A stretch of 64,000 nucleotides of DNA, from positions 4,211 through 68,210 of the forward strand of contig JALHQL010000002.1 of the NCBI GenBank assembly GCA_022841985.1. The letters are read 5' to 3'. The first letter of the stretch is position 1, and the number at the start of each line of letters is the position of its first letter. Shown piece after piece: positions 1 through 64,000 of the stretch. The stretch is from Minisyncoccota bacterium (GTDB taxonomy: Bacteria > Patescibacteriota > Minisyncoccia > Phycocordibacterales > Phycocordibacteraceae). Under the pieces are notes generated by a model. It ran no database searches, was not told the origin of the DNA, and saw only the letters and a list, made by a program, of their open reading frames with translations. A program made the position numbers and the translations under genes.

Positions 1-42
1 CATTGGCAAGGACTAAGGCTAGGACTGGAAAGAAAAAATAAC

Positions 43-3000
43 ATGGCTGGCCTTTTCAAAAACCGAATAATTAGGGACAAACTTGAGAAGTTTGAGATTC
101 CTGATCTTGAGCAAAAGCTGGATATTGTGCGTGCCTGGCACAAAGCATCGCTAGACGGGTCATTGAAGGAGAAAACTGAAACTCAGTGTGAACAAGCATT
201 TAATTCAGATTTCTTCGTAAAAGTGCTTAGCTATGAACCGTTCCCAAACGAGGTCTATACGATCCAGCCAAAGGACAACGTTGAGACAGGTGGTGGTCAA
301 ATGCCCGACGCAACACTTGGCTACTTCACGGGAAAGCAGAAGCGCGTTGTTGCAGTCGTGGAAATTAAGGATGCGAATACATCGCTTGATAAATCGCAGC
401 ATCGCGAGGGTAACTTGAGCCCTATTCAGCAAGCGTTTAAGTATAAGCCGCAGTACAAAGATTGTGGCTTTGTCATTGCCACGAATTTCACTGAGATCCG
501 TCTGTTCCGAGATAATCAGTTGGACTACGAGAAATTTACTCTTGATGAGTTAGTAGACGCCAAGAATGATTACTTCCAGTTCAGGAAATTCCTCTTCCTA
601 CTGTCAGCACAGAATTTTGTAAACGAGCAAGGTCAGACTGAAACAGAGAAATTGCTTTCAGCAATTCGCGTTGAACAGGAAAAGATTACTGCGAAATTCT
701 ACAAAGAGTACAAGAAACTACGAGAGGACTTGATCAAAGACATTGTTGCAAACAACAAGAACATCAAACGCCCTGATTTCTATACACACATCGTTGAAAA
801 GGCGCAGAAGCTTGTAGATCGGACTGTCTTTATTTGTTTCTTTGAGGACTCTGGACTCTTACCTGAGGGGAGATTAGCAGAAGTTGTTGAGTATGCCCAA
901 AAAGGCGCTCTCAACGAGCCTATCTGGGAAACCATTAAGAAGTTTTTCAAAGCCGTTGATGAAGGAAGTGCGAAACTTGGGGTACCCGATGGTTACAATG
1001 GTGAACTTTTTAAACAAGATGAAGATCTGAATAAACTCATAATCAGCGATGAGATTTGTAAGAGTTTTGTTGACCTAACAAAGTTTGATTTTGAGGAGGA
1101 TCTTTCAGTGAATATTCTCGGCCATATTTTTGAGCAATCCATTACGGACTTGGAGAAACTTCGCGATTATTCGGAAAATGTAGAGACGGAAACAAAGAAA
1201 GATGAGAAGCGGAAGAAAGATGGAATATTTTATACGCCCGAATACATCGTTGACCACATAGTCCGAAATTCACTAGGACAGTATTTGCAGGAAAAGGAAC
1301 AAGAGGTTTTTAAAAAACATAAAGTAGATAGCAGACGAATTAAATCTGATGCCACACACGATAAACGCCTAGAGCAGGCATATACGGAGTATCAGATCAT
1401 CTTGCAGGACGTAAAAGTATTGGATCCAGCGTGTGGTTCTGGGGCGTTTCTGGTGAAGGTGTTTGACTTTCTTCTTGCTGAAAATAAGCGGGTTGCGGAT
1501 ATTCTTGCCGAAATTCAAGGAGCACAGAGCTTGTTAAGCACAGACGATTACGTGAAATCCCTGTTGCAAAATAATATATACGGCGTTGATCTCAACCCAG
1601 AAAGCGTGGAGATTACCAAGCTCTCACTTTGGTTTAAGTCAGCCAAGAAGGGACAGAAGTTAATCACCCTGAAAAATAACATCAAGTGTGGGAATAGCTT
1701 GATAGATGATGGAGGCATTACCGCCAGACCCTTTGATTGGAATAAGGAGTTTTCGGAAATTATGTCCAAAGGTGGATTTGATGTTGTGGTTGGAAATCCA
1801 CCATATGTTCAACTCAGCAAGGTAGTAGGTACCACGAAAGAACAGAAAGAATATCTGATCAGAACATACGGGACTTCTGGGGGACGTCTGAATACATTTA
1901 TTTTCTTTATTCACCTCGCCTCAGCATTAGTAAGGCAGGGTGGATACGTTGGCTTTATTGTTCCTAACACCCTTCTGACGCAACAATATTATTGGGAGAC
2001 GCGAAAACTGCTTTCAAGTGATTTGTCTCTTACGCAAATAGTCACCTACCCTTACTTACCATTTTCTGATGCTGTTGTTGAAAACATTACTTTTATTGCC
2101 GTAAAAGGCAAAACGGAAAATATTACGATCTATTCACAATTACCTGATGATCTTTCTGAACTTGCACAGATCAGCAATAGTTCTATCGGGAGAGATAAGA
2201 AATACATTATAGATATACGTAATAACCCAATTTGCCAAAGGATTGATAGCCTAAACTTTACTCCACTGAAAGATCTAGTGAATATAAATCAGGCAATCGC
2301 TCTAAAGGGGGATAAGAGTTTGAGCGTGAAAGATCATTACAGGGATGGTTATTTCAAATTGATTGATGGCAGGAATATAAATCGCTATTCACTAAACTGG
2401 TCAGGAGAATATCTAGAATACGACCTGAATCGTATCCACTCATGTAAAACAAAAGATATATTCTTACAACCAAAATTACTTTTCCGGAGAGTGTCTGCAG
2501 ATCTAATATTCACGTACGATTCCGAAGATTTTTTCGCCCTAAATACTCTTGTTGTTCTTACACCCAAGGAAGGTAAGACAGTGAATCTATTTGCTTTACT
2601 TGCGATTCTGAACTCAAAGCTTATCAACTACTACTACGTAAATAAATATAAGTCCACAAAGAAAGTGTTCTCAGAAATTCAAGCGCGCACAGTTGGACTT
2701 ATGCCAATTCCGGAATTGTCAGCAGCTGATACTCAGGCTCTTGGAGAGAAGGCAAGAAAGTTACTTGAGCTTAACAAAAGTCTTAACTCTGGTCTTGCTA
2801 AAAGCTTGGAACTATTCAGGCACGAGTTGAATATTGAAAAGCTTCCAAACAAAGCAAGTAATTTTGATTTACTCACATATGACACTTTCATCTCTTTGCT
2901 AGATACTGAGCTACCAATAAGTCGCAAGGCAGAGTTCATGGATTTTTTCAACAGTGAGAAAGCGAAATTGAGCGATGTCCGCGCCGAGATAAGAGATTTA

Positions 3001-3069
3001 GAGGAAAGTATTGATGAAAAGGTTTTCTATCTGTATTCAATCAGCGAAAAGGAAAAAGACATGCTATGA
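43..3069 (+). CDS. Type IIG restriction-modification enzyme, MmeI-like single polypeptide (N-terminal PD-(D/E)xK-type nuclease, gamma-class N6-adenine DNA methyltransferase, C-terminal target-recognition region)
   Basis: 1008-aa ORF; AdoMet motif LDPACGSGAFLV; catalytic motif VVGNPPYVQL; N-terminal MPDAT...VVAVVEIKD resembles a PD...ExK nuclease core; about 400 C-terminal residues have no recognised motif (likely TRD). Confidence 0.7.
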   Translation: MAGLFKNRIIRDKLEKFEIPDLEQKLDIVRAWHKASLDGSLKEKTETQCEQAFNSDFFVKVLSYEPFPNEVYTIQPKDNVETGGGQMPDATLGYFTGKQKRVVAVVEIKDANTSLDKSQHREGNLSPIQQAFKYKPQYKDCGFVIATNFTEIRLFRDNQLDYEKFTLDELVDAKNDYFQFRKFLFLLSAQNFVNEQGQTETEKLLSAIRVEQEKITAKFYKEYKKLREDLIKDIVANNKNIKRPDFYTHIVEKAQKLVDRTVFICFFEDSGLLPEGRLAEVVEYAQKGALNEPIWETIKKFFKAVDEGSAKLGVPDGYNGELFKQDEDLNKLIISDEICKSFVDLTKFDFEEDLSVNILGHIFEQSITDLEKLRDYSENVETETKKDEKRKKDGIFYTPEYIVDHIVRNSLGQYLQEKEQEVFKKHKVDSRRIKSDATHDKRLEQAYTEYQIILQDVKVLDPACGSGAFLVKVFDFLLAENKRVADILAEIQGAQSLLSTDDYVKSLLQNNIYGVDLNPESVEITKLSLWFKSAKKGQKLITLKNNIKCGNSLIDDGGITARPFDWNKEFSEIMSKGGFDVVVGNPPYVQLSKVVGTTKEQKEYLIRTYGTSGGRLNTFIFFIHLASALVRQGGYVGFIVPNTLLTQQYYWETRKLLSSDLSLTQIVTYPYLPFSDAVVENITFIAVKGKTENITIYSQLPDDLSELAQISNSSIGRDKKYIIDIRNNPICQRIDSLNFTPLKDLVNINQAIALKGDKSLSVKDHYRDGYFKLIDGRNINRYSLNWSGEYLEYDLNRIHSCKTKDIFLQPKLLFRRVSADLIFTYDSEDFFALNTLVVLTPKEGKTVNLFALLAILNSKLINYYYVNKYKSTKKVFSEIQARTVGLMPIPELSAADTQALGEKARKLLELNKSLNSGLAKSLELFRHELNIEKLPNKASNFDLLTYDTFISLLDTELPISRKAEFMDFFNSEKAKLSDVRAEIRDLEESIDEKVFYLYSISEKEKDML

Positions 3070-4571
3070 AAGCCATTATCTTCGCAAGAGTTTCCACACT
3101 GGAGCAAAGAGAGGCTGGCAATTCAATACCAGCACAAATAACTCGGCTCCAATCGTATTGCGACAGGAAGGGTTTTCAGGTCGTTGAGACGTATAGTTTT
3201 GACGAATCCGCCTATAAAACAAAACGCGACGAGTTTGATAAGTTCCTTGATTTAATCGGCAAAATGAAGGAAAAGGTTGCGGTTTGTTTTGACAAAGTAG
3301 ATCGTCTTTCACGAAATATATTTGATCCGAGAATTGCTTGGCTTTACGAAAAATCAACATCAGGAACGATTGAATTGCATTTTGTCTCTGATAACCAAGT
3401 CATCAATGACAATCTTTCGGCAGGAGAGAAGACTCATTTCGGTATAAACCTCGTGATGGCGAAAGCCTACTCAGATGCCATCAGCGACAACGTAAAACGC
3501 GCGTATGAGAAGATGCGCGCAAACGGTCAATGGACCGGAAAAGCGCCTATCGGGTATCTAAACCAAAAAGTGGATGAGAGAAAGAGCGTGGTCCCGGATC
3601 CGAAAACAGCTCACTTTGTTCGGAAAATTTTTGAAATGTATGCAAGTGGCAATGCTTCCGTAAAGATGATTCGTAATGAAATTGCTGAACTTGGCCTCAC
3701 TAGTTCCGTTGGAAAGCCACTGTCTGTAAGCATGATTGCTCACATACTTAATAATCCTTTCTACTACGGAGAGATGAGATCCAAGGGTGTGTTGTATCCG
3801 CACAAGTATGAACCGCTAATCTCAAAGCATTTGTACAACCAGTGCCAGATGGTTTTGAAAGGATGGCATACAAAACGAACCCAGTATGCCGCCAAGCCGT
3901 ACATTTTCAGAGGGCTATTGCCGTGTGCTAATTGTGGTTGCCTAATGAGTCCTGAGACGGCAAAGGGTAAATTTATTTACTACAGCTGCACCAATGCTAA
4001 GGGAATATGCAAACGGGTATACGTGCCTGAAAAGGTGCTCCTGAAGCCAATCCAGGAGGTCTTAGAGAGGTTCCAGCGGTTATCCCAAGAGGTCATAGAC
4101 GAGGTGGTGAATGGGATGAAGAAGGCCGGAGGTGATCAGGCTGAATTTCATAGAAAGGCTATCGCGGGCATGAGGGAAGAATACGATCAGATCCAGGCGA
4201 AGTTGGATCGGTATTTAGATCTTGTGGCTGATGGGCTCTTGAGCAAACAGGACTACGAGAAAAAAGTTGTTGCCATAAAGGATAGGCAGCAAGAAATCAA
4301 TTACAAACTGGAGGCCTATACCAAAGCCGATGAGACCTTCTACCTGACGGCTGGAAGGGTTTTGAGCTTGGCCAAAAGAGCCAAGGATATTTTTGATAGT
4401 TCTGAACCTGACGAAAAACGCGCCTTTCTCAACTACTTACTTCAGAACCCTAGGGTGGATGGCAAAAAACTCATATTTTCCTTGCGTTCTCCGTTCAATC
4501 ACATCCTAGAATTCTCCGACTGTTCTACTGGGCTCCGGGAGCAAGATTCGAACTTGCAACCAACGCCTTAA
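3066..4571 (+). CDS. large serine recombinase (integrase/transposase-type; resolvase catalytic domain, recombinase domain and Zn ribbon)
   Basis: N-terminus MKAIIFARVSTLEQ carries the catalytic Ser; Cys cluster CANCGC...YYSCTNAKGIC; start ATGA overlaps the RM gene stop (translational coupling); the 3' end of the ORF reads through tRNA-Asn, so the true C-terminus is uncertain. Confidence 0.8.
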   Translation: MKAIIFARVSTLEQREAGNSIPAQITRLQSYCDRKGFQVVETYSFDESAYKTKRDEFDKFLDLIGKMKEKVAVCFDKVDRLSRNIFDPRIAWLYEKSTSGTIELHFVSDNQVINDNLSAGEKTHFGINLVMAKAYSDAISDNVKRAYEKMRANGQWTGKAPIGYLNQKVDERKSVVPDPKTAHFVRKIFEMYASGNASVKMIRNEIAELGLTSSVGKPLSVSMIAHILNNPFYYGEMRSKGVLYPHKYEPLISKHLYNQCQMVLKGWHTKRTQYAAKPYIFRGLLPCANCGCLMSPETAKGKFIYYSCTNAKGICKRVYVPEKVLLKPIQEVLERFQRLSQEVIDEVVNGMKKAGGDQAEFHRKAIAGMREEYDQIQAKLDRYLDLVADGLLSKQDYEKKVVAIKDRQQEINYKLEAYTKADETFYLTAGRVLSLAKRAKDIFDSSEPDEKRAFLNYLLQNPRVDGKKLIFSLRSPFNHILEFSDCSTGLREQDSNLQPTP

Positions 4572-4604
4572 CAGGGCGCTGCTCTACCGTTGAGCTATCC
4601 CGGA
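4529..4604 (-). tRNA. tRNA-Asn (anticodon GTT), CCA encoded
   Basis: Minus-strand sequence TCCGGGATAGCTCAACGGTAGAGCAGCGCCCTGTTAAGGCG...GCAAGTTCGAATCTTGC TCCCGGA G CCA: 7-bp acceptor stem TCCGGGA/TCCCGGA, T-loop TTCGAAT, anticodon loop CTGTTAA. Confidence 0.85.
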
Positions 4605-4704
4605 ATATGTACTGTCACCCTCCAAGCGGAGAGCTTATGGGCATTCTAGCTTAAACACCCTTCATCGCAAAGCCTATAGGTAACAGGTACGAGGTATACT
4701 TTTC

Positions 4705-4947
4705 GTGTCCATGTATATAAAAGTATTCGTCACTCCGGACGCCAAACGCGAGAAGGTCGAAGAAAAAGGCGAGACGCTTATGATTTCGGTCAAGGAACCC
4801 GCTCTCGGAAATCGCGCAAATGATCGTGTGAAAGAGATTGTGGCAGCACGTCTCGGAGTATTGGTAGGGAAGGTGCGCATCCTTACTGGACATCGTTCGC
4901 GTGGTAAAATGCTTAGTGTTACGCTCAAGCGAGCGAGTGAAGAATAA
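4705..4947 (+). CDS. DUF167/YggU-family protein (UPF0235)
   Basis: 80-aa ORF with YggU-like sequence (KVFVTPDAK...ISVKEPALGNRANDRVKEIVAARLGV). Confidence 0.6.
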   Translation: MSMYIKVFVTPDAKREKVEEKGETLMISVKEPALGNRANDRVKEIVAARLGVLVGKVRILTGHRSRGKMLSVTLKRASEE

Positions 4948-4966
4948 GATTCCTATCTTATTCTTC
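4939..4966 (+). terminator. hairpin overlapping the DUF167 stop codon (GAAGAATAAGAT-tcct-ATCTTATTCTTC); no U-tract
   Basis: perfect 12-bp inverted repeat read directly. Confidence 0.3.
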
Positions 4967-5046
4967 CGAGCGAGCGCAAAGAGAAAGCGTTGCTTACTAG
5001 TTGATGTATTTCATCATGAATCCCGTTAGAAATAAACGCTACGAAT

Positions 5047-5055
5047 TGGTATAAT
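5047..5055 (+). promoter_or_regulatory. extended -10 promoter element (TGgTATAAT) upstream of hpf
   Basis: TGGTATAAT at 5047..5055, 45 nt upstream of the hpf start; -35 is weak. Confidence 0.35.
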
Positions 5056-5100
5056 GGGCACGAGAGTACAGGAGTTTTATTAACACTAATTTCTAACTGG

Positions 5101-5463
5101 ATGAATATCACCATCAAAGCGACGAAGTATAAACTTACTCCCGAGACAGAAGCCATCCTCGAAGAGAAACTTTCCGCACCGCTACGCCTTCTTGGTGAAA
5201 AAGGTGAGACAGCCTTGCTTGAGATAGAAATAGAAGAGGCACCGCCAGAAGGACGATCTTCAGAACCCTGCCGTCTCGTAGCGCGACTTATCGTCGATGG
5301 TCAGGTATATCACGCTGAAGCGGTAAAACCATCTCCTTCAAGCGCGGCTGATAGAGTGCGCAACGAGCTCGAGGCCGAGATACGCCGATCGCGTGGGCGT
5401 GCACGCAGACTTTTAAAACGGGGCGGGGCGGCGATCAAACGAATGTTACGCTTCGGAAATTGA
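5101..5463 (+). CDS. hpf: ribosome hibernation promoting factor / ribosome-associated inhibitor (HPF/YfiA family)
   Basis: N-terminus MNITIKATKYKLTPETEAILEEKL typical of HPF/RaiA; 120 aa. Confidence 0.6.
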   Translation: MNITIKATKYKLTPETEAILEEKLSAPLRLLGEKGETALLEIEIEEAPPEGRSSEPCRLVARLIVDGQVYHAEAVKPSPSSAADRVRNELEAEIRRSRGRARRLLKRGGAAIKRMLRFGN

Positions 5464-5478
5464 TACGGAAAGCGAAAT

Positions 5479-5510
5479 GAAAACCCACCGCAAAGCGGCG
5501 GGTTTTCATT
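5479..5510. terminator. bidirectional intrinsic terminator between convergent hpf and def-fmt
   Basis: GAAAACCCACCGC-aaa-GCGGCGGGTTTTC with T-rich flanks on both strands. Confidence 0.55.
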
Positions 5511-5519
5511 TCGGCACGA

Positions 5520-6872
5520 TTATTTCGAAAACTCCACGTACGACATCTCCTTCTTACCTTCGGGTATCACACGCTCGATGATGAATTGACCGTCTTTAAT
5601 TGAGGCTTGAGTTATCTTTATGCGCTTTCCGTTTTCAAAAAAATAAGTGCCAATAGTATCGGCGTACGCACGGTATTTATTCCAATTCACTTCCGCTGGA
5701 GCATCCAGTGAGAGGAGGCCGTCCTCTTTCTTTAGTTTGCGTGCCCGAGTTGCAAGCGATGAATCTTGCGGAATCGGTATGACATCGCCGCGCAAATATG
5801 CAGACAGCGTATCAACAAGTAGAGAAGCGCCCATCCCGATAAGCCGCGGGCGCAGCTCGCGCGCGGTCTCACTGGGTCCAATTTTTGTCGATTCCTGAGC
5901 GATAATGTCTCCTGCGTCCAATTCTTTCACCATCTTCTGTATGCTTACGCCAGTTCTATCATCTCCAGCAAGCAATGCAGCTTCAAGAGGTGTTGCTCCG
6001 CGATGCTTCGGCAAAAGCGAGTAGTGGACATTGAAGACTCCTTTGGGAAAAACGCTAATAAGTGTCTCGGGAAATATTTTGCCATACGCGACGACGAGAG
6101 CGTAATCGCATTTATATTTTTGAATCATGGCGATTGTTTCGGCATCAAGCTTTTCCGGAGTTACGACGGGAATATCATGCGCAAGTGCAAATGTTTTTGT
6201 TTCGGACGGCGTGAGAGTCAAACCACGACCTCTCGGCGCATCTGGAGAGGTCACGACGAGATCTGGCACGAGGCCATGCTCGATAAGAATCGCGAGCGTA
6301 TCGCTTGAGACTTTCGGTGTTCCGAAATAAACGAAATTATGTTCTGACCCGTGATGGATGCGAGCAAGATTCTTAGCATGATCGATGAAAAGGATTCCAT
6401 TTAAGTGGTCTATTTCGTGTTCAAATATTTGCGCCATAAGACCGCCGGCGCCGCGCTCCACATGAGAACCGTTCGGTCGGCGCGCTTTAATGGTGGCGCG
6501 TTCGTGACGGTGAGTAATGCCGTAGATACCGCGAACTGAAAGACATCCCTCATCGGTCTTTGCGCGTTTGCGAGAAGTCTTTACGATTTCTGGATTGATA
6601 TACACCTCAATCTCAGGCGCTAGGGGAGGAGGGGGTACACCCTTTGCAATTTTCTTCTGGAAAGGAGATGTCCTGTCTTTTCTCACAATAAAGAGACGAT
6701 ATGAAACTCCTATTTGCGGCGCAGCGAGCGCCACTCCCTCAGGTTCTTTATCGAGAGCCTCTTCCATATCTTTGATAAGACGCGTGAGTTCGGGCGTACC
6801 GAAAAGCCCTTCAGGTACGGGTTGGGCGATCTCTCGAAGCACTGGGGTACCATCTTGCACAATCTCTTTCAT
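5520..6872 (-). CDS. def/fmt: fused peptide deformylase (N-terminal) and methionyl-tRNA formyltransferase (C-terminal)
   Basis: N-terminal 175 aa carry Def motifs GVALAAPQIG, EGCLS, HEIDHL; C-terminal 275 aa carry the Fmt formyltransferase core (HYSLLPKHRGATPLEAALLAGDDRTGVSIQKM) and a C-terminal tRNA-binding-like domain; single 450-aa frame without stop. Confidence 0.8.
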   Translation of the reverse strand: MKEIVQDGTPVLREIAQPVPEGLFGTPELTRLIKDMEEALDKEPEGVALAAPQIGVSYRLFIVRKDRTSPFQKKIAKGVPPPPLAPEIEVYINPEIVKTSRKRAKTDEGCLSVRGIYGITHRHERATIKARRPNGSHVERGAGGLMAQIFEHEIDHLNGILFIDHAKNLARIHHGSEHNFVYFGTPKVSSDTLAILIEHGLVPDLVVTSPDAPRGRGLTLTPSETKTFALAHDIPVVTPEKLDAETIAMIQKYKCDYALVVAYGKIFPETLISVFPKGVFNVHYSLLPKHRGATPLEAALLAGDDRTGVSIQKMVKELDAGDIIAQESTKIGPSETARELRPRLIGMGASLLVDTLSAYLRGDVIPIPQDSSLATRARKLKKEDGLLSLDAPAEVNWNKYRAYADTIGTYFFENGKRIKITQASIKDGQFIIERVIPEGKKEMSYVEFSK

Positions 6873-6893
6873 GCGGCAAACTATACCAAAAAA

Positions 6894-7187
6894 TCAGCGC
6901 GGTGGGTGTTTCGTCGGGTCGAGCTCCCACCAGAATTTCTTGCCAAAGTTTTTTGCCTGACTACAAACGCTTTTCAGATAATAGAGATCCTGGGTGGGGA
7001 TTTTCTCAAGAACCGTACCGAGATGCGCCATCGTCATGGGCGCGAGCCGATCTTTCACACGAGAATGATTTAAGTGACGCAGGAAAAAACGCATCAGCTC
7101 GCCGCGCTCAGTCTGACGTTTTCTTCCTTTAGGCGCTGCTGCCACTTTTCTTTCGAACTCGGGAAGCATTTCACCGATTGATTTCAT
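6894..7187 (-). CDS. hypothetical small basic protein downstream of murA
   Basis: the 196-aa ORF 6894..7484 overlaps murA by about 290 nt; trimmed to the internal Met (MKSIGEMLPEF...) located 5 nt after the murA stop; no family recognised. Confidence 0.35.
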   Translation of the reverse strand: MKSIGEMLPEFERKVAAAPKGRKRQTERGELMRFFLRHLNHSRVKDRLAPMTMAHLGTVLEKIPTQDLYYLKSVCSQAKNFGKKFWWELDPTKHPPR

Positions 7188-7191
7188 AGCA

Positions 7192-8502
7192 TTAGCCTGA
7201 ATGAGCTTCGATAGAGGCACCGAGATTTTGCAAACGGGCAACGATATCTTCGTAACCGCGATTAATGCTGTAGACATTTCGGAGTAGTGAGCGACCTTTC
7301 GCACCAAGCATCGCGACGAGAATGATGGTCGCGGGTCGGAGCGCTGGCGGACAGATGACCTCGGCGGCCTTGAGTCTTGACGGACCTTCAACAGAAATGC
7401 GATGAGGGTCGTGCAGGTTGGTGCGCGCGCCGAGCCGATCGAGATCAGTATAATAAATCGCGCGCTTCTCGTAGACCCAGTCATGGATAAGAGTTATGCC
7501 TTTCGCTTGCGTAGCGATGACTGCGAAAAAGGGAAGATTATCGATATTGAGTCCCGGATACGGGCGCGCATGAATCTTTTCCGGGAAAGCGACGAGTGTC
7601 GAAGGTCTAATTGAAATGTCGACAAGTTTCGTAATGCCATTTTCCGACAGTCGCGGTTTTGATATCTTAAATTTCAATCCCATTTTCTCAAGAAGCAGCA
7701 ATTCCACTTCAAGAAATTCAATTGGTGCGGCGGTAATGGTGATAGAGGAGCTGGTAACTGCTGCAGCAGCAATAAAAAACATCGCGTCGGTCGGATCTTC
7801 CGCAATGCTGTAAGAAACATCTTTTATAATGTCGGCGATACCGTGCACCGTGAGTGTCGTTCCACCAATGCCCTCAATCAAAACGCCGAGCGCACGCAAG
7901 AAACCGCAGACCTCCTGCACCTGATAATTAGCTGAGGCATATTTGATAACACTTACGCCATCTATGTGCGCGGCGGCGAAAAGAGCATTGATAGTTGCTG
8001 TGTCGCTAGATTCATATAAAACGACTTCAGCAGGAATAAGTTTTTCATGGGTAACATGATAACTGTCGGAATGCGCTTCTATAGCAACGCCGAATTTCTC
8101 AAGCGCCATGAGATGCGGTCGCGCGGAGCGGAGTCCGAGCGTGCAACCGCCAGACTGCGGCAAATCAAAATTCTTGAACAAGTGAATGAGAGGACCGATG
8201 AACATCAAAATACTTCGTGTTCGCGTTGCCGCAATGCGGTCAATGGTCTTGAGAGATATTTTTTTAGGCGGCGTAATGATGACGCTCGTACCTTTCCATT
8301 CAACCGAGACTTTGAGTGAGCGCAAGACTTCGATGAGGCGATTAACCTCTTCTATTTTCGGCATGTGCTCGAGCGTCGTCGTTCCGCGATTCAGAAGCGA
8401 AGCTGCGAGGAGGGCAACTGCACCATTTTTTGAACGACTCGTTTCGACGCGACCAGAAAGCTTTTTCCCGCCCTCGATAACAAAATTCATTTCTCCTTGC
8501 AT
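7192..8502 (-). CDS. murA: UDP-N-acetylglucosamine 1-carboxyvinyltransferase
   Basis: 436 aa; MurA/EPSP-synthase-fold N-terminus FVIEGGKKLSGRVETSRSKNGAVALLAASLL. Confidence 0.85.
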   Translation of the reverse strand: MQGEMNFVIEGGKKLSGRVETSRSKNGAVALLAASLLNRGTTTLEHMPKIEEVNRLIEVLRSLKVSVEWKGTSVIITPPKKISLKTIDRIAATRTRSILMFIGPLIHLFKNFDLPQSGGCTLGLRSARPHLMALEKFGVAIEAHSDSYHVTHEKLIPAEVVLYESSDTATINALFAAAHIDGVSVIKYASANYQVQEVCGFLRALGVLIEGIGGTTLTVHGIADIIKDVSYSIAEDPTDAMFFIAAAAVTSSSITITAAPIEFLEVELLLLEKMGLKFKISKPRLSENGITKLVDISIRPSTLVAFPEKIHARPYPGLNIDNLPFFAVIATQAKGITLIHDWVYEKRAIYYTDLDRLGARTNLHDPHRISVEGPSRLKAAEVICPPALRPATIILVAMLGAKGRSLLRNVYSINRGYEDIVARLQNLGASIEAHSG

Positions 8503-8567
8503 GCGAAGTATCCTACCACTTAGTCCAGCTTTTGCCCTGTGTACGAGGACGCGTTATGATGTTGGGA

Positions 8568-9593
8568 ATGTCTTTCTTCTCTCCAAAGCTCGGCATAGAT
8601 CTCGGAACCACTAACGTACTCGTCTTCGTTCCCGGCAAAGGCGTTGTTATCAACGAGCCATCGGTTGTAGCCGTAGGGAAGACTCTTGATAAACGAGGAG
8701 GCAACACCATTCTCGCCATCGGCGCCGAAGCAAAAAAAATGATCGGCCGCACTCATGACGACATCATCGCGTACCGCCCGATGAAAGACGGCGTTATCGC
8801 GAACTATCGCGTAACTGAGGCTATGCTTCGTTATTTTATGAAAAAAGCACTTGGCCGGAACCCCTTTAAGCCAACCGTACTTGTCTCGGTCCCTGCGGGG
8901 GTCTCTTCGACCGAGAAGCGAGCGGTCATTGAAGCAGCGATAAAAGCCGGCGCAAAAAACGCCTACGTAGTGAAAGAGCCAATACTTGCGGCTATCGGTG
9001 CCGGTATCCCTATTCATGAACCGATGGGACGTATGGTGATAGATATCGGTGGCGGCACGATTGATGTCGCTGTGATCTCACTCGGGGGTATCGTTGCTTC
9101 GACGAGTGTGAAGTGCGCAGGCGACCGACTTGACCGCGCAATCATCGATTACATTAAGAAACAGCATAATCTTGCTCTTGGTGATAAAACTGCTGAAGAG
9201 GTGAAAATTAAAATTGGTGCCGCAGTACCGATGAACGAAGAACTCACTATGCAGGTCAAGGGCCGTGACCTCATGAGCGGCTTGCCACGCACTATAAATC
9301 TCTCGACCAATGACCTCGTACAAGCGATGGCGCGGGAACTGCGCGAGATGACTCAAGCGATACGCAAAGTGCTTCAAGAAACGCCCCCAGAACTTGCAGC
9401 GGACATTATCGATAACGGTATCATCCTGACGGGCGGTTCCTCACAATTGCGCCAGATGCCGGAGCTCGTCTATCGCCGCACGGGTGTTATGGCAAAACTT
9501 GCGACAGATCCGTACTATTGTGTCGCGCGAGGCACTGGTATCGCGCTTAAGCATTTAGATACGTATCAGAAAAGCATTTTAGCAAAACAATAG
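8568..9593 (+). CDS. mreB: rod shape-determining protein MreB
   Basis: [14 protein letters not shown] phosphate-1 motif, DIGGGTIDVAV phosphate-2; ORF track begins at 8532, the likely start is MSFFSPK at 8568 (8556/8559 possible). Confidence 0.85.
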   Translation: MSFFSPKLGIDLGTTNVLVFVPGKGVVINEPSVVAVGKTLDKRGGNTILAIGAEAKKMIGRTHDDIIAYRPMKDGVIANYRVTEAMLRYFMKKALGRNPFKPTVLVSVPAGVSSTEKRAVIEAAIKAGAKNAYVVKEPILAAIGAGIPIHEPMGRMVIDIGGGTIDVAVISLGGIVASTSVKCAGDRLDRAIIDYIKKQHNLALGDKTAEEVKIKIGAAVPMNEELTMQVKGRDLMSGLPRTINLSTNDLVQAMARELREMTQAIRKVLQETPPELAADIIDNGIILTGGSSQLRQMPELVYRRTGVMAKLATDPYYCVARGTGIALKHLDTYQKSILAKQ

Positions 9594-9620
9594 AATCGCA
9601 AACTCCTCAAAAAATAAGAA

Positions 9621-9644
9621 GCTCCTGACGTTTCCGTCAGGAGC
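9621..9644. terminator. hairpin GCTCCTGACG-tttc-CGTCAGGAGC between convergent mreB and lipoprotein gene
   Basis: perfect 10-bp stem; A-run upstream. Confidence 0.5.
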
Positions 9645-9659
9645 CCGCTACGACAGTCG

Positions 9660-10031
9660 TTACTCGTTTGGTAACACTCTTGTGATGATGAGATGCCATG
9701 ACTCAGGGCCGGCTCTTTGCGCCCTAGTTATCGGCCAATACATTTTAGATATCTTGACCTTAGAGCCGATCGAAATTTCTTTATATGTTTCGACCTCAAC
9801 GGAATAGCATAGATCTTTGCTTGTCGATCTGCAGACTATTACGCGCCCTTTTATAGAGCCTTCGACCTTCTCGACCGGTTGAATAGTTATAAGTGTCTCT
9901 ACATCAAGCCAAGGAATCAGATACGGTAGTGGCGGAATTTTAGCTACTTCTTTTTCCTCTTTTGAAAAACCGCAAGCACCTACCAACCCCAGAAAACAAA
10001 ACAGTATGATTGTCTTACCTGAGTTTTTCAT
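9660..10031 (-). CDS. probable lipoprotein, function unknown
   Basis: signal peptide MKNSGKTIILFCFLGLVGAC with lipobox-like LVGAC. Confidence 0.5.
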   Translation of the reverse strand: MKNSGKTIILFCFLGLVGACGFSKEEKEVAKIPPLPYLIPWLDVETLITIQPVEKVEGSIKGRVIVCRSTSKDLCYSVEVETYKEISIGSKVKISKMYWPITRAQRAGPESWHLIITRVLPNE

Positions 10032-10173
10032 CAGATACTCCTTCCTATAAAAGAACTCGCTGAATATCGTATCGTAAGCAATGCCCTGAGAATCTCTCTA
10101 TTTCCATTAGAGCATATGATATATATCGTGTCAATTTCACGCAAAAAACGTACGTACAGGCTATAATTAATCT

Positions 10174-10857
10174 ATGCAACACCAAGCATTCGTCATTGAG
10201 GGTGAAGAAGAACAGGGAATCAAAACGGCCGAAATGTGGGTGCGGCAAGAACTCAAGATGAGCGCGAAAGGAAATCCTGATATTGTTATATTACGCTACG
10301 GACTCTTCTCAGTTGAAGATGCGCGGCGAGTAATCGAGCTTGCCGCAGGAGTATCACTTACAGGGGAGTACCGAGTGCTTATTATTGCCGCAAACCGCGC
10401 ATACCATGAGGCACAAAATGCGCTCTTAAAGATTTTTGAGGAACCGCCTCTCGGAATGTATCTTTTCCTCATATTGCCGACCTTGGGTGGGCTTCTTCCC
10501 ACACTCCGTTCGCGAGTAGGCATACTCAATTCCCATGAAGGATTTGCGAAAACTCTCATTTCTGAGGAAGCAACACAATTTATCAAAGCGAGCCGTGAAA
10601 AACGCAGCGCGATAATTAAAAAGCTCACCAGCGGTAAAGATGAAGAGGGACGACGAGAAAACCGAGACGAAGTAATTCGTATCGTAAACGGTATTGAAGC
10701 CATAGCACATAAGATGTCGCGAGGAAAAGAGGATAGGGCGATCATCGAACTACTTGCAGATATCGCAGTATTACGAAGTCATCTCTATGATCGTAGTGCG
10801 CCGATACGGATGATTCTTGAACATCTCTCGCTCGTCATTCCAAAAAGTTTGATATAA
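10174..10857 (+). CDS. holB: DNA polymerase III delta-prime-like clamp-loader subunit (degenerate AAA+, no intact P-loop)
   Basis: clamp-loader signature LLKIFEEPP and sensor TLRSR; a perfect TATAAT at 10162..10167 lies 7 nt upstream of the start (possible leaderless mRNA). Confidence 0.6.
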   Translation: MQHQAFVIEGEEEQGIKTAEMWVRQELKMSAKGNPDIVILRYGLFSVEDARRVIELAAGVSLTGEYRVLIIAANRAYHEAQNALLKIFEEPPLGMYLFLILPTLGGLLPTLRSRVGILNSHEGFAKTLISEEATQFIKASREKRSAIIKKLTSGKDEEGRRENRDEVIRIVNGIEAIAHKMSRGKEDRAIIELLADIAVLRSHLYDRSAPIRMILEHLSLVIPKSLI

Positions 10858-10861
10858 TATC

Positions 10862-11419
10862 GTGCACATGGCATACGATTTTTCAAAACTCAAAACGCAT
10901 ATTAAAGAAACCGAGGAATGGCTCTCGCGTGAGCTCGCAGGAGTTCGTACCGGTCGAGCAACGCCGACCTTGCTCGATACGGTCAAACCCGAGGCCTACG
11001 GCACACGCACACCGCTCCGTGAACTCGCCAACATTTCGGTTGAAGATGCTCGCACTCTACGCATTGTCCCTTGGGACATGACGCTTGTGAAAACTATTGA
11101 AAAGGGCATCGTCGAGGCGAATCTCGGCATCGGGGTCGCAACCGATGATCAGGGATTACGCGTTTCCTTTCCTGAACTCACCAGCGAGCGGCGTGCCCAA
11201 CTTCTGAAGATTGCGGGCGACAAAACCGAGCAGGCAAAAGTAACACTCCGCTCACACCGCACTGACGCACTCCATGCACTTGATGCTGCAACAAAAGAAG
11301 GCGGTATGGGAAAGGATGAAATTATGCGTCTTAAGGGTGAGGCTCAGAAGCTTATTGACGCCGGCAACGATGCGCTTGCGAAGATTCTCGACAAAAAAGA
11401 AAAGGAGATAACACAATAA
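10862..11419 (+). CDS. frr: ribosome recycling factor
   Basis: LAGVRTGRATPTLLDTVKPEAYGTRTPLRELANISVEDARTLRIVPWD is canonical RRF. Confidence 0.85.
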   Translation: MHMAYDFSKLKTHIKETEEWLSRELAGVRTGRATPTLLDTVKPEAYGTRTPLRELANISVEDARTLRIVPWDMTLVKTIEKGIVEANLGIGVATDDQGLRVSFPELTSERRAQLLKIAGDKTEQAKVTLRSHRTDALHALDAATKEGGMGKDEIMRLKGEAQKLIDAGNDALAKILDKKEKEITQ

Positions 11420-12507
11420 TGAGTATTATAATCTTCCTAGTTGTCATTATTGCACTCATCATAGTGCATGAGTTTGGACATTTCGTCGTGGCAAAGCTCT
11501 CGGGCATGCGTGTGGATGAATTCGGTCTCGGATATCCGCCGCGCGCACTCACTATCGCGACCATCGGTGAGACGACATACACACTTAATTGGCTGCCTTT
11601 CGGCGGTTTTGTGAAAATTTACGGTGAAAATGGAGAGGGTACGGATCCGCGGGCATTCGGTAAGCGTCCGCGTATTTTACAGGCGCTCGTACTTATCGCA
11701 GGCATCACGATGAACCTTCTCCTTGCCTACGTACTTATCACCGGGACACTCATCATGGGGACACCGCGTGCGTTGTCGGAGAGTGAGCTAGTTAATGCTA
11801 AGGATGTGGAGCTTATGGTGGCAAATGTGCTCCCAGGTACGCCCGCATCTCTTGCAGGACTACTCCCTGGCGATTCGATTACACATGCGAAAGTTTCTGG
11901 AACAGAGTGGCAAGCCGCTGATCCTGAAAGTTTTTCGAAATTTATTGCTTCCAGTAATGGCAGCAAGATAACTCTTCATATAAAACGTAACGGGAATGAA
12001 GAAATCATTGACGCAACACCTGCAGTCGGCATTGCGTCAAACGACTCTTCGCGGTTCGCGCTCGGAGTCAGCGTTGCAACTGTTGGCGTCGTACCACTCT
12101 CAATTGGCGATGCAATTATTGAAGGCGCGCAACTCACCTGGAATGCCACTAAACTAACTGCGATTGGACTCAGCAATTTTTTCTACAGTATCCTCACTTT
12201 ATCGGCTGATCTTTCACAAGTCGCGGGCCCTATCGGTATCGCGGGGGTGGTTGGCTCAGCTTCTTCTCAAGGAGTAAGCGACCTTCTTTCTATCATGGCG
12301 ATTATTTCCATAAATTTGGCGCTCATTAATCTTATTCCTATTCCTGCACTTGATGGCGGCCGACTCCTTTTCGTGATTATCGAGAGTGTCATTCGCCACC
12401 CAATCAAAGCAAACATCGCGAATTCACTCAATATGGTCGGCTTTGCCTTCCTCATCCTCCTTATGGTTGTTGTCTCAGCGCACGATATTTTCAAAATTGT
12501 CGGATAG
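11419..12507 (+). CDS. rseP: RIP metalloprotease RseP / site-2 protease (M50) with PDZ domain
   Basis: HEFGHF zinc motif in first TM, central PDZ-like region, C-terminal LDGG motif. Confidence 0.8.
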   Translation: MSIIIFLVVIIALIIVHEFGHFVVAKLSGMRVDEFGLGYPPRALTIATIGETTYTLNWLPFGGFVKIYGENGEGTDPRAFGKRPRILQALVLIAGITMNLLLAYVLITGTLIMGTPRALSESELVNAKDVELMVANVLPGTPASLAGLLPGDSITHAKVSGTEWQAADPESFSKFIASSNGSKITLHIKRNGNEEIIDATPAVGIASNDSSRFALGVSVATVGVVPLSIGDAIIEGAQLTWNATKLTAIGLSNFFYSILTLSADLSQVAGPIGIAGVVGSASSQGVSDLLSIMAIISINLALINLIPIPALDGGRLLFVIIESVIRHPIKANIANSLNMVGFAFLILLMVVVSAHDIFKIVG

Positions 12508-12538
12508 TTTTTATTTTTATTCTATATACTTTATCTTA

Positions 12539-13228
12539 ATGGAAGTTAAAATTAATCCCTCCTGGCGGAAACATCTTGCAAAAGAGTTCGAGCAGCCCTA
12601 CTTTGCGGAGCTTGCAGCTTTTGTAAAAAAAGAATACCTGAATGGGGCGGTATACCCAGCGCCCAAAAATATTTTCCGCGCATTTGATCTGTGCCCATTT
12701 GAAAAAGTAAAAGTCATTATCCTCGGTCAAGACCCGTACCATGGCGAGCGGCAGGCCAACGGCCTCGCCTTTGCAGTCGACAAGAACGTGAAATTTCCCC
12801 CGTCTCTACAAAACATTTTTAAAGAAATCGAGAACGACATCGGATCGGTCGCTGCCCGTGAAAGTCAGGTCTCCATAAAAGAGGATGGGGACCTTTCACG
12901 TTGGGCAAAACAAGGCGTGCTTTTACTGAATGCGACGCTGACTGTTCGAGCGCATGTCGCTGGCTCCCATCAAGAGCGTGGATGGGAATTGTTTACCGAT
13001 GCGGCAATTCGCGCATTGTCTGATGAGCGTGAGCATCTCGTGTTTATGCTCTGGGGCAATTACGCGAAAGCAAAGGGCGCACATATCGATCGCATAAAAC
13101 ATCTGGTACTCGAAGCTCCACATCCTTCACCATTTTCTGCAGCGTCGGGCTTTTTTGGCTGTAAACATTTCAGCAAGGCAAATGAGTACCTTGCGGAACA
13201 GGGCGAAGAACCGATAGACTGGCTCTAA
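12539..13228 (+). CDS. ung: uracil-DNA glycosylase (family 1)
   Basis: ILGQDPYH, GLAFAV, VLLLNATLTV, HPSPFSA motifs; start taken at MEVKINP (12539) because the ORF-track start at 12386 overlaps rseP. Confidence 0.85.
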   Translation: MEVKINPSWRKHLAKEFEQPYFAELAAFVKKEYLNGAVYPAPKNIFRAFDLCPFEKVKVIILGQDPYHGERQANGLAFAVDKNVKFPPSLQNIFKEIENDIGSVAARESQVSIKEDGDLSRWAKQGVLLLNATLTVRAHVAGSHQERGWELFTDAAIRALSDEREHLVFMLWGNYAKAKGAHIDRIKHLVLEAPHPSPFSAASGFFGCKHFSKANEYLAEQGEEPIDWL

Positions 13229-13824
13229 TGAATCATACGCCACAGATAAAGAGCGCGATACAATTCGCGGCACGGAAACACCACGGACATATGCGCCAAG
13301 AGGCGAAGCCGTTGCCGTATATTACACACCTCTTCTCGGTCGCACTCCTTGTTGCCGAAGATGGAGCTGGCGATGATGTGGTAACAGCAGCACTCCTGCA
13401 TGACACACTTGAAGATACGGATACCACTCGCGAAGAGATCTCCGAGACTTTCAATGAGCGCGTGGCAGAACTCGTCGAAGCAGTAAGCGAAATAAAAGGA
13501 AAAGACAATGTCACTCTTGAGTGGAAAGAGCGGAAAGTGGCATATCTTGCAAATCTCGAAACTGCCCCAGACGACGCCGTACTTATCGCTATTGCCGACA
13601 AAATAGATAACATTGAGAGCAAAATTGAGGCGTTTGAGAAAGAGGGCGAAACACTTTTGAAACGCTGGAAGCAACCAGCCGAAGCGTATCTCTGGTACCA
13701 CGGAGAGGCGCTCCGCATCGCGCAGAAGCGATTACCGAAACATCGACTCACGATGCGCCTTGCTGAGGCACATAAGAAAGAACAAAAAACTTTTTGTAGA
13801 TTAGAAGACGATTTGGTACAGTAG
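13228..13824 (+). CDS. HD-domain phosphohydrolase, SpoT/Mesh1-like small (p)ppGpp-hydrolase-type
   Basis: H...HD motif: HHGH near N-terminus and LLHDTLEDT. Confidence 0.55.
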   Translation: MNHTPQIKSAIQFAARKHHGHMRQEAKPLPYITHLFSVALLVAEDGAGDDVVTAALLHDTLEDTDTTREEISETFNERVAELVEAVSEIKGKDNVTLEWKERKVAYLANLETAPDDAVLIAIADKIDNIESKIEAFEKEGETLLKRWKQPAEAYLWYHGEALRIAQKRLPKHRLTMRLAEAHKKEQKTFCRLEDDLVQ

Positions 13825-13830
13825 AGACAT

Positions 13831-15144
13831 ATGTCTCCCTCAAATGGTCCCTCAGTTCCATTTGTTACTGGCGCAACTTTTGTGCGTTCTCTTGAAGGAA
13901 TTCATGAGTATCGTTTAGACGCTAATGGGCTTCAGATACTCCTTGCCCCAGATACAACGACACCAGTCGCAGGGCTCATGGTCACCTACAGAGTCGGCTC
14001 CCGAAATGAGGCTGTCGGGTACACAGGTGCTACGCACCTGCTTGAACACCTCATGTTCAAGGGTTCTGAAAATTTCAATAAGGCAAAAAGAAATACCATC
14101 TGGGAACTCCTTGAAACGAAAGGTGCGCTCGTAAACGCCACGACCTGGAATGACCGCACAAACTACTATGTCGTCGTACCTCAAGAGCATTTAGGATCGG
14201 CCATAGCCCTCGAAGCCGACCGTATGCGTCGCGCACATATCGTCGAAGAAGACCGCCAGTCTGAAATGCCGATTGTTCGTAATGAATTTGAGCGCGGCGA
14301 AAATGACATGACCCAGGCACTGGACAAACAGCTTTGGGCGCTCGCATACACCGCACATCCGTACCATCACCCGACCATAGGCTGGAGAAGTGATATTGAA
14401 AACGTCTCGATCGAACGACTCAAAAAATTCTATGATGATTTTTATCATCCCGACAACGCAACCGTATCGGTAGTAGGAAGCTTTGACACCGAAACGACTC
14501 TTGCGGGGATTATCAAGGAATTCGGTGCGCACGATAAAGCGCCCACAGCTTCTGCAGGCATATACACAAAAGAACCCGAACAGGAGGGGGAACGCCGCGC
14601 AACCATAAAGCGTGCAGGACACTCGAATATGGTTGCTATTGCGCACAAAATTCCTGCAGCAACAGATCCAGATATGCCGGCACTTCTCATGCTCGCATTC
14701 ATCCTTGGGGGAAGTAAGACAAGCCGACTGTACCGAGCACTCATCGATACCGCTCTTGCAACCGACGTCTCTACTACATGCTACCAATTCCGCGACCCAT
14801 CGCTCCTGATCTCGTATATCACCCTTGCACCGCGAATCCGACATGAAGCAATGGAGAAGCGGTTGAAGCAGGAATTCCAGAAAATAATCTTAAAAAGCGT
14901 CACCGCCCAGGAACTTACACAGGCGAAACGCTTCTTGCGTGCCCATGTCGCTTCACGCCGCGACGGACCTTACGCGCTCCTTGAGACGCTCAATGAAGAA
15001 ATTGCGACAGGGGACTGGATGCGCTTTGTCACTCTCCCGCAAGCACTTATGCGCGTGACAGCGAAGGAAGTTCAGAAAGCCGCTAAAAAATATCTGGTCG
15101 ATGATCAGAGCACGGTCGGTTATTTCATAGGATCAAACGCATGA
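13831..15144 (+). CDS. M16-family zinc peptidase (active subunit)
   Basis: inverted zinc motif HLLEHLMFKG (HxxEH). Confidence 0.75.
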   Translation: MSPSNGPSVPFVTGATFVRSLEGIHEYRLDANGLQILLAPDTTTPVAGLMVTYRVGSRNEAVGYTGATHLLEHLMFKGSENFNKAKRNTIWELLETKGALVNATTWNDRTNYYVVVPQEHLGSAIALEADRMRRAHIVEEDRQSEMPIVRNEFERGENDMTQALDKQLWALAYTAHPYHHPTIGWRSDIENVSIERLKKFYDDFYHPDNATVSVVGSFDTETTLAGIIKEFGAHDKAPTASAGIYTKEPEQEGERRATIKRAGHSNMVAIAHKIPAATDPDMPALLMLAFILGGSKTSRLYRALIDTALATDVSTTCYQFRDPSLLISYITLAPRIRHEAMEKRLKQEFQKIILKSVTAQELTQAKRFLRAHVASRRDGPYALLETLNEEIATGDWMRFVTLPQALMRVTAKEVQKAAKKYLVDDQSTVGYFIGSNA

Positions 15145-16409
15145 AAAATGAATTTCATCCAGCGCAAGAATTTTCGATGTCGGAAGGCGGAAGGCTTTTT
15201 GTTGCTCCGACTCGCATCCACGACATTGTAGTCGTGAAAGGCAGTGTACTTGGTGGTCGCAACATGCTACCTAAAACTCTTGATATTATCCCTGCATTGA
15301 CGGCTGTTCTGCTTGATGCAGGAACTGCAAAGAAAAAAAAGAATGCCCTTCGCGATGCACTCGCAGGAAAGGGCATATCCCTCTCATTTTCCTCCTCAGG
15401 CGATCGCACAGAGTTCTCTGGGCAATGTTTCCCTGAAGACCTCCCGCTATTGCTTTCAACTATTACTGAGTGTCTCGGAGGAGCGATTTTCCCAGAAGCC
15501 GAAGTGAAAAATGCAAAAGCGCTTGCCCTCGGTAATCTCGCTGAAGCAAAATCAAACACACGCACGTTAGCCGGATATGCTCTTTCTGCACTCCTGTATG
15601 ATACTGACCACGTAAATTATGCCCGCCCCATTGAAGCCCAGGAGAAAAGTACAGCGACTGTCCGTCGTGCCCATCTTCAGGATTTCAGGAAAAAGCTCGG
15701 CAAGGGAGGTCTTGTGCTCGCGATAGTTGGCGATACTACCGTTGCCGTTGCTAGAAGCGCGACTGAAAAAGCGTTCGGTAAACTTTCTGTCGGCACTACG
15801 ACAGTACCGGTAAAGCAGTCCAATAAGAAAATACAGAAGGAAAATGAGAGACTGATTCCGATCGCTGACAAAGCAAACATCGACGTACTTCTCGGAGTCG
15901 GCCTTCCGCTCACGATGAAACATCAGCTCTACCACCCGATGCTAGTTCTCGTCGACATGCTCGGAGGAGGCGTCACGTCTCATCTTATGCAGACTATTCG
16001 AGAGCGAGATGGTCTCACTTATGGCGTGTATTCCTCCTTGGGAGGACTCGATGCGGGAGCAGATGGTCATTTGAAAATCTGGGCCACCTTTTCTCCTGAT
16101 GCATACAAAAAATCGGTAGAAAAACTCAGGGACGAGATTACTATCTTCTTCTCGAAGGGCCTGACGGAAGAAGCGCTCATGAAGAGAAAAGAAGAAATGA
16201 CCGGATCATACCTGGTCGCACTCTCCACGACACAGAACCTGGCACACTCTTTGCATGCAATCGGCGCAAATGGCTTCGAGCTCTCCTATCTCACCGAGTA
16301 TCCAAACATTATTCGAGCTGTGTCACTCGCTGATATTAATGCTGCCGCTGACCTGATCCCTTTGAATGCATTCTCGCTCGCAGCGGCCGGAACTTTTAAG
16401 AAAATATGA
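15141..16409 (+). CDS. M16-family peptidase homologue lacking HxxEH (probable non-catalytic partner subunit)
   Basis: M16-like fold and length; no HxxEH; overlaps the upstream M16 gene by 4 nt. Confidence 0.6.
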   Translation: MKNEFHPAQEFSMSEGGRLFVAPTRIHDIVVVKGSVLGGRNMLPKTLDIIPALTAVLLDAGTAKKKKNALRDALAGKGISLSFSSSGDRTEFSGQCFPEDLPLLLSTITECLGGAIFPEAEVKNAKALALGNLAEAKSNTRTLAGYALSALLYDTDHVNYARPIEAQEKSTATVRRAHLQDFRKKLGKGGLVLAIVGDTTVAVARSATEKAFGKLSVGTTTVPVKQSNKKIQKENERLIPIADKANIDVLLGVGLPLTMKHQLYHPMLVLVDMLGGGVTSHLMQTIRERDGLTYGVYSSLGGLDAGADGHLKIWATFSPDAYKKSVEKLRDEITIFFSKGLTEEALMKRKEEMTGSYLVALSTTQNLAHSLHAIGANGFELSYLTEYPNIIRAVSLADINAAADLIPLNAFSLAAAGTFKKI

Positions 16410-18229
16410 CAATCACTGATGTACGGAAACGGTATCTGGATTTCTTCGCCAAACGGGGACATGTAATTATCCCTTCAGCACCCATCCTGCCCGAAAACGA
16501 CCCGACAACACTCTTCACCAGTAGTGGCATGCAGCCTCTCGTGCCGTATCTTCTCGGCCAACCGCATCCGGAAGGTTCGCGTCTCGCCAATTCACAAATG
16601 TCATTCCGTGCGGGAGACATTGAAGAAGTAGGAGACAATCGTCATACCACCTTCTTCGAAATGCTTGGTAATTGGTCTTTGGGAGATTATTTCAAACAAG
16701 AACAGCTTCCATGGATATATGAGTTTTTGACTCAAGAACTGAAACTTCCGAAAAATCGTATCTGGGTCACTTGTTTTGCAGGGGATGATTCATTGGGACT
16801 TCCAAAGGATACGGACTCGGCAGAGATTTGGAAAAAAATAGGCGTGCCGGAGGATCGGATTCTTTTTTATGATGCAAAGAAAAATTGGTGGAGTCGTTCC
16901 GGCACGCCTGACAAAATGCCGACAGGGGAGCCGGGAGGTCCTGACTCCGAAGTATTTTTTGATTTCCAAACTCAGCATGACACGACTTTTGGCGAAACGT
17001 GCCATCCGAATTGTGATTGTGGCCGCTTCCTGGAGATCGGTAACTCAGTCTTTATGGAATATCTCAAAAAATCTGATGGTTCTTTCAGCAAACTCCCAAA
17101 ACGGAATGTGGACTTTGGTGGTGGCCTTGAGCGACTTACTGCCGCCACGCGTGACAATCCAGATGTGTTTCTTATTGATGCATTTGATTCTGCTCGAAAA
17201 GCTATAGAGCAGCGCTCAGGAAAATTATACAACGAAGAAAAAGCCACACGCTCATTCCGTATTATTCTTGATCATAGTCGTGCAGCAACATTCATGCTCG
17301 CCTCAGGGATTCGTCCATCAAACACGGAACAAGGCTATGTGCTCCGTCGTCTCATTCGTCGCTCAATCCTAGAGGTTGATAGATTGGGAATAAAAAGCGC
17401 CATTCTTGCCGAAGTCGCAAAAAATTATACCGAGGTATACAGTAATCAATACCCTTTTATACTTAAAACAAGCGACGTTATTCGTCTTGAGTTAGAAAAA
17501 GAGGAAATGCAATTCAGGAAGACTCTTGCACACGGCTTACGCGAACTTGAAAAGATGGGGAACAATATTGACGTCTTCACTCTCTTTACCACCTACGGGT
17601 TTCCGGTCGAGCTTACCAAAGAAATTGCGATGGAGCGGGGCATCACGCTTGATATAACTGCGCTGACGACGAAGATGGAGGAACATCAGGCGCTTTCGCG
17701 AGCGGGCGCAGTGCAGAAATTTGCGGGTGGACTTGCCGATCATTCGGAGCAGACTGTGCGCTATCACACCACGCATCATATTCTGTTGAAAGCGCTCCAG
17801 ATGGTGCTCGGACCCGAAGTACATCAGCGCGGCAGCAATATCACGAGTGAACGCCTGCGTATCGATTTTTCGTATGGACAGAAAATGACTCCGGAACAGA
17901 AAGCGGACGTAGAAAAGATTGTAAATGAAAAGATTGCTCAGGAATTTCCGGTTACCCGCACAATCATGAGCAAAGAAGAGGCGGAGAAACTCGGCGCCGA
18001 ACACGAATTCGGCGCGAATTATCCCGACCAAGTGAGCGTATATGCCGTTGGACCAAAAGATTCGACTGAAACTAATCCGAAATTTTCCGAAGCGTTCTCT
18101 ATAGAATTCTGCGGTGGCCCGCACGTAAGTAATACGCGAGAGCTTGGCGAAGGAGGAAAACACTTTAAGATTTTGAAAGAAGAAGCCACTGCTGCTGGCA
18201 TTCGTCGTATCAAAGCAGTGCTAGAATGA
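16406..18229 (+). CDS. alaS: alanyl-tRNA synthetase, short form (catalytic + editing domains, no C-Ala domain)
   Basis: FFEMLGNWSLGDYFK, editing HTTHHILLKALQ and CGGPHV motifs; 607 aa versus about 870 typical. Confidence 0.85.
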   Translation: MTITDVRKRYLDFFAKRGHVIIPSAPILPENDPTTLFTSSGMQPLVPYLLGQPHPEGSRLANSQMSFRAGDIEEVGDNRHTTFFEMLGNWSLGDYFKQEQLPWIYEFLTQELKLPKNRIWVTCFAGDDSLGLPKDTDSAEIWKKIGVPEDRILFYDAKKNWWSRSGTPDKMPTGEPGGPDSEVFFDFQTQHDTTFGETCHPNCDCGRFLEIGNSVFMEYLKKSDGSFSKLPKRNVDFGGGLERLTAATRDNPDVFLIDAFDSARKAIEQRSGKLYNEEKATRSFRIILDHSRAATFMLASGIRPSNTEQGYVLRRLIRRSILEVDRLGIKSAILAEVAKNYTEVYSNQYPFILKTSDVIRLELEKEEMQFRKTLAHGLRELEKMGNNIDVFTLFTTYGFPVELTKEIAMERGITLDITALTTKMEEHQALSRAGAVQKFAGGLADHSEQTVRYHTTHHILLKALQMVLGPEVHQRGSNITSERLRIDFSYGQKMTPEQKADVEKIVNEKIAQEFPVTRTIMSKEEAEKLGAEHEFGANYPDQVSVYAVGPKDSTETNPKFSEAFSIEFCGGPHVSNTRELGEGGKHFKILKEEATAAGIRRIKAVLE

Positions 18230-18233
18230 AACA

Positions 18234-19307
18234 ATGAATTTCTTCACCAATTTTTTTCGCGGTACGAGTGCGAAATCATCGGTGTACATCGACATCAGCG
18301 CAGACTCAGTCGCAGGAGCCTATGCCTACTACAAAGAAGGTGAGCTGCCTGTTCTGCTCTACACGCGACGTTACCCGATTGAGATCCGCAAAGACGAGCC
18401 GCATGAACGCGCTATGCTGCGTGCTCTTACAATACTCGGCTCCACGCTTATACGCGAGGGTGCACCAATTCTTATGCGTACCACGGGACGAGGACGTGCT
18501 GATACCATCCTCGTTTCAATTGATGCTCCTTGGCAGGAGACCTCGGTGCGTACCGAGCGTTTTGATCGACAAACCTCTTTTGTTCTTACCAAAAGTATGG
18601 TTATCGCAGCGATAGAAAAAACCAGCATCGTCCCGCCAGGAAAATTTCTTGCGGATGAAAGTATCATTGGCACGATCTTGAACGGATATGAGATGAGAGA
18701 TCCCTACGGGAAAAAGGTACACCGTGCCGAAATTATCATCCTTACGTCATTCATCGATACGCGCGTGGTCGGCGGCATAGCAACTCTAATTAAAAATCTT
18801 TACCACACTGAACATATCCTGATCATCGCGGGCAGCTCGCTGCGCTATCAAGCAATGATGAAAGTATTTCCTCATGAGCGCGATGCGCTTATGCTCGATG
18901 CTGCAGGTTCAATGACCTCTATTGCGCTTGTGCGTAAGGGTTTTTTAGTTGCGGTAGTTGAAGTGCCAAGCAAGTACAGCACCGCTTCGTGGGCGGATCA
19001 TATCGGAAATGAACTCGCCATACTCGCGCAGAAGTACCCCCTACCACGAACGATATTCTTGCTCGCGCGCGAACCCGAGATAGCTTCTCTAGAAGAAAAA
19101 CTTGAAGCTGCGAATCTGAGCAAATTTTGGCTTTCAGACAATCCCCCAAAAATAGTTCCAGTCCTCTCGAGCCACCTCTCGGGATCAGTACGGCAAGCAA
19201 CAACCACTCCTCCAGATCTGCAGCTTCTTCTCATGGCCATTTTTGGAAAGGGTCGATCCTTCGAGGAGCAGCTTACTACACACAGGGCATCGCTACTTGC
19301 TTCATAA
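18234..19307 (+). CDS. hypothetical protein; weak actin-like ATPase (PilM/FtsA-type) resemblance
   Basis: VYIDISADSVAGAY and MLDAAGSMTSIALV resemble phosphate-1/phosphate-2 motifs; not conclusive. Confidence 0.35.
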   Translation: MNFFTNFFRGTSAKSSVYIDISADSVAGAYAYYKEGELPVLLYTRRYPIEIRKDEPHERAMLRALTILGSTLIREGAPILMRTTGRGRADTILVSIDAPWQETSVRTERFDRQTSFVLTKSMVIAAIEKTSIVPPGKFLADESIIGTILNGYEMRDPYGKKVHRAEIIILTSFIDTRVVGGIATLIKNLYHTEHILIIAGSSLRYQAMMKVFPHERDALMLDAAGSMTSIALVRKGFLVAVVEVPSKYSTASWADHIGNELAILAQKYPLPRTIFLLAREPEIASLEEKLEAANLSKFWLSDNPPKIVPVLSSHLSGSVRQATTTPPDLQLLLMAIFGKGRSFEEQLTTHRASLLAS

Positions 19308-19329
19308 ATAAACTGATATACTTTTCCCT

Positions 19330-20556
19330 ATGCGCACACTTGAAGACATTGTCCCGCCTTCCCGCCGTAAGGAGATGGAGCCTATGAGTCAGCCTGCTTC
19401 TAGTAATCGAGGGCCATCAAAACTTTCAAAACAATCGCCAAAATTTCCTTTTGTAATGAGTATCGTCACCGTACTGATTATTGTCTTCTCTATAGGGACG
19501 CTTTTCTATTTTTCCATTTCAAAAGTCGAAGTAACACCGAACACTATTTCGGCAGCGGTTCAAGATTCTTTCACGGCTACCCAGAGCGGCGGCAGTTTAT
19601 CTTTTGAAATTATCACCGCACAGAAAATAGCCTCGCAAAGCGTTAAAAGCACCGGCACCAAAATGGTAAGCTCTGCTGCTTCCGGTACGATCACTATCTA
19701 CAATACACAAACGAAAGAGCAGAAACTCATTGCAAATACTCGTTTCGCAACTGCTGCTGGACTTATCTTCCGTATCCATTCGGCAGTAACGATTCCCGCG
19801 GGCACTCCCACAAAACCCGGCAGTATTGTTGCTAAAGTCTATGCTGATCAAGCGGGAAGCACCTATAATATTGATCCAACCTCGTTCACTATCCCAGGTT
19901 TTGCAGGGACGCCGCAGGCAAGCCAGGTCTACGCTCGTTCATCCTCTGCGATGACAGGTGGAGCATCAGGAAATGTGCCGGTCATAGATGCGACGATTGA
20001 GGCACAAACTCGAAACGCGCTTATCGCAGCACTCGCTCCCGATCTTCTTGCAAGTCTCAAAAAACAAATTCCAGAAGGTTACATACTTATCCCCGGCACA
20101 GCGACTACGACCTATCAAACACTTACTCCCACACCCTCTTCGACCACGGGGCAGGCTGACGCAAAAGAGCAGGGCACTATCACGGCCGTTATCTTCCCGA
20201 ATGCTGAACTTGCAAAAACAATTGCTTCTTCAGTAGTTGGTATTGGATACCGAGGGGAACCGATTACGATTACGTCAGCTGATACACTCCTTCTTACGGC
20301 AAGAAACGGTCTGCCGCAGCCACAAGAATCATCGTTTTCGTTTGCTCTCACGGGTACTGCCTCGCTCGTCTACAGTGTCGACCCAACACGTATCGCTGCG
20401 ACGGTTGCAGGGAAGACTCGCCCAGCCGCCCAGGTTGCGCTCACAAACTATCCGGAGGTCAAACAAGCAGTACTCATTCTTCGGCCGTTCTGGAGACAAA
20501 CGTTCCCTCAGGACCCCGCTTCCATTTCAATCGTGACATCTACCGCCGCATATTGA
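19330..20556 (+). CDS. hypothetical single-pass membrane protein with large Thr/Ser/Ala-rich extracytoplasmic domain
   Basis: N-terminal TM helix FVMSIVTVLIIVFSIGTLFYF; no family recognised. Confidence 0.4.
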   Translation: MRTLEDIVPPSRRKEMEPMSQPASSNRGPSKLSKQSPKFPFVMSIVTVLIIVFSIGTLFYFSISKVEVTPNTISAAVQDSFTATQSGGSLSFEIITAQKIASQSVKSTGTKMVSSAASGTITIYNTQTKEQKLIANTRFATAAGLIFRIHSAVTIPAGTPTKPGSIVAKVYADQAGSTYNIDPTSFTIPGFAGTPQASQVYARSSSAMTGGASGNVPVIDATIEAQTRNALIAALAPDLLASLKKQIPEGYILIPGTATTTYQTLTPTPSSTTGQADAKEQGTITAVIFPNAELAKTIASSVVGIGYRGEPITITSADTLLLTARNGLPQPQESSFSFALTGTASLVYSVDPTRIAATVAGKTRPAAQVALTNYPEVKQAVLILRPFWRQTFPQDPASISIVTSTAAY

Positions 20557-20614
20557 CGCTTTTTTAACCACCTGCTACATTAATGAGGCATCTGGTACAG
20601 ATAATGAATCCTGA

Positions 20615-20890
20615 ATGAAAGACGGCGAGGAGACTAAAACAGCAACAGGGACTGTTGAGGAGGTGTTGCCAAATTCGCTTTTTCGAGTTCGTTTGTCTGC
20701 ACCGGAAATTCCACCTTCCGAAACATCGATGGAGGAGGTGGCTGAAAAAAAAGGAGAGGAAGAACTCATTCTAGCCTACCTCGCCGGCAAAATGCGTTTG
20801 CATCGTATTCGCGTTCTGGTCGGCGATCAGGTGGATATGGTTCTTGATCCTTACGGAGGTCGAGCGAGAATAGTGCGTCGATTAACTTAG
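20615..20890 (+). CDS. infA: translation initiation factor IF-1 with about 20-aa loop insertion
   Basis: GTVEEVLPNSLFRVRL ... ILAYLAGKMRLHRIRVLVGDQVDMVLDPYGGRARIVRR matches the IF-1 S1 fold; the extra segment APEIPPSETSMEEVAEKKGEEE is absent from canonical IF-1. Confidence 0.75.
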   Translation: MKDGEETKTATGTVEEVLPNSLFRVRLSAPEIPPSETSMEEVAEKKGEEELILAYLAGKMRLHRIRVLVGDQVDMVLDPYGGRARIVRRLT

Positions 20891-20910
20891 TATAAATTTA
20901 GATATTTACG

Positions 20911-21027
20911 ATGAAGGTCCGTGCATCAATAAAAAAACAGCAGCCAGGTGATCAGCTCGTCCGTCGCGGCGGGCGCTTGTATCGTATCAATAAGAAGAAT
21001 CCACGTCGCAAGGCGCGCCAGGGCTAG
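20911..21027 (+). CDS. rpmJ: 50S ribosomal protein L36, cysteine-less (non-zinc) form
   Basis: [38 protein letters not shown] (38 aa) between infA and rpsM; below the 60-aa ORF-track cutoff. Confidence 0.75.
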
Positions 21028-21067
21028 AACACATTTACCTACTACTTACACTTTTAAAATCATATTT

Positions 21068-21448
21068 ATGCGCATCGCCGGTGTCACCATCCCAGATAAC
21101 AAGCAGCTTGCTTATTCGCTGCCGCTTATTTTTGGCATCGGACCTGCCCGTGCGCTTGAAATTTTGGCAGCGGCCGGTATCGCTCCAAACAAAAAGGGTA
21201 GCGAACTCACGGGCGACGCAGAACAAAAAATTCGTTCGCACGCAGAGTCTTTCCTTATTGAAGGCGAGCTGCGCCGCGAAATCGGACAGAATATCAAGAG
21301 ACTCAAAGATATCAAGTCGGCTCGCGGCGAGCGTCATGTGCGCGGACTGCCCGTACGCGGTCAGCGCACGAAGACTAATTCGCGTACGCGTCGCGGCAAC
21401 GTTCGCAAAACGATGACCTCCGGCCGTCGTACGCTCGAAAAGACCTAA
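21068..21448 (+). CDS. rpsM: 30S ribosomal protein S13
   Basis: MRIAGVTIPDNKQLAYSLPLIFGIGPARA...; the ORF track's GTG start at 20948 would overlap rpmJ. Confidence 0.9.
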   Translation: MRIAGVTIPDNKQLAYSLPLIFGIGPARALEILAAAGIAPNKKGSELTGDAEQKIRSHAESFLIEGELRREIGQNIKRLKDIKSARGERHVRGLPVRGQRTKTNSRTRRGNVRKTMTSGRRTLEKT

Positions 21449-21449
21449 T

Positions 21450-21884
21450 ATGGGAAAGAAACGCATCATTAAGAAGAGCGGCAAGGGCCTTGATCAGGGA
21501 CGCAAGGAGCGTGCCATGTCAAAAACCACGAAGCGTCATCTTGAGAAGGGTATTCTCCACGTGGAGGCGACTTTTAATAATACAAAAGCGACCCTCGCCG
21601 ATGAAAAAGGGAATGCCATTATCTCGTCGAGCGCGGGTACGCTTGGCTTTGCTGGCGCGAGAAAATCTACACCCTATGCAGCAGCAAAGGTCGGCGAATT
21701 TCTTGGTGAGAAGGGCGCAATGATCGGTCTTAAAGAAGCAACGGTTATTATTCGTGGTGTCGGTGCTGGCCGCGAATCAGTATTGCGCGCTTTCTCAAGT
21801 AAGGGCATTCAAATTCGCTCCATCAAGGATGCAACGCCAGTGCCGCATAACGGCCCGCGCCCCAAGAAAGCTCGTCGCGTATAA
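21450..21884 (+). CDS. rpsK: 30S ribosomal protein S11
   Basis: ATFNNTKATLADEKGNAIISSSAGTLGFAGARKSTPYAA...DATPVPHNGPRPKKARRV. Confidence 0.9.
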   Translation: MGKKRIIKKSGKGLDQGRKERAMSKTTKRHLEKGILHVEATFNNTKATLADEKGNAIISSSAGTLGFAGARKSTPYAAAKVGEFLGEKGAMIGLKEATVIIRGVGAGRESVLRAFSSKGIQIRSIKDATPVPHNGPRPKKARRV

Positions 21885-21896
21885 TTCTTTCATACT

Positions 21897-22511
21897 ATGA
21901 AAACTGGACCACGATACAAAATAGCAAAGCGTCTCGGCGTTACCGTCTTTGAAAAAGCGCAGACACAAAAGTTTGCAATTTCAGCCGAACGTACGGCGAA
22001 GAACAAGAAGAAAGGTCGTGGACGACAGAGCGAATATGGCAAACAGATGCTCGAGAAGCAGAAGGTGCGCACTACCTATGGCATGCCAGAAAAGCAATTC
22101 CATAATTACGTGCACAAAGCCCTAGCTACGGTGCACAGCATGAAGCCATCAGATCGCCTTCACGAACTCCTTGAACTTCGCCTCGACAATGTCGTGTGGC
22201 GTCTCGGTCTGGCGAGTACCCGGCGCGGCGCGCGCCAGATGGTGGCGCACGGCCACGTGACGGTCGATGGGAAAAAGAGTCGCGTCCCTTCGCAGGCAAT
22301 TACCGTCGGCGATGTCATTGCGATACGTGAAGGTTCGAAAGAACACGGCGTCCTGACCGGTTTCGCCGACCGCTTTGCAGAACGCCCGCTCCCGTCGTGG
22401 TTAAAGTGGGATCCGAAGAAAATGGAAGGCTCGGTCGTCGAGCATCCGACGATGGCGTCGGCGGATCCGGCGGGCGATCTGGTCGCCGTGCTCTCGTTCT
22501 ACACGAGATAA
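21897..22511 (+). CDS. rpsD: 30S ribosomal protein S4
   Basis: S4 N-terminus plus S4 RNA-binding domain (LDNVVWRLGLASTRRGARQMVAHGHVTVDGKK). Confidence 0.9.
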   Translation: MKTGPRYKIAKRLGVTVFEKAQTQKFAISAERTAKNKKKGRGRQSEYGKQMLEKQKVRTTYGMPEKQFHNYVHKALATVHSMKPSDRLHELLELRLDNVVWRLGLASTRRGARQMVAHGHVTVDGKKSRVPSQAITVGDVIAIREGSKEHGVLTGFADRFAERPLPSWLKWDPKKMEGSVVEHPTMASADPAGDLVAVLSFYTR

Positions 22512-22560
22512 TCGGTTGTATTATTTAGAATATTATTTAATTGGTAATTACGATTGCGTT

Positions 22561-23520
22561 ATGGAATACCACATCACACTTCCGAGTAAGCCTCGTATCG
22601 TTTCTGAAGAAAATGTTCAGGGCGTCTATGAGATTGATTCACTTTATCCGGGCTACGGTCACACGCTCGGCAATTCGCTCCGCCGTATCATTCTCTCCTC
22701 GCTCCCCGGCGCGACAGTCACACAGGTAAAAATTGAGGGTGTTCCGCACGAATTCGCCACTATCGAGGGTGTCCGCGAGACTGTCATGGAGATTCTTTTA
22801 AACCTCAAGCGTATACATTTCGTCTTGCATGGCGACGAACCGCAGACCATTTCTCTCATGGCCAAAGGCACAGGCGAGGTAACAGCAAAGAATTTTAATC
22901 TCCCAAGTCAGGTTGAAATAAAAAATCCGGAACAACATATCTGTGACCTCTCGGGAAAGGCAGTACTTGAACTCGAAGCGACTATCGAACGAGGTCTCGG
23001 CTATGTCTCGCGCGAAGTGCTCACAAAGGACAAGGTTGACATTGGCACCATCGCGCTCGATGCAACCTTTACGCCTATCCGCCGCGTCAACTACGAAGTA
23101 GAAAATATGCGCGTCGGCGATCGAACCGATTTCAATCGTTTGCGCATCCTTATTGAAACTAATGGCACCATTGCACCGCGCCAGGCGTTGGAGCAATCAA
23201 TCGAGACGATGATTCACCAATTGCGTGCCGTCATCGGCTTCCAAGAGGGTGCACCGGCCGTCGCGTCTCTTTCCGCCCTTGCTTCAGAAGGGAAAAAGAG
23301 TAAGGAAGAGGGCACCGATGCATCAAAAATAAAAGTCTCCGATCTAGAACTCTCTGCCCGCGTTGCATCCTCTCTTGAAGAAGCTGGCATCAAGAGCGCT
23401 GCAGGCCTTGCAAGAAAGACAGCAACTGCACTAAAAGAACTCGACGGCATCGGCGAGAAAGCTATTGAGGAGATCTCTAAAGCGCTCGCAGGTTGCGGGC
23501 TCACGCTCAAAGGCGAATAA
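22561..23520 (+). CDS. rpoA: DNA-directed RNA polymerase alpha subunit
   Basis: GYGHTLGNSLRRIILSSLPGATV N-terminal domain, C-terminal alpha-CTD (LELSARVASSLEEAGIKS); start taken at MEYHI. Confidence 0.9.
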   Translation: MEYHITLPSKPRIVSEENVQGVYEIDSLYPGYGHTLGNSLRRIILSSLPGATVTQVKIEGVPHEFATIEGVRETVMEILLNLKRIHFVLHGDEPQTISLMAKGTGEVTAKNFNLPSQVEIKNPEQHICDLSGKAVLELEATIERGLGYVSREVLTKDKVDIGTIALDATFTPIRRVNYEVENMRVGDRTDFNRLRILIETNGTIAPRQALEQSIETMIHQLRAVIGFQEGAPAVASLSALASEGKKSKEEGTDASKIKVSDLELSARVASSLEEAGIKSAAGLARKTATALKELDGIGEKAIEEISKALAGCGLTLKGE

Positions 23521-23525
23521 TTCCT

Positions 23526-23879
23526 ATGGCATTTACTAAAAAAGGACAGACGTTCCATCGCGAGACTAATCAACGTCGAGCACTCATCCGCTCGCTTGCG
23601 CGCTCTCTCGTTCTGGAAGAACGCATTTCAACAACCGAAGCAAAGGCGAAGGCACTGCGCCCATTCATCGAACGTCTCGTAACGTATGCAAAGACAAATA
23701 CACTCGCCAGTCGTCGACTCACCCAGACGCGTCTCGGTGACAAAGAGGCTGTCAAAAAGCTTTTTGACACGATTGGCCCGCGTTATACGACCCGTGTCGG
23801 AGGCTATACTCGGGTGATAAAGCGCACGAAGCGTGGGTTAAACGACGCTCGAAAACTTGCTTATATTGCTTTTGTCTAG
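23526..23879 (+). CDS. rplQ: 50S ribosomal protein L17
   Basis: RALIRSLARSLVLEERISTTEAKAKALRPFIERLVT...GGYTRVIK. Confidence 0.85.
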   Translation: MAFTKKGQTFHRETNQRRALIRSLARSLVLEERISTTEAKAKALRPFIERLVTYAKTNTLASRRLTQTRLGDKEAVKKLFDTIGPRYTTRVGGYTRVIKRTKRGLNDARKLAYIAFV

Positions 23880-23895
23880 TATTTATAACGTATCT

Positions 23896-24267
23896 ATGAC
23901 TCTTAACACGAAGCCAAAGTCGACAACTCATACGATTGACGCAACGGACCGTACACTTGGCCGCGTGGCGAGCGAGGCCGCGCATGCGCTCCTTGGGAAG
24001 CGAAGTGTGCATTATGCTCAGAATCAGGCCCTCGATGTGACGGTTACCATTAATAATGCATCTAAACTGCATTTGCCTGCACGTCGTACGAAAGGGAAGG
24101 TCTATACCCATTACACTGGATACCCAGGAGGCTTCTTCGAAACGCGCATGGACGAAATGATCACAAAAAGTGGCATCGCGGAAGTTGTAAAGAAGACGGT
24201 AGATGGCATGATCCCTCGCAATAAGCTCCGTAAGCCGCGCATGAAAAATCTCATCGTCAATGCATAA
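23896..24267 (+). CDS. rplM: 50S ribosomal protein L13
   Basis: IDATDRTLGRVASEAAHALLGK...HYTGYPGG...VDGMIPRNKL. Confidence 0.85.
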   Translation: MTLNTKPKSTTHTIDATDRTLGRVASEAAHALLGKRSVHYAQNQALDVTVTINNASKLHLPARRTKGKVYTHYTGYPGGFFETRMDEMITKSGIAEVVKKTVDGMIPRNKLRKPRMKNLIVNA

Positions 24268-24667
24268 CTATATGGCAACAGGATACATTCACACTGTCGG
24301 ACGCCGTAAGACCGCTATCGCGAGTGTGCGCATGATTGCTGCTCCAAAATCGAGCCTTACCGTTAACGGGAAAACTCCAAAAGAGTATTTCAAGACTGAT
24401 CTCCGTGCTCTCATTGCTGGAGAGGCTCTTGAAACCGCAAAGAGCGTCGAGAATTATGCGGTTACCGCACATGTCTCAGGCGGTGGTATTGCCGCGCAGG
24501 CAGACGCAATCCGCCACGCTATAAGTCGTGCTGTCATCAAGGCGGAACCAAGCACTCGTGCCGTCCTCAAAGCCGCAACCTTCCTCAAGCGTGACCCTCG
24601 TGCTAAGGAACGCAAGAAGCCAGGACTTGTAAAAGCGCGTAAGGCCAAGCAGTGGAGCAAACGTTAA
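24260..24667 (+). CDS. rpsI: 30S ribosomal protein S9
   Basis: GRRKTAIASV...GGGIAAQADAIRHAISRAV...KRDPRAKERKKPGLVKARKAKQWSKR; alternative start at 24272. Confidence 0.9.
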   Translation: MHNYMATGYIHTVGRRKTAIASVRMIAAPKSSLTVNGKTPKEYFKTDLRALIAGEALETAKSVENYAVTAHVSGGGIAAQADAIRHAISRAVIKAEPSTRAVLKAATFLKRDPRAKERKKPGLVKARKAKQWSKR

Positions 24668-24677
24668 TCTTTCCATC

Positions 24678-24702
24678 AAAAACCGCCGCAAGGCGGTTTT
24701 TG
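24678..24702 (+). terminator. intrinsic terminator ending the ribosomal-protein/rpoA operon
   Basis: AAAAACCGCC-gcaa-GGCGGTTTTT. Confidence 0.7.
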
Positions 24703-24709
24703 ATGACTA

Positions 24710-24738
24710 TTGACAAAACAGTATATAGTTCTATTATA
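24710..24738 (+). promoter_or_regulatory. sigma70-like promoter (TTGACA -16/17- TATTAT) for the orphan gene at 24789
   Basis: TTGACA at 24710..24715, TATTAT at 24732..24737. Confidence 0.45.
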
Positions 24739-24788
24739 GACAACAGACGGCGCAATCATGCGCCCAGTTGCACAAAAAGAGGTGATTT

Positions 24789-25220
24789 ATGGTTGGTACT
24801 GCCACGGAGAAAGAATCAGGACACGTTTGGATTCCAAAGATCTCAAGAGAGACACTTTTAAAGCTCTCAAAACAAGTGAGACAAGTGGTTTCTATCGAAG
24901 GATTTGGACTCTATTACGCCGTCAAACCAGTAGATCCTCACTTTTCCTTACGGAACCCTACGCCTGCTGAAAAAGTCGAGGGCAATCTCAAACCGTACTG
25001 CACAATTGGCACCTTTCACACGTTCAGTGATCGAGATTATTTCACTCCAACGCTAGCCGAAGTACTCGCCCAAATCCCTCCATCGTATACCGATAAAGTG
25101 GTGGCGTTTGAAATCACCACTGATCCCACAAGGAAAGATGACCCTCTCAATACAGGTACTGCGGCACTCAAGTCAGGCTATCACACCGCCTTGACGCGGT
25201 TCTACACTGAAAAAAAGTAG
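24789..25220 (+). CDS. hypothetical protein (143 aa)
   Basis: ORF bounded by its own promoter-like and terminator elements; no motif recognised. Confidence 0.4.
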   Translation: MVGTATEKESGHVWIPKISRETLLKLSKQVRQVVSIEGFGLYYAVKPVDPHFSLRNPTPAEKVEGNLKPYCTIGTFHTFSDRDYFTPTLAEVLAQIPPSYTDKVVAFEITTDPTRKDDPLNTGTAALKSGYHTALTRFYTEKK

Positions 25221-25245
25221 CAGCGATCACTCGCTTCCTTAACCC

Positions 25246-25285
25246 ACCCCCGAACAGCATATGCTGTTCGGGGGTTTCATTTTTC
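25246..25285 (+). terminator. intrinsic terminator
   Basis: CCCCCGAACAGCATA/TGCTGTTCGGGGG followed by TTTCATTTTT. Confidence 0.7.
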
Positions 25286-25330
25286 CTGTAACTTTTTGAC
25301 TCGATTTAGGATTTCATACATAATAGAAGT

Positions 25331-25861
25331 ATGGATGAACAAGAAGATATTGTTATAGAGCCGGAACAGGGCGAAGAGGTGCGTAAGGGAACGCCTGAAG
25401 AAAAAATCGCGAAAATGCGTGAGGAATTAAGCGCATGTCGCAAGGAGAAGCAGGAATATATGGACGGTTGGCAGCGATCCAAGGCGGATTATGTAAATTT
25501 GCTCAAGCGATTTGAAACTGAAAGCAAGTCTGCAAAGCAGGGAGGGGTCGTGAAAGCCATTGAGACGCTTCTCCCCGCATTCGATGCTCTAGAGCGCGCA
25601 AAGGAACATGGCGAGATACCGAGCGGATTTGTTGCTATCGCTAAACAACTCGAGGGCGCTTTCACATCACTCGGACTTGAGGAGCTCGGGAAAATAGGCG
25701 AACCATTTAATCCGGCGTTCCATGAAGCACTCGGACAAGATTCCACCGACTCCATTGAAACCGACGACAGCATTACGGCAGTTCTCGAAAAAGGATGGAA
25801 AATTGGAGATTCGATCATCCGTCCGGCGAAAGTTCGCGTTGCATACTTTGCAAGCAAGTAA
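25331..25861 (+). CDS. grpE: nucleotide exchange factor GrpE
   Basis: GWQRSKADYVNLLKRFE, LLPAFDALERA, RPAKVRVAYF. Confidence 0.85.
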   Translation: MDEQEDIVIEPEQGEEVRKGTPEEKIAKMREELSACRKEKQEYMDGWQRSKADYVNLLKRFETESKSAKQGGVVKAIETLLPAFDALERAKEHGEIPSGFVAIAKQLEGAFTSLGLEELGKIGEPFNPAFHEALGQDSTDSIETDDSITAVLEKGWKIGDSIIRPAKVRVAYFASK

Positions 25862-25897
25862 AAAAAGCGTAAAATAAATCCCTAACTTTAAAAATAT

Positions 25898-27790
25898 ATG
25901 GCAAAAATCCTTGGTATTGATTTGGGCACTACAAACTCCGCGATGGCTATCGTCGAGGGTGGCGAGCCCCGCGTTCTTGAGAACGCCGAGGGTGCGCGCA
26001 CGACTCCGTCTATCGTCGCGATAGGGAAGACTGGCGAACGCGTCGTCGGTACCCTTGCCAAGCGCCAGTCGGTCACGAATCCACTCAATACAATTTTTCA
26101 GATCAAACGATTTATCGGCCACACGTTTGATGAATCGGCAGTACAGAAGGACAAAGCAGTCGTTCCATTTGAAATGCGCAAAGCTGGTAATGGAGGTATC
26201 GAAGTGAAAATGACCGATAAGTGGTATCGCCCTGAAGAAGTCTCAGCGATGATCCTTGGCAAGCTGAAGGCTGATGCAGAAGCAAAACTCGGCGAGAAGA
26301 TTACTCAGGCAGTCATCACGGTCCCAGCATATTTCAACGACGACCAACGGAGTGCGACGAAGGCCGCGGGGCAGATTGCCGGTCTTGAAGTGTTACGCAT
26401 CATCAACGAACCTACGGCCGCTGCGCTCGCATACGGTTTCAACAAGAAAAAAGATGAGAAAATCGCAGTCTTTGACTTCGGTGGAGGTACCTTCGATATT
26501 TCAGTGCTTGAGGTGGGTGGCGACGTTATTGAAGTAAAAAGCACCGACGGCGACGCACACTTGGGTGGAAAAGATATCGACCAGAAAATTATCAACTGGC
26601 TTGCAGATGAATTTAAAAAAGAAAGCGGTATTGATGTACGAAACGATGCTCTTGCTCGACAGCGACTCGATGAAGCCGCTGAGAAAGCTAAGATCGAGCT
26701 CTCAAGTGCCATGGAAACGGAAATCAATATTCCATTCCTCACATCCGATGCTTCTGGTCCGCGACACCTACTCATCAAGATGACGCGTGCAAAACTCGAA
26801 GATATTTCAGGAGAATTCATCGAACGCGCAATGGCTATTACCAAGCGTGCGATGGAAGCATCCCCGTTTAAGATAGGCGACATCAACGAAGTTATCCTCG
26901 TGGGCGGTCAGACTCGCATGCCCGCTATTCAAGCAGCTGTCGAAAAATTCTTCGCCAAGAAACCGAATATGAGCGTGAACCCAGATGAAGTGGTCGCCAT
27001 CGGCGCAGCCATTCAGGCAGGCATTCTTCAAGGCGACGTGAAAGATATTTTGCTTGTAGATGTTATCCCGCTCTCGCTCGCTATCGAGACGATGGGTGGT
27101 GTTGCAACTAAACTTGTTGAACGTAATACGGCGATTCCGACGAGCCGTTCACAGACTTTCTCTACTGCAGCCGACAATCAGGCGTCAGTTGAAATCCATA
27201 TCACCCAAGGTGAGCGCGCAATGAGCGCCGACAATAAGTCTCTCGGCAAATTTATGCTCGATGGCATTCCGCCAGCTCCAAGAGGCATGCCACAAGTGGA
27301 AGTGACTTTTGACGTGGACGCATCCGGCATTCTCACCGTAAAGGCGATGGAAAAAACGACTGGCAAAGTACAGTCAATCCGTATCGAAGGCTCAACAGGT
27401 CTTTCCAAAGAAGACATTGAGAAGATGAAGACAGATGCCGAGGCTCATGCGGCAGACGACGAGAAGCGCAAAGTACTCGTGGAAGCACGTAACATTGCCG
27501 ATCAAGCTGTGTACGCCGCTGAGAAGGCGATAAAAGAGAACGGGGAAAAGGCGGGCGCTGAAGTGGTAAAGGAAGTACAGGACAAAATTGATGCCCTTAA
27601 AACAGCGCGCAACAGCGAAGATGCCGCCCTCATTAAAACCACAACCGAGACCCTCTCGGCGACACTTTCCAAGATTGGTGAGGCAATGATGAAAAATCAG
27701 ACACCACCACCAGCACCTGGTGCAGACGGCCAGACGCCGCCAGATGCCGCCGCTGGCGCAACCGACGCAGAGTTTAAAGAGAAGCCGTAG
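25898..27790 (+). CDS. dnaK: molecular chaperone DnaK (Hsp70)
   Basis: [38 protein letters not shown] and other Hsp70 signatures; 630 aa. Confidence 0.95.
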
Positions 27791-27881
27791 TTTTTAGATG
27801 AAATTCAAAGTCCACAGCGCAAAGCGCCACGGGCTGCGTACTTTAACACCGGCTCGACAGTTCCTGATATGATGAAAACTA

Positions 27882-28481
27882 ATGTTTTCTGAAGAACAAT
27901 TTACGGCATTTGCGATTCTTGTGCCGAAATTTTCATTTCTTATCGCTTTCATTGCGCCTTTTGTTGGCGGCGAAGTCGCCGTTTCCATACTGGCATTTCT
28001 CGCCGGACAAGGCATATTCCCATTATGGAATATAATTGCAGGAAGTTTTTTTGGAATGATGCTTTTGGATTCTTTTTGGTTTATGGTTCCTCGTTCGCGG
28101 TGGGGTAAATATCTTAAGGAAAAAGCTCGTATATCGGACAAGTATCGAGCACTTGAAGGGCGCGTGGAATCTTTATCTCACGGAAGCGATATTCTCATCC
28201 TGCTGATTTCAAAGGTGCTCATTGGTACGCGGATTCTTATTCTCACGTATCTAGGCATTCGCAAGATATCTTTTGCGAGATTCCTCGCCTACAATAGCGT
28301 CGCCACTTTTGTTTGGGCTATGTTGCTCGGCTACATCGGGTGGTTTGCCGGGCTTGGGTACTATTCATTAGTCCACGCACAAAACCAATTGTTTGCCGGG
28401 ACTCTCTTCATAGTCAGTGTCGCAATCGCTTTTTACGGTATTTTATGGATAATACGACGATGGATAAACAACCGCGCATAA
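27882..28481 (+). CDS. DedA/TVP38-family membrane protein
   Basis: multi-TM 199-aa ORF with DedA-like PFVGGEVAVSILAFLAGQG. Confidence 0.65.
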   Translation: MFSEEQFTAFAILVPKFSFLIAFIAPFVGGEVAVSILAFLAGQGIFPLWNIIAGSFFGMMLLDSFWFMVPRSRWGKYLKEKARISDKYRALEGRVESLSHGSDILILLISKVLIGTRILILTYLGIRKISFARFLAYNSVATFVWAMLLGYIGWFAGLGYYSLVHAQNQLFAGTLFIVSVAIAFYGILWIIRRWINNRA

Positions 28482-29881
28482 AACGGGAATTTGTTTTTAT
28501 TCACGGCTACACGGGGGGTCCGACTGATTTTGCCGATTTGCCACAAGTTCTCGAGCGGGAATTTTCTGCGCACATATACCTACCGCTTCTTCCCGGTCAT
28601 GGTACCTCCGTTGAGAATCTGATTGGGCGTTCGCTTAGCGAGCTTATTGGAGACATAGACCAGCACATTAAGAAGTCACTAGAGGAAGGAACGGAAGTTG
28701 TACTGGTCGGACTCTCCGTGGGCGCGCAAGTGGCACTCTATTTTGCCTCGCGTTATCCCATCGCGGGTGTTATTGCCATAGGAACAACGCATTGGCTCAA
28801 GTTCCCATTCAATCTGCCGGGGCTTTCTCTCATCGCTCGAACTAGACCTTCATGGAAAAAACTTCTCACCTCTGAAGAATTACTCTATCGGGGGAAAGCG
28901 ATTTTTTACGAAAGAATGCCGTCAAGAGGTCTCCATATTTCTAAAGAATTACGAGCACTCGTGGAAAAGGGTGTACAACACATACAATCACCAGTGCTGT
29001 TTATTCATTCCATGTACGAACGTATCGGCGATTTGCGCGCACTTTCTTATTTGCGTCGCATCATCCCTGCGCGGGTCGATATACAGTTTTTCCAGAATGG
29101 GGATCACAGCATTTTCTTCTCTGAGATGAAGAATGACGTTGTACGTAGCGTTGTTTCATTTGTTCGCAAAGAACATTTTTTTACTTCGGAAAAACGAGAG
29201 CAAAGAGAAGCGGAGAAAGCGAGTGCGATCATTCCGGCCTTTAACGAAGCCGAGCGTATTGGTGCAGTTATTCGAGCACTTAAACGCACACCTTCAGTGG
29301 GAGAGATCATCGTCGTTGATGATGGTTCGAGCGATGGTACTGCCATTACTGCGAAGAAAGAAGGAGGTGTCACCGTTCTTATAAACGAGCACAACCTCGG
29401 CAAAGCGGCTAGTATGGAACGCGGTGTAAAAGAGGCCAAGCATGATGTGATTTTTTTCTGTGATGCCGATCTTATCGGCTTCACGTCGGAACATGCTGAA
29501 GCTATCGTGCGTCCGGTCATCGACGGGTCATACGACATGTTCATCGGGATGCGAGGGAACTTCATGCAGCGAGCAGTACGATCCTGGGGACTCAATTCCG
29601 GCGAACGAGCATTGAGAAAGACGGTCTGGTACTGTCTTCCGGAATACTACAAGCACCGCTATCGCATTGAAGTGGGGCTTAACTATTATGTCAAGAATTA
29701 CACGCACAATGGCTTCAACTGGAGAATGTTCGACTATACTCAGCCGATTAAGGAATCGAAATACGGCGTAGTACGCGGTACAATCTTGCGCTGGTCTATG
29801 AATTTCGATGTTCTATGTGCTTATGTGAGTTCTCCGTTTATGCACAGCCGTCTCATTCGATCAAAGGGAAATAAGGGGTGA
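28445..29881 (+). CDS. fusion protein: N-terminal alpha/beta-hydrolase (esterase-like) and C-terminal family-2 glycosyltransferase
   Basis: N-domain FVFIHGYTGGP and nucleophile elbow GLSVGA; C-domain IIPAFNEAERI...IIVVDDGSSDGT...FFCDADL (GT2 DxD); start taken at MDNTT (28445), 28460 possible. Confidence 0.65.
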   Translation: MDNTTMDKQPRIKREFVFIHGYTGGPTDFADLPQVLEREFSAHIYLPLLPGHGTSVENLIGRSLSELIGDIDQHIKKSLEEGTEVVLVGLSVGAQVALYFASRYPIAGVIAIGTTHWLKFPFNLPGLSLIARTRPSWKKLLTSEELLYRGKAIFYERMPSRGLHISKELRALVEKGVQHIQSPVLFIHSMYERIGDLRALSYLRRIIPARVDIQFFQNGDHSIFFSEMKNDVVRSVVSFVRKEHFFTSEKREQREAEKASAIIPAFNEAERIGAVIRALKRTPSVGEIIVVDDGSSDGTAITAKKEGGVTVLINEHNLGKAASMERGVKEAKHDVIFFCDADLIGFTSEHAEAIVRPVIDGSYDMFIGMRGNFMQRAVRSWGLNSGERALRKTVWYCLPEYYKHRYRIEVGLNYYVKNYTHNGFNWRMFDYTQPIKESKYGVVRGTILRWSMNFDVLCAYVSSPFMHSRLIRSKGNKG

Positions 29882-29950
29882 TGCGGTGTACATCTGTGCA
29901 AGAGATGTCATTTTTTGCATACTAACATAAGAGGCGTATAATAGCGGGGT

Positions 29951-31030
29951 ATGGCAAAGGATTACTACAATGTGCTCGGTGTCGACAAGAAGGCGAGCCA
30001 GGACGAAATCAAGAAGGCGTTCCGTAAACTCGCACACAAATACCATCCCGACAAGGGTGGTACGGACGAGTCGAAATTTAAAGAAATCACTGAGGCATAC
30101 TCGATCCTGAGTGACGATAAAAAACGTCGCGAATACGACACCTACGGACAGACTTCCTCGAGCGGTGGGCAAGGAGGCGCCCAAGGGTTTGGCGGGTTTG
30201 ACTTCAACGGATTTCAACAGGGCTTTGGGCAAGGAGGCGCAGAATTTGATTTCGGCGACATCTTTGGAGAGATGTTCAGTAGCGGGCGCGGAGCCCAGAA
30301 TCGCACACCGCGCGGCCGCGACATCTCCATCGACATCGAAATACCATTCAAAGATGCAGTGTTCGGTACAACTCGCACAATACTCTTGGCGAAAGTTTCA
30401 ACATGCAATCTGTGTCGCGGCACCGGTGCAAAACTGGGCACTGAGCTTAATACGTGTAAGACTTGTAACGGCAGCGGCCGCGTCCATGAGGCGCGCAATT
30501 CCATTCTCGGGCAATTCACTTCTGTGCGCACCTGTACCGCCTGCGACGGCAGCGGGAAAATTCCGAAGGAGAAGTGTTCGGAGTGCAAAGGACATGGCGT
30601 CCATCGAAAAGAAGAGGAGATTAAGATCAACATTCCTGCCGGTATCGATAATGGCGAAATGATACGCATGCCGCAGCAAGGCGAAGCAATCAAAACGGGC
30701 ATTGCAGGCGATCTCTACGTAAAGATGCATGTGAAGCCACACACAATCTTTCGCCGTGATGGATCAAATCTCATTATGAATTTGTCAGTAAAGCTTACCG
30801 ACTCTATTCTCGGCACTGTTGTTCCTGTCGAGACCCTAGAAGGGAAGATTCTTGAGGTAAAGGTTCCGCCTATGAAACGCGCAGAGGAACATTTGCGCGT
30901 CGCAGGCAAGGGTATTCCCGTCGAGGGCGGCCGCGGCGACCTAATCATTCGTCTTGAAGTTGCATTCCCTCACAAACTCTCCGGGAAAGCCAAAAAAGCT
31001 ATAGAAGAACTGCAGTCTGAAGGGCTCTAG
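29951..31030 (+). CDS. dnaJ: molecular chaperone DnaJ
   Basis: J-domain with HPD (KYHPDK), G/F-rich linker, four CxxCxGxG zinc-finger repeats. Confidence 0.9.
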   Translation: MAKDYYNVLGVDKKASQDEIKKAFRKLAHKYHPDKGGTDESKFKEITEAYSILSDDKKRREYDTYGQTSSSGGQGGAQGFGGFDFNGFQQGFGQGGAEFDFGDIFGEMFSSGRGAQNRTPRGRDISIDIEIPFKDAVFGTTRTILLAKVSTCNLCRGTGAKLGTELNTCKTCNGSGRVHEARNSILGQFTSVRTCTACDGSGKIPKEKCSECKGHGVHRKEEEIKINIPAGIDNGEMIRMPQQGEAIKTGIAGDLYVKMHVKPHTIFRRDGSNLIMNLSVKLTDSILGTVVPVETLEGKILEVKVPPMKRAEEHLRVAGKGIPVEGGRGDLIIRLEVAFPHKLSGKAKKAIEELQSEGL

Positions 31031-31164
31031 AGCTCATCCTTGAGTAGCATTAGTAAATTCGTCAAACATATGGTTTGATCTGCCTAGAGGCTCTTCTTTC
31101 ATGGGATGCCGCTGAAATAAGCCGCATCTATATATACTATACATCTCACTCAAAGGAGCATGTT

Positions 31165-31557
31165 ATGCAACTCGACCAAACGATCCGAGTCCGATACATC
31201 AAAGCCGTAGAAAATCTCCTAGCTGAAACCCTGGCTCTCGACGAAAAAGAATTTGCTGTTCAAGAAAAGATATGGTCCCAATTAGTGACGACAAACAACA
31301 CCGACCAGCCGTACTGGCAAAAATTCCTTGAGACCGGGGTGCGCGATGGCTATCTCGCACGATGGATTTCAATCCTGCTTGCACCGAGCGAGACCCTCAG
31401 GCCGTATGCATGGCCCACAGACATTACGATACCCAAGCAAACTGCGGAAGATCTTTTAACCGTTCTGGATGGTAGAGAAAATGCAACCAGGCTCAAAGAG
31501 TTCATGACAAGACTCTGCGAGCTCAACGCCTCCTTCGACATGACGCACGCATGGTAG
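31165..31557 (+). CDS. hypothetical protein (130 aa)
   Basis: ATG at 31165 preceded by AAAGGAG; followed by a terminator; no motif recognised. Confidence 0.4.
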   Translation: MQLDQTIRVRYIKAVENLLAETLALDEKEFAVQEKIWSQLVTTNNTDQPYWQKFLETGVRDGYLARWISILLAPSETLRPYAWPTDITIPKQTAEDLLTVLDGRENATRLKEFMTRLCELNASFDMTHAW

Positions 31558-31571
31558 GGAGTCACCTATAC

Positions 31572-31610
31572 AGCTCCGACTGCTTCTGCAGTCGGAGCTC
31601 CTTCTTTTTC
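31572..31610 (+). terminator. intrinsic terminator
   Basis: AGCTCCGACTGC-ttct-GCAGTCGGAGCT then CCTTCTTTTTC. Confidence 0.7.
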
Positions 31611-31638
31611 ATTTCTGCCGTACTGTATACTATCCATA

Positions 31639-32163
31639 ATGAATGTCGTTACTGAAGGCGTCACCCAAGTAAGCACGCTTGCAACCAACACTGCAATGAC
31701 TGTATGGGGCGGTCTAGGTGATTTTTTGATTGTCCTAGTTCTTCTCTCACTTTTCTTTGTCTTCGCTTATTACTCTGGTCGCGGCCCGTTTGTTGCACTC
31801 CTGCTTTCATTCTATTGCGCATACGCGCTCTACGCCATGTTCCCCTACACATCGCTTCTGCCAACCGCGCCAGCGACAACCGCACTTTTCGCACATATCG
31901 GCCTCTATACTGCATTCTGTATTGTGTTCTATATCATTCTCCGGCGCGTAGTGGTGTCTGATTTTCTCTATGTGGGCCTGTTCGGACTTTTGATTCTCTC
32001 TTTCCTCGGCGCCACCTTCCTTATAGCTCTCGCGTACCACATGTTCCCAATCTCTTCGATCTACACTTTCACCCCGGCAATGGATATTCTTTTTGCTGCA
32101 AAAACCTATTTCTTCTGGTGGTTCACCGCCCCTGCCATTGGGCTCTTTTTCCTCGCCCGATAG
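31639..32163 (+). CDS. hypothetical polytopic membrane protein (174 aa)
   Basis: about 5 hydrophobic helices; no family recognised. Confidence 0.4.
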   Translation: MNVVTEGVTQVSTLATNTAMTVWGGLGDFLIVLVLLSLFFVFAYYSGRGPFVALLLSFYCAYALYAMFPYTSLLPTAPATTALFAHIGLYTAFCIVFYIILRRVVVSDFLYVGLFGLLILSFLGATFLIALAYHMFPISSIYTFTPAMDILFAAKTYFFWWFTAPAIGLFFLAR

Positions 32164-32178
32164 TGGTATAGTCTCTCC

Positions 32179-33432
32179 ATGACTCTTGCTGACGAATTGA
32201 AAGCGCGTGGACTTATTGAGCACTCTTCCGCTACTCCTGAAGAAATATTTTCTTCACCACGCACAGTATATGTAGGCGCTGATCCTACCGCAGACTCTCT
32301 CCACGTCGGCCACCTCGCATTAGTACTTTTCATGAAGCGTCTTGGTGATGCAGGAAACAAACTCATCTTTCTTGTTGGCGGTGGCACCGGCCAGATCGGT
32401 GACCCGAAAGAAAAGGGGGAGCGACCCATGCTTACAGAGGAAACTGTAGATACTAATACCCGAGCACTTAAATCCCAGTTAAAAAAACTGCTCGGCGAAA
32501 CTTCTTTTACCATGGTCGACAATGCTGATTGGCTTATGCAAGTAAAACTTGTCCCATTCCTTCGCGACATAGGAAAGCACTTCACCGTAAATGACCTGAC
32601 CAAGCGTGACATCATAAAAAAGCGTCTCGACACGCCAGACGAGAGTATCTCGTATACAGAATTTTCGTACTCTCTGCTGCAAGGCTTTGATTATTTAACC
32701 TTGCATCAGAAGCATGGAGCTGATCTTCAGATCGGCGGGTCGGACCAGTGGACCAACATCCTTTCAGGCGTCGACCTTATTCGAAAGAAAGAGGGTAAAC
32801 AAGTATTTGCTATCGGCATGCCGCTTGTAACCGATGCTTCGGGAAAGAAATTCGGCAAGAGCGAGGGCAATGCCGTATGGCTTGATCCAGAAAAGACTTC
32901 GCCATTTCAGTTCTATCAGTTCTGGATACATCTCCCGGATGAAGGACTTGAGACCTATCTTAAAGCCTATACATTTCTCCCGCTTAACGAAATCGACTCG
33001 CTCATGGAAAAACATCGTCAGAATCCTGGAGATCGAGAGGCGCAGGAAACACTCGCCCGACTTGTGACCGAGATAGTGCATGGACCAGCCGCCACAGCAC
33101 AGGCTGCTGCCACAACTGACGCACTCTTCGGTGATACCCCATTTACCGAGCTCTCGCGCGACGCACTCGCGGTGGCGCTAGCAGAAGCGCCCTCAGTCAC
33201 TCTTGGAGCAAACGACCTTGATGGCGGATATTCTCTTGCCGAAGCACTTGTCGCAGGAGGCCTTGCGACTTCAAAATCAGAAGCTCGCCGTCTTATAGAA
33301 GGGAAGGGTATCACACTCTCAGGACAAACTATCGAAAACCCCGATCAGAAAATTTTCCCGGGTGACCTATCACACGGCTTTGCGCTTATACGAAAAGGAA
33401 AGAGAGGAGTGCTCATTTTGGTTCTGAAATAA
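32179..33432 (+). CDS. tyrS: tyrosyl-tRNA synthetase
   Basis: HIGH-type LHVGHL, KMSKS-type KFGKS, C-terminal S4-like domain. Confidence 0.9.
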   Translation: MTLADELKARGLIEHSSATPEEIFSSPRTVYVGADPTADSLHVGHLALVLFMKRLGDAGNKLIFLVGGGTGQIGDPKEKGERPMLTEETVDTNTRALKSQLKKLLGETSFTMVDNADWLMQVKLVPFLRDIGKHFTVNDLTKRDIIKKRLDTPDESISYTEFSYSLLQGFDYLTLHQKHGADLQIGGSDQWTNILSGVDLIRKKEGKQVFAIGMPLVTDASGKKFGKSEGNAVWLDPEKTSPFQFYQFWIHLPDEGLETYLKAYTFLPLNEIDSLMEKHRQNPGDREAQETLARLVTEIVHGPAATAQAAATTDALFGDTPFTELSRDALAVALAEAPSVTLGANDLDGGYSLAEALVAGGLATSKSEARRLIEGKGITLSGQTIENPDQKIFPGDLSHGFALIRKGKRGVLILVLK

Positions 33433-33440
33433 AAAGGAAA

Positions 33441-33470
33441 GGCCAGCTTGCGATTATCGCAAAACTGGCC
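33441..33470. terminator. strong nested hairpin GGCCAG-c-TTGCGAT-t-ATCGCAA-aa-CTGGCC, 9 nt after the tyrS stop; the U-tract is on the minus-strand side
   Basis: read directly; on the minus strand it is followed by TTTCCTTTTTATTTC. Confidence 0.4.
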
Positions 33471-33801
33471 ATCGAACGTACTCATAGGTGAACCTGCGGC
33501 TGCGCCAAAAGCTGTTGAAGCTTGTTTCCTTTTGGAGCATTCGGACACTTTCCTTGTGGGTCTACACCAGTCGGCCCCCCGAAACCCCGTGAATCTTTCC
33601 AACATCCGCATCTGTAGATGCAGAAGATAGTAGCGCCCTCCTTCATCCTGACGCCAGGAACCCTGCGATATTGATGACCACCACACGTTTCGAGCATCTG
33701 GACCTCCTTTCCCATAAATAATAAAGAACGGCATCGATTCCTAAGGAGGCACTTTACAGTAAAATATCATACACGTCAATAATCCCCACTGGGAAAAAGT
33801 T

Positions 33802-33829
33802 TTGAAATAAAGCCCAAATCCGCTATAGT
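33802..33829 (+). promoter_or_regulatory. sigma70-like promoter for tRNA-Tyr (TTGAAA -16- TATAGT)
   Basis: TTGAAA 33802..33807, TATAGT 33824..33829, 9 nt before the tRNA 5' end. Confidence 0.4.
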
Positions 33830-33838
33830 GACTCTATT

Positions 33839-33922
33839 GCGTCGGTGGCGGAGTGGTCAATCGCAACAGGCTGTAAACCTGTCGGACATAGTCCTACGGA
33901 GGTTCGAATCCTCCCCGACGCA
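33839..33922 (+). tRNA. tRNA-Tyr (anticodon GTA), long variable arm, CCA not encoded
   Basis: GCGTCGG...CAGG CTGTAAA CCTG, long variable arm TCGGACATAGTCCTAC, T-arm GGAGGTTCGAATCCTCC, acceptor 3' strand CCGACGC + A. Confidence 0.85.
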
Positions 33923-33950
33923 CTTAAAATTTCTGTGGTATCGTAGTCAC

Positions 33951-34910
33951 ATGTTCAACTCAAAACCAGTTCTTGTCTCCGGTATAAAGCCAACTGGAGA
34001 TCTTCATATCGGTAATTATTTTGGCGCGATGCGTCAATTCGTGGAACTCACGAGGACAGGGAAATATCAACCATTTATTTTTATTGCTGATTACCATGCG
34101 CTGAACACAATGCAAGACGCAGAGGAAATGCGCCGACGGACCCGCGAGCTCGTAATGGCATATCTTGCAATCGGCCTTGATCCGAAAGAAGTTGTTTTTT
34201 TCAAACAATCAGACGTGCCAGCGCACACCGAGCTCTGCTGGATCTTCGACACCATCACGACGATGCCATACCTCATGCGCGCACATGCCTACAAAGACGC
34301 CGAAGTGAAAAATAAAGAAATAACTATCGGGACGTTCAATTACCCGATGCTAATGGCAGCTGACATCCTGCTCTACGATGCAGCAATTGTGCCGGTAGGA
34401 CAAGACCAGAAACAGCATATCGAGTATGCACGCGATACTGCCGAGAAATTCAACCGCATATATAAAACAGACATTTTGAAACTCCCCGAGCCATACATCA
34501 TGCCGGGAGTTGCGGTCGTCCCTGGTATTGACGGACAAAAGATGAGCAAAAGCTACGGAAACGTCATTCCGCTTTTTGCTTCACACGATGAGCTCGCAAA
34601 ATGTGTCATGAACATTGTTACCGACTCTTCTGGTGACCGCCCGGAAAATGTATACCAGATACATCGGCTCGTTCGAAGCGAAGCAGAGCTTGCGCCACTC
34701 TACGAAGAACATCGCGGCAAATATAAAATACTCAAAGAGCTCCTTATTGAGGACCTCGACCGATATCTTGCCCCGATGCGCGCACAGTATGAAGAACTGC
34801 AGAAAGACCCGGGTATCGTGGACGACATTCTTGCAAAAGGGAAGAATACCGCACGTGCAATAAGCGAAATAAAAATGGAGCAGGTGCGCACAACGATCGG
34901 CGTCGCATAA
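33951..34910 (+). CDS. trpS: tryptophanyl-tRNA synthetase
   Basis: GIKPTGDLHIGNY, KMSKSYGN; the ORF-track start at 33828 runs through tRNA-Tyr, so the true start is ATG at 33951. Confidence 0.9.
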   Translation: MFNSKPVLVSGIKPTGDLHIGNYFGAMRQFVELTRTGKYQPFIFIADYHALNTMQDAEEMRRRTRELVMAYLAIGLDPKEVVFFKQSDVPAHTELCWIFDTITTMPYLMRAHAYKDAEVKNKEITIGTFNYPMLMAADILLYDAAIVPVGQDQKQHIEYARDTAEKFNRIYKTDILKLPEPYIMPGVAVVPGIDGQKMSKSYGNVIPLFASHDELAKCVMNIVTDSSGDRPENVYQIHRLVRSEAELAPLYEEHRGKYKILKELLIEDLDRYLAPMRAQYEELQKDPGIVDDILAKGKNTARAISEIKMEQVRTTIGVA

Positions 34911-34987
34911 TCCATTGATTATTCTTGAGAAACTGAGAGTATTGCTACCGGATATTGTTCATACCTATAAGAAGGAGGCGCCCTGTG

Positions 34988-35500
34988 AAGAGTGTCACTA
35001 AGCACTACTTAGGTCATCAGGAATTCGAAATCTGGAGGTCTGTGCTATTGGGCATGTACAGCGATGCGGACGAATTGCTAGCAGCACTGAAATCTGAACG
35101 GTGCGCTATAAGTGCCGAAGCAATGCAAATCATGAAGGGGCAAGACTTCACGTTTACCCGCTATAAATCAGTAGCCAAGCTCGTCATAACATCGGCACGA
35201 CAACTTGGTCTTGAAGGACGAGTGTGCTACGGAGAAATTTTTGTGGAAGGTGTCATACGAGGACTACGGCCTTGCCCAACTGAACTTGCAGCACAAATTC
35301 GTCATCAATACAAGAACCAGCCGGAAGGCGAATTACTCCGTGTTATATCGTGTAGTAGATTGCTTGACCCTTACGGAAGGGCCTCTATCTTTACCTTATC
35401 GCAGCACGAGGGAACCTCCTTTCTAGATGTGTATATAGCAACACCTAACACGGTAATAGGAATTGACGATACCTATGTTTGGGTCCATTCCCCTATATAA
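34988..35500 (+). CDS. hypothetical protein (about 170 aa, Cys/Arg-rich)
   Basis: GTG at 34988 lies 5 nt after AAGGAGG; the ORF track gives 34955; followed by a terminator; no family recognised. Confidence 0.4.
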   Translation, partial: KSVTKHYLGHQEFEIWRSVLLGMYSDADELLAALKSERCAISAEAMQIMKGQDFTFTRYKSVAKLVITSARQLGLEGRVCYGEIFVEGVIRGLRPCPTELAAQIRHQYKNQPEGELLRVISCSRLLDPYGRASIFTLSQHEGTSFLDVYIATPNTVIGIDDTYVWVHSPI

Positions 35501-35509
35501 CTTTTAGTT

Positions 35510-35547
35510 ACGGCCGGAATCTTGATTCGAGATTCCGGCCGTTTATT
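35510..35547 (+). terminator. intrinsic terminator
   Basis: ACGGCCGGAATC-ttgattcg-AGATTCCGGCCGT then TTATT. Confidence 0.65.
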
Positions 35548-35555
35548 GATGTATA

Positions 35556-35583
35556 TTGACTTTCTCTAAGTAAATGATATCAT
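35556..35583 (+). promoter_or_regulatory. sigma70-like promoter (TTGACT -16- TATCAT) upstream of the M19 dipeptidase gene
   Basis: TTGACT 35556..35561, TATCAT 35578..35583. Confidence 0.4.
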
Positions 35584-35654
35584 TTCTGAAGATTCAGCTA
35601 TCTGGAATTGTTGTTTACATCTGAAATTCTTAACTCAAAACCCAGGAGGTCTCG

Positions 35655-36629
35655 ATGGGAAATGAACGGTTTCGAGCAGATTCGTTAGGCTTTGCTCAAG
35701 AACAGGGCCAGCACCCCGTATTCACCAGGCGCCCAGGAGTATCGCTTATCCACCTTACCACCGCAAGGCCGTTTGTATCTGACTTTGATCAGACACTAGA
35801 CGAGCACAAAAAGTTTCTATCGACTGCGAAACTCAATCCGAATCTGCGTATCGTACTTACAAGAGAAGATCTTGCGACACTGCCTGCTGACGCTATCGGT
35901 CTACTGCTTGGAATACAGCATGCGCCCGCAAACATGAACCTTGAGCGTATGCTCAGGCTGAAGGACCTAGGACTTCGGGTAGTGTCTATCGCATATTCCG
36001 GCTCAAACGAGTACGGACACGGGTACGCAGAAGACGGCGGATTGACCCGAAGAGGAGAGGATCTACTTATCGACATAACCCAATGCGGGATGATTCTTGA
36101 CTTGTCTCATGCGAACAATCAGACCGCTTCCGAGGCTCTCAACTTTATAAAAAACGAGGAGCTTTGCACACAGGTCATGGCGAGTCATTCTGGATGCAAC
36201 TCGGTGTACAGACACCGTCGCAACCTTTCTGACTATGTCTTGAAAGGAATCGCTGATATGAGTGGGTATGTCGGCATACCTCTCATCACATTCCTTCTCG
36301 GAGAAGAGGGTTCGGATCCGTACAGGCAGCTAGTGAGCCATGCCCGACACGCCCGATTGATGATTGGAGTGGGTAATGTCGGAATCGGTTCGGACTGCAT
36401 GCACCAAGACAGGACCATGCTCGAGGCAGAGGAGCATTATAAAAAAATGCTCCGCATGTTTCCTTTTGATCCGAAACTCCGTATGCGATTCCCAGATCGC
36501 CCGGAAGGAATTATCGAGAGAGGAAGCGTTCTGTTCGATGTTCTGGAAGAAAAACTTGGGCGCAATGACGAGTTTTTTGGAAAGAATTTCAGAAATTTCT
36601 TATTACGCGCATTACCTGAAGCACAGTAA
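35655..36629 (+). CDS. membrane dipeptidase (peptidase family M19, renal-dipeptidase-like)
   Basis: LDLSHANNQTASEAL, ASHSG, GIGSD motifs; strong AGGAGG RBS. Confidence 0.65.
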   Translation: MGNERFRADSLGFAQEQGQHPVFTRRPGVSLIHLTTARPFVSDFDQTLDEHKKFLSTAKLNPNLRIVLTREDLATLPADAIGLLLGIQHAPANMNLERMLRLKDLGLRVVSIAYSGSNEYGHGYAEDGGLTRRGEDLLIDITQCGMILDLSHANNQTASEALNFIKNEELCTQVMASHSGCNSVYRHRRNLSDYVLKGIADMSGYVGIPLITFLLGEEGSDPYRQLVSHARHARLMIGVGNVGIGSDCMHQDRTMLEAEEHYKKMLRMFPFDPKLRMRFPDRPEGIIERGSVLFDVLEEKLGRNDEFFGKNFRNFLLRALPEAQ

Positions 36630-36683
36630 AAAGAAAGAAACACCCCGCGATTTTATCGCGGGGTGTGCTATTTTATACGTTAT

Positions 36684-38039
36684 ATGCAAGAACGAACCTT
36701 TATTAGCGACCTCGGCAAGCACGTCGGCGAGACCGTCTCCTTGTCAGGCTGGATAGATGTGCGGCGTGACCAGGGCAAAATGGTCTTTTTTGATTTTCGC
36801 GACCGCAGTGGAAAGGTGCAGGGCGTTGTCCTCCCAGGAAGTCCTGCTATCGATACGGCAAAAGAAATGAGGGTTGAATATGTCGTCCGCGTAGAAGGCA
36901 TTGTGAACAAGCGTCCCGAAAAGAACGTGCAAGCAGGGAAGCAGAATGGTGATATCGAACTCGAAGTAAAAACTATCGAGGTCTTGTCTCATTCAGAAGT
37001 GCTGCCGTTTGAAAAAGAGGCTGAGCTCAATCTCGATACCTACCTCGACAACCTGCCGCTCACGCTCCGTCGACCACATGCTCGCGCAACATTCAAAGTT
37101 CAGACTGAAATCGTGAAGGCATATCGCACCTTCCTGGATAGCGAAAAATTTACTGAATTCCAATCGCCAAAACTCATCGGGGATGATGCTGAGGGTGGGG
37201 CAAATGTATTTTCAGTTCCTTATTTCTACGGCAAAACGGCACACCTTGGCACCTCACCTCAGTTCTACAAACAGATCATGGTCGGCGTCTTTGAGCGCGT
37301 ATACACCATTGGCAACGTCTTCCGGGCAGAGAAACACGCGACCACGCGCCATCTAAACGAATACACGTCGATGGACGCCGAGATGGGATTTATCAAGGAC
37401 CACCATGACATCATGGTTCTCGAAACTCGCCTCATGCGCCACATCACCGAGCACTTACGCAGCACTTGCTCCGAAGAATTCGCCCTTGTCGGAGCGGAAC
37501 TTCCAGCAATCCCTGAGGTCGTACCGACTATGAAGCTACGCGAAGCCCAGGAACTCCTCTTCAAAGAGACTGGCGCTGATAAGCGCACTGAGCCTGATCT
37601 TGGACCAGAAGACGAGCGTTGGCTGTGTGAGTGGGCGAAGAAGGAGAAGGGAAGCGATTTTATATTTATCACGCACTACCCAGTCGACAAACGCCCAATG
37701 TACACCTACGAAGACCCGAACGATCCTGGCTATACAAACAGTTTTGATCTCCTCTTCCGCGGAGTAGAAATCACAACCGGCGGCCAGCGCAGACACGACT
37801 ACCAGAACCTCGTAGACGGTATAAAAATGAAGGGTCTTGACCCGGAAAAATTCTCATACTATCTGCAGGCATTCAAATTTGGCATGCCGCCGCACGGCGG
37901 ATGGGGTATGGGTCTCGAACGGCTCACCCAGAAGATGCTTGGTCTCGCGAACGTAAAAGAAGCGACGCTCTTCCCTCGCGACATCAATCGTATTGATCAA
38001 CTTCTCTCCGGCAAAGCCGCTGACATAGCAGAGGAGTAG
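36684..38039 (+). CDS. aspS: aspartyl-tRNA synthetase (compact archaeal/eukaryal-type class IIb)
   Basis: N-terminal OB fold, SPQFYKQ, motif 2 FRAE, motif 3 GGWGMGLERL. Confidence 0.65.
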   Translation: MQERTFISDLGKHVGETVSLSGWIDVRRDQGKMVFFDFRDRSGKVQGVVLPGSPAIDTAKEMRVEYVVRVEGIVNKRPEKNVQAGKQNGDIELEVKTIEVLSHSEVLPFEKEAELNLDTYLDNLPLTLRRPHARATFKVQTEIVKAYRTFLDSEKFTEFQSPKLIGDDAEGGANVFSVPYFYGKTAHLGTSPQFYKQIMVGVFERVYTIGNVFRAEKHATTRHLNEYTSMDAEMGFIKDHHDIMVLETRLMRHITEHLRSTCSEEFALVGAELPAIPEVVPTMKLREAQELLFKETGADKRTEPDLGPEDERWLCEWAKKEKGSDFIFITHYPVDKRPMYTYEDPNDPGYTNSFDLLFRGVEITTGGQRRHDYQNLVDGIKMKGLDPEKFSYYLQAFKFGMPPHGGWGMGLERLTQKMLGLANVKEATLFPRDINRIDQLLSGKAADIAEE

Positions 38040-38051
38040 CAGAGAGACTTT

Positions 38052-38810
38052 GTGCTTCATAAAACAATGGACTCTGTAACCCAAAAAACCAGATTCTCGA
38101 TAAAAACCGACTCGTATGAGGGTCCATTTGAAGTGCTGCTCGATCTCATTGAGGCGCGCAAACTCTTGGTCAATGAACTCGCACTTGCAAACATCACTGA
38201 GGATTTTATCGCGCATGTCCGAGGACAGGCGACATTTCCAGTCGAAGAGACGGCAAACTTCATACAAATAGCAGCAACGCTTCTTCTTATAAAATCAAAA
38301 TCTCTTGTTCCTGATCTTGAATTGACCGAGGAAGAAAACGCGGACGTTGAGGACTTGAAACGGCGACTGGCAGCCTATGAAAAAGTTCGTATGGCAGCCC
38401 GTGAGCTCTCACGCCTTTTTGGGAAAAGAGTCATGCTGAAAGCAGGGGAGCGCCTTCCAGAAATAACTTTTGCACCCTCTCGAGACCTTTCCGCATCTGC
38501 ACTTGCCGAAGCGCTCGCGCGTATGATTGCTGCTCGTGAAAAAGTAACCGAACTACCTGAGGTACGCGTGAAGCCCTTGGTGACTATCGAAGAGATGATG
38601 GATAGACTCGCGAAGCGTGTTGAGAGAGCGCTCACTCTTTCTTTCAAGGAATTCGCAGGGAACGCAAAAGAAAAAGTAGAAATTATTATTTCTTTTCTCG
38701 CACTCCTTGAGCTCGTAAAGCAGGGTGCGGTTGCCGCTGAGCAATATGACGTCCATGGCGATATACGCATAAGCCACACCGCTCCCACCTCCATCCCACA
38801 CTACGAATAA
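38052..38810 (+). CDS. scpA: segregation and condensation protein A
   Basis: YEGPFEVLLDLIEARKLLVNELALANITEDF is typical ScpA. Confidence 0.8.
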   Translation: MLHKTMDSVTQKTRFSIKTDSYEGPFEVLLDLIEARKLLVNELALANITEDFIAHVRGQATFPVEETANFIQIAATLLLIKSKSLVPDLELTEEENADVEDLKRRLAAYEKVRMAARELSRLFGKRVMLKAGERLPEITFAPSRDLSASALAEALARMIAAREKVTELPEVRVKPLVTIEEMMDRLAKRVERALTLSFKEFAGNAKEKVEIIISFLALLELVKQGAVAAEQYDVHGDIRISHTAPTSIPHYE

Positions 38811-38848
38811 ACACAGCCGTCTTTGACAAAGTGTTGTGAGGATATAGT

Positions 38849-39412
38849 ATGCATTGCATGACTAACCTCATTGCGAAGAAAATTTTTTTTACAAAAGGAG
38901 TCGGAGTGCACAAAGATTATCTCACCTCATTTGAACTAGCTCTTCGAGATGCCGACATTGCGGCATACAATCTCGTAACGGTTTCCAGTATTTTCCCACC
39001 AAACTGCAAACGAATAAGCCGCGAAGAAGGCGTCAAACTTCTTCATCCAGGATCGGTGGTTTTCTGCGTAATGGCGAGATTGGCAACGAACGAGCCTAAT
39101 CGGCTCATCGCCGCTTCTATCGGCTGCGCTCTCCCTCAAGACGCCAACCAGTATGGCTATCTTTCAGAGCATCACCCGTATGGAGAAACTGAAAATAAAG
39201 CTGGCGAATATGCGGAGGATTTGGCCGCAAGCATGCTTGCTACAACTCTTGGTATTGATTTTGATCCTAATACTGCATGGGACGAGCGTGAACAGCAATT
39301 CAAAATGTCTGGGAAAATCGTCAAGACATTCAATTCGACCCAGTCAGCTGTCGGCAATAAGGACGGGCTTTGGACTACGGTCATTGCCTCTGCAGTTTTC
39401 ATTATGGAGTAA
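38849..39412 (+). CDS. pdaD: pyruvoyl-dependent arginine decarboxylase
   Basis: [41 protein letters not shown] matches the PdaD signature including the Ser-Ser cleavage region. Confidence 0.65.
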
Positions 39413-39484
39413 CGGTGATCAATTCTGAAAACCGTCAAATAAGAACGTTGCCGAGGCAGGGAAGCGTGGGTTATACTCTGAAAG

Positions 39485-40048
39485 ATGCTTACCCCTCCTG
39501 CCACTGTAGAAGCCATACTCTTTGCTTCTGGTGAGTCCATTCGAAAAGAACATCTCGCCACGCTTCTCAGTATCACCGAGACTGAGCTTGAAGCAGTGCT
39601 CAGAGCGCTTTCCGATTCGCTAAAAGGACGCGGTATCGCACTTCTTGAAACCGAAACGGCAGTAGAATTACGCACCTCTCCTGAAGCATTCGATATCATA
39701 AAGAAGCTTCGTGAAAACGAATTCACACGCGATCTTGGTTCGGCTGGTCTTGAGACGTTTGCAGTCATTGCATATCAAGAAGGAGCGACGAGGAGTGACA
39801 TTGACTGGGTACGCGGTGTTAATTCCTCAACGTCGCTCCGAACACTTCTCTTGCGCGGTCTCATTGAAGGAGTAGCCGACCCGCTCGACAAACGACGTAT
39901 TCGGTACAATCTGACGACAGAAGCGCTTGCGCATTTAGGTGTCGCGCGCGCAAGCGAACTTCCTCGCGCCACAGAGCTTAAAGAAACTACGGCTGCAATC
40001 ATTGAGGAAGAAGCTGCGCATGCTGCTGCCGAAGATCTTCCCACATAA
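39485..40048 (+). CDS. scpB: segregation and condensation protein B
   Basis: VEAILFASGESI...LETFAVIAYQ...IEGV winged-helix pair typical of ScpB. Confidence 0.8.
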   Translation: MLTPPATVEAILFASGESIRKEHLATLLSITETELEAVLRALSDSLKGRGIALLETETAVELRTSPEAFDIIKKLRENEFTRDLGSAGLETFAVIAYQEGATRSDIDWVRGVNSSTSLRTLLLRGLIEGVADPLDKRRIRYNLTTEALAHLGVARASELPRATELKETTAAIIEEEAAHAAAEDLPT

Positions 40049-40057
40049 ACTCCTATC

Positions 40058-41005
40058 ATGGACACCGACGAACTTCAAAAATCCGCTCTTCGCACTCGCT
40101 TTATGCGCGAGACTGGTATCGCGCTCTTGCTCGCCTCGAGCATCTTGGCGCTTTCCCTTTTCATAACAATTGAGCCCGGGGAGGCCATTCCTGCGTCAAT
40201 AACCGTAGCAACCTCAACCGCGCCTAACGCATTTGCAGAGATCCCTCTCGAAGCAAGTGCGGCGATCGTCTACGATCTCGCTCTCGGGGAAACCCTGTAT
40301 GCAAAAAACGCCGATGTACAACTCCCGCTCGCTTCGCTCACCAAACTTCTCACTGTCTATGCGGCACTCACTGAACTTGCGCCACATACGCCCATTACTA
40401 TCCCTGCCGAAGCAACAAATCTCGAAGGACCGCACGCCTTTAGGGAGGGGCAGATATTTGCACTTGATGATCTTGCACGTCTTACGCTCGTGGCCTCCCT
40501 TAATGATGGAGCCGCCGCCATCGCACACGCAACCGCTCTTCGTACAAATCGCTCGCAGTATGAGGCACTTGCAAGCGCGGCAGCGGCGCTTAATTTGTCA
40601 CAGACGTATGCCGTCAACGGTCATGGACTCGATATGAGCACCATGGTATCAGGCGGCTACGGCTCCGCGCGCGACCTTGCGCATCTTGCGGGTGCTCTCG
40701 TACAAAGATCTCCACATATCGCGGATGCGACAACTCAGGAATATGCAGAAGCTATCTCAGAAGGCGGCACTGCCTTCAAAGTGAGGAACACTAGTCCGAT
40801 AGTAGCCACTATTCCGGGCCTTATACTTTCAAAAACCGGCTATACTGATCTCGCAGATGGCAATCTCGTACTCGTCTTTGATGTCGGGATTAACCATCCG
40901 ATCGCAGTAGTCGTCCTCGGATCCTCAATGAAAGCCCGTTTTACTGATGGCACTATGCTTGTCGCGGCCACCTTTGCGCACTTAGCAGGAGTCCAATCTT
41001 TATGA
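40058..41005 (+). CDS. D-alanyl-D-alanine carboxypeptidase (peptidase S11)
   Basis: SxxK motif ASLTKLLT after the N-terminal TM; S11-like length. Confidence 0.65.
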   Translation: MDTDELQKSALRTRFMRETGIALLLASSILALSLFITIEPGEAIPASITVATSTAPNAFAEIPLEASAAIVYDLALGETLYAKNADVQLPLASLTKLLTVYAALTELAPHTPITIPAEATNLEGPHAFREGQIFALDDLARLTLVASLNDGAAAIAHATALRTNRSQYEALASAAAALNLSQTYAVNGHGLDMSTMVSGGYGSARDLAHLAGALVQRSPHIADATTQEYAEAISEGGTAFKVRNTSPIVATIPGLILSKTGYTDLADGNLVLVFDVGINHPIAVVVLGSSMKARFTDGTMLVAATFAHLAGVQSL

Positions 41006-42066
41006 TTACTTCAAGTCTCATCAAAATATTTATTCCGGCTACCGCCGCATTTATAATAGGAATTCTTTTGGCTCCACTGCTCACTCACTATCTGTATAAG
41101 TTTCGTGTATGGAAAAAGGTGAGAGGGAAGACAGCTCTTGACGGTTCACACGCCGTCGAATTTGAAAAACTCAGAACAGACACTGAGACATCGACGCCGC
41201 GCATGGGCGGCATCCTCATCTGGATGAGCGTCATATTCGTGACGGTGGGGACATGGGCACTCGCCCAATTTATACCATCGCCTTTGACTGAAAAGCTTGA
41301 TTTCTTAAGCCGCAGTCAGACGTGGATACCACTTTTTACTCTCATTGCCGGGGCCTCTATGGGTTTCGTAAATGACTTACTTGATATTCAGCCGTCAGGC
41401 GAGCGAGGAGTGCGTTTGCGCACGCGACTTCTCTTCGTGACTCTCGTGTCTCTTTTTATTGGGTGGTGGTTTTACGCAAAGCTCGGCGTGACGGCTATCG
41501 GCATTCCCGCCGACGGTACTCTTGAGCTGGGGGTGTTTATTATCCTACTCTTCATATTGATTACACTCGGACTGTATGCGGGAGGCGTTATTGACGGCAT
41601 TGACGGGCTCGCAGGCGGAGTGTTCAGTTCGGCTTTCATGGCATATGCTGGTATCGCTTACTTTCAAGGACAATATGACATCGCAGCTTTTTCAGCGACT
41701 GTGACCGGGGCAATTCTTGCATTTTTATGGTTCAACATCCCTCCGGCGCGTTTTTGGATGACAGAAACCGGCACTATGGGCCTTACCATGACGCTCGCGG
41801 TAATCGCTTTCATGACGGATACGCTTGGAAATGGGTATGGTATCGCCGCACTTCCTATCATCGCATTCCCGCTCGTCATAACTGTCGTCTCAAATATCAT
41901 ACAAATTGCTTCAAAAAAACTGAGAGGGAAGAAAGTGTTCCTCATTGCTCCACTTCACCACCATTTTGAAGCTATCGGTTGGCCGGCATATAAAGTCACG
42001 ATGCGCTATTGGATTCTTTCGATTATTTGTGCCGTCATTGGGATGACTATCGCGCTTCTTAAGTAA
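41002..42066 (+). CDS. mraY: phospho-N-acetylmuramoyl-pentapeptide transferase
   Basis: TPRMGG, VIDGIDGLAGG, polytopic. Confidence 0.9.
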   Translation: MITSSLIKIFIPATAAFIIGILLAPLLTHYLYKFRVWKKVRGKTALDGSHAVEFEKLRTDTETSTPRMGGILIWMSVIFVTVGTWALAQFIPSPLTEKLDFLSRSQTWIPLFTLIAGASMGFVNDLLDIQPSGERGVRLRTRLLFVTLVSLFIGWWFYAKLGVTAIGIPADGTLELGVFIILLFILITLGLYAGGVIDGIDGLAGGVFSSAFMAYAGIAYFQGQYDIAAFSATVTGAILAFLWFNIPPARFWMTETGTMGLTMTLAVIAFMTDTLGNGYGIAALPIIAFPLVITVVSNIIQIASKKLRGKKVFLIAPLHHHFEAIGWPAYKVTMRYWILSIICAVIGMTIALLK

Positions 42067-42067
42067 T

Positions 42068-43165
42068 ATGAAATTCATTTCTGGCGATCGCATTTTTCTT
42101 ATGCTTGTGTGCGGAATTTCGCTTGCTGGCTTTGCTATTTTTGCTTCAGCAGAACTCGGACTGCTCGCTCGTGAAAATAGCTCGATTTCTCGAGACATCA
42201 TGATACAAGGAGGGCTCGGTCTGGGGCTCGGTTTTTTTGCGCTCTTTCTCGCGCGCACAGTTTCGCTTGCGCGCATAAAACACTTTGCACCTCATATATA
42301 TGCAGCAACTATTCTTTTTACCGCGATGGTCTTTCTACCCGATATCGGACTCCGCGCCAATGGTGCAACACGTTGGATTGATCTCGGTTTTACGACCGTA
42401 CAGCCTGCGGAATTTTTGAAGATAGGTTTCGTCATCGTGCTTGCGTGGTGGCTTGCATCCCACGTGGGACAACTCTCAAACCCAAAAAAAGGATTGTTTC
42501 CGTTTATCGCTCTGCTTGCTGTGCCGATTATCCTCCTGCTTGCGCAACCGAATACATCGATGGTACTTCTCATTCTTGGTACGGGCACGGTGATGTATTT
42601 TGCCGCAGGAGCACCGTGGCGCGATTTCGGTATTCTTGCCATCGGCGCTATCTTAGCTCTCACTTTGGTTGTCCTCGCGAGACCTTATGTGCTTGAGCGC
42701 GTTAAAACATTTATCAATCCTTCGGCAAACTCCCTTGGTAGCGGCTATCAAATACAGCAATCTTTGATAGCCATCGGCTCCGGCGGCGTATCTGGCAGAG
42801 GATTCGGTCAAAGTGTAGGGAAATTCAATTATCTGCCAGAACCTACTGGCGACTCCATTTTTGCGGTGTTTGCAGAGGAGACTGGATTTATCGGTGCAAT
42901 GCTCTTACTCATACTCTTCATGGCACTCGCTGCGCGCGGCATCGTGATAGCCGGAAAGTCGCACGACCTCTTCGGCGGATGTATTGCGCTCGGTTTCTCT
43001 TCTCTCATCATCCTGCAGGCTTTTATCAATATCTCAGCGATGCTTGGCCTTATTCCGCTTACTGGCTTACCTCTGCCTTTTATTTCCAACGGAGGGACGG
43101 CGCTTGTCGTTGTGTTAATCATGTGCGGCTTTATCTTGAACGTCGCCGCTCATCGTAAAGTATAA
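42068..43165 (+). CDS. ftsW: SEDS-family peptidoglycan glycosyltransferase FtsW/RodA
   Basis: polytopic; QPAEFLKIGFVI, SGRGFGQS, PEPTGDSIFAV. Confidence 0.85.
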   Translation: MKFISGDRIFLMLVCGISLAGFAIFASAELGLLARENSSISRDIMIQGGLGLGLGFFALFLARTVSLARIKHFAPHIYAATILFTAMVFLPDIGLRANGATRWIDLGFTTVQPAEFLKIGFVIVLAWWLASHVGQLSNPKKGLFPFIALLAVPIILLLAQPNTSMVLLILGTGTVMYFAAGAPWRDFGILAIGAILALTLVVLARPYVLERVKTFINPSANSLGSGYQIQQSLIAIGSGGVSGRGFGQSVGKFNYLPEPTGDSIFAVFAEETGFIGAMLLLILFMALAARGIVIAGKSHDLFGGCIALGFSSLIILQAFINISAMLGLIPLTGLPLPFISNGGTALVVVLIMCGFILNVAAHRKV

Positions 43166-43184
43166 ATCGTGTTATAATTCACGC

Positions 43185-44324
43185 ATGACTATTGTGTTTA
43201 CCGGCGGGGGAACGGGTGGACATTTTTATCCAATTATTGCCATCGCCGAAGCACTTGAGGATATCGTCCGAGAGAAACGCCTCATCGCTCCCATGCTCTA
43301 TTATCTCGCGCCAAACTCATTTGACGAAAAAGCGCTTTTTGAAAACGGCATCACCTATGTCCACATACCGGCAGGGAAAATGCGCCGCTATGCCTCATTC
43401 AGGAATGTAACGGACCTTTTTATCACAGCATTAGGAATTTTTTCCGCGACGATAACACTGTTTCGCTTATATCCAGACGTAGTGGTGAGCAAAGGAGGCT
43501 ACGGCAGCATGCCAACAGTGATTGCCGCACGACTACTTCGCATTCCAGTCATCATCCACGAATCAGACGCAAAGCCCGGCCGCGCAAATCTATTCGCTGC
43601 AAAATTTGCAACGAAAATAGCCATCTCCTTTGAAAGCGCGGCGTCATATTTTCCCAAACGCGTACAGAACAAGATTGCTCGTACCGGTATTCCAATCCGT
43701 AAGGCACTCATGCGAGTAGAGGTAGAGGGCGCGCAACAGTATCTAAAACTTGAAACAGGTATCCCCACAATTCTCGTCCTTGGCGGCTCCCAAGGTGCGA
43801 TGAAGATAAATGAGATGCTGCTCTCGTCTCTCTCGCGCCTTATTTCATTTGCAAATATTATCCATCAAACAGGGCAAGCGCATTTTACAAATGTGCAGGC
43901 AGTCGCTTCTGTCGTACTAGGGAAGGAACCCCATGCGGAACGATATCATCCAGTCGACTATCTCTCCGAAGTGTCGCTGCAAAGAGCTGCTGGCGTTGCC
44001 TCTATCATCGTCGCGCGCGCGGGAGCTAATTCTATCGCTGAAATCGGCCTTTGGAAAAAACCGGCTATCCTTATTCCTATTCCCGAGTCGGTGAGTCATG
44101 ACCAGCGCACTAATGCGTACGCCTATGCAAAAACAGGAGCTGCAGTCGTGCTCGATGAGGAGAATCTTACGCCGCATATTTTAACGTCAGAAATAGAGCG
44201 CATCACCAATGATCCGGAACTCGCCAAGAAAATGGGGGATTCGGCAGAAGGCTTTACCGACCCGGATGCCGCACGCATCCTCGCGACTGAAGTTCTTGCA
44301 ATCGCACTCCCGCACGAATCATGA
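43185..44324 (+). CDS. murG: UDP-GlcNAc:lipid I N-acetylglucosaminyltransferase
   Basis: TGGGTGGHFYP N-terminus, LGGSQGA. Confidence 0.85.
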   Translation: MTIVFTGGGTGGHFYPIIAIAEALEDIVREKRLIAPMLYYLAPNSFDEKALFENGITYVHIPAGKMRRYASFRNVTDLFITALGIFSATITLFRLYPDVVVSKGGYGSMPTVIAARLLRIPVIIHESDAKPGRANLFAAKFATKIAISFESAASYFPKRVQNKIARTGIPIRKALMRVEVEGAQQYLKLETGIPTILVLGGSQGAMKINEMLLSSLSRLISFANIIHQTGQAHFTNVQAVASVVLGKEPHAERYHPVDYLSEVSLQRAAGVASIIVARAGANSIAEIGLWKKPAILIPIPESVSHDQRTNAYAYAKTGAAVVLDEENLTPHILTSEIERITNDPELAKKMGDSAEGFTDPDAARILATEVLAIALPHES

Positions 44325-45763
44325 CCGCTGTTGTTACTCGATTTGCCCCTTCGCCGACCGGCTTTATGCACGTTGGCGGCGTACGTACCGCCCTCTATTC
44401 ATGGCTCTATGCTCGAAAGCATGGCGGGCGATTCATCCTCAGGATTGAGGACACTGATAAAGAACGGGAAGTCGCCGGGGCTATTCCGCACATCATAGAA
44501 TCTCTGGCATGGCTCGGTATCGAGTGGGACGAGGGTATCGATCGTGGTGGCCCACACGCACCTTACCTTCAATCCGAAAGACTTGATCTCTACCGTTCCT
44601 ATGCACATACACTTATCGCCGCCGGACATGCCTACCCCGACCCCTATACGGAGACCGAGGTAGAGGCATTCCGAAAAAAAGCCGAGGAAGAAAAACGACC
44701 ATTTCTTTTTCGTGACCACCGACCAGAAACATCTGATACTTGGGATGGAACAAAACCTTTGCGTTTCCGCGCGCCGAGAATCATACGCTATGAATGGAAC
44801 GATCTTGCTCGTGGCCGACTTGGAGCAGGAGAGGAAGCGGTGGACGACTTTATTCTCATAAAAGGCGACGGTTATCCGACCTATAACTTTGCTCATATTG
44901 TCGACGATATTGAAATGGGGGTAACGCACGTCATGCGTGGAGAGGAGTTTATTTCCTCAACTCCTAAATACCTTTCTCTCTATGAAGCTCTCGGAGTGAC
45001 TCCGCCCGCATTCGTGACCATGCCAGTCATCTTGAGTCCTGATGGCAAAAAGAAGTTGAGTAAGCGTGACGGCGCGAAAGATATCCTTGAGTATCGTAAC
45101 GAAGGGTACCTTCCTGAAGCACTGATGAACTTCCTCGCACTGCTCGGATGGAATCCAGGCACTGAGCAGGAATTTTTTTCAAAGGACGAACTCATACGAA
45201 CTTTCGATTTGAGCCGCATACAAATATCGGGAGCCGGTTTCGATGAGATAAAACTGCTTTCCGTAAATCAGCATTGGATGCGCCAACTTTCACTCGAGAA
45301 CTTCATTGCCCAAGGAGGTTTTTCGACATTCGACATTTCAAAGCTCAAAAAAACCGTTCCGCTTCTTAAGGAGCGTGCACATACATTTGCTGAAGCGCGT
45401 GAGATGCTTTCCGGCGAACTCTCCTGCCTCTTTAGCGAGCCGACACTCGAACGAGATCGTCTTGTGGCAAAAGAGCCGATAGAACGTTCTGGAATGACCT
45501 TGTCTGCCCTAAAAAGCCTTTATGAGGCTATAAAAACCATTCCTGATGGGGTATCTGCAGAAGCTGTAAAAGATGTTCTCATGCCGCTCGCTAACGCTGA
45601 GGAGGCAAAAGGGAAGGGAGGTCGGGGCGCGATGCTCTGGCCTTTACGATACACCCTTTCTGGACAAGAACGGTCCCCTGATCCTTTTACCCTTATCTCA
45701 ATTCTTGGTTCGGATGAAGCGCTTTCGCGCATACGAAAAGCTATTGGTATACTCGAAGGATGA
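44321..45763 (+). CDS. gltX: glutamyl-tRNA synthetase
   Basis: RFAPSPTGFMHVGGVRTALYSW, ILRIEDTD, KLSKRDG. Confidence 0.9.
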   Translation: MTAVVTRFAPSPTGFMHVGGVRTALYSWLYARKHGGRFILRIEDTDKEREVAGAIPHIIESLAWLGIEWDEGIDRGGPHAPYLQSERLDLYRSYAHTLIAAGHAYPDPYTETEVEAFRKKAEEEKRPFLFRDHRPETSDTWDGTKPLRFRAPRIIRYEWNDLARGRLGAGEEAVDDFILIKGDGYPTYNFAHIVDDIEMGVTHVMRGEEFISSTPKYLSLYEALGVTPPAFVTMPVILSPDGKKKLSKRDGAKDILEYRNEGYLPEALMNFLALLGWNPGTEQEFFSKDELIRTFDLSRIQISGAGFDEIKLLSVNQHWMRQLSLENFIAQGGFSTFDISKLKKTVPLLKERAHTFAEAREMLSGELSCLFSEPTLERDRLVAKEPIERSGMTLSALKSLYEAIKTIPDGVSAEAVKDVLMPLANAEEAKGKGGRGAMLWPLRYTLSGQERSPDPFTLISILGSDEALSRIRKAIGILEG

Positions 45764-47106
45764 TGCGCACCGAGTTTTTGCTCTTTCTCTTCATACTTGC
45801 TTTCGGACTCCTTCTCGGAACTCCGAGATATGCGCTTGCCGATGCTGCATCAGATATTCAGGCACAAATTAACGTTAACAAACAACAGCTCAGTGCTCTT
45901 GAAGCAGAAATTGCGATATTCCAACAACAACTTAATGAACTGAGTAAGAAAAAGAATACGCTTCAGTCGACTATCAGCTCCCTAACCCTTTCCCAACAAC
46001 AGCTTGCCACTCAGATAAAAATAACTCAAAACAAAATTGTCTCGGCGAATCTGAAAATCAAAGAACTCTCGCTTTCCATCAGCGACAAAGAATCCTCTAT
46101 CACTGTTGGCCAAGAAGCAATCACCAAAATGCTCCGCACGGTCGCCGCAGACGAAAGAGAGTCGCTTATCACCAAACTGATTTCTTCATCTTCCTTAGGT
46201 GAGGCATGGGAAGCAGTTGATCAGACGATACTATTTAATCGAGCACTCGCCAATAACATCGACCGTTTGCGAACCATACGCACGGAGCTCGCTACGAATC
46301 GCGATCAGGTCACTGCGACAAAAGCAACACTGGTCGCTCTCCAAAACGACCTTACCCTTCAGAAAAGATCCGTCGATGCCAGCAAAGCAACGCAACAACA
46401 ATTACTCTCGCAAACCAAAAATCAAGAGTCAAACTATCAGAAGCTTATCGCACAAAAGCAGGCAGCCGAAAAAGCTTTTGAACAAGAGCTCAGAGACTTG
46501 CAGAGCAGATTGGACATTATCGTGAACCCTAATCTTTTGCCGAAAGTCGGTTCGGGCGTTCTGTCCTGGCCGATGAGTACTGCCTTTATGAACAACTGTA
46601 TGCAGCGGAAAAATGTATTTGGAAATCTTTTCTGTATTACGCAGTATTTCGGCAATACACCGTTCTCAACGGCAAACCCGCAGATCTATAATAATCGTGG
46701 GCATAATGCAATTGATTTTGGTACGCCAATTGGTACGCCGATTCAGGCATCGCTTTCCGGTGTCATCCTCGCCACCGGCGACACCGACAGTACTGCTGGC
46801 TGTATGAACGGTTCTTTTGGGAAATGGGTCATGATCCAGCATTACAATGGGCTCAATACCATGTATGCGCATCTCTCAACCATCGACGTATCAAAAGGAC
46901 AGACGGTTGGAACTGGACAAACAATTGGCTTGTCGGGCATGACAGGCTACGCTACCGGTCCACATCTTCACTTTGGCGTCTATGCGACTGAAGGAACTAA
47001 AATCATGACTCTGCGCCAGGACCGCGGCTCGAAAAAAGGCTGTGCCGATGCGATGATGCCAGTTGCAACTCTTACCGCCTATCTCAATCCGCTTTCGTAT
47101 CTCTAA
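45760..47106 (+). CDS. secreted M23/LytM-domain peptidase with long N-terminal coiled coil (EnvC-like)
   Basis: signal peptide, Gln-rich heptad region, C-terminal HNAIDF...HLHFGV. Confidence 0.75.
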   Translation: MMRTEFLLFLFILAFGLLLGTPRYALADAASDIQAQINVNKQQLSALEAEIAIFQQQLNELSKKKNTLQSTISSLTLSQQQLATQIKITQNKIVSANLKIKELSLSISDKESSITVGQEAITKMLRTVAADERESLITKLISSSSLGEAWEAVDQTILFNRALANNIDRLRTIRTELATNRDQVTATKATLVALQNDLTLQKRSVDASKATQQQLLSQTKNQESNYQKLIAQKQAAEKAFEQELRDLQSRLDIIVNPNLLPKVGSGVLSWPMSTAFMNNCMQRKNVFGNLFCITQYFGNTPFSTANPQIYNNRGHNAIDFGTPIGTPIQASLSGVILATGDTDSTAGCMNGSFGKWVMIQHYNGLNTMYAHLSTIDVSKGQTVGTGQTIGLSGMTGYATGPHLHFGVYATEGTKIMTLRQDRGSKKGCADAMMPVATLTAYLNPLSYL

Positions 47107-47713
47107 AACGCCACAGAAGTAGCGCCGCGTAGGTGCGATATGGTGACCATTTTTCTGCAATGACAAGCAGGGAAGTCCGCGACACATTTTTAGGCAGGCC
47201 ATAGATTGTCTCCATCGCACGAATAAGGCCGAGATCACCCGGCGAGAAAATGTCGTCACGACCGAGCGAATGCATCATGAACATTTCTACCGACCATGGC
47301 CCGAGTCCCCATATCCGTATAAGTTTTTTAACGGCTGTTGCTTCTGGAACTTTTTTTAATGCAAGTAGGTCAAGCGAATTGTCTGTAACCGCTGTGGCAA
47401 TTGCTTTCAATGTCTTTGTCTTTGCACCCGAAAGTCCCGCTTTTCGAAACTCGGTAAGCCGAGTTTCGAAAATTGATTTCGGAGACAATCGACCTCCGCA
47501 CACTCTCTTAACCCGTGCGAAGATAGTATCCGCTGCAGAGGTACCGAGTTGTTGCGAAATGACGATTGATACCAATGACGCAAATAATTCCTGCCGCGTG
47601 CGCTTTGCAGAAAGATGTTCAGGGAGGGAGGCATGCTGAGCTTTCGTCGCTTTATAAAAATGCGGGTCAACGCGCTTAAAGTGCCGTAAAGCTTCTGTCT
47701 TCTTTCTCGTCAT
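47084..47713 (-). CDS. HhH-GPD DNA glycosylase (AlkA / 3-methyladenine glycosylase II-like)
   Basis: LGPWSVEMFMMHSLGRDDIFSPGDLGL helix-hairpin-helix plus catalytic Asp. Confidence 0.65.
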   Translation of the reverse strand: MTRKKTEALRHFKRVDPHFYKATKAQHASLPEHLSAKRTRQELFASLVSIVISQQLGTSAADTIFARVKRVCGGRLSPKSIFETRLTEFRKAGLSGAKTKTLKAIATAVTDNSLDLLALKKVPEATAVKKLIRIWGLGPWSVEMFMMHSLGRDDIFSPGDLGLIRAMETIYGLPKNVSRTSLLVIAEKWSPYRTYAALLLWRFRDTKAD

Positions 47714-47785
47714 GCCAAGATAGTACCATCGGCCTGCTTTTGTGCTGTATACTGTCTGTATCCCATGTATTCCATATTTAAAACC

Positions 47786-47941
47786 ATGTTCTGGATATTC
47801 GTCCTTTTCCTTGCATTATCGTTTTTCGGCATCTCTATTCAAGCCATTATTAACTCCCCAGCCGGTCAAGAAAATTTCGGTTACCTCATCGATCTTCTCA
47901 TTCAAGCCTGGCAGTGGGCTACAGAATGGATTCGTCCATAA
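47786..47941 (+). CDS. possible small membrane protein (51 aa)
   Basis: MFWIFVLFLALSFFGISIQAIINSPAGQENFGYLIDLLIQAWQWATEWIRP; below the ORF-track cutoff; no RBS. Confidence 0.25.
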   Translation: MFWIFVLFLALSFFGISIQAIINSPAGQENFGYLIDLLIQAWQWATEWIRP

Positions 47942-48291
47942 GAAGCTCTACCTGTAGAGATGCTAAGAGGGCTTTAGGTATAGAAGTGCGCAAAAGATAT
48001 ATTGTGCGAACTATTATTAAAACTCCAAGTGGACACTAGAGCCTTGAGCCTTGTTCCCTCTCTACTTTTACCTCCTAAGTTGTCTATGACTTTTACTTAG
48101 AAGCCATAATAACGACCTGTGCCAAACTTATGAGTGTACTCATTAATCCTGTTGCAAATGCATATATCTCAAGATTTTCTTTCCAATTCTTTTTACGCTT
48201 CATATGAGAAAGGGTATCATGCCCACTCCCCTTTTTGCGGAAAAGGTTACTAAAAAGGCGTTTTTGGCTATAGTCCATTCCCATAAAAGTT

Positions 48292-49032
48292 TTAACAAGA
48301 GACGTTTGCGATGATATACTCGTACGCTTCATCGACTGAATCGACGAGTACGTAAAGATCCATGTCGTTCTTATCGATTGTTGCACGTTCCTGGTAAAGC
48401 GTTTTTTCAATAAAAGCGAGCAATGGTTCCCAATAACTCTTCCCGAAGAGAACTATAGGGACCTTGCGGATTTTTTTAGTCTGAACGAGTGTAACAATTT
48501 CGAAAAATTCATCGAGAGTACCGAAACCGCCGGGGAAATAGACGTAGACTTCAGAGGCAAACGTCAGCATCACTTTCCGTACAAAGAAATGATCAAAGCC
48601 GAATTTTTCAGTGAGATACGGATTATAGTGCTGCACTTGCGGCAAATTGATGTTGAGACCAACTGAATCTCCACCGACTTCAAATGCGCCTTTATTTGCG
48701 GCCTGCATGATACCGGAGCTGCCACCTGTGACCACTGCAAAACCTCTTTTCGCCAACCGACTGGCTAATTCCTCGGCATGTTTATAGACATCGTCATCAA
48801 GCGAAGCTCGTGCACTTCCGAAGAACGAAACTCCAAGGCCGTAGCGCCGAATAATGTCGAACCCTTCGATGAACTCTGACATTATCTTGAAGATTCGCCA
48901 CGACTCTACTTTTTGCGGCTTACAGACCAGGGGCGGACGTTCAGCAGGAATCGTGCGATGGCCCTCGTGGACCGCTTTGGCGAGTCGTTCGGCCGCGTGA
49001 TTGTGATGTGCAACGTCATCAGTCGTACTCAT
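48292..49032 (-). CDS. LOG-family protein (cytokinin riboside 5'-monophosphate phosphoribohydrolase-like, TIGR00730)
   Basis: VVTGGSSGIMQAANKGA and PGGFGTLDEFFE; start taken at MSTTDD (49032). Confidence 0.75.
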   Translation of the reverse strand: MSTTDDVAHHNHAAERLAKAVHEGHRTIPAERPPLVCKPQKVESWRIFKIMSEFIEGFDIIRRYGLGVSFFGSARASLDDDVYKHAEELASRLAKRGFAVVTGGSSGIMQAANKGAFEVGGDSVGLNINLPQVQHYNPYLTEKFGFDHFFVRKVMLTFASEVYVYFPGGFGTLDEFFEIVTLVQTKKIRKVPIVLFGKSYWEPLLAFIEKTLYQERATIDKNDMDLYVLVDSVDEAYEYIIANVSC

Positions 49033-49057
49033 ACGTAGTACGTTCAATAGTAACAGA

Positions 49058-49417
49058 TTAGATACCTGTGCAATTTGCAGCGGGAGAATAACCTGCCTTT
49101 TGAGCGGCAGAAATAGAAGCAAACCATACTTTGTTGGCCTCGGAAATGCGGTCAGCTCCTGCACAGGTCGGCAGATAATACTTCGTGCCGTTTTTTGAAG
49201 CGACTACCTCCCCTGCTGTCGTTGTCGTGACGGGCGGAGACAACAAAGGAGCTTCCTCAAGCGAAATACGACTAACCTGTGCCGCATCTTCACCCGCAAG
49301 ATAGCCCAATCCGAAACTGAGGGAGGATACGAGCACAAGCATCGCTATACTAAGCACATCGCGCGGGACCCGAGCAATGAGGCTTTTGCATTTTTCACGC
49401 GTTTCTGCTATAGTCAT
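49058..49417 (-). CDS. hypothetical membrane-anchored protein with C-terminal Ada-Zn-binding-like (degenerate) motif
   Basis: TM helix [19 protein letters not shown]; C-terminus [40 protein letters not shown]; start taken at MTIAE (49417). Confidence 0.4.
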
Positions 49418-49437
49418 ACAGTAAAAACTATACCACC

Positions 49438-49710
49438 ATGGCATCAACAAAAGCTGGAGGTTCAGCAAAAAACCTTAATACTTCAAATCCAAAATACCTT
49501 GGAGTGAAGCTCGCCGACGGCGCAGCTGCTCGTCCTGGCATGGTAATCGTTCGTCAGCGCGGCACAAAGATCGAGGCCGGAAAGAATGTCGCCGTGGGCC
49601 GCGATCATACACTCTTTGCTCTTGCCGCTGGTACTGTCGCCTTCCGCACCCGCCGCAAAACAAGCTTTACTGGACGTAATTTTATGAAGAAAGTTGCTGA
49701 CGTTATTTAA
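49438..49710 (+). CDS. rpmA: 50S ribosomal protein L27
   Basis: [23 protein letters not shown]...[27 protein letters not shown]. Confidence 0.85.
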
Positions 49711-49716
49711 AGATAA

Positions 49717-49760
49717 GAAAAAACCGTGGCGTTTCAAAACGCCACGGTTTTTTCTTTTTT
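49717..49760. terminator. bidirectional intrinsic terminator between rpmA and rplI
   Basis: AAAAACCGTGGCGTT-tcaa-AACGCCACGGTTTTTTCTTTTTT. Confidence 0.7.
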
Positions 49761-49765
49761 CTGCG

Positions 49766-50209
49766 TTATTCCGCCTCAATAGTAATAGAGAATTTCCCAA
49801 ACGCGCCCTCGGCAGCGACCGGAATATCAAATATACCAACCTCTTTAATTGGTTTTGGAAGCTTGATAGCATCATCGGAAAGATCAATGCGCGCCTGCTT
49901 TTGTACCGCTTCGCGTATCTCGGACTTCCCTACGGCATCGTATAAATGACCCTTTTCATTTGCTTTTGTCCTGATCACAATTCTTGCCTCCGCGAGGGCT
50001 GCTATGTTTTGAGCAAGCAGCGCCGTATCAAGTGCCATTCGATCAGTCTCCTTCTTACGACGCAGCTCCGCCTCTTTCATAGCTGATGGAGTCGCAGGGA
50101 TGGCAAGATTCTTTGGAATGAGATAGTTGAGGGCGTGACCATCAGATATGTCGACCAATTCGTGTTTTCGGCCAATTCCCTTTACATCATTCAATATAAT
50201 TACTTTCAT
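49766..50209 (-). CDS. rplI: 50S ribosomal protein L9
   Basis: MKVIILNDVKGIGRKHELVDISDGHALNYLIP. Confidence 0.85.
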   Translation of the reverse strand: MKVIILNDVKGIGRKHELVDISDGHALNYLIPKNLAIPATPSAMKEAELRRKKETDRMALDTALLAQNIAALAEARIVIRTKANEKGHLYDAVGKSEIREAVQKQARIDLSDDAIKLPKPIKEVGIFDIPVAAEGAFGKFSITIEAE

Positions 50210-50229
50210 GTTGTCGCCAGTCTAGCGTA

Positions 50230-51492
50230 TCATTTGCCAGTAGTCAAAAAATCGATTGCTCGCAGCATTTGTGGATCGCGTTCCGCGGAGGCGTCAGCGG
50301 CAGTAAAAGGTACCGTGACATCCGGCACGATGCCATTGTCCATGATCCAGCGGCCACTTGGGGTCACCCATCGTGCAACAGTGATTTTGAGCGACCCTCC
50401 ATCAAGATCTATCAGTGTTTGCACCGAACCTTTCCCAAAGGATTTTGTACCGATGATGGTCGCTCTGCGAGCATCTTGCAGAGCTCCTGCAAAGATTTCA
50501 GAAGCGGAAGCTGAACCGCCATCAATAAGCACGACGATTTTCGTCCCTGCAGGAACGTCATTATAGCCAAGACTTGTATGCGATTGTTTCGGCTCTTTAT
50601 CTCCAAAGTCTTCAGTCACGACAATCGTACCTTTTGGAAGGAAGTGGCTGGCAATATCGACTGCCGCATCAAGATACCCGCCCGGATTGCTCCGCAAGTC
50701 GACGATGAGTTTTTTTGAACCTGAAGCTTTAAATCGCTCAAACGCCTGACTAAAAAGGCTCGCTGAATTCGCAGTAAATTCGTACAGAGCGATGGTATAG
50801 ACACCGCTCTTTTCATCAAGACTGTCCTTGGTCTCAGGTATTTGAATCGTGTCGCGAACAACTTTAATATCAAGCACCTTTCCCCCACGAATGATGGTAA
50901 AAAGTACTGTCGTGCCGATCGGGCCGCGAATCTTGCGCACGGCCTTTTCAATAGAAAGGCCGTCCGTCGATTGCCCGTCGATGGCGGCAATCTGATCGCC
51001 CGATTTGATACCGGATGCCTCAGCGGGAGTGCCCTTCAGAGGAGTGACAACGGTTAATACATTGTTTTTAATATCAATCTCCATGCCAACGCCTGCAAAA
51101 CTTCCCGAAATATTTTCAGCAAAGACCTTTGCTTCTTCAGGCGGGAAAAAGAGAGTGTAAGGATCGCCATAGGAACTGGCTAGCCCGTTAATTGCTCCAT
51201 GAAGACGCTCTTTGACTGAAGGCAACGTAGAGGAAGCATTAGTGATGACATAATTCTGAGAAAGGGCATTCCACGCCTTCCAAAAAGCGGCCAGATCGGC
51301 GCTTGAGTCCGGTGTCGCATCAAGGCCATCGCCAATAAACGGAATATTCGCCGTAAATGATGTAGCAGAACCGCTCGCTCCCACAGAAAGCCCTATAAAA
51401 AAAGAAAGTGCCGCGACTAATGCAAAAGAAATGCCGCGCACCGCGACACCACGCCCTTGATACGAAGTTTCTCCAGATTCCATTTCTGACAT
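50230..51492 (-). CDS. ctpA: carboxyl-terminal processing protease (S41) with PDZ domain
   Basis: PDZ (GIKSGDQIAAIDG), catalytic VVLIDGGSASASEIFAG...KSFGKGSVQ; start taken at MSEMES (51492). Confidence 0.8.
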   Translation of the reverse strand: MSEMESGETSYQGRGVAVRGISFALVAALSFFIGLSVGASGSATSFTANIPFIGDGLDATPDSSADLAAFWKAWNALSQNYVITNASSTLPSVKERLHGAINGLASSYGDPYTLFFPPEEAKVFAENISGSFAGVGMEIDIKNNVLTVVTPLKGTPAEASGIKSGDQIAAIDGQSTDGLSIEKAVRKIRGPIGTTVLFTIIRGGKVLDIKVVRDTIQIPETKDSLDEKSGVYTIALYEFTANSASLFSQAFERFKASGSKKLIVDLRSNPGGYLDAAVDIASHFLPKGTIVVTEDFGDKEPKQSHTSLGYNDVPAGTKIVVLIDGGSASASEIFAGALQDARRATIIGTKSFGKGSVQTLIDLDGGSLKITVARWVTPSGRWIMDNGIVPDVTVPFTAADASAERDPQMLRAIDFLTTGK

Positions 51493-51531
51493 TGTAGCAT
51501 AACGAGTATACGCATATGGTATTCTGGACAT

Positions 51532-52449
51532 ATGATTTTTCGATATCCATATCAAGGCGGCGTATGGGTTGATCTTGAACAACCGAGTGAAGATGAGATC
51601 CACCAAATTGCGCAGGAATTCTCGATTAGCGAGCGCATCGAGAAGGAACTAGTCTCCCCTACCCCTATCCCGCTTGTAGCGAGCGAAGAAAATACGGCGC
51701 TTCTAGTGCTTCATTTCCCAGTGCACGGGACGGAAAACGATGAGACCAAGAGCCAGGAGATTGATTTTGTCGTCGGTACCCACTTTATCTTGACGGTGCG
51801 CTACGAAGTTATCGCGCCACTCCATCACTTGAAGAAACAGCTTGAGACACGGCAGATTATGGCGCCACACGCACTCATTACGGCTGATGTTTTGTTCGAG
51901 ATTCTTTTTGTGCATCTCTACACTTCAGTGCGCGATCATATCAATCATGTTGTTGACCAACTTGCACGCGTTGAGCGGGATATGTTTAACGGCTCTGAGC
52001 GTACGACCGTGCGGTTGATCTCAAGCATCAGCCGTCAATTCCTACATATGGAAGCTGCACTCGCAGATCAGGAAGAACCTTTAGAACGCTTTTTGCTCAT
52101 GCTTAAGCCGCGCAAATTTTTTCACACCTCTTTTACCGAACGTACTGAACACATCAGTGCAGAGCGCGCTCAGATCGCGCGACTTGTCACGACTTACCGA
52201 GCCGTTGCAGGCGAGCTGCGCGAAACTAACAATGCATTATTGTCCGCAAAACAAAATGAGATTATTAAGATACTTACCGTGGTTAGCTTCATCTTTCTAC
52301 CGCTCGCCCTTATTGCTAAGATTTTTGCGATGAAGGTCGAATACATGCCGTTCGTCGATGACCCGAACGGGTTCTGGATAATCCTCGGCTTCATGTCTTT
52401 GATTGCTTTGCTCTTGATATTTTTTGTTGCGAGAAAACGGTGGATTTGA
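51532..52449 (+). CDS. CorA-like divalent cation transporter with non-canonical selectivity motif (AMK in place of GMN)
   Basis: cytoplasmic domain plus two C-terminal TM helices; the loop reads IFAMKVEYMPF where CorA has YGMNFE(Y/H)MPE. Confidence 0.5.
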   Translation: MIFRYPYQGGVWVDLEQPSEDEIHQIAQEFSISERIEKELVSPTPIPLVASEENTALLVLHFPVHGTENDETKSQEIDFVVGTHFILTVRYEVIAPLHHLKKQLETRQIMAPHALITADVLFEILFVHLYTSVRDHINHVVDQLARVERDMFNGSERTTVRLISSISRQFLHMEAALADQEEPLERFLLMLKPRKFFHTSFTERTEHISAERAQIARLVTTYRAVAGELRETNNALLSAKQNEIIKILTVVSFIFLPLALIAKIFAMKVEYMPFVDDPNGFWIILGFMSLIALLLIFFVARKRWI

Positions 52450-52452
52450 CGT

Positions 52453-53913
52453 ATGAGCTTTCTCGCACGCTTATTTGGAAAACGTACGAATGAATCGCGA
52501 GAGCGACCGCCTCAAGTTTTTTTTACCAATACTCTTTCAGGGCATAAGGAGATTTTTGTGGCACAGAAGCCGGGAATAGCCTTGCTGTACACGTGCGGAC
52601 CGACCGTATATGGCCCAGCGCATATTGGCAATCTCCGCGCCTATGTATTCTCAGATACAATCGCGCGCGTACTTACTGCTGCCAGATATCGCGTACGTCG
52701 CGTTATCAACATCACCGATGTCGGCCACATGGTTGGTGACGAGGACATGGGCGAAGACAAGATGGCGATCGGAGCTGCTCGCGAACATGCAACACCTGAA
52801 GCGATTGCGATGCGATATACAAAAGTTTTTATAGAAGATATCAAGAACCTCAATATCGATACTGACAATATTGCTTTTCCCCGCGCAACCGAATATCTCA
52901 AAGAACAGATAGTTCTCGCAAAGACGCTTGAAGAAAAAGGCTTCGCCTACCGCCTTCCAGATGGTCTCTATTTTGACACGCAAAAATTTCCAAATTATGG
53001 AAAACTTGGAGGACTCCAGAAAGTACACCTTGAAGCGGGAGCGCGCGTCGAAGTCGTCAAAGGGAAACGCCATCCTACCGACTTCGTTCTCTGGCGAATC
53101 GCAAAGCCGAATGATCTCCAGCAATGGGACAGTCCGTGGGGTCGCGGCAATCCTGGCTGGCACATCGAATGCTCAGCTATGATCCGTGCGCTCCTGGGAC
53201 AAGAAATTGATATCCATACCGGTGGCGAAGACCACATCAATATCCATCACAACAATGAAATCGCACAGTCAGAGGCGGCAAGCGGCCGTACTTTTGTCCA
53301 TTATTGGATGCATAATGCTTTTCTCACCATGCAGGGAGAAAAAGCGTCAAAATCACTCGGAAACATCATCTATCTCTCAGACGTTGCGAAGAAAGGGCTA
53401 CATCCACTCTCGTTACGCTACTTCTTTCTCCAAGCGCACTACCGTACTCCCCTCTCCTTCTCGTGGGACGCGCTTACAGGTTCCGCAAGCGCGCTTCATC
53501 GACTCTGGAAACTTTCGCACGAAATTGCAGAAGCATCCAGACGAAAGAGCGCGTCCTCCGAGGCACGGGAACGCTTCCTCGCGATGATGCGTGATGATCT
53601 CGGAACCCCGCAAGCACTTGGCATCCTTTGGGATACTTTGAAAAGCGAAGACTACACACCCGAAGAGAAATGGGGTCTCCTAGAAGATGCTGAGGCGCAT
53701 CTCGGTCTTTTACTCCTCAATCCGCCCGCGCAAGATACTCTTTTAGAGAAGGACGCTCCTGAAGAAATAAGGGACCTGCTGAAAGAACGTACTGCAGCAC
53801 GCGCTTCTCAAGACTTTAAAGAAGCCGACCGTATCCGAGGCGAAATCGAGCGTAGGGGATATCATGTGGACGACGGACCAGATGGCCCTATGTTGACCCG
53901 GACTACTCTTTGA
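52453..53913 (+). CDS. cysS: cysteinyl-tRNA synthetase
   Basis: CGPTVYGPAHIGN and KASKSLGN. Confidence 0.9.
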   Translation: MSFLARLFGKRTNESRERPPQVFFTNTLSGHKEIFVAQKPGIALLYTCGPTVYGPAHIGNLRAYVFSDTIARVLTAARYRVRRVINITDVGHMVGDEDMGEDKMAIGAAREHATPEAIAMRYTKVFIEDIKNLNIDTDNIAFPRATEYLKEQIVLAKTLEEKGFAYRLPDGLYFDTQKFPNYGKLGGLQKVHLEAGARVEVVKGKRHPTDFVLWRIAKPNDLQQWDSPWGRGNPGWHIECSAMIRALLGQEIDIHTGGEDHINIHHNNEIAQSEAASGRTFVHYWMHNAFLTMQGEKASKSLGNIIYLSDVAKKGLHPLSLRYFFLQAHYRTPLSFSWDALTGSASALHRLWKLSHEIAEASRRKSASSEARERFLAMMRDDLGTPQALGILWDTLKSEDYTPEEKWGLLEDAEAHLGLLLLNPPAQDTLLEKDAPEEIRDLLKERTAARASQDFKEADRIRGEIERRGYHVDDGPDGPMLTRTTL

Positions 53914-55286
53914 TACAATCAGCGGCAATGGCTACTACCGACCGGGTCCCTCCTCAATCTCTGGAGTCTGAGCGTGCGCTTTTAGGCGCTCTGCTTCTGA
54001 AGCCCGATGCCATTCATGACGTTTCAGATCTTATTCGCCCCGATTCTTTCTATGCGGAAAAGCACCGCCTCATATTCGGTGCAATGCGTGAGCTCTCTGA
54101 ACGTGGTGAACCTATCGATCAACTTTCTCTCTCCGAACGTCTGCAAAATCAAGGACTGCTTGAACGCAGTGGAGGAAGAAGCTACTTGGCCGAACTTGCT
54201 GGCTCAGCACCCGCCCCTGGGAACTTTTCTCACTATGCTGAACTTGTCTCTCGTAAATATCTGATGCGTTCTCTTATCGATGCTGCATACGGTATCAGCG
54301 AAGCTGCCTATGACGATGCTCGCGAAACTATGGAAGTGCTCGATGAAGCTGAGAAGAGTATCTATGCCATCGGCAACGCTTCAGCTGCGCACAAGTTCAC
54401 CGCAATCGGCGATAAGGTGCACGAGGCTTGGGATCGCATCGAGGCACTCTCCAAAAAGGAAGATGGTATTCGCGGCGTGCCTTCCGGCTTCCCTACTCTC
54501 GATAACCTGCTCTCGGGCTTTCATCCTTCTGATCTCATTATTCTTGCAGCCCGCCCTTCAATGGGTAAGACCTCATTAGCGCTTGATATCGCGCGCAATG
54601 CCGCAGTGCGTCACAATGTCCCCGTTGGCATCTTCTCGCTCGAAATGAGCTCCGAGCAACTCATCGACCGTATGCTTGCGGCGGAGTCGTTCGTCAACTC
54701 CTGGAAACTGCGCACCGGACAAGTTCGAGAAGAAGAGGATTTCAACCGCATCCGAGACGCGCTTGAGACGCTTTCAAAGGCTCCTATCTTCATCGACGAC
54801 AAGCCAGGCAATAATATTCTCGCGATGCGCGCGGTTGCGCGCAGATTAAAACGCGAACGCGGCATTGGGCTCATTGTCGTCGACTATCTCCAACTTATGG
54901 CACCGACGTCGACAAAAGCCTCCGATTCTATGGTGCAGCAAGTCACTGAGATTTCGCGCTCCTTAAAGTCGCTTGCCCGCGAGCTTGAGGTGCCAGTTAT
55001 CGCCCTCTCGCAACTCTCACGTGCAGTCGAGCAACGCGGTGGTAAGCCACGATTGAGCGACCTGCGCGATTCCGGAAGTATCGAGCAAGATGCTGACGTC
55101 GTGATGTTCATCCATCGCGAAGATAAGATGAATAAAGAGAGCGATCGGCCCGGCATCGCCGAAATTCTCATCGAAAAGCACCGCAATGGTCCAACGGGAT
55201 CGACCGAGCTCTATTTCGATGAGAAGCGTGCGACCTTTCAGCCCGTCGACACCTCAGGTTACGGCGGTCTTGCTGCAGAATTTTAA
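53910..55286 (+). CDS. dnaB: replicative DNA helicase
   Basis: N-terminal ERALLGALLL, Walker A ARPSMGKT, RecA-like C-terminal domain. Confidence 0.9.
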   Translation: MIQSAAMATTDRVPPQSLESERALLGALLLKPDAIHDVSDLIRPDSFYAEKHRLIFGAMRELSERGEPIDQLSLSERLQNQGLLERSGGRSYLAELAGSAPAPGNFSHYAELVSRKYLMRSLIDAAYGISEAAYDDARETMEVLDEAEKSIYAIGNASAAHKFTAIGDKVHEAWDRIEALSKKEDGIRGVPSGFPTLDNLLSGFHPSDLIILAARPSMGKTSLALDIARNAAVRHNVPVGIFSLEMSSEQLIDRMLAAESFVNSWKLRTGQVREEEDFNRIRDALETLSKAPIFIDDKPGNNILAMRAVARRLKRERGIGLIVVDYLQLMAPTSTKASDSMVQQVTEISRSLKSLARELEVPVIALSQLSRAVEQRGGKPRLSDLRDSGSIEQDADVVMFIHREDKMNKESDRPGIAEILIEKHRNGPTGSTELYFDEKRATFQPVDTSGYGGLAAEF

Positions 55287-55889
55287 ATGGACCATATCGA
55301 CGAACTCGCGCAGGCGCTCGCTCGATTCCCTGGCATTGGTCCGAGGCAGGGAAAACGTTTTGTATTCTATCTTCTCGCCACTCCCGTCCACGAGCGCACG
55401 AAACTTGCCGAGCTTATCGTGTCTCTGGGAAAAGAGGTTCGTCAATGCCCCGAATGTTTACGTTTCTATAACAGCACTACAGCGTCCGTCTGTAATTATT
55501 GTTCTGATAATAAACGTGATGATGCTCTTTTAATGCTTGTCGAGAAGGATCAGGACCTCGCCGCGATTGAGCGTGCCGGCACCTATCGCGGGCGATACTT
55601 CGTTCTCGGCGGTGTGCTGACCCTCACTGGCAAAGGAGCCATTCGTGAAAAAGAGTTGGTACGAATAGTTGAAAAACGATTAAAGAATAACTTGAAGGAA
55701 ATAGTGCTCGCACTCTCGGCAACAAGCGAGGGCGAACATACCGCCGACCGTGTGCGCGAACTACTTGCTCCCTATCGCGATATGGTAAAAACTACGGTCC
55801 TTGGTCGTGGTCTCGCCACCGGCAGTGAGCTTGAATACTCCGACGCCGAGACTCTCCGCGCCGCTCTCACCAACCGTAAAGAAACCTGA
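55287..55889 (+). CDS. recR: recombination protein RecR
   Basis: HhH N-terminus LARFPGIGPRQGKR, C4 zinc finger CPECLRF...CNYC, Toprim. Confidence 0.9.
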   Translation: MDHIDELAQALARFPGIGPRQGKRFVFYLLATPVHERTKLAELIVSLGKEVRQCPECLRFYNSTTASVCNYCSDNKRDDALLMLVEKDQDLAAIERAGTYRGRYFVLGGVLTLTGKGAIREKELVRIVEKRLKNNLKEIVLALSATSEGEHTADRVRELLAPYRDMVKTTVLGRGLATGSELEYSDAETLRAALTNRKET

Positions 55890-55903
55890 TATAGCCTTTA
55901 TTA

Positions 55904-56296
55904 TTAACGATAGGCATTGGTCGTGGTAGCAACATTTGAAGAACCTACCGAGAGTGGAGCGACGTTAATGACCCTGTTCGAAGTTGGACTATAGAGAAAT
56001 GCTTTTTGCGCATTTGTGAAGATAAGTACTTTATCGCCAGCCTTCGCGTTGACGAAGAATTCCTGATCTTTTAATTTCTCCGGATTGGAGACAGTTGCGA
56101 CCGTTGGCGTCTCGCCTTCAGGGAGCAGAATGAGCTTCCCCACAGACGCCATAAGCGATACTACTTCTTCCTGTCCGATAGGTGGACGATTCGGTGCGAG
56201 CACTGCCGCCTGATGATAAAAATAATATGCAGTAGCGCCCATACCAATGAGAAGCCCGAATAAAATTATCGGTAGATATTTTTTAAAATCTATCAT
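55904..56296 (-). CDS. hypothetical membrane-anchored protein
   Basis: N-terminal TM PIILFGLLIGMGATAYYFY; start taken at MIDFKK (56296). Confidence 0.4.
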   Translation of the reverse strand: MIDFKKYLPIILFGLLIGMGATAYYFYHQAAVLAPNRPPIGQEEVVSLMASVGKLILLPEGETPTVATVSNPEKLKDQEFFVNAKAGDKVLIFTNAQKAFLYSPTSNRVINVAPLSVGSSNVATTTNAYR

Positions 56297-56325
56297 GCCA
56301 GTGTAATGCCACATATCATACCACG

Positions 56326-57333
56326 CTATATCCCGTACTGATTATTAATTTTCTCGTAGACAAACTTTGAAATTTCGGCAATTGTCTTTTGAAGTAAGGC
56401 GGTTTCACTTCCGCGCGTCATGACGCAGAGCAGATATGGATGATTTGGATAATATATAATTCCACAGTCATGCAATTGTTGTAACTCATCCCCAAATTTT
56501 CGTTCTCCAAATTTATGTGCGATCGGGATAGCACTCGGTACACCCGCCCGTAGACCATAATTGAAATAGGTCTCCGAAAGAAGTCTGAGCGCACGCTCTG
56601 AATTTGTGCGTGAGAGATAGGATGCATTAAAAAGAACTCTGAAGAAAATACTGTACTGTTTCACCGAGATCTTGCTTGAGGGGTCTGTCAGAATTTCGGA
56701 ATCTATACCAACTCGTCTATACAATTCGACCTGCTCAGCGATAGGCAACCCCTCGTAGAGGAGCGCCATTGCCTGATTGTCAGAATATTTAATCATACGC
56801 ACCACCAGTTCATCGACAGTGTATGTATGCCCTAATTCTATATGTTGATCGGGCAATATATTTTGTTCATCCGGCAACAATGACGAACTGGTCTTGAATA
56901 CGATTTTTTGATTGAGGAAATTGAGATTCTCTTCCGCATGACCCAAGTAGGTCATCATAATAGGGACCTTCAAGAGGCTCGCTGGAGCAAATGGAATATT
57001 CTGATTAATACCTATAATCGGCCCGTTATTAAGATCGCGGAAATATACAGCAATTTCAGACACCTCTAATTTCTTTTTTAGACCCGTTACAAATGCGGTC
57101 AAATCTAACGAGAAATCTTCCTTCGAAGAAGCGATGGTATCGGCTGAAACTTCACATTCAAGTAACGGATTGGTGAATTCTTTTAGACCCGAGCGCACTT
57201 GACCTCTGTCACCATGCTGGCGACTCCCACAGTCATTCGACATACTAAAGACAATTCCTCCGCCAAGCATGAGCATGCATGCGCTCCATACGAATAATTC
57301 CCATGAAAAACGCTTTTGGAGCATGGTTCTCAT
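56326..57333 (-). CDS. serine beta-lactamase-fold protein (class A-like; KTG replaced by KFG)
   Basis: N-terminal TM/signal, SxxK (PASLLKVP), SDN (KYSDNQA), third motif HKFGE. Confidence 0.5.
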   Translation of the reverse strand: MRTMLQKRFSWELFVWSACMLMLGGGIVFSMSNDCGSRQHGDRGQVRSGLKEFTNPLLECEVSADTIASSKEDFSLDLTAFVTGLKKKLEVSEIAVYFRDLNNGPIIGINQNIPFAPASLLKVPIMMTYLGHAEENLNFLNQKIVFKTSSSLLPDEQNILPDQHIELGHTYTVDELVVRMIKYSDNQAMALLYEGLPIAEQVELYRRVGIDSEILTDPSSKISVKQYSIFFRVLFNASYLSRTNSERALRLLSETYFNYGLRAGVPSAIPIAHKFGERKFGDELQQLHDCGIIYYPNHPYLLCVMTRGSETALLQKTIAEISKFVYEKINNQYGI

Positions 57334-57360
57334 TATAACTACGGATATGCGAACACGATT

Positions 57361-58092
57361 TTATGAACCAATATGGAATGGACGAACATGTAAGTCTAAT
57401 ATAGGGCGCACATCTTTCATTGGAAAATTTCTGTTTCCAAAAGCGATTGGGGAAACTGGAGAGCTCGTACAGCCGCCCGGTGAAGCATGACTGTAAAACG
57501 CTACGTCAGTAGGATCTTTAGGAATGGTTTTATCTAGAGTATAGAGAGATTCTGCGGATTGATAAACGTTGGTAGAAGCATAGAATGCGGTAGCCTCTGA
57601 TAGTCCTTGGCCGTGATAGGCTTGACCGCTGCAATCAGAGCTTTCAAAATATATTGGACTTTGAGTAGATACGCCAAGGTGGGGTCCAAAGCTCCCGTTA
57701 ACACTTACAGCTACAATAACCCCTAGATTCTTTTCAAGAATTTCAAAACTATCTGGAAAGGGCGCAGTACTAGTTATGTATCCAATCACTTGATCATTTG
57801 CATCGTACAGTTTGGCACCACTACCCTCAGGACCCTGAGGGCCGATAGGCCCTTGAATTCCCTGTGGGCCTTGAGGACCTTCAATATTAAACGTGACAAG
57901 TTGCTCATTTGAACTGCACGCCTGTTTGGCGAAACCAGTACCAATGATATACGAGACCCCGGATTGCTTTACGCACATGCTAATTTCTGTACCGGCTGCG
58001 TGCGAAAATGACCAGGCACTCAAGCTCAGTACTGCTGTGACTATCGCCAGCACTATAACTTGTGTCTGATTGATAGAAATATTTTTGAACAT
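57361..58092 (-). CDS. secreted protein with collagen-like Gly-X-Y repeat segment
   Basis: signal peptide; GPQGPQGIQGPIGPQGPEG (six consecutive GXY triplets). Confidence 0.5.
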   Translation of the reverse strand: MFKNISINQTQVIVLAIVTAVLSLSAWSFSHAAGTEISMCVKQSGVSYIIGTGFAKQACSSNEQLVTFNIEGPQGPQGIQGPIGPQGPEGSGAKLYDANDQVIGYITSTAPFPDSFEILEKNLGVIVAVSVNGSFGPHLGVSTQSPIYFESSDCSGQAYHGQGLSEATAFYASTNVYQSAESLYTLDKTIPKDPTDVAFYSHASPGGCTSSPVSPIAFGNRNFPMKDVRPILDLHVRPFHIGS

Positions 58093-58145
58093 ACTGTGTT
58101 TAGTTACCGAATAATCTTATTCACAAATATACCACGCCTGTATAA

Positions 58146-61100
58146 CTATGGATTGGCCGGGGACGCTTCTGTCGGAGGAGGAATCGGTTCTGGAGTTATT
58201 TCTGGTGTCGGGACTACAGTCGGCTCTGGGCTTGTCGGAGGAGAAGTTGGTTCGGGCGTCGGTTCGAGTGTAGTCGGGGTCACTGAAGATTCTAAGGTGG
58301 GGATAGGAGTCACCGTAGGTTCTGGAGTTGGTGTCGGTTCTGGTGTAGGCGTTACTACGGACGATGTCGTTGTGGAAATATTGACTGGAGTTGGTTCGGG
58401 CGTAGGCTCAGGTGTCGGTGTCAGTTCTGGTGGTGTCGGTTCTGGTGTAGGCGTTACTACGGACGATGTTGTTGTAGCGGTCGGAGAAAGAGTTGGTTCC
58501 GGTGACATGCTTGTCGCGACTGGCGGTGGCGGAATATCTGTTGCGACTGGTGCGACGACTTGATCGAGTGAGAGAGGTACCTCTTCAGAATTAAATGTCT
58601 TTGCTCCTTTCACTGCGAGCGCCATCCAGCTGAATTGAATATCGGCAGTCGCGGGTTTATTGATAAGCACGGTGAAGCCCTTCGTGCTCTTGTCAGTAAT
58701 AAGATAGCGAACATCATCAGCAAATATGGCTTCAGCGGCAGCAGAGGTCAGTGCAGTATTGGTAGCTGTATCAAGAGAAATAGAGGTATGTACGATCGGC
58801 TGCTCAAGATATTCTCGATCGAAGGTGACGCTTACTTTCCTACTTCCCTTCTTCACCACCGCAAATCCGGCAGTATCGGTAGTGAAGTATGGCCGACCGA
58901 TGAACACTGCATCCCCGCCGACGAAGAGATTCCCAGAGGAATCAAACGACGCGACTGGCGTGGACGACGCATCCGTACTGGTATTGAATAGTGCAAATTG
59001 CGTCCCAGTCGCAAGATTGAGTGAGATACCAGCGGCAGAGACCGCCGCAATATTACTCACGGTTAGTGTGTCACTGGTCAACTGCGGTGTAATTATTTCA
59101 AACGCTGAACTTATACGGTCAGTGAAGATTTCCGAGCTCACCTCACGATTTGCTCGTGTCTCTTTGAGGTTCTTCAAAAACGCGAGGATATTGGACCTGC
59201 GCATGGCGGCCTGGTTATCTTGCGTGAGCGGTATATTCGCTATCGCAAGTCCTTCGGCAGAAAGGTCCGTCGTCGATGCTGCCAAAGTAGAAGGAAGTGC
59301 GTCAATTGAGAACCCTGCTTCTTGCATCACAACACTGATAGATTCCCCACTGTAGTCAACGAGATTTACAAACACCATCACCGTTCCGCACTTTGTCGTT
59401 GGGAGACTTCCCATACCCTCTACAGGACAAGCCGTCGCAGCGCTCTCATTGAAGTCTTCAAGCGCTTTACCCAGCACACGACCAGCCTGGGTCGCACGCA
59501 TGGCATATCCGGAAATAGAAGCGGAGGTGAGAACATCGCCCGCTCTTATAGAGCCGTTCTCGTTACTTACCTTCACCGGCACACGCCCGATAAGACCGAT
59601 TGGGTAGGAATTTTCCGTATACGCACCCGCGATAAAGCCCGGCTCGGTCGATACCACGCCGAGAACATTGCGCTGATACTGACCGGTCGCTTTTATGACT
59701 CCTTGTGGCGTATTTGGATCAATCATCACCACCTCGCCAGGCATGAGGACTTGAGTGGATGTGTAATTTTCTGCCAAGTCGGCGCCGCCGCTGTAGAAAC
59801 CACCGTTCGCCGCAGCATAGATGTTCCCGTCTGAGCTCACACGCATCATGTTACGACCATTGCTCTGAAGATTGAGGAGGTCTTGGCCATTATTCAATGC
59901 GAACTGGAAGACCGTCGGCGTGCTGACTGTCTTATACGGATAGACCATGCCGGCGCCGCTGTTTACCACGCCGTCGTTCACTTGCCACGATGACGGGAAG
60001 TCACGGCGGAAGTTGATTTTCACCTGTGCCCATGTCTCACCGCCTGTGTTGAAAATACTGCTTGAAGGTTTGCCGATAGTGGACCAGCTGGTGGTTGCCA
60101 AGTTCGCCTGGGAGGTGCCGACGCGTGCTGCCATCGAGACATAATTATCAGCCGATTGTTTCCAACTAAGCATCGCATTTGCCGCAAGCGCCGGCACGGC
60201 AATTTGTTCAGAGGTGTACTGGCCATCCGGATACCAGCCGGCGTCATAAATCATAACGCTGTTGGTACCGTTACCCGCGATGATGACGAACTTGCCGTCA
60301 GGGCGCTGGAAGGCAACCGCTCCTGGACCTATACCGGTTGGCAAAACTGGGCCAACTACAGTGATTCCGAGTTGACTTACACCGGAAGCTGCGGACGCCG
60401 CTGGTCCTGTGCCCGCAGGAATAATAATGTTCGTCGTTACAGCATTAGTTCCATTATTTCCGTTCAATTGTAAGAACGTGCCGTCTGGTCTTGGGATGAT
60501 GAGTCCTCCTCTACCGGCATTGTTTGTTAGTCCTGGTGCGCCAATTGAGCTTGCTCCGCTATCGGGATTGATGATGTTGGTGGTAAGTTGATTTGCTCCG
60601 GCAATAATTTCCCAGAACCCATCCGCTCTCTGGAACGAATACGCGCCGCATCCCGGGAGGGTAGTTGTGAGTGGAGCACCCTGCGAGAACATCTTAGACC
60701 TCGGATTATAATTGAATGTGGTTGTCGTACCGACACCGCCATCTTGAGCGCCAGGAAGAAACTTGTATATGCCGTTTCTAAGTGGGATTGCTAGAGAGCC
60801 GCAGTTGACACGTGCTGGTTGGTTACCTGGACCTGGCAGGTTAAATGGGATGTCCGGACCAGAAAGCATGGTCATACCTGCCACATCGCGCACTGGATCA
60901 TAGATAGAAGTCTTTATTCCTGAAATCGATAAGACAGTCGATGACGCTGTGCCATGCACGATGGTATACGTGCCATCGGTGTTTGGGATCGACAAGGCTC
61001 CGGCTCCGGCATTTCCAGAGAGGTTTGGTCCGTTCGTGAAGATGTTTGAGACAGGGTCATAAATATTGGTTTTATTGGATACAGCGGCAGTGGTACTACC

Positions 61101-64000
61101 CATGACGATGAGGAATTTACCGTCGGGAAGTTTGAGTGCAAAGCCGCCGAGACCATTTGCAACAGTCGGAGCATTACTTCCCGACTGCTTCGAAAACGTC
61201 TGCGTATTTGGGTCATAGAGAGTGGCATTCACCGAAGGTGTGGAACTCGATACGAGAATCACGAAGGTCTTGTTCGGGCGTGCAATGACTATCGTACTTG
61301 AGGTCGCATGCACCACTGGAAGATTAGCGTGCGCTGTTGAGAAGTTCCCGAGGTAATAAGGAAGGGTTAATGCGGCGGTAGTGAGCGGAGTCGTGGTACC
61401 TGTGAGACGTCCGAGCGGGAGGTAGACACGATCGGAGAGTGTTTCAGCTTTGTTCAGAACCGGACCGGAGCTATCGGTCTGCGGGGCAGCGGAATTTGCA
61501 CTCGGCAAATTGAAAGCGAAGTTGTCGCGTCGAAGAAAGGCTGAATTATCTACAACCAGTTCAAACAAGCTCGGTGAGAAATATTCGAGCGGAACCATCG
61601 TCGACGAGTCCTTTTCAGAGAAAACTCCGCGGTCATAGATAGATTTTTTCGGCACCGGACGCGTGAAGTTCACCGTAATCTGCAGACAATTGTCAGTCGT
61701 ACCTGCGGGACGAATAACGTCGCCTGAGTTAAGAATTTCTCGATCAGTTGCTCCGGAGAGCGCGGCTATCGTACATGATCCGGCATCCGCAGCGTTCACC
61801 GAGCGGACAAGGAACTGCAAACTTGACGTGGCGTTCTGACTGCCTGCCATGTCTTTTTGGATATCAGCGCCCCACCGGAGTACCGATGAGGCATTAAGTG
61901 CGGTCGAGTATATGGCTTCTGTTTTATATTGTGACCCTGTGCCGTTCATCACAAGACCGGTGCTGAAATTGTTTGCGGTAGTACCACCACCGCCAGTGAG
62001 TATCTGCCATGAGCCATCGGTGCGCAGGATAGAAAGTGCGCCTGTGCCTATATTGTTAGTGTTCGTGCCGGCAAAGAAGAGGTCGCTGTTTGGATTATAG
62101 ATATATGTATTGGGATTACCGCCGCCGACAAGAATAAGGTACGTCCCATTTTGCATCGGAATGGCATGCGCTCCGACACCAAGTGCCGTCGCAGGACCAT
62201 TGCTGGTTCGACAGGTGAAGATATTCGCGATGGGATCATACAGCGATGAGGCATTCGCCTTTGAGAGCACCACGTACTTCCCGTCTGGACGTTTGAGCGC
62301 GACCGAACCAAGACCGTTTATTTCACAACCTGTACCAAGATCTGGGCCGTTGATAAATGAACCGGTGGAAGTCGCCATATAAAGTGAGGTGGTGGCTACG
62401 TTCACTCCGCCCGCGACAAAAAGTGCTGCAAAGCCAGTGGTGCTCGATGCTACAGGAATGACGAGTGCTCCTTGCCCCGACGTGGTGGCGACCGGCCCTA
62501 GTTGGAAAGTATCTGTTATTGGGTTATAGAGCTGGGTGGCATTCGTGCCGTTACCGTTTGTGAATATATAGGTGCCGTCTGGCCGCAAGAAAGAGACAGT
62601 GCCGGTGGCGACTGCCGTCACCGCGACGCTTGCACCGACGGCGAAATAACCCGACGGATCGACCAGAGAAGTGGTGGTGAGACCGCCACCGTGAACGACG
62701 CGATACTGTCCGCCAGGGCGAGGGAACGCTAGTGAGCCTCCGGCCACGACACCAATCATCGTTGAAGTGGTCGCAGTGAAGGTACCTCCCGTGCTACTTG
62801 CCGTGTTTGAGTCATAGAATTGAATGACGTTTGTACCGCCACCGTTAATAATCATGTACCTCCCGTTCGCTGCTGCAAGAGCGATTGCTCCGGTACTGAT
62901 AGCCGACCCGGCTGCCGTCTGACCGCCGGTGGTGACAGTGCCGGAGCCGTTATTTGGCACAGTACCCTCCGATTGTCTCAATTGGCCATTCGCATTTGTG
63001 AGCTTGTCCCCCACCGTACCGAGCGCGAATTCGGCAGTCGTGTTTCTGACGATATTGCTATCTGCGCCATTGATTGTGAGCGCACCATTATTTGCAACAC
63101 TAAATTTATCTACCCCGCCCTGCTGAAGAGTAAGAAGTCCTCCGGCGCCACGCTGGTCGATAATTGCAGCTGCGATGACCGCCGAAGTACTTGAGGCAGT
63201 CAGCGTCGCCATCGGAGAAGAACTGCCGACACCGAGACGACTATTTGTCTTGTCCCACGTAAAGTTGGTAACGGCATCAAGCGCATTGCCCGTATTGAAC
63301 TGTATATTCCCCGTACTTCCTGCCGCGGTTGCGGCTCCAGCATTGACGGTGCATTCTGTTTGTCCGGTACCGTTTATACAGTTTATTCCGGTGCCGAGGA
63401 AAGCGAGAGTTGAAACTTGCGTGAGCGTTCCTTGCGTATCGTCGGTTATTGTCGAGTACCCACCGCCGCCTGCAGACGAGGTAGCTACAAACGCGAGACC
63501 CCCTGTCACATTTGACCACCCGAGTACTTGTCCACCTGTACCGACACCATAGAGACTTGAAGTCGCCATAGGTGCAGTATTTCCTGTTGCAGCATTGCCA
63601 AGAACACCTGCAGCTTGTGACCCATACGACGTGGTATTGCCAGAGGAGGTGATGACACCACTGAGGTTTGCATTCGTCGTGACGGTGCCGGCATTGCCAG
63701 AGATGCTCATGTTCTGGGTGTTTGTCCACGTATTGGTGTCAGCAAGAAGTGTGGTGGAAGCAACCACGATATTTGCCGAACCGTTGAAGGAGACACCGTT
63801 GATAGTGCGAGCGGTTTGGAGTGTGGTGGCGGTGCCTGCATTGCCACCGATGGAAAGAGAGGAGGTAGCGACTTCAACAAGTGCACTGCCGGCACTGTTG
63901 GTATAGAGGAGTCGATTGCCGGTGATGGATGAGAGGCCGGTGCCGCCGTTTGCAATAGCGACAATACCCGTGACATTTCCTGCGGTACCGCCGATGTTGA
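58146..64000 (-). CDS. giant surface protein (more than 1950 aa, N-terminus beyond the window): propeller-like repeat array, conserved central domain, Pro/Thr-rich C-terminal tail
   Basis: the ORF-track M at 63767 is an internal GTG; the frame stays open to 64000; about 12 repeats of the pattern RPDG-Y-I-GGG-IYNP-F; C-terminal (PTPE)n tail. Confidence 0.7.
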   Translation of the reverse strand, partial: NIGGTAGNVTGIVAIANGGTGLSSITGNRLLYTNSAGSALVEVATSSLSIGGNAGTATTLQTARTINGVSFNGSANIVVASTTLLADTNTWTNTQNMSISGNAGTVTTNANLSGVITSSGNTTSYGSQAAGVLGNAATGNTAPMATSSLYGVGTGGQVLGWSNVTGGLAFVATSSAGGGGYSTITDDTQGTLTQVSTLAFLGTGINCINGTGQTECTVNAGAATAAGSTGNIQFNTGNALDAVTNFTWDKTNSRLGVGSSSPMATLTASSTSAVIAAAIIDQRGAGGLLTLQQGGVDKFSVANNGALTINGADSNIVRNTTAEFALGTVGDKLTNANGQLRQSEGTVPNNGSGTVTTGGQTAAGSAISTGAIALAAANGRYMIINGGGTNVIQFYDSNTASSTGGTFTATTSTMIGVVAGGSLAFPRPGGQYRVVHGGGLTTTSLVDPSGYFAVGASVAVTAVATGTVSFLRPDGTYIFTNGNGTNATQLYNPITDTFQLGPVATTSGQGALVIPVASSTTGFAALFVAGGVNVATTSLYMATSTGSFINGPDLGTGCEINGLGSVALKRPDGKYVVLSKANASSLYDPIANIFTCRTSNGPATALGVGAHAIPMQNGTYLILVGGGNPNTYIYNPNSDLFFAGTNTNNIGTGALSILRTDGSWQILTGGGGTTANNFSTGLVMNGTGSQYKTEAIYSTALNASSVLRWGADIQKDMAGSQNATSSLQFLVRSVNAADAGSCTIAALSGATDREILNSGDVIRPAGTTDNCLQITVNFTRPVPKKSIYDRGVFSEKDSSTMVPLEYFSPSLFELVVDNSAFLRRDNFAFNLPSANSAAPQTDSSGPVLNKAETLSDRVYLPLGRLTGTTTPLTTAALTLPYYLGNFSTAHANLPVVHATSSTIVIARPNKTFVILVSSSTPSVNATLYDPNTQTFSKQSGSNAPTVANGLGGFALKLPDGKFLIVMGSTTAAVSNKTNIYDPVSNIFTNGPNLSGNAGAGALSIPNTDGTYTIVHGTASSTVLSISGIKTSIYDPVRDVAGMTMLSGPDIPFNLPGPGNQPARVNCGSLAIPLRNGIYKFLPGAQDGGVGTTTTFNYNPRSKMFSQGAPLTTTLPGCGAYSFQRADGFWEIIAGANQLTTNIINPDSGASSIGAPGLTNNAGRGGLIIPRPDGTFLQLNGNNGTNAVTTNIIIPAGTGPAASAASGVSQLGITVVGPVLPTGIGPGAVAFQRPDGKFVIIAGNGTNSVMIYDAGWYPDGQYTSEQIAVPALAANAMLSWKQSADNYVSMAARVGTSQANLATTSWSTIGKPSSSIFNTGGETWAQVKINFRRDFPSSWQVNDGVVNSGAGMVYPYKTVSTPTVFQFALNNGQDLLNLQSNGRNMMRVSSDGNIYAAANGGFYSGGADLAENYTSTQVLMPGEVVMIDPNTPQGVIKATGQYQRNVLGVVSTEPGFIAGAYTENSYPIGLIGRVPVKVSNENGSIRAGDVLTSASISGYAMRATQAGRVLGKALEDFNESAATACPVEGMGSLPTTKCGTVMVFVNLVDYSGESISVVMQEAGFSIDALPSTLAASTTDLSAEGLAIANIPLTQDNQAAMRRSNILAFLKNLKETRANREVSSEIFTDRISSAFEIITPQLTSDTLTVSNIAAVSAAGISLNLATGTQFALFNTSTDASSTPVASFDSSGNLFVGGDAVFIGRPYFTTDTAGFAVVKKGSRKVSVTFDREYLEQPIVHTSISLDTATNTALTSAAAEAIFADDVRYLITDKSTKGFTVLINKPATADIQFSWMALAVKGAKTFNSEEVPLSLDQVVAPVATDIPPPPVATSMSPEPTLSPTATTTSSVVTPTPEPTPPELTPTPEPTPEPTPVNISTTTSSVVTPTPEPTPTPEPTVTPIPTLESSVTPTTLEPTPEPTSPPTSPEPTVVPTPEITPEPIPPPTEASPANP
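58330..58475. repeat. two 44-bp near-identical direct repeats (43/44), 102 bp apart, inside the Pro/Thr-rich tail-coding region
   Basis: GGTGTCGGTTCTGGTGTAGGCGTTACTACGGACGATGT(C/T)GTTGT at 58330..58373 and 58432..58475. Confidence 0.8.

Follow-up and report, generated by a model that had tools for sequence, protein, structure and literature searches.

At the left end of the window (the whole 64,000-nucleotide stretch of DNA analysed here), the open reading frame of a large serine recombinase (LSR) runs into a tRNA-Asn gene encoded on the opposite strand. This raises the question whether the locus is the edge of an integrated mobile element and, if so, whether element or host has supplied the tRNA. 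The answer that we consider highly probable is that positions 1 to ~4530 represent the right part of a small integrative element, which was inserted by its LSR at the extreme 3' terminus of the tRNA-Asn gene. This would mark positions 1-4.5 kb of the window as foreign DNA and would explain the odd overlap between gene and tRNA.

The LSR ORF (3066..4571, plus strand), identified by Pfam, PHROG and profile matches, encodes 501 aa as read in the integrated state. It contains the Pfam domains Resolvase, Recombinase and Zn_ribbon_recom (PF00239, E = 4e-19, residues 3-156; PF07508, residues 179-265; PF13408, residues 280-331) and matches an integrase in PHROG (E = 3e-76). In an alignment of 34 family members, R8 and S10 show no variation, nor do the zinc-ribbon residues C287, C290 and C308, C315 being nearly invariant, and the family profile matches the N-terminal domain of the TP901-1 integrase and aligns with the C-terminal domain of the A118 integrase (residues 175-472). 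The predicted protein is an LSR by its architecture, i.e. an N-terminal catalytic domain with a Ser nucleophile and, C-terminal to it, Recombinase and zinc-ribbon domains. The closest LSR found is 63% identical. Membership in the SCCmec Ccr group was rejected on the basis of the NCBIfam cutoffs (CcrB 117 bits vs 900, CcrA 61 vs 700, CcrC 56 vs 900). No candidate for a recombination directionality factor was identified.

The neighbouring gene (43..3069, plus strand, GC 0.402) encodes a single-chain Type IIG restriction-modification (RM) protein of 1008 aa, which matches PADLOC REase_MTase_IIG (E = 4e-109, residues 4-700) and the Pfam families Eco57I, N6_Mtase and TaqI_C as well as, weakly and below its cutoff, MmeI_N. 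By reading, its translation shows the motifs PD...EIK, DPACGSGAF and NPPY. The protein is predicted to combine an N-terminal PD-(D/E)xK nuclease with a gamma-class N6-adenine methyltransferase and a domain for target recognition in one polypeptide, as is typical of Type IIG enzymes. An assignment to the BREX methyltransferase PglX was rejected because of its score (NF033452 at 124 bits vs a cutoff of 500) and its context, a single gene with brx neighbours absent. The RM stop and the LSR start overlap in gctATGAaa (ATGA at 3066-3069); the first-pass annotation, which had described a Type IIG RM and an LSR of these lengths coupled through ATGA, is thus borne out by both ORFs and by their overlap.

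The LSR ORF ends within an intact, intron-free host gene for tRNA-Asn(GUU) on the minus strand, whose body spans 4533..4604 according to Rfam (RF00005, 71.7 bits, no non-standard pairs flagged) and which ARAGORN places, as tRNA-Asn(gtt), at 4529..4605; it also matches LSR-free relatives. The recombinase frame had been thought to run about 40 nt into this tRNA, in good agreement with the 39 nt on the Rfam body (13 codons, L490 to the stop) or the 43 nt by ARAGORN coordinates. The frame closes with TAA at 4569-4571, which in the tRNA corresponds to A37-U36-U35 read in antisense. The tail L490-P501 (LREQDSNLQPTP) together with the stop (4533..4571, plus strand) was read from the sequence in a register shared with other loci and is host-templated. 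On the host side, upstream of the tRNA, a consensus scan revealed a promoter-like site (TTGCGA-16-TAGAAT, 4643..4670, minus strand), which is a weak pattern match only.

The composition of the region points to a foreign origin. The GC content of 1-4528 is 0.416 vs 0.489 ± 0.012 (minimum 0.465) in 110 equal-sized windows of the remainder, and its tetranucleotide distance is 0.347 vs 0.150 ± 0.024 (maximum 0.264) in windows of the same size, so that both measures lie far beyond the range of the remaining window. The sequence to the right had been described as core housekeeping, which was confirmed by its gene content (DUF167, hpf, def-fmt, murA, MreB) and by the synteny of the DUF167-hpf-def/fmt-murA block beside the tRNA in relatives. 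The arrangement with the recombinase is not conserved in all relatives. The nearest hosts (def-fmt 75-82%, murA 81-93% identical) are without this LSR, and LSRs 46-59% identical to that of the window occur in hosts with only 35-36% identical def-fmt. Moreover, LSR-free sites of the attB type were found in close relatives (loci L088, L086/L087 and L091). As judged from these comparisons, the RM and LSR pair appears to form the right, tRNA-proximal border of an integrated element that was acquired horizontally.

The left end of this element lies beyond position 1, so that the window covers neither its attL nor its full length. The contig measures 73,230 bp, 9.2 kb of which fall outside the window, and exact-sequence searches with the RM and LSR proteins, made to extend it leftward, gave no match. 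The earlier suggestion that the element extends leftward past coordinate 1 is supported by a motif scan in which an attL-like core with P' motif was absent throughout the window, by the size of related elements (5.2-10.7 kb), and by a conserved gene of ~375 aa, f1, which lies directly upstream of the RM gene in relatives with the same RM-LSR module. Positions 1..42 are thus read as element interior; the possibility that the window starts exactly at attL was rejected because these positions resemble the P' arm of L003 only weakly and gave no match in the P' scan.

With its attL not visible in the window, the pair might also be seen as a domesticated or decaying relic which was vertically inherited and fixed beside tRNA-Asn, its left end maybe lost. 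No near-identical copy of the element was found elsewhere, three Saccharimonas genomes retain the same LSR-tRNA-Gln locus at 93-96% identity, and L086 may carry a degraded remnant beside the same tRNA. However, the RM and LSR ORFs are both full length and have kept their catalytic motifs, the composition is strongly foreign, the closest relatives are without this LSR whereas closer LSRs are found in distant hosts, and the cargo varies between occupied sites of related hosts. We therefore regard a relic as unlikely. The copy in the window, if it is the integrative element proposed here, may still be mobile at present.

An association with tRNA genes is found throughout the LSR family. Among 81 loci with an LSR homologue, the recombinase gene terminates on a convergent tRNA in 60, with tRNA-Asn the commonest (30), followed by Gln (13), Asp (4), Arg (4), Ser (3), Pro (2), Glu (2), Ala (1) and Trp (1); the hosts range over Patescibacteria, Rickettsiales, Dependentiae and Bdellovibrionales. 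Measured from the tRNA 3' end, a single reading register holds for 55 of 56 loci, and CCA gives a Trp codon in antisense in 50 of them. Given these counts, the overlap of ORF and tRNA is not due to chance, and the position of the stop in the anticodon loop follows from the antisense of A37-N36-N35 in a register that is fixed. The recombinase tails vary with the host tRNA, and near-identical LSRs have tails as different as WRE and WRERRGSNPRPHA (each followed by the stop), which makes a function of the tail unlikely. Together with the foreign composition and the LSR-free relatives, this family-wide association supports the claim of a probable edge of an integrated mobile element.

Which of the two partners supplied the tRNA can be concluded from the comparison of occupied and LSR-free sites. 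The tRNA exon of the window is identical to the tRNA-Asn of L086/L087, where an LSR is absent, over the 35 + 35 nt compared, and the similarity of the window to LSR-free sites stops 1-5 nt past the discriminator base. The core identity block CTGGGCTCC (4528..4536), which covers the CC(C)A trailer, the discriminator and the end of the acceptor sequence and contains the element/host junction, also occurs in L088, the closest relative (murA 93% identical), at its LSR-free site, and the LSR-free site of L086 shares it from 4531 rightward. Furthermore, over 6.9 kb the elements of L057 and L059 share 97% identity, while their tRNA-Asp genes differ at ~14/77 positions (by eye), including compensatory stem changes, and the elements of L066 and L067 (95% identical) neighbour tRNA-Ser(gct) and tRNA-Ser(cga), respectively, with identity ending after TGGCGGA. 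Near-identical elements beside differing tRNAs, together with the match to the LSR-free tRNA, indicate that the tRNA body belongs to the host, so that the antisense strand of the host tRNA encodes the final 12 codons of the LSR as well as its stop.

According to comparative junction mapping, the shared core measures about 5-9 bp in the lineage of the window and 7-19 bp in relatives, and the element/host junction would fall within the last ~9 bp of the tRNA 3' terminus (4528-4536). According to the family data the crossover probably occurs within G|CTCC, the dinucleotide being assigned provisionally; the left boundary of L057/L059 fits a core of this type poorly. The element-side arm of attR (P arm) would extend over 4500..4527 (plus strand) within the last conserved LSR codons, by analogy with L002, L003, L007 and L019, in whose attP-like junctions the P arm is the 3' coding end of the LSR.

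The first-pass annotation had proposed that the att core reconstitutes the tRNA. In a classic island of this kind the element supplies the 3' half of the tRNA (~40-50 nt, with a crossover in the anticodon or T-loop) and the displaced host half remains as a long repeat at the far end. Such an island would account for an ORF stop exactly in the anticodon loop, for the modal overlap of 42 nt and for the resemblance to the anticodon-loop sublocation of tyrosine integrases; in addition, L046 has a 33-nt imperfect tRNA-like repeat upstream, and the divergence of L052 and L053 (99% identical) begins immediately 5' of the anticodon stem. The divergence of the latter pair was rejected as an anticodon-stem crossover because both host and element are common to the two loci, so that it must reflect a separate event, and the stop position is already explained by the fixed register. 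Moreover, tRNA bodies co-vary with the host and not with the element, and the 3' exon in the window equals that of the LSR-free L086, with similarity to LSR-free sites reaching the tRNA terminus. A tRNA 3' repeat of at least 20 nt was missing within 10 kb upstream in most homologous loci, and a displaced T-arm was not found within 10 kb upstream in any locus searched, short cores aside; instead of the long direct repeat that had been expected, only a short core is repeated. Reconstitution of the tRNA is thus largely refuted, and we attach very little probability to it. Of the features of classical tRNA islands, the locus appears to lack the element-supplied direct repeat of the tRNA 3' segment and to share the integrase beside a tRNA together with unoccupied sites in relatives. 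Since attP lies inside the 3' end of the integrase gene and the tRNA is not rebuilt, the overlap of ORF and tRNA is best seen as a by-product.

Even less probable, and disfavoured, is that the tRNA is cargo of the element or that the recombinase acts here as an invertase or resolvase instead of an integrase: mobile elements can carry tRNAs, and serine recombinases include invertases, with one further PHROG match to a DNA invertase (E = 4e-17), but the tRNA-Asn is syntenic with DUF167-hpf-def/fmt in LSR-less relatives, the LSR has the complete three-domain architecture with an A118-like C-terminal domain, and an inverted att pair is absent from the window.

As to integration at the tRNA terminus, all four types of att site were seen among the loci. 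Sites resembling attL, consisting of a variable B arm, GCTCC and P', were located 5.2-10.7 kb upstream on the strand of the LSR (L003, L004, L005, L006, L009, L021, L022, L040, L046, L061, L065 and L072); a scan gave 16 matches in 0.59 Mb upstream on the LSR strand vs 5 in 1.77 Mb scanned elsewhere. As B arms, unrelated flanks rich in AT were seen. Junctions of the attP type (P-core-P') are found at the LSR end in L002, L003, L007, L011, L014, L019 and L028. Those of L003, L011, L014 and L019 sit inside long chromosomal contigs, so that either tandem arrays or a second integration route are needed. Direct support for a tandem array comes from L007 only, which was rejected as a circular contig because a terminal overlap is absent, and which appears to be two tandem elements.

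In the mechanism that we propose, attP would consist of three parts: the final conserved codons of the LSR gene as P arm, TGG/GGG + CTCC as a short core corresponding to the antisense of CCA, discriminator and acceptor end, and, from the opposite end of the element, a P' arm which loosely mimics the tRNA acceptor and T-arm (consensus ..TGGAYRYRTTTAGAAC). Recombination of attP with attB, the tRNA 3' end, would leave the whole tRNA body in place. After integration, the LSR ORF would cross the boundary of the element, follow the host tRNA in antisense and end at the first stop codon of its register, here the antisense of the anticodon. The Type IIG RM would occupy a swappable slot directly upstream of the LSR, to which it is translationally coupled.

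The elements related to that of the window (5.2-10.7 kb) do indeed have such a swappable defence slot adjoining the LSR. As in the window, it is occupied by a Type IIG RM in L093, L096, L099 and L100 (with an ATGA overlap like that of the window in L093, L096 and L100), by a Type III RM in e.g. L003, L004, L006 and L015, and by a Type ISP RM (L029), a Type IV enzyme (L010) or HigB (L024) in others; occupied sites in related hosts differ in their cargo. The RM gene of the window most likely has a double role as defence and addiction cargo. In the f1 family, 3 of 27 members match Rep_trans or Phage_CRI and a fold search gave no match for f1, so that a role in rolling-circle replication or mobilisation is weakly suggested. 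Small conserved ORFs are also present in related elements, namely a SpoVG-like f5, f99 and f109. A prophage was considered and dropped since a search of IMG/VR with the LSR family profile gave one partial match only; virion and packaging genes are absent from the related 5-11 kb elements, which hold replication, regulator and defence genes only.

We further suggest, tentatively and at somewhat less than even odds, that these LSRs form an uncharacterised, widespread clade specialised for tRNA 3' termini, which recognises mainly the half-site on the tRNA side (acceptor/T-arm), leaves the other side free, has a tRNA-mimicking P' and carries attP in its own last codons. If so, this specialisation would explain the spread across reduced-genome phyla, the switching between tRNA isoacceptors and the tandem arrays. 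The clade would then comprise integrases with a naturally universal landing site, their attB being already present in most genomes, and would act as shuttles of small defence islands among Patescibacteria and intracellular bacteria. It would also help to trace how defence genes spread horizontally in Patescibacteria, Rickettsiales and Dependentiae, whose mobile elements are poorly known.

Among known systems, SCCmec (CcrA/CcrB) resembles the locus in that an LSR places its cargo island at the extreme 3' end of a housekeeping gene which is conserved and stays functional, in the tandem arrays at the site, and in CcrB being the best NCBIfam match of the LSR, although its score is far below the cutoff. 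The target there is rlmH/orfX instead of a tRNA terminus, while here a single recombinase is found, its ORF reads across attP, and the hosts are Patescibacteria and intracellular bacteria. Streptococcal IMEs with a serine integrase and a Rep_trans-type MOBT relaxase are likewise smaller than 15 kb, with the LSR at one end and a Rep_trans-like protein, an assignment that is weak for f1 here; their targets are protein-coding genes. In the mycobacteriophages BPs and Brujita (integration-dependent immunity), attP also lies in a coding 3' end, and the tails of the integrated and excised forms differ. In these phages the integrase is of the tyrosine type and a regulatory role of the altered tail has been demonstrated, whereas for the tails described here a function is unlikely.

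Large serine integrases are the main tools of unidirectional DNA integration and are thought to avoid tRNA genes; their use of tRNA targets is almost unreported. The TIGER survey termed it unreported and predicted computationally, in 14 of 297 cases, that serine integrase islands lie in t(m)RNA genes, noting that proof was required (Mageeney et al. 2020, PMC7192596), a similar use was computationally predicted for the Paracoccus phage vB_PamS_Pami6 (PMC6536676), and the word 'tRNA' does not occur in the extensive catalogue of LSRs by Durrant et al. 2022. Those predicted cases share with ours the use of tRNA genes by serine integrases, but came without site anatomy, clade or host range. The tRNA islands of tyrosine integrases (sublocation classes of Williams 2002; Islander/TIGER) also have the integrase at the tRNA-proximal edge, keep the tRNA functional and use one tRNA as a hot spot for different islands; the locus described here differs by its serine recombinase, its terminal crossover, its core of ~5-9 bp and the lack of a long tRNA-rebuilding identity block. 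If our reading is correct, the tRNA-terminus clade would represent a second, mechanistically different use of tRNA genes as safe and conserved landing sites, which duplicates none of the tRNA and seemingly leaves the sequence on one side free.

At its left end the window carries two forward-strand genes in the layout given by the first-pass annotation, namely an ORF of 1008 aa (43-3069, +) and one of 501 aa (3066-4571, +) whose stop and start overlap in ATGA (3066-3069). The first matches the PADLOC model REase_MTase_IIG (E = 4e-109, residues 4-700) and the Pfam families Eco57I, N6_Mtase and TaqI_C, with MmeI_N below threshold, and its translation contains the motifs PD...EIK, DPACGSGAF and NPPY; by domains and motifs it is predicted to be a single-chain Type IIG restriction-modification (RM) enzyme. 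The second contains the Pfam domains Resolvase, Recombinase and Zn_ribbon_recom, and the profile of its family (34 members) matches both TP901-1 (catalytic domain) and the A118 integrase (C-terminal domain, residues 175-472), so that by domain definition this large serine recombinase (LSR) is a predicted large serine integrase. Its assignment as a Ccr recombinase was rejected, as it scores far below the Ccr cutoffs.

The LSR runs into a tRNA-Asn(GUU) gene on the opposite strand (4529-4605, -, by ARAGORN), the body of which (4533-4604, -) is recognised by Rfam with 71.7 bits and no non-standard pair flagged. The frame reads 39 nt of this body (codons L490-P501 and the stop), in agreement with the overlap of about 40 nt described before, and its stop TAA (4569-4571) is the antisense of A37-U36-U35. 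The proposed comparison of base composition also marks the left part as foreign: positions 1-4528 have a GC content of 0.416 versus 0.489 +/- 0.012 in the rest of the window, and a tetranucleotide distance of 0.347 versus 0.150 +/- 0.024. To the right follow, as had been stated, housekeeping genes (DUF167, hpf, a def-fmt fusion, murA and MreB) which are syntenic in relatives.

Some further features of the window are recorded here in their own right. The fusion (5520-6872, 450 aa) joins a peptide deformylase to a methionyl-tRNA formyltransferase (PF01327 + PF00551 + PF02911) and is kept in thousands of homologues in Patescibacteria. Since the tRNA-Tyr of the window (33839-33923) lacks an encoded CCA and the tRNA-Asn is adjoined by CCCA, not CCA (4529-4533), the host must rely on a CCA-adding enzyme. 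A low-GC patch at 55904-63767 (0.43-0.44 at 56-58 kb) holds a Beta-lactamase2-family gene (56326-57333, -) flanked by two ORFs without Pfam match, with a 1873-aa ORF (58146-63767, -) alongside that is almost devoid of domain matches.

A scan of species-representative genomes yielded 80 loci with LSR homologues of 33-59% identity, from Patescibacteria (Saccharibacteria, Paceibacteria and others), Rickettsiales (including Megaera), other Alphaproteobacteria, Dependentiae, Bdellovibrionales, Berkiella and Bacteroidota. With the window counted, a complete convergent tRNA gene lies at the end of the LSR in 60 of 81 loci (Asn 30, Gln 13, Asp 4, Arg 4, Ser 3, Pro 2, Glu 2, Ala 1, Trp 1), and in 7 further loci the LSR ends at a contig edge, with the start of a tRNA visible in 3 of them. 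The reading register of the LSR relative to the tRNA terminus is identical in 55 of 56 loci, 50 of which read TGG, the antisense of CCA, as a Trp codon; in the window this codon is GGG (Gly489). The modal overlap of 42 nt is explained by this common register, in which the anticodons of Asn, Asp and Arg(UCU) yield a stop codon as the antisense of A37-N36-N35. Near-identical LSRs can end in unlike tails (WRE* in locus L057 versus WRERRGSNPRPHA* in L059), suggesting that the tail is a by-product and not a conserved functional peptide. In one Megaera genome (L077:10001-17600 and L047) two elements of this family lie about 6 kb apart in opposite orientations, one at tRNA-Arg(acg) and the other at tRNA-Asp, the second being 94-97% identical to the tRNA-Asp element of Ca. 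Megaera polyxenophila.

The overlap had been taken to mean that the element supplies the 3' half of the tRNA and reconstitutes the gene upon integration. This is contradicted by three lines of evidence. Firstly, like elements are found beside unlike tRNAs: loci L057 and L059 carry one 6.9-kb element (97% identity) beside tRNA-Asp genes that differ, as counted by eye, at some 14 of 77 positions and show compensatory exchanges in the acceptor stem and in the anticodon stem, and L066 and L067 carry one element (95% identity) beside tRNA-Ser(gct) and tRNA-Ser(cga), respectively, with the identity ending past TGGCGGA. Secondly, relatives with an LSR-free tRNA-Asn, as called for by the first-pass annotation, could be compared directly. 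In L086/L087 the exon is identical to that of the window over the 35 + 35 nt compared and the site reads ...CTCCCGGAG|CCAAGAAAAATAG, with a terminator hairpin after it; in L088, the closest relative of the window host (murA 93% and def-fmt 82% identical), it reads ...GCGGAG|CCCAGACTAGG, and in L091 ...CTCCGGAG|CAAAGGG. The window reads ...CTCCCGGAG|CCCAGTAGAACAG, and its similarity to these sites stops 1-5 nt past the discriminator. Thirdly, neither a tRNA 3' repeat of at least 20 nt nor a displaced T-arm was found within 10 kb upstream in most loci. Because of these three lines we place the element/host junction of the window inside CTGGGCTCC (4528-4536), at the tRNA terminus, and regard the tRNA body as host DNA. 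We take the overlap to result from an attP lying inside the last codons of the integrase gene, combined with crossover at the tRNA terminus; the tRNA is not rebuilt.

Further observations concern these tRNA genes. In most related loci an encoded CCA after the discriminator is supplied by the P arm of the element. In close relatives of the window host, group I introns interrupt the anticodon loop of tRNA-Asn(GUU) (L088:3920-4560, L086:3481-3869, L001:1846-2490 and L026:2444-3004; Rfam RF00028 with 83.5 bits in L088, 71.2 in L086, 45.8 and thus below the gathering threshold in L001, and weak in L026), the insertion in L088 containing an ORF with an HNH motif; the tRNA-Asn of the window is intron-free. 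Loci L052 and L053 are 99% identical over 11.5 kb of element and host and diverge at position 11506 of both, inside the tRNA-Asn and just 5' of its anticodon stem. The rest of the tRNA is missing in L052; either the tRNA was hit by a second insertion or the assembly was joined there.

Candidates for the other att sites occur in related loci. In seven loci without a tRNA after the LSR (L002, L003, L007, L011, L014, L019, L028) the same core is followed by a conserved arm, e.g. CAACCTATTTGG-CTCC-GCTTACTGGACGATGTTAGAAC, which we read as P-core-P', i.e. attP or a tandem junction. In 12 loci (L003, L004, L005, L006, L009, L021, L022, L040, L046, L061, L065, L072) this P' arm recurs 5.2-10.7 kb upstream, on the strand of the LSR, after GCTCC/GCTGG and an unrelated AT-rich flank, and these sites are read as putative attL. 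The composite P'-arm motif has 16 matches in 0.59 Mb upstream on the same strand and a further 8 at LSR ends, versus 5 in 1.77 Mb elsewhere. When attL and attR of L004 are combined, the predicted attP is like the junctions of L002, L003, L007 and L019, and the predicted attB resembles the LSR-free sites. As attL reads TTG-CTCC or TGG-CTCC and attR nearly always TGG-CTCC, crossover probably takes place within G|CTCC, near the discriminator and the last acceptor pair. The L007 contig is not circular; an attL-like site lies around position 50, and its P-core-P' junction at 9440 leads into the left-end gene of another element, a layout that suggests tandem arrays. A 420-nt segment with a 77-aa ORF adjoins the LSR-free tRNA-Asn of L086 (3870-4300), and also that of L087, at the 3' side. 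It has a P'-like arm GCTCCGAGTGGTGGACGAAGTTAGAAC at one boundary and a similar arm in inverted orientation, GTTCTAGTGTCCACGAGGGAG, at the other, and may be an element relic or a non-autonomous mini-element.

The distribution of the LSR points away from vertical descent. Hosts whose def-fmt is 75-82% identical to that of the window lack this LSR (L082, L086, L088, L090, L091), and L084 (def-fmt 75% identical) has an unrelated serine recombinase (569 aa, 24% identical) at the same DUF167/tRNA-Asn site (12066-21347), with cargo unlike that of the window: an AAA_15/SMC_N ATPase and UvrD helicase pair, Gabija-like by domain content only, and then HsdS. Conversely, L001 and L010, with def-fmt only 35-36% identical, have LSRs 59% and 46% identical to that of the window. 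Besides weighing against vertical inheritance, this discordance favours a hot spot; the tRNA-Asn site looks like one for defence islands. A second assembly of the L084 sequence, L085, stops just short of the tRNA 3' terminus. What the first-pass annotation saw is confirmed, and its reading as the edge of an element integrated at this tRNA is upheld in part, minus the tRNA rebuilding. In our view the window contains 4.5 kb, at the tRNA end, of a defence island that is borne by an LSR and was acquired horizontally.

The genes upstream of the LSR in related elements share its strand and include an HTH_3 regulator, an M78/IrrE peptidase, a SpoVG-like protein and a conserved protein of about 375 aa, f1. 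Other element lineages contain replication genes (PrimPol-DUF3987, DnaA_N/replisome-organiser with DUF6362, or else an O-like/DnaD-like initiator). The slot directly upstream of the LSR is variable, with Type III Mod and Res, a Type ISP RM, a Type IV enzyme, HigB or, in the window, the Type IIG RM. A metagenome scan with the latter gave loci with homologous RM genes (49-73% identity), among which L093, L096, L099 and L100 have the order f1, small ORF, Type IIG RM, LSR, with RM stop and LSR start overlapping in ATGA in L093, L096 and L100; the part of the window element that is cut off on the left very likely starts with an f1 homologue. The f1 family (e.g. L096:3109-4242) is present in most of these elements and has 937 homologues, almost without annotation. 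Three of 27 members match Rep_trans or Phage_CRI (E = 3e-6 to 1e-8) and an AlphaFold model (mean pLDDT 67) gave no fold match in the PDB; that f1 might act as a relaxase or initiate rolling-circle replication is no more than a lead. The LSR family is nearly absent from IMG/VR, and prophage identity of the elements was therefore dropped.

Taken singly, the locus is of an ordinary kind, a mobile island at a tRNA. Serine integrases at tRNA genes made up 14 of 297 predicted cases of Mageeney et al., who asked for experimental proof (PMC7192596), and one Paracoccus phage with a serine recombinase has been predicted to use tRNA-Met (PMC6536676); the word 'tRNA' is absent from the text of Durrant et al. 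2022. No relevant literature combining serine recombinase and tRNA with Patescibacteria, Saccharibacteria or Rickettsiales was found in a search of incomplete coverage, so that an earlier description is possible; neither the LSR clade nor its site anatomy and host range appear to have been characterised. Among known systems, the tRNA islands of tyrosine integrases come closest in genomic role, but these are defined by a repeat that rebuilds the tRNA segment, and the window element departs from this definition. In working principle the closest is SCCmec, where, as in the window, an LSR inserts at the 3' end of a conserved gene and leaves that gene intact.

Follow-up and report, generated by a model that had tools for sequence, protein, structure and literature searches.

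A probable surface fibre of Patescibacteria with a phage-type autochaperone domain that may cleave itself

Introduction

What kind of protein is encoded by the giant, repeat-rich reading frame that runs off the edge of this Patescibacteria sequence, and what might it do for the cell? To our knowledge, host recognition and adhesion by the ultrasmall CPR/Patescibacteria are little understood, with work so far centred on type IV pili, and we know of no studies on the giant-protein family to which the gene belongs. The family has no entry in Pfam or NCBIfam, and searches with the whole giant protein against NCBIfam and, by direct sequence comparison, the PDB returned no matches. CPR genomes carry an excess of giant membrane proteins, to which a role in host attachment is ascribed (PMC8080830). 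Here we describe the gene domain by domain within the window, that is, the whole 64,000-nucleotide stretch of DNA that was analysed, and weigh what its architecture suggests.

Results

A single open frame continues beyond the window

Positions 58146-63998 of the minus strand form one open frame of 1950 codons on translation, with its sole stop at 58146-58148. Amino acids are numbered from the window edge (aa 1) on this strand, which also carries every feature described below. The original prediction rightly held the frame to be open to the edge, but its span, 58146-64000, misses the frame by 2 nt. It also placed the N-terminus beyond the window, and this agrees with a frame that is still open at the edge and with homology to relatives that reaches the first in-window residue (BLAST); the window-edge residues already align with homologues, for example with P0007 at '...GGTASNITGIVALLNGGTGLSSITGNRLLYTNSAG...'. 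The GTG at 63767 is internal, as proposed, with 77 more open codons between it and the edge that match homologues. In full, the protein probably measures 2500-3000 aa. The orthologue closest to it, L004 (central domain 78% identical), also opens at the edge of its contig and shows no recognisable start, and the homologue P0002 is cut off by a 100-N gap.

Two doubts had accompanied the original prediction, namely that the frame might be several smaller genes and that its repeats might be an artefact of assembly collapse. The window holds one open frame, and orthologues are colinear with 76-94% of the query, which argues for a single gene. The propeller blades share no repeats at the DNA level, so collapse is ruled out for them and is of no concern outside the Pro/Thr tail, where the sole DNA repeat in the window is found (45-nt copies at 58329 and 58431, 98% identical).

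The N-terminal segment resembles a phage tail fibre

The first part of the in-window protein (aa 1-330, 63009..63998) is a phage tail-fibre-like shaft segment with the motifs ANGGTGLSSITGN and TATTLQTARTINGVSFNGSANI. Residues 48-127 match PHROG 1833 'tail fiber protein' (E 3.8e-5), and by BLAST the N-terminal repeats are shared with P0017 and with the Peptidase_S74-bearing P0025. The repeat 'TATTLQTARTINGVSFNGSANI' is common to the giant protein and Peptidase_S74-bearing proteins, and 'TARTINGVSFNGSANI' occurs in P0025 and other proteins as well. The PHROG match and the repeat common to the S74 proteins back the tail-fibre-like motif suggested earlier at the window edge. Peptidase_S74 (PF13884) itself is absent from the giant protein and occurs only in distant matches that share the N-terminal repeats. 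Full-length homologues start with cleavable Sec-type (AXA-type) signal peptides, followed in P0005, P0009, P0015 and P0016 by a shared 'INFQGKL' domain.

Two propeller-plus-sandwich units arose by duplication

The shaft segment is followed by a seven-bladed Kelch-type beta-propeller (aa 367-684, 61947..62900; self-HMM, AlphaFold2 (AF2) and Foldseek) and by a beta-sandwich at about aa 690-820 that runs into a low-confidence linker (together aa 690-895, 61314..61931; AF2 secondary structure and pLDDT). A second seven-bladed Kelch-type propeller (aa 903-1262, 60213..61292; self-HMM and AF2) leads into a second beta-sandwich (aa 1263-1385, 59844..60212; AF2, internal alignment and conservation in the homologue alignment) with the motifs Y.SEQI..P.L.A...L.W ... 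INFRRDFP. Each propeller has seven blades by a self-built HMM, and the AF2 model of aa 290-1390 (mean pLDDT 74) has about 27-28 strands per propeller block, the first propeller being modelled with about 28 strands at a pLDDT of mostly 80-90. The best PDB fold matches in Foldseek are galactose oxidase (E ~1e-11), BT4663, DDB1 and designed Kelch proteins. The blades and the two propellers of the original prediction are therefore real, but its count of about 12 repeats becomes 14 by the self-HMM. Pfam Kelch_6 stays under threshold (21.7 bits against a cut-off of 25.3), its best stretch being aa 959-993 in the second propeller. A Pfam match to Glyco_hydro_30C (E 1.1e-5, aa 1227-1247) was rejected as spurious, as it covers 21 of 65 model positions and lies on a propeller blade strand. 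Modules 1 and 2 align colinearly by BLAST over 505 columns (E 4e-14), with the sandwich after propeller 1 aligned to the sandwich after propeller 2; the two units are an internal duplication.

The central domain has the fold of the phi29 gp12 autochaperone

Behind the second sandwich lies the conserved block (GEVVMIDP...GRVPVKV...GYAMRA) that the original prediction had recognised as recurrent but could not name. It is indeed highly conserved and widespread: with a profile of the domain, 1.84 billion representatives yield 29,135 matching clusters (E<=1e-3). The block is the phi29 gp12 D4/Peptidase_G2-type autochaperone fold, a beta-tulip-type domain homologous to D4 (Peptidase_G2-like; aa 1403-1545, 59364..59792). 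Three independent routes lead to this homology, among them a sequence profile and a profile comparison with gp12, and it rests mainly on structure. A fold test finds the beta-tulip-type fold of the gp12 C-terminal fragment in the domain; the sequence profile has 3gqh_A as its top PDB match (E 0.052); and hhalign to phi29 gp12 (E 1.9e-4, probability 48%) places A1406-D1407 on S691-D692. PF11962 (Peptidase_G2) matches 12 of 23 relatives weakly (best E 3.3e-4) and does not match the giant protein even at E<=10. Sub-threshold matches of 5_nucleotid_C to the domain come without structural evidence and were set aside. A family-specific extension carries two invariant Cys, a pair that would fit an extracellular location if disulfide-bonded. 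In gp12, D4 is a trimeric autochaperone built of beta-tulips, and its homology to bacterial adhesins has been noted by Rossmann's group (bioRxiv 10.1101/216911).

A putative self-cleavage site, A-D-L-A-E, lies near the start of the domain (aa 1406-1410, 59769..59783), with a predicted cut between A1406 and D1407. Its placement comes from hhalign, in which A1406-D1407-L-A-E1410 aligns with gp12 S691-D692-F-A-E695, so that the acidic D-x-x-E motif is present, and from the first residue of 3gqh_A, the gp12 C-terminal fragment, whose PDB chain begins at DFAEYF. We take S691/D692 to be the scissile bond of gp12, with E695 close behind it, in keeping with that start and with the account of gp12 in bioRxiv 10.1101/216911. 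The sequence spanning the putative cut is '...GGFYSGGADLAENYTSTQ...', and the semi-tryptic peptide for the predicted cut is DLAENYTSTQVLMPGEVVMIDPNTPQGVIK. Across 338 domain copies the D, A and E of D-x-A-E are conserved at 97-98% (D and E each in 319 of 328 ungapped), and proteins with two copies of the domain retain the motif in both. The G-R-x-P and G-D positions are conserved just as strongly, and the conservation of D-x-A-E is therefore no proof of catalysis. By analogy with gp12, self-cleavage between A1406 and D1407 through the Asp and Glu of the motif may or may not occur, with the chances about evenly balanced.

A lectin-like domain and a Pro/Thr-rich tail follow the central domain

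The chain continues as a variable linker (aa 1546-1700, 58899..59363), which ranges from 5 to 360 aa across relatives and which AF2 models as a single long helix at about aa 1593-1618 (model residues 209-234) with pLDDT <50 elsewhere. The last folded domain (aa 1701-1812, 58563..58898), from FIGRPYFTTDTAGFAVVKKG to KGFTVLINKP...FSWMALAV, is H-type-lectin-like: a fold test finds the H-lectin beta-sandwich there, and Pfam H_lectin (PF09458) has no match in the giant protein at E<=1. The protein ends in a Pro/Thr/Glu-rich low-complexity tail, delimited by composition (aa 1813-1950 plus stop, 58146..58562); as originally described, it is rich in Pro and Thr, which make up 57% of the last 138 aa (P 32%, T 25%, E 10%). 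The tail has neither an LPXTG motif nor a hydrophobic terminal segment, and no cell-anchoring element is visible within the window. The overall picture of a giant, repeat-rich and probably extracellular protein with two propellers, a conserved central domain and a Pro/Thr tail thus stands.

The central domain is internal in cells and terminal in viruses

Relatives with an informative name or record title all belong to the Patescibacteria/CPR, and those looked up are all annotated 'hypothetical protein'; TPA records automatically labelled Gammaproteobacteria or Bdellovibrionales are taken to be mislabels. In cellular relatives the central domain is internal, and no fewer than about 180 aa follow it; three proteins are exceptions, with 1-50 aa left, and one or more of them stop within the domain itself. 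The giant protein has about 400 aa after the domain, including the well-conserved folded domain, and in L004 a further stretch follows that looks Ig-like by eye.

Viral versions of the domain occur on IMG/VR contigs (58 loci, L084-L141). They are 33-43% identical to aa 1406-1520 and have the same [YF]-A-D-L-A-E start; the match begins at A/DLAE, and the ORF ends 10-17 aa past the domain. The domain is thus terminal, about 115 aa long and with D-x-A-E at its start, which is the layout expected of a C-terminal chaperone that is cleaved off. All four viral ORFs scanned match tail-fibre PHROGs, the viral fibre families being PHROG 19602 'tail fiber protein', PHROG 22593 and PHROG 6427. Among 50,697 records of isolate phages there is one match.

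The gene lies among housekeeping genes

The flanking 58 kb are chromosomal housekeeping DNA, with RecR, DnaB, CysS, CorA and cell-wall (peptidoglycan synthesis) genes as neighbours. Pfam scans of about 50 larger ORFs found no phage structural genes in the window, which leaves the upstream side of the gene outside it, and found no reverse transcriptase, in line with the original prediction that none is visible here. A small membrane protein of 136 aa (55904..56314) is a possible conserved neighbour: it has no Pfam match and is 37-47% identical (E 1e-22 to 1e-30) to genes directly downstream of homologous giant genes in L002, where they form three tandem copies, and in L003.

Discussion

We read the frame as probably the C-terminal 1950 aa of a secreted Patescibacteria surface fibre or adhesin with a phage-type autochaperone, possibly a self-cleaving one. 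The modules of the giant protein, where characterised elsewhere, are phage receptor-binding parts, and from its domain types a role in attachment or host interaction is plausible. The AXA-type signal peptides of full-length homologues suggest that Sec would export the protein. Homology would make the D4-like beta-tulip domain an intramolecular chaperone that brings three chains into register; the characterised relatives of the tail-fibre repeats, of D4 and of H-type lectins are all trimeric. This domain would then cut the chain at A1406/D1407 by means of the D-x-A-E Asp and Glu. The two propeller-plus-sandwich units of each chain and the H-lectin-like domain may, going by their fold types, be ligand-binding heads, probably for glycan, which would contact a host or partner cell or the cell's own envelope. 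Counting against this reading is the internal position of the domain, with about 400 aa behind it, unlike gp12 and the viral relatives, since a discarded chaperone is not expected to carry conserved domains. Also counting against it are the sequence similarity to D4, which is below the Pfam threshold and has an hhalign probability of 48%, the different structure in front of the domain, the ATP step discussed below, and the lack of a visible cell anchor in the window.

A less likely reading keeps the same fold without cleavage. The domain would then serve permanently for trimerisation or as a knob, in the manner of the beta-tulip capsid decoration/cement proteins, and the H-lectin-like domain would stay covalently joined to the fibre, whose distal or wall-binding tip it would form. 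What speaks against it is that D-x-A-E falls exactly at the cleavage position of gp12 with 97% conservation, that in viral relatives the motif opens a terminal domain about 115 aa long, and that two-copy proteins keep it in both copies. Tail-fibre repeats, a gp12-type domain, a C-terminal fold like that of pyocin fibres and tailspikes and related domains on viral contigs could also point to a phage or prophage tail-fibre gene or a tailocin part instead of a cellular surface protein. We consider this very improbable: the gene sits with RecR, DnaB, CysS, CorA and cell-wall genes and without phage structural genes among the roughly 50 ORFs, its homologues have Sec signal peptides, the viral versions are just 33-43% identical and differ in architecture in that the domain is terminal, and the isolate-phage records gave their single match in 50,697.

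Even less credence is due to the two remaining explanations. If the propeller units were galactose oxidase/glyoxal oxidase (AA5 copper-radical) enzymes, the protein would be a surface oxidase, and galactose oxidases are indeed the best PDB fold matches, with the same propeller-then-sandwich order. Identity to them is 10-12%, however, and 17 homologues have no invariant Cys of the kind that the Cys-Tyr cofactor and the Tyr/His copper ligands would demand; their single invariant His lies inside a blade motif, the other invariants are Gly, Pro, Arg, Asp and aromatic blade residues, and there are no Pfam matches to the glyoxal oxidase families. That the protein is a variable target of a diversity-generating retroelement (DGR), as the original prediction suggested, draws on the many DGR targets among CPR surface proteins; nothing specific in the window favours it. 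The scanned ORFs include no reverse transcriptase, the 64 kb hold no repeat pair of >=40 nt outside the Pro/Thr tail and no template/variable pair, neither fold search of the giant protein found a C-type-lectin fold, and the C-terminal domains are conserved between orthologues, not hypervariable. We have dropped the suggestion for this window.

Compared with the phi29 gp12 pre-neck appendage, whose D4 (PF11962, MEROPS G2; 3gqh, 3gqk, 3suc) is terminal, the giant protein has an internal domain, with helical linker, lectin-like domain and Pro/Thr tail behind it. In gp12 a beta-helix precedes the domain; here propellers and sandwiches do, and not an interdigitated beta-helix that would obviously need a registration chaperone. 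The giant gene is cellular and chromosomal and its product, judging from homologues, Sec-exported; the similarity to D4 is under the Pfam threshold, and the residue at P1, Ser in gp12, is Ala here and one of Tyr, Phe, Ala and Ser in the family as a whole. Release of D4 from gp12 presumably depends on ATP, a molecule not available outside the cell, and this step is without an obvious equivalent here. The viral 'ADLAE' tail-fibre domains differ in having neither lectin domain nor tail and occupy the classical position of an intramolecular chaperone. Peptidase_S74 (PF13884), known from endosialidases, tail fibres and eukaryotic MYRF, embodies the same concept of a C-terminal trimerising module followed by self-release, and S74 proteins have N-terminal tail-fibre repeats in common with the giant protein, but its fold and Ser-Lys dyad are unrelated to the central domain.

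The C-terminal sandwich recalls the H-type lectins (Helix pomatia agglutinin, SLL-2, the discoidin C-terminal domain) and the lectin-like feet found on the fibres of R-type pyocins and on phage tailspikes, from which it differs in its lack of a Pfam H_lectin match and in the Pro/Thr tail behind it. Each propeller unit is like galactose oxidase/GlxA (AA5) in domain order and fold (Foldseek E ~1e-11), but is tandemly duplicated within a fibre protein, and no conserved copper-radical residues were found. The giant proteins of Vampirococcus lugosii are likewise secreted or membrane-associated, carry interaction domains and have been proposed to act in host attachment; their domains are WD40, PKD, integrin and fibronectin, and a gp12-type plus H-lectin cassette is not mentioned (PMC8080830).

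These results link what the family has in common to the self-cleaving autochaperone of the gp12 type, a phage mechanism that has been studied well, and make the D-x-A-E domain profile a search handle for candidate adhesins across CPR genomes. They add one more example of receptor-binding modules shared by phages and cells, with a clear architectural contrast: viruses have the domain at the terminus, cells within the chain. More tentatively, the D-x-A-E domain or domains, the H-lectin-like sandwich and the low-complexity tail could together form a self-processing assembly or display module specific to Patescibacteria. On that view, trimeric fibres resembling phage receptor-binding proteins would make up a very large superfamily, of tens of thousands of clusters, and CPR cells would carry a cellular counterpart of phage tail spikes. 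The terminal chaperone of phages would here have become a point of cleavage or a hinge within the chain, and the lectin fragment would serve separately, for instance in anchoring to the wall or binding to the host.

A single giant reading frame on a core chromosome

Translation of the window gives 1950 sense codons and a single terminal stop at 58146–63998 on the minus strand. The frame is open to the window edge as originally predicted, with the correction that the proposed span of 58146–64000 is two bases out of frame. The GTG at 63767, chosen as the start by the ORF tool, had correctly been taken as internal: beyond it a further 77 codons run without a stop to the edge, and the residues encoded there already align with homologues (e.g., P0007), so the gene is truncated by the window. 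Two artefacts named in the original prediction, several smaller genes read as one and a collapsed repeat, are excluded. Sixteen homologues of 1.8–3.0 kaa are colinear with 51–94% of the query (mostly 76–94%) at 34–59% identity, and no DNA-level repeats joining the repeat units of the protein were found in the whole 64 kb. The sole DNA repeat in that stretch consists of two 45-nt copies within the Pro/Thr-rich tail, the length of which could be mis-assembled.

About 50 of the larger ORFs of the window were scanned against Pfam, returning RecR, DnaB, CysS, CorA, an S41 peptidase, AlaRS, DnaK, a Def-Fmt fusion, M16 peptidases, MreB, RRF, an RseP-type M50 peptidase, ribosomal proteins S13 and S4, RpoA, DnaJ, TyrRS, a probable TrpRS, AsnRS/AspRS, ScpA, ScpB, a PBP5-type carboxypeptidase, MraY, FtsW, MurG, and GluRS. 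The window is core chromosome of a peptidoglycan-making bacterium. Among these ORFs there are no phage structural genes and, as the initial inspection had found, no reverse transcriptase.

Several other features of the window were recorded. A 450-aa ORF (5520–6872, minus strand) appears to be a fusion of peptide deformylase (aa 1–169) and methionyl-tRNA formyltransferase (aa 205–428). A class Ib tRNA synthetase domain, probably that of TrpRS, is encoded by an ORF (33828–34910, plus strand) that directly follows TyrRS (32179–33432); as listed, this ORF overlaps tRNA-Tyr (33839–33923), so its true start must lie further downstream. The segment 43–4605 is probably an integrated mobile element. 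It encodes a 1008-aa restriction-modification enzyme of the Eco57I/MmeI type and a 501-aa large serine recombinase, which abut tRNA-Asn (4529–4605), and its GC content is 0.40–0.42, lower than the 0.47–0.52 of most of the remaining window.

Modular architecture of the giant protein

Full-length homologues (P0005, P0006, P0008, P0009, P0015, and P0016) begin with a hydrophobic signal peptide with an AXA-type site, directly followed by a conserved domain of ~110 aa ('INFQGKL...W.E...V.V..G.F.V.LG...TPR....PYA.NA'); no Pfam model matches in these homologues. Another homologue, P0002 (L002 5013–6001, contig CAZLQL010000005.1), has a complete-looking N-terminus and is cut by a 100-N scaffold gap with the frame open on either side, so for several database homologues neither the length nor the 'start' residue is reliable.

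Numbering residues from the window edge, aa 1–330 form a tail-fibre-like shaft matching PHROG 1833 'tail fiber protein' (E 3.8e-5), which bears out the tail-fibre-like motif originally noticed at the edge. P0017 and proteins ending in a Peptidase_S74 chaperone have the same repeats ('GNAGTVTTNANLSGVITSSGNTTSYGSQ...' and 'TATTLQTARTINGVSFNGSANI') as the shaft, and alignment coverage suggests that this region is more variable among orthologues than the remainder.

Two propellers follow, at aa 367–684 and aa 903–1262, each of seven blades of ~45–50 aa; the original prediction had the two propellers right and, at about 12 repeats of roughly 45 aa, the blade count too low. Structure prediction of the repeat array, a check proposed at the outset, resolves two Kelch-type propellers, each followed by a beta-sandwich (AF2 model of aa 290–1390, mean pLDDT 74, blades mostly 80–90, ~28 strands per unit). 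Galactose oxidases (E 5e-12 to 1e-10) head the best PDB fold matches, which also include the two-propeller sensor BT4663, DDB1, and designed Kelch propellers. Because the two propeller-plus-sandwich units are colinear with each other over 505 columns (E 4e-14), they represent an internal duplication. Sequence conservation argues against a galactose-oxidase active site: among the positions invariant in 17 homologues, Cys is absent and His occurs once, within a blade motif. Ligand binding, and not catalysis, is the most likely role of the propellers. P0005, P0008, and P0016 carry inserted repeats between or after the propeller units that are absent from the window protein ('...GG.CT.G.H.W.VTFVT..GES......ARKIYRT.AG...L...I.DN.TT...D...D..LG', with several copies in P0008).

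Beyond the central domain, the model shows a variable-length linker in which one long helix is predicted, and then a confidently modelled beta-sandwich (aa 1701–1812, pLDDT 85–95). By fold it matches H-type lectins, namely SLL-2 (3wmp), Helix pomatia agglutinin (2ccv), and discoidins, as well as the C-terminal lectin-like domains found in R-type pyocin fibres and in several tailspikes; the Pfam H_lectin model does not match the window protein. The final 138 aa, the Pro/Thr-rich tail originally described, are 32% Pro and 25% Thr, with neither an LPXTG motif nor a hydrophobic terminus. In the closest orthologue (L004 74–8797, contig CAYNRJ010000001.1), the central domain is 78% identical, and an acidic linker and an extra ~90 aa ('PPQVTVIGESPVRIEIGTGYSDQGA...') that by eye looks Ig-like replace the Pro/Thr tail; the C-terminal appendage is therefore variable among close relatives. 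The more distant relative P0029 carries PF16403.

A central domain related to phi29 gp12

The central block (aa 1403–1545), recognised at first as recurring in large surface proteins and left unnamed, does recur and can now be named as a gp12 D4/Peptidase_G2-type domain. When a profile of 23 of its sequences was compared with all PDB sequences, the C-terminal fragment of phi29 gp12 (3gqh_A) ranked first (E 0.052), with the invariant D-L-A-E of the family aligned to residue 1 of the fragment (DFAEYF). Weak matches to PF11962 ('Peptidase_G2, IMC autoproteolytic cleavage domain') occur in 12 of the 23 sequences (best E 3.3e-4), and hhalign against full-length gp12 (from EU771092) places A1406-D1407-L-A-E1410 on S691-D692-F-A-E695 (E 1.9e-4, probability 48%). 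In gp12, D4 comprises beta-tulip domains around the trimer axis, acts as an autochaperone required for trimerisation, and was noted by Rossmann's group to have homology to 'some bacterial adhesion proteins' (bioRxiv 10.1101/216911).

From a library of 1.84 billion representatives the profile recovered 29,135 clusters at E<=1e-3, 24,223 of them at E<=1e-10, in proteins of 485 to 6814 aa. We examined 338 domain copies in 180 proteins, 151 of which have two copies. Across the 328 ungapped copies the D-x-A-E motif is nearly invariant (D 319/328, A 322/328, E 319/328), and the position before the Asp holds Y, F, A, or S. A C-terminal beta-sandwich follows the last tulip in 88/88 proteins where the profile detected the sandwich. 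The other 92 have at least ~180 aa beyond the tulip, save three with 1–50 aa left, at least one of which stops inside the domain; by eye, these 92 end in a similar '...GF.V...F.W...' sandwich.

Homologues of the giant protein with informative names are Parcubacteria or Minisyncoccia. Informative titles among 80 loci from a scan of one genome per GTDB species are Nomura-, Pacei-, Levy-, Moran-, Kaiser-, Peribacteria, and similar groups, and in ten further clusters the members with names belong to Woesebacteria, Uhrbacteria, or 'Patescibacteria group', every one annotated 'hypothetical protein'. Several auto-labelled TPA records, on contigs of up to 0.6–0.9 Mb, read 'Gammaproteobacteria' or 'Bdellovibrionales', labels we take to be wrong.

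Viral relatives also exist. Among 50,697 isolate phage records there is one match, an unannotated 'hypothetical protein' of the Sinorhizobium jumbo phage Phosso (PV764938.1 193144–193527; 33.8% identity), which begins at the ADLAE position. IMG/VR holds 58 loci (L084–L141; e.g., L110 2862–5372, L115 2166–4505) with relatives at 33–43% identity, and the matches mostly start at query residue 22, the A|DLAE position. In these ORFs the '[YF]-A-D-L-A-E...' domain occupies the last ~125–135 aa, and the stop codon falls 10–17 aa (median 14) past the match. The C-termini of four scanned ORFs match PHROG 19602 'tail fiber protein', PHROG 22593, and PHROG 6427; PHROG 22593 also matches the window protein (aa 1406–1500). 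The domain thus has the classical terminal intramolecular-chaperone position in its viral relatives, whereas in Patescibacteria it is internal. The viral ORFs appear to represent a class of C-terminal tail-fibre chaperone, so far uncharacterised, that is intermediate between phi29 gp12 D4 and the CPR domain.

Downstream neighbours of the giant gene

Immediately downstream (57361–58092, minus strand) lies a gene for a protein of 243 aa that begins with a signal or TM segment and has no Pfam match or exact match in the protein collection. A short collagen-like stretch of six G-X-Y triplets (GPQGPQGIQGPIGPQGPEG) suggests that this protein, too, is secreted and forms trimers. A small protein with one TM helix (55904–56314, minus strand; 136–165 aa across loci) has a conserved domain ('...LLP..E.PT.ATV...FF..A..GD..L......KA.LY.P...V..VAP') assigned to no Pfam family. 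It is encoded directly downstream of the giant gene at two homologous loci, L002 (11993–13262, three tandem copies) and L003 (11785–12279), and may be a conserved partner of the giant protein.

A candidate self-processing surface fibre

Since all modules with a characterised relative come from trimeric receptor-binding proteins or lectins, we interpret the gene product as a surface fibre that is exported by Sec and is probably a homotrimer. After export via Sec, the gp12-type domain would bring three chains into register and then cut the chain between A1406 and D1407. Xiang and colleagues reportedly found in 2009 that gp12 self-cleaves between S691 and D692 once trimerised and that release of D4 is an ATP-dependent step, and are said to have proposed that bacterial adhesins may mature in the same manner. 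The predicted cut draws on the position of D-x-A-E, its conservation, and the terminal arrangement in the viral relatives, and we give it an even chance. The main rival, which we consider less probable, is that the cellular domain is a permanent trimerisation module and the lectin-like domain a covalently attached tip; it is favoured by the always-internal placement of the domain in cellular proteins and by the conservation of the domains downstream of the tulip.

A cleavable signal peptide like that of the full-length homologues would leave the fibre with no membrane anchor at its N-terminus. The H-lectin domain and Pro/Thr tail could serve as a wall-binding foot, by analogy with Gram-positive wall-spanning regions, or alternatively as a distal receptor-binding tip like that of pyocin fibres.

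Kelch propellers, the gp12 autochaperone, and H-lectin folds are already known, and giant CPR surface proteins have been proposed to function in attachment (PMC8080830). What is new is the specific cassette, the internal rather than terminal placement of its central domain, its very wide spread in Patescibacteria, and the absence of any annotation. Though unsurprising in kind, the cassette is a useful, testable handle on CPR cell-surface biology.
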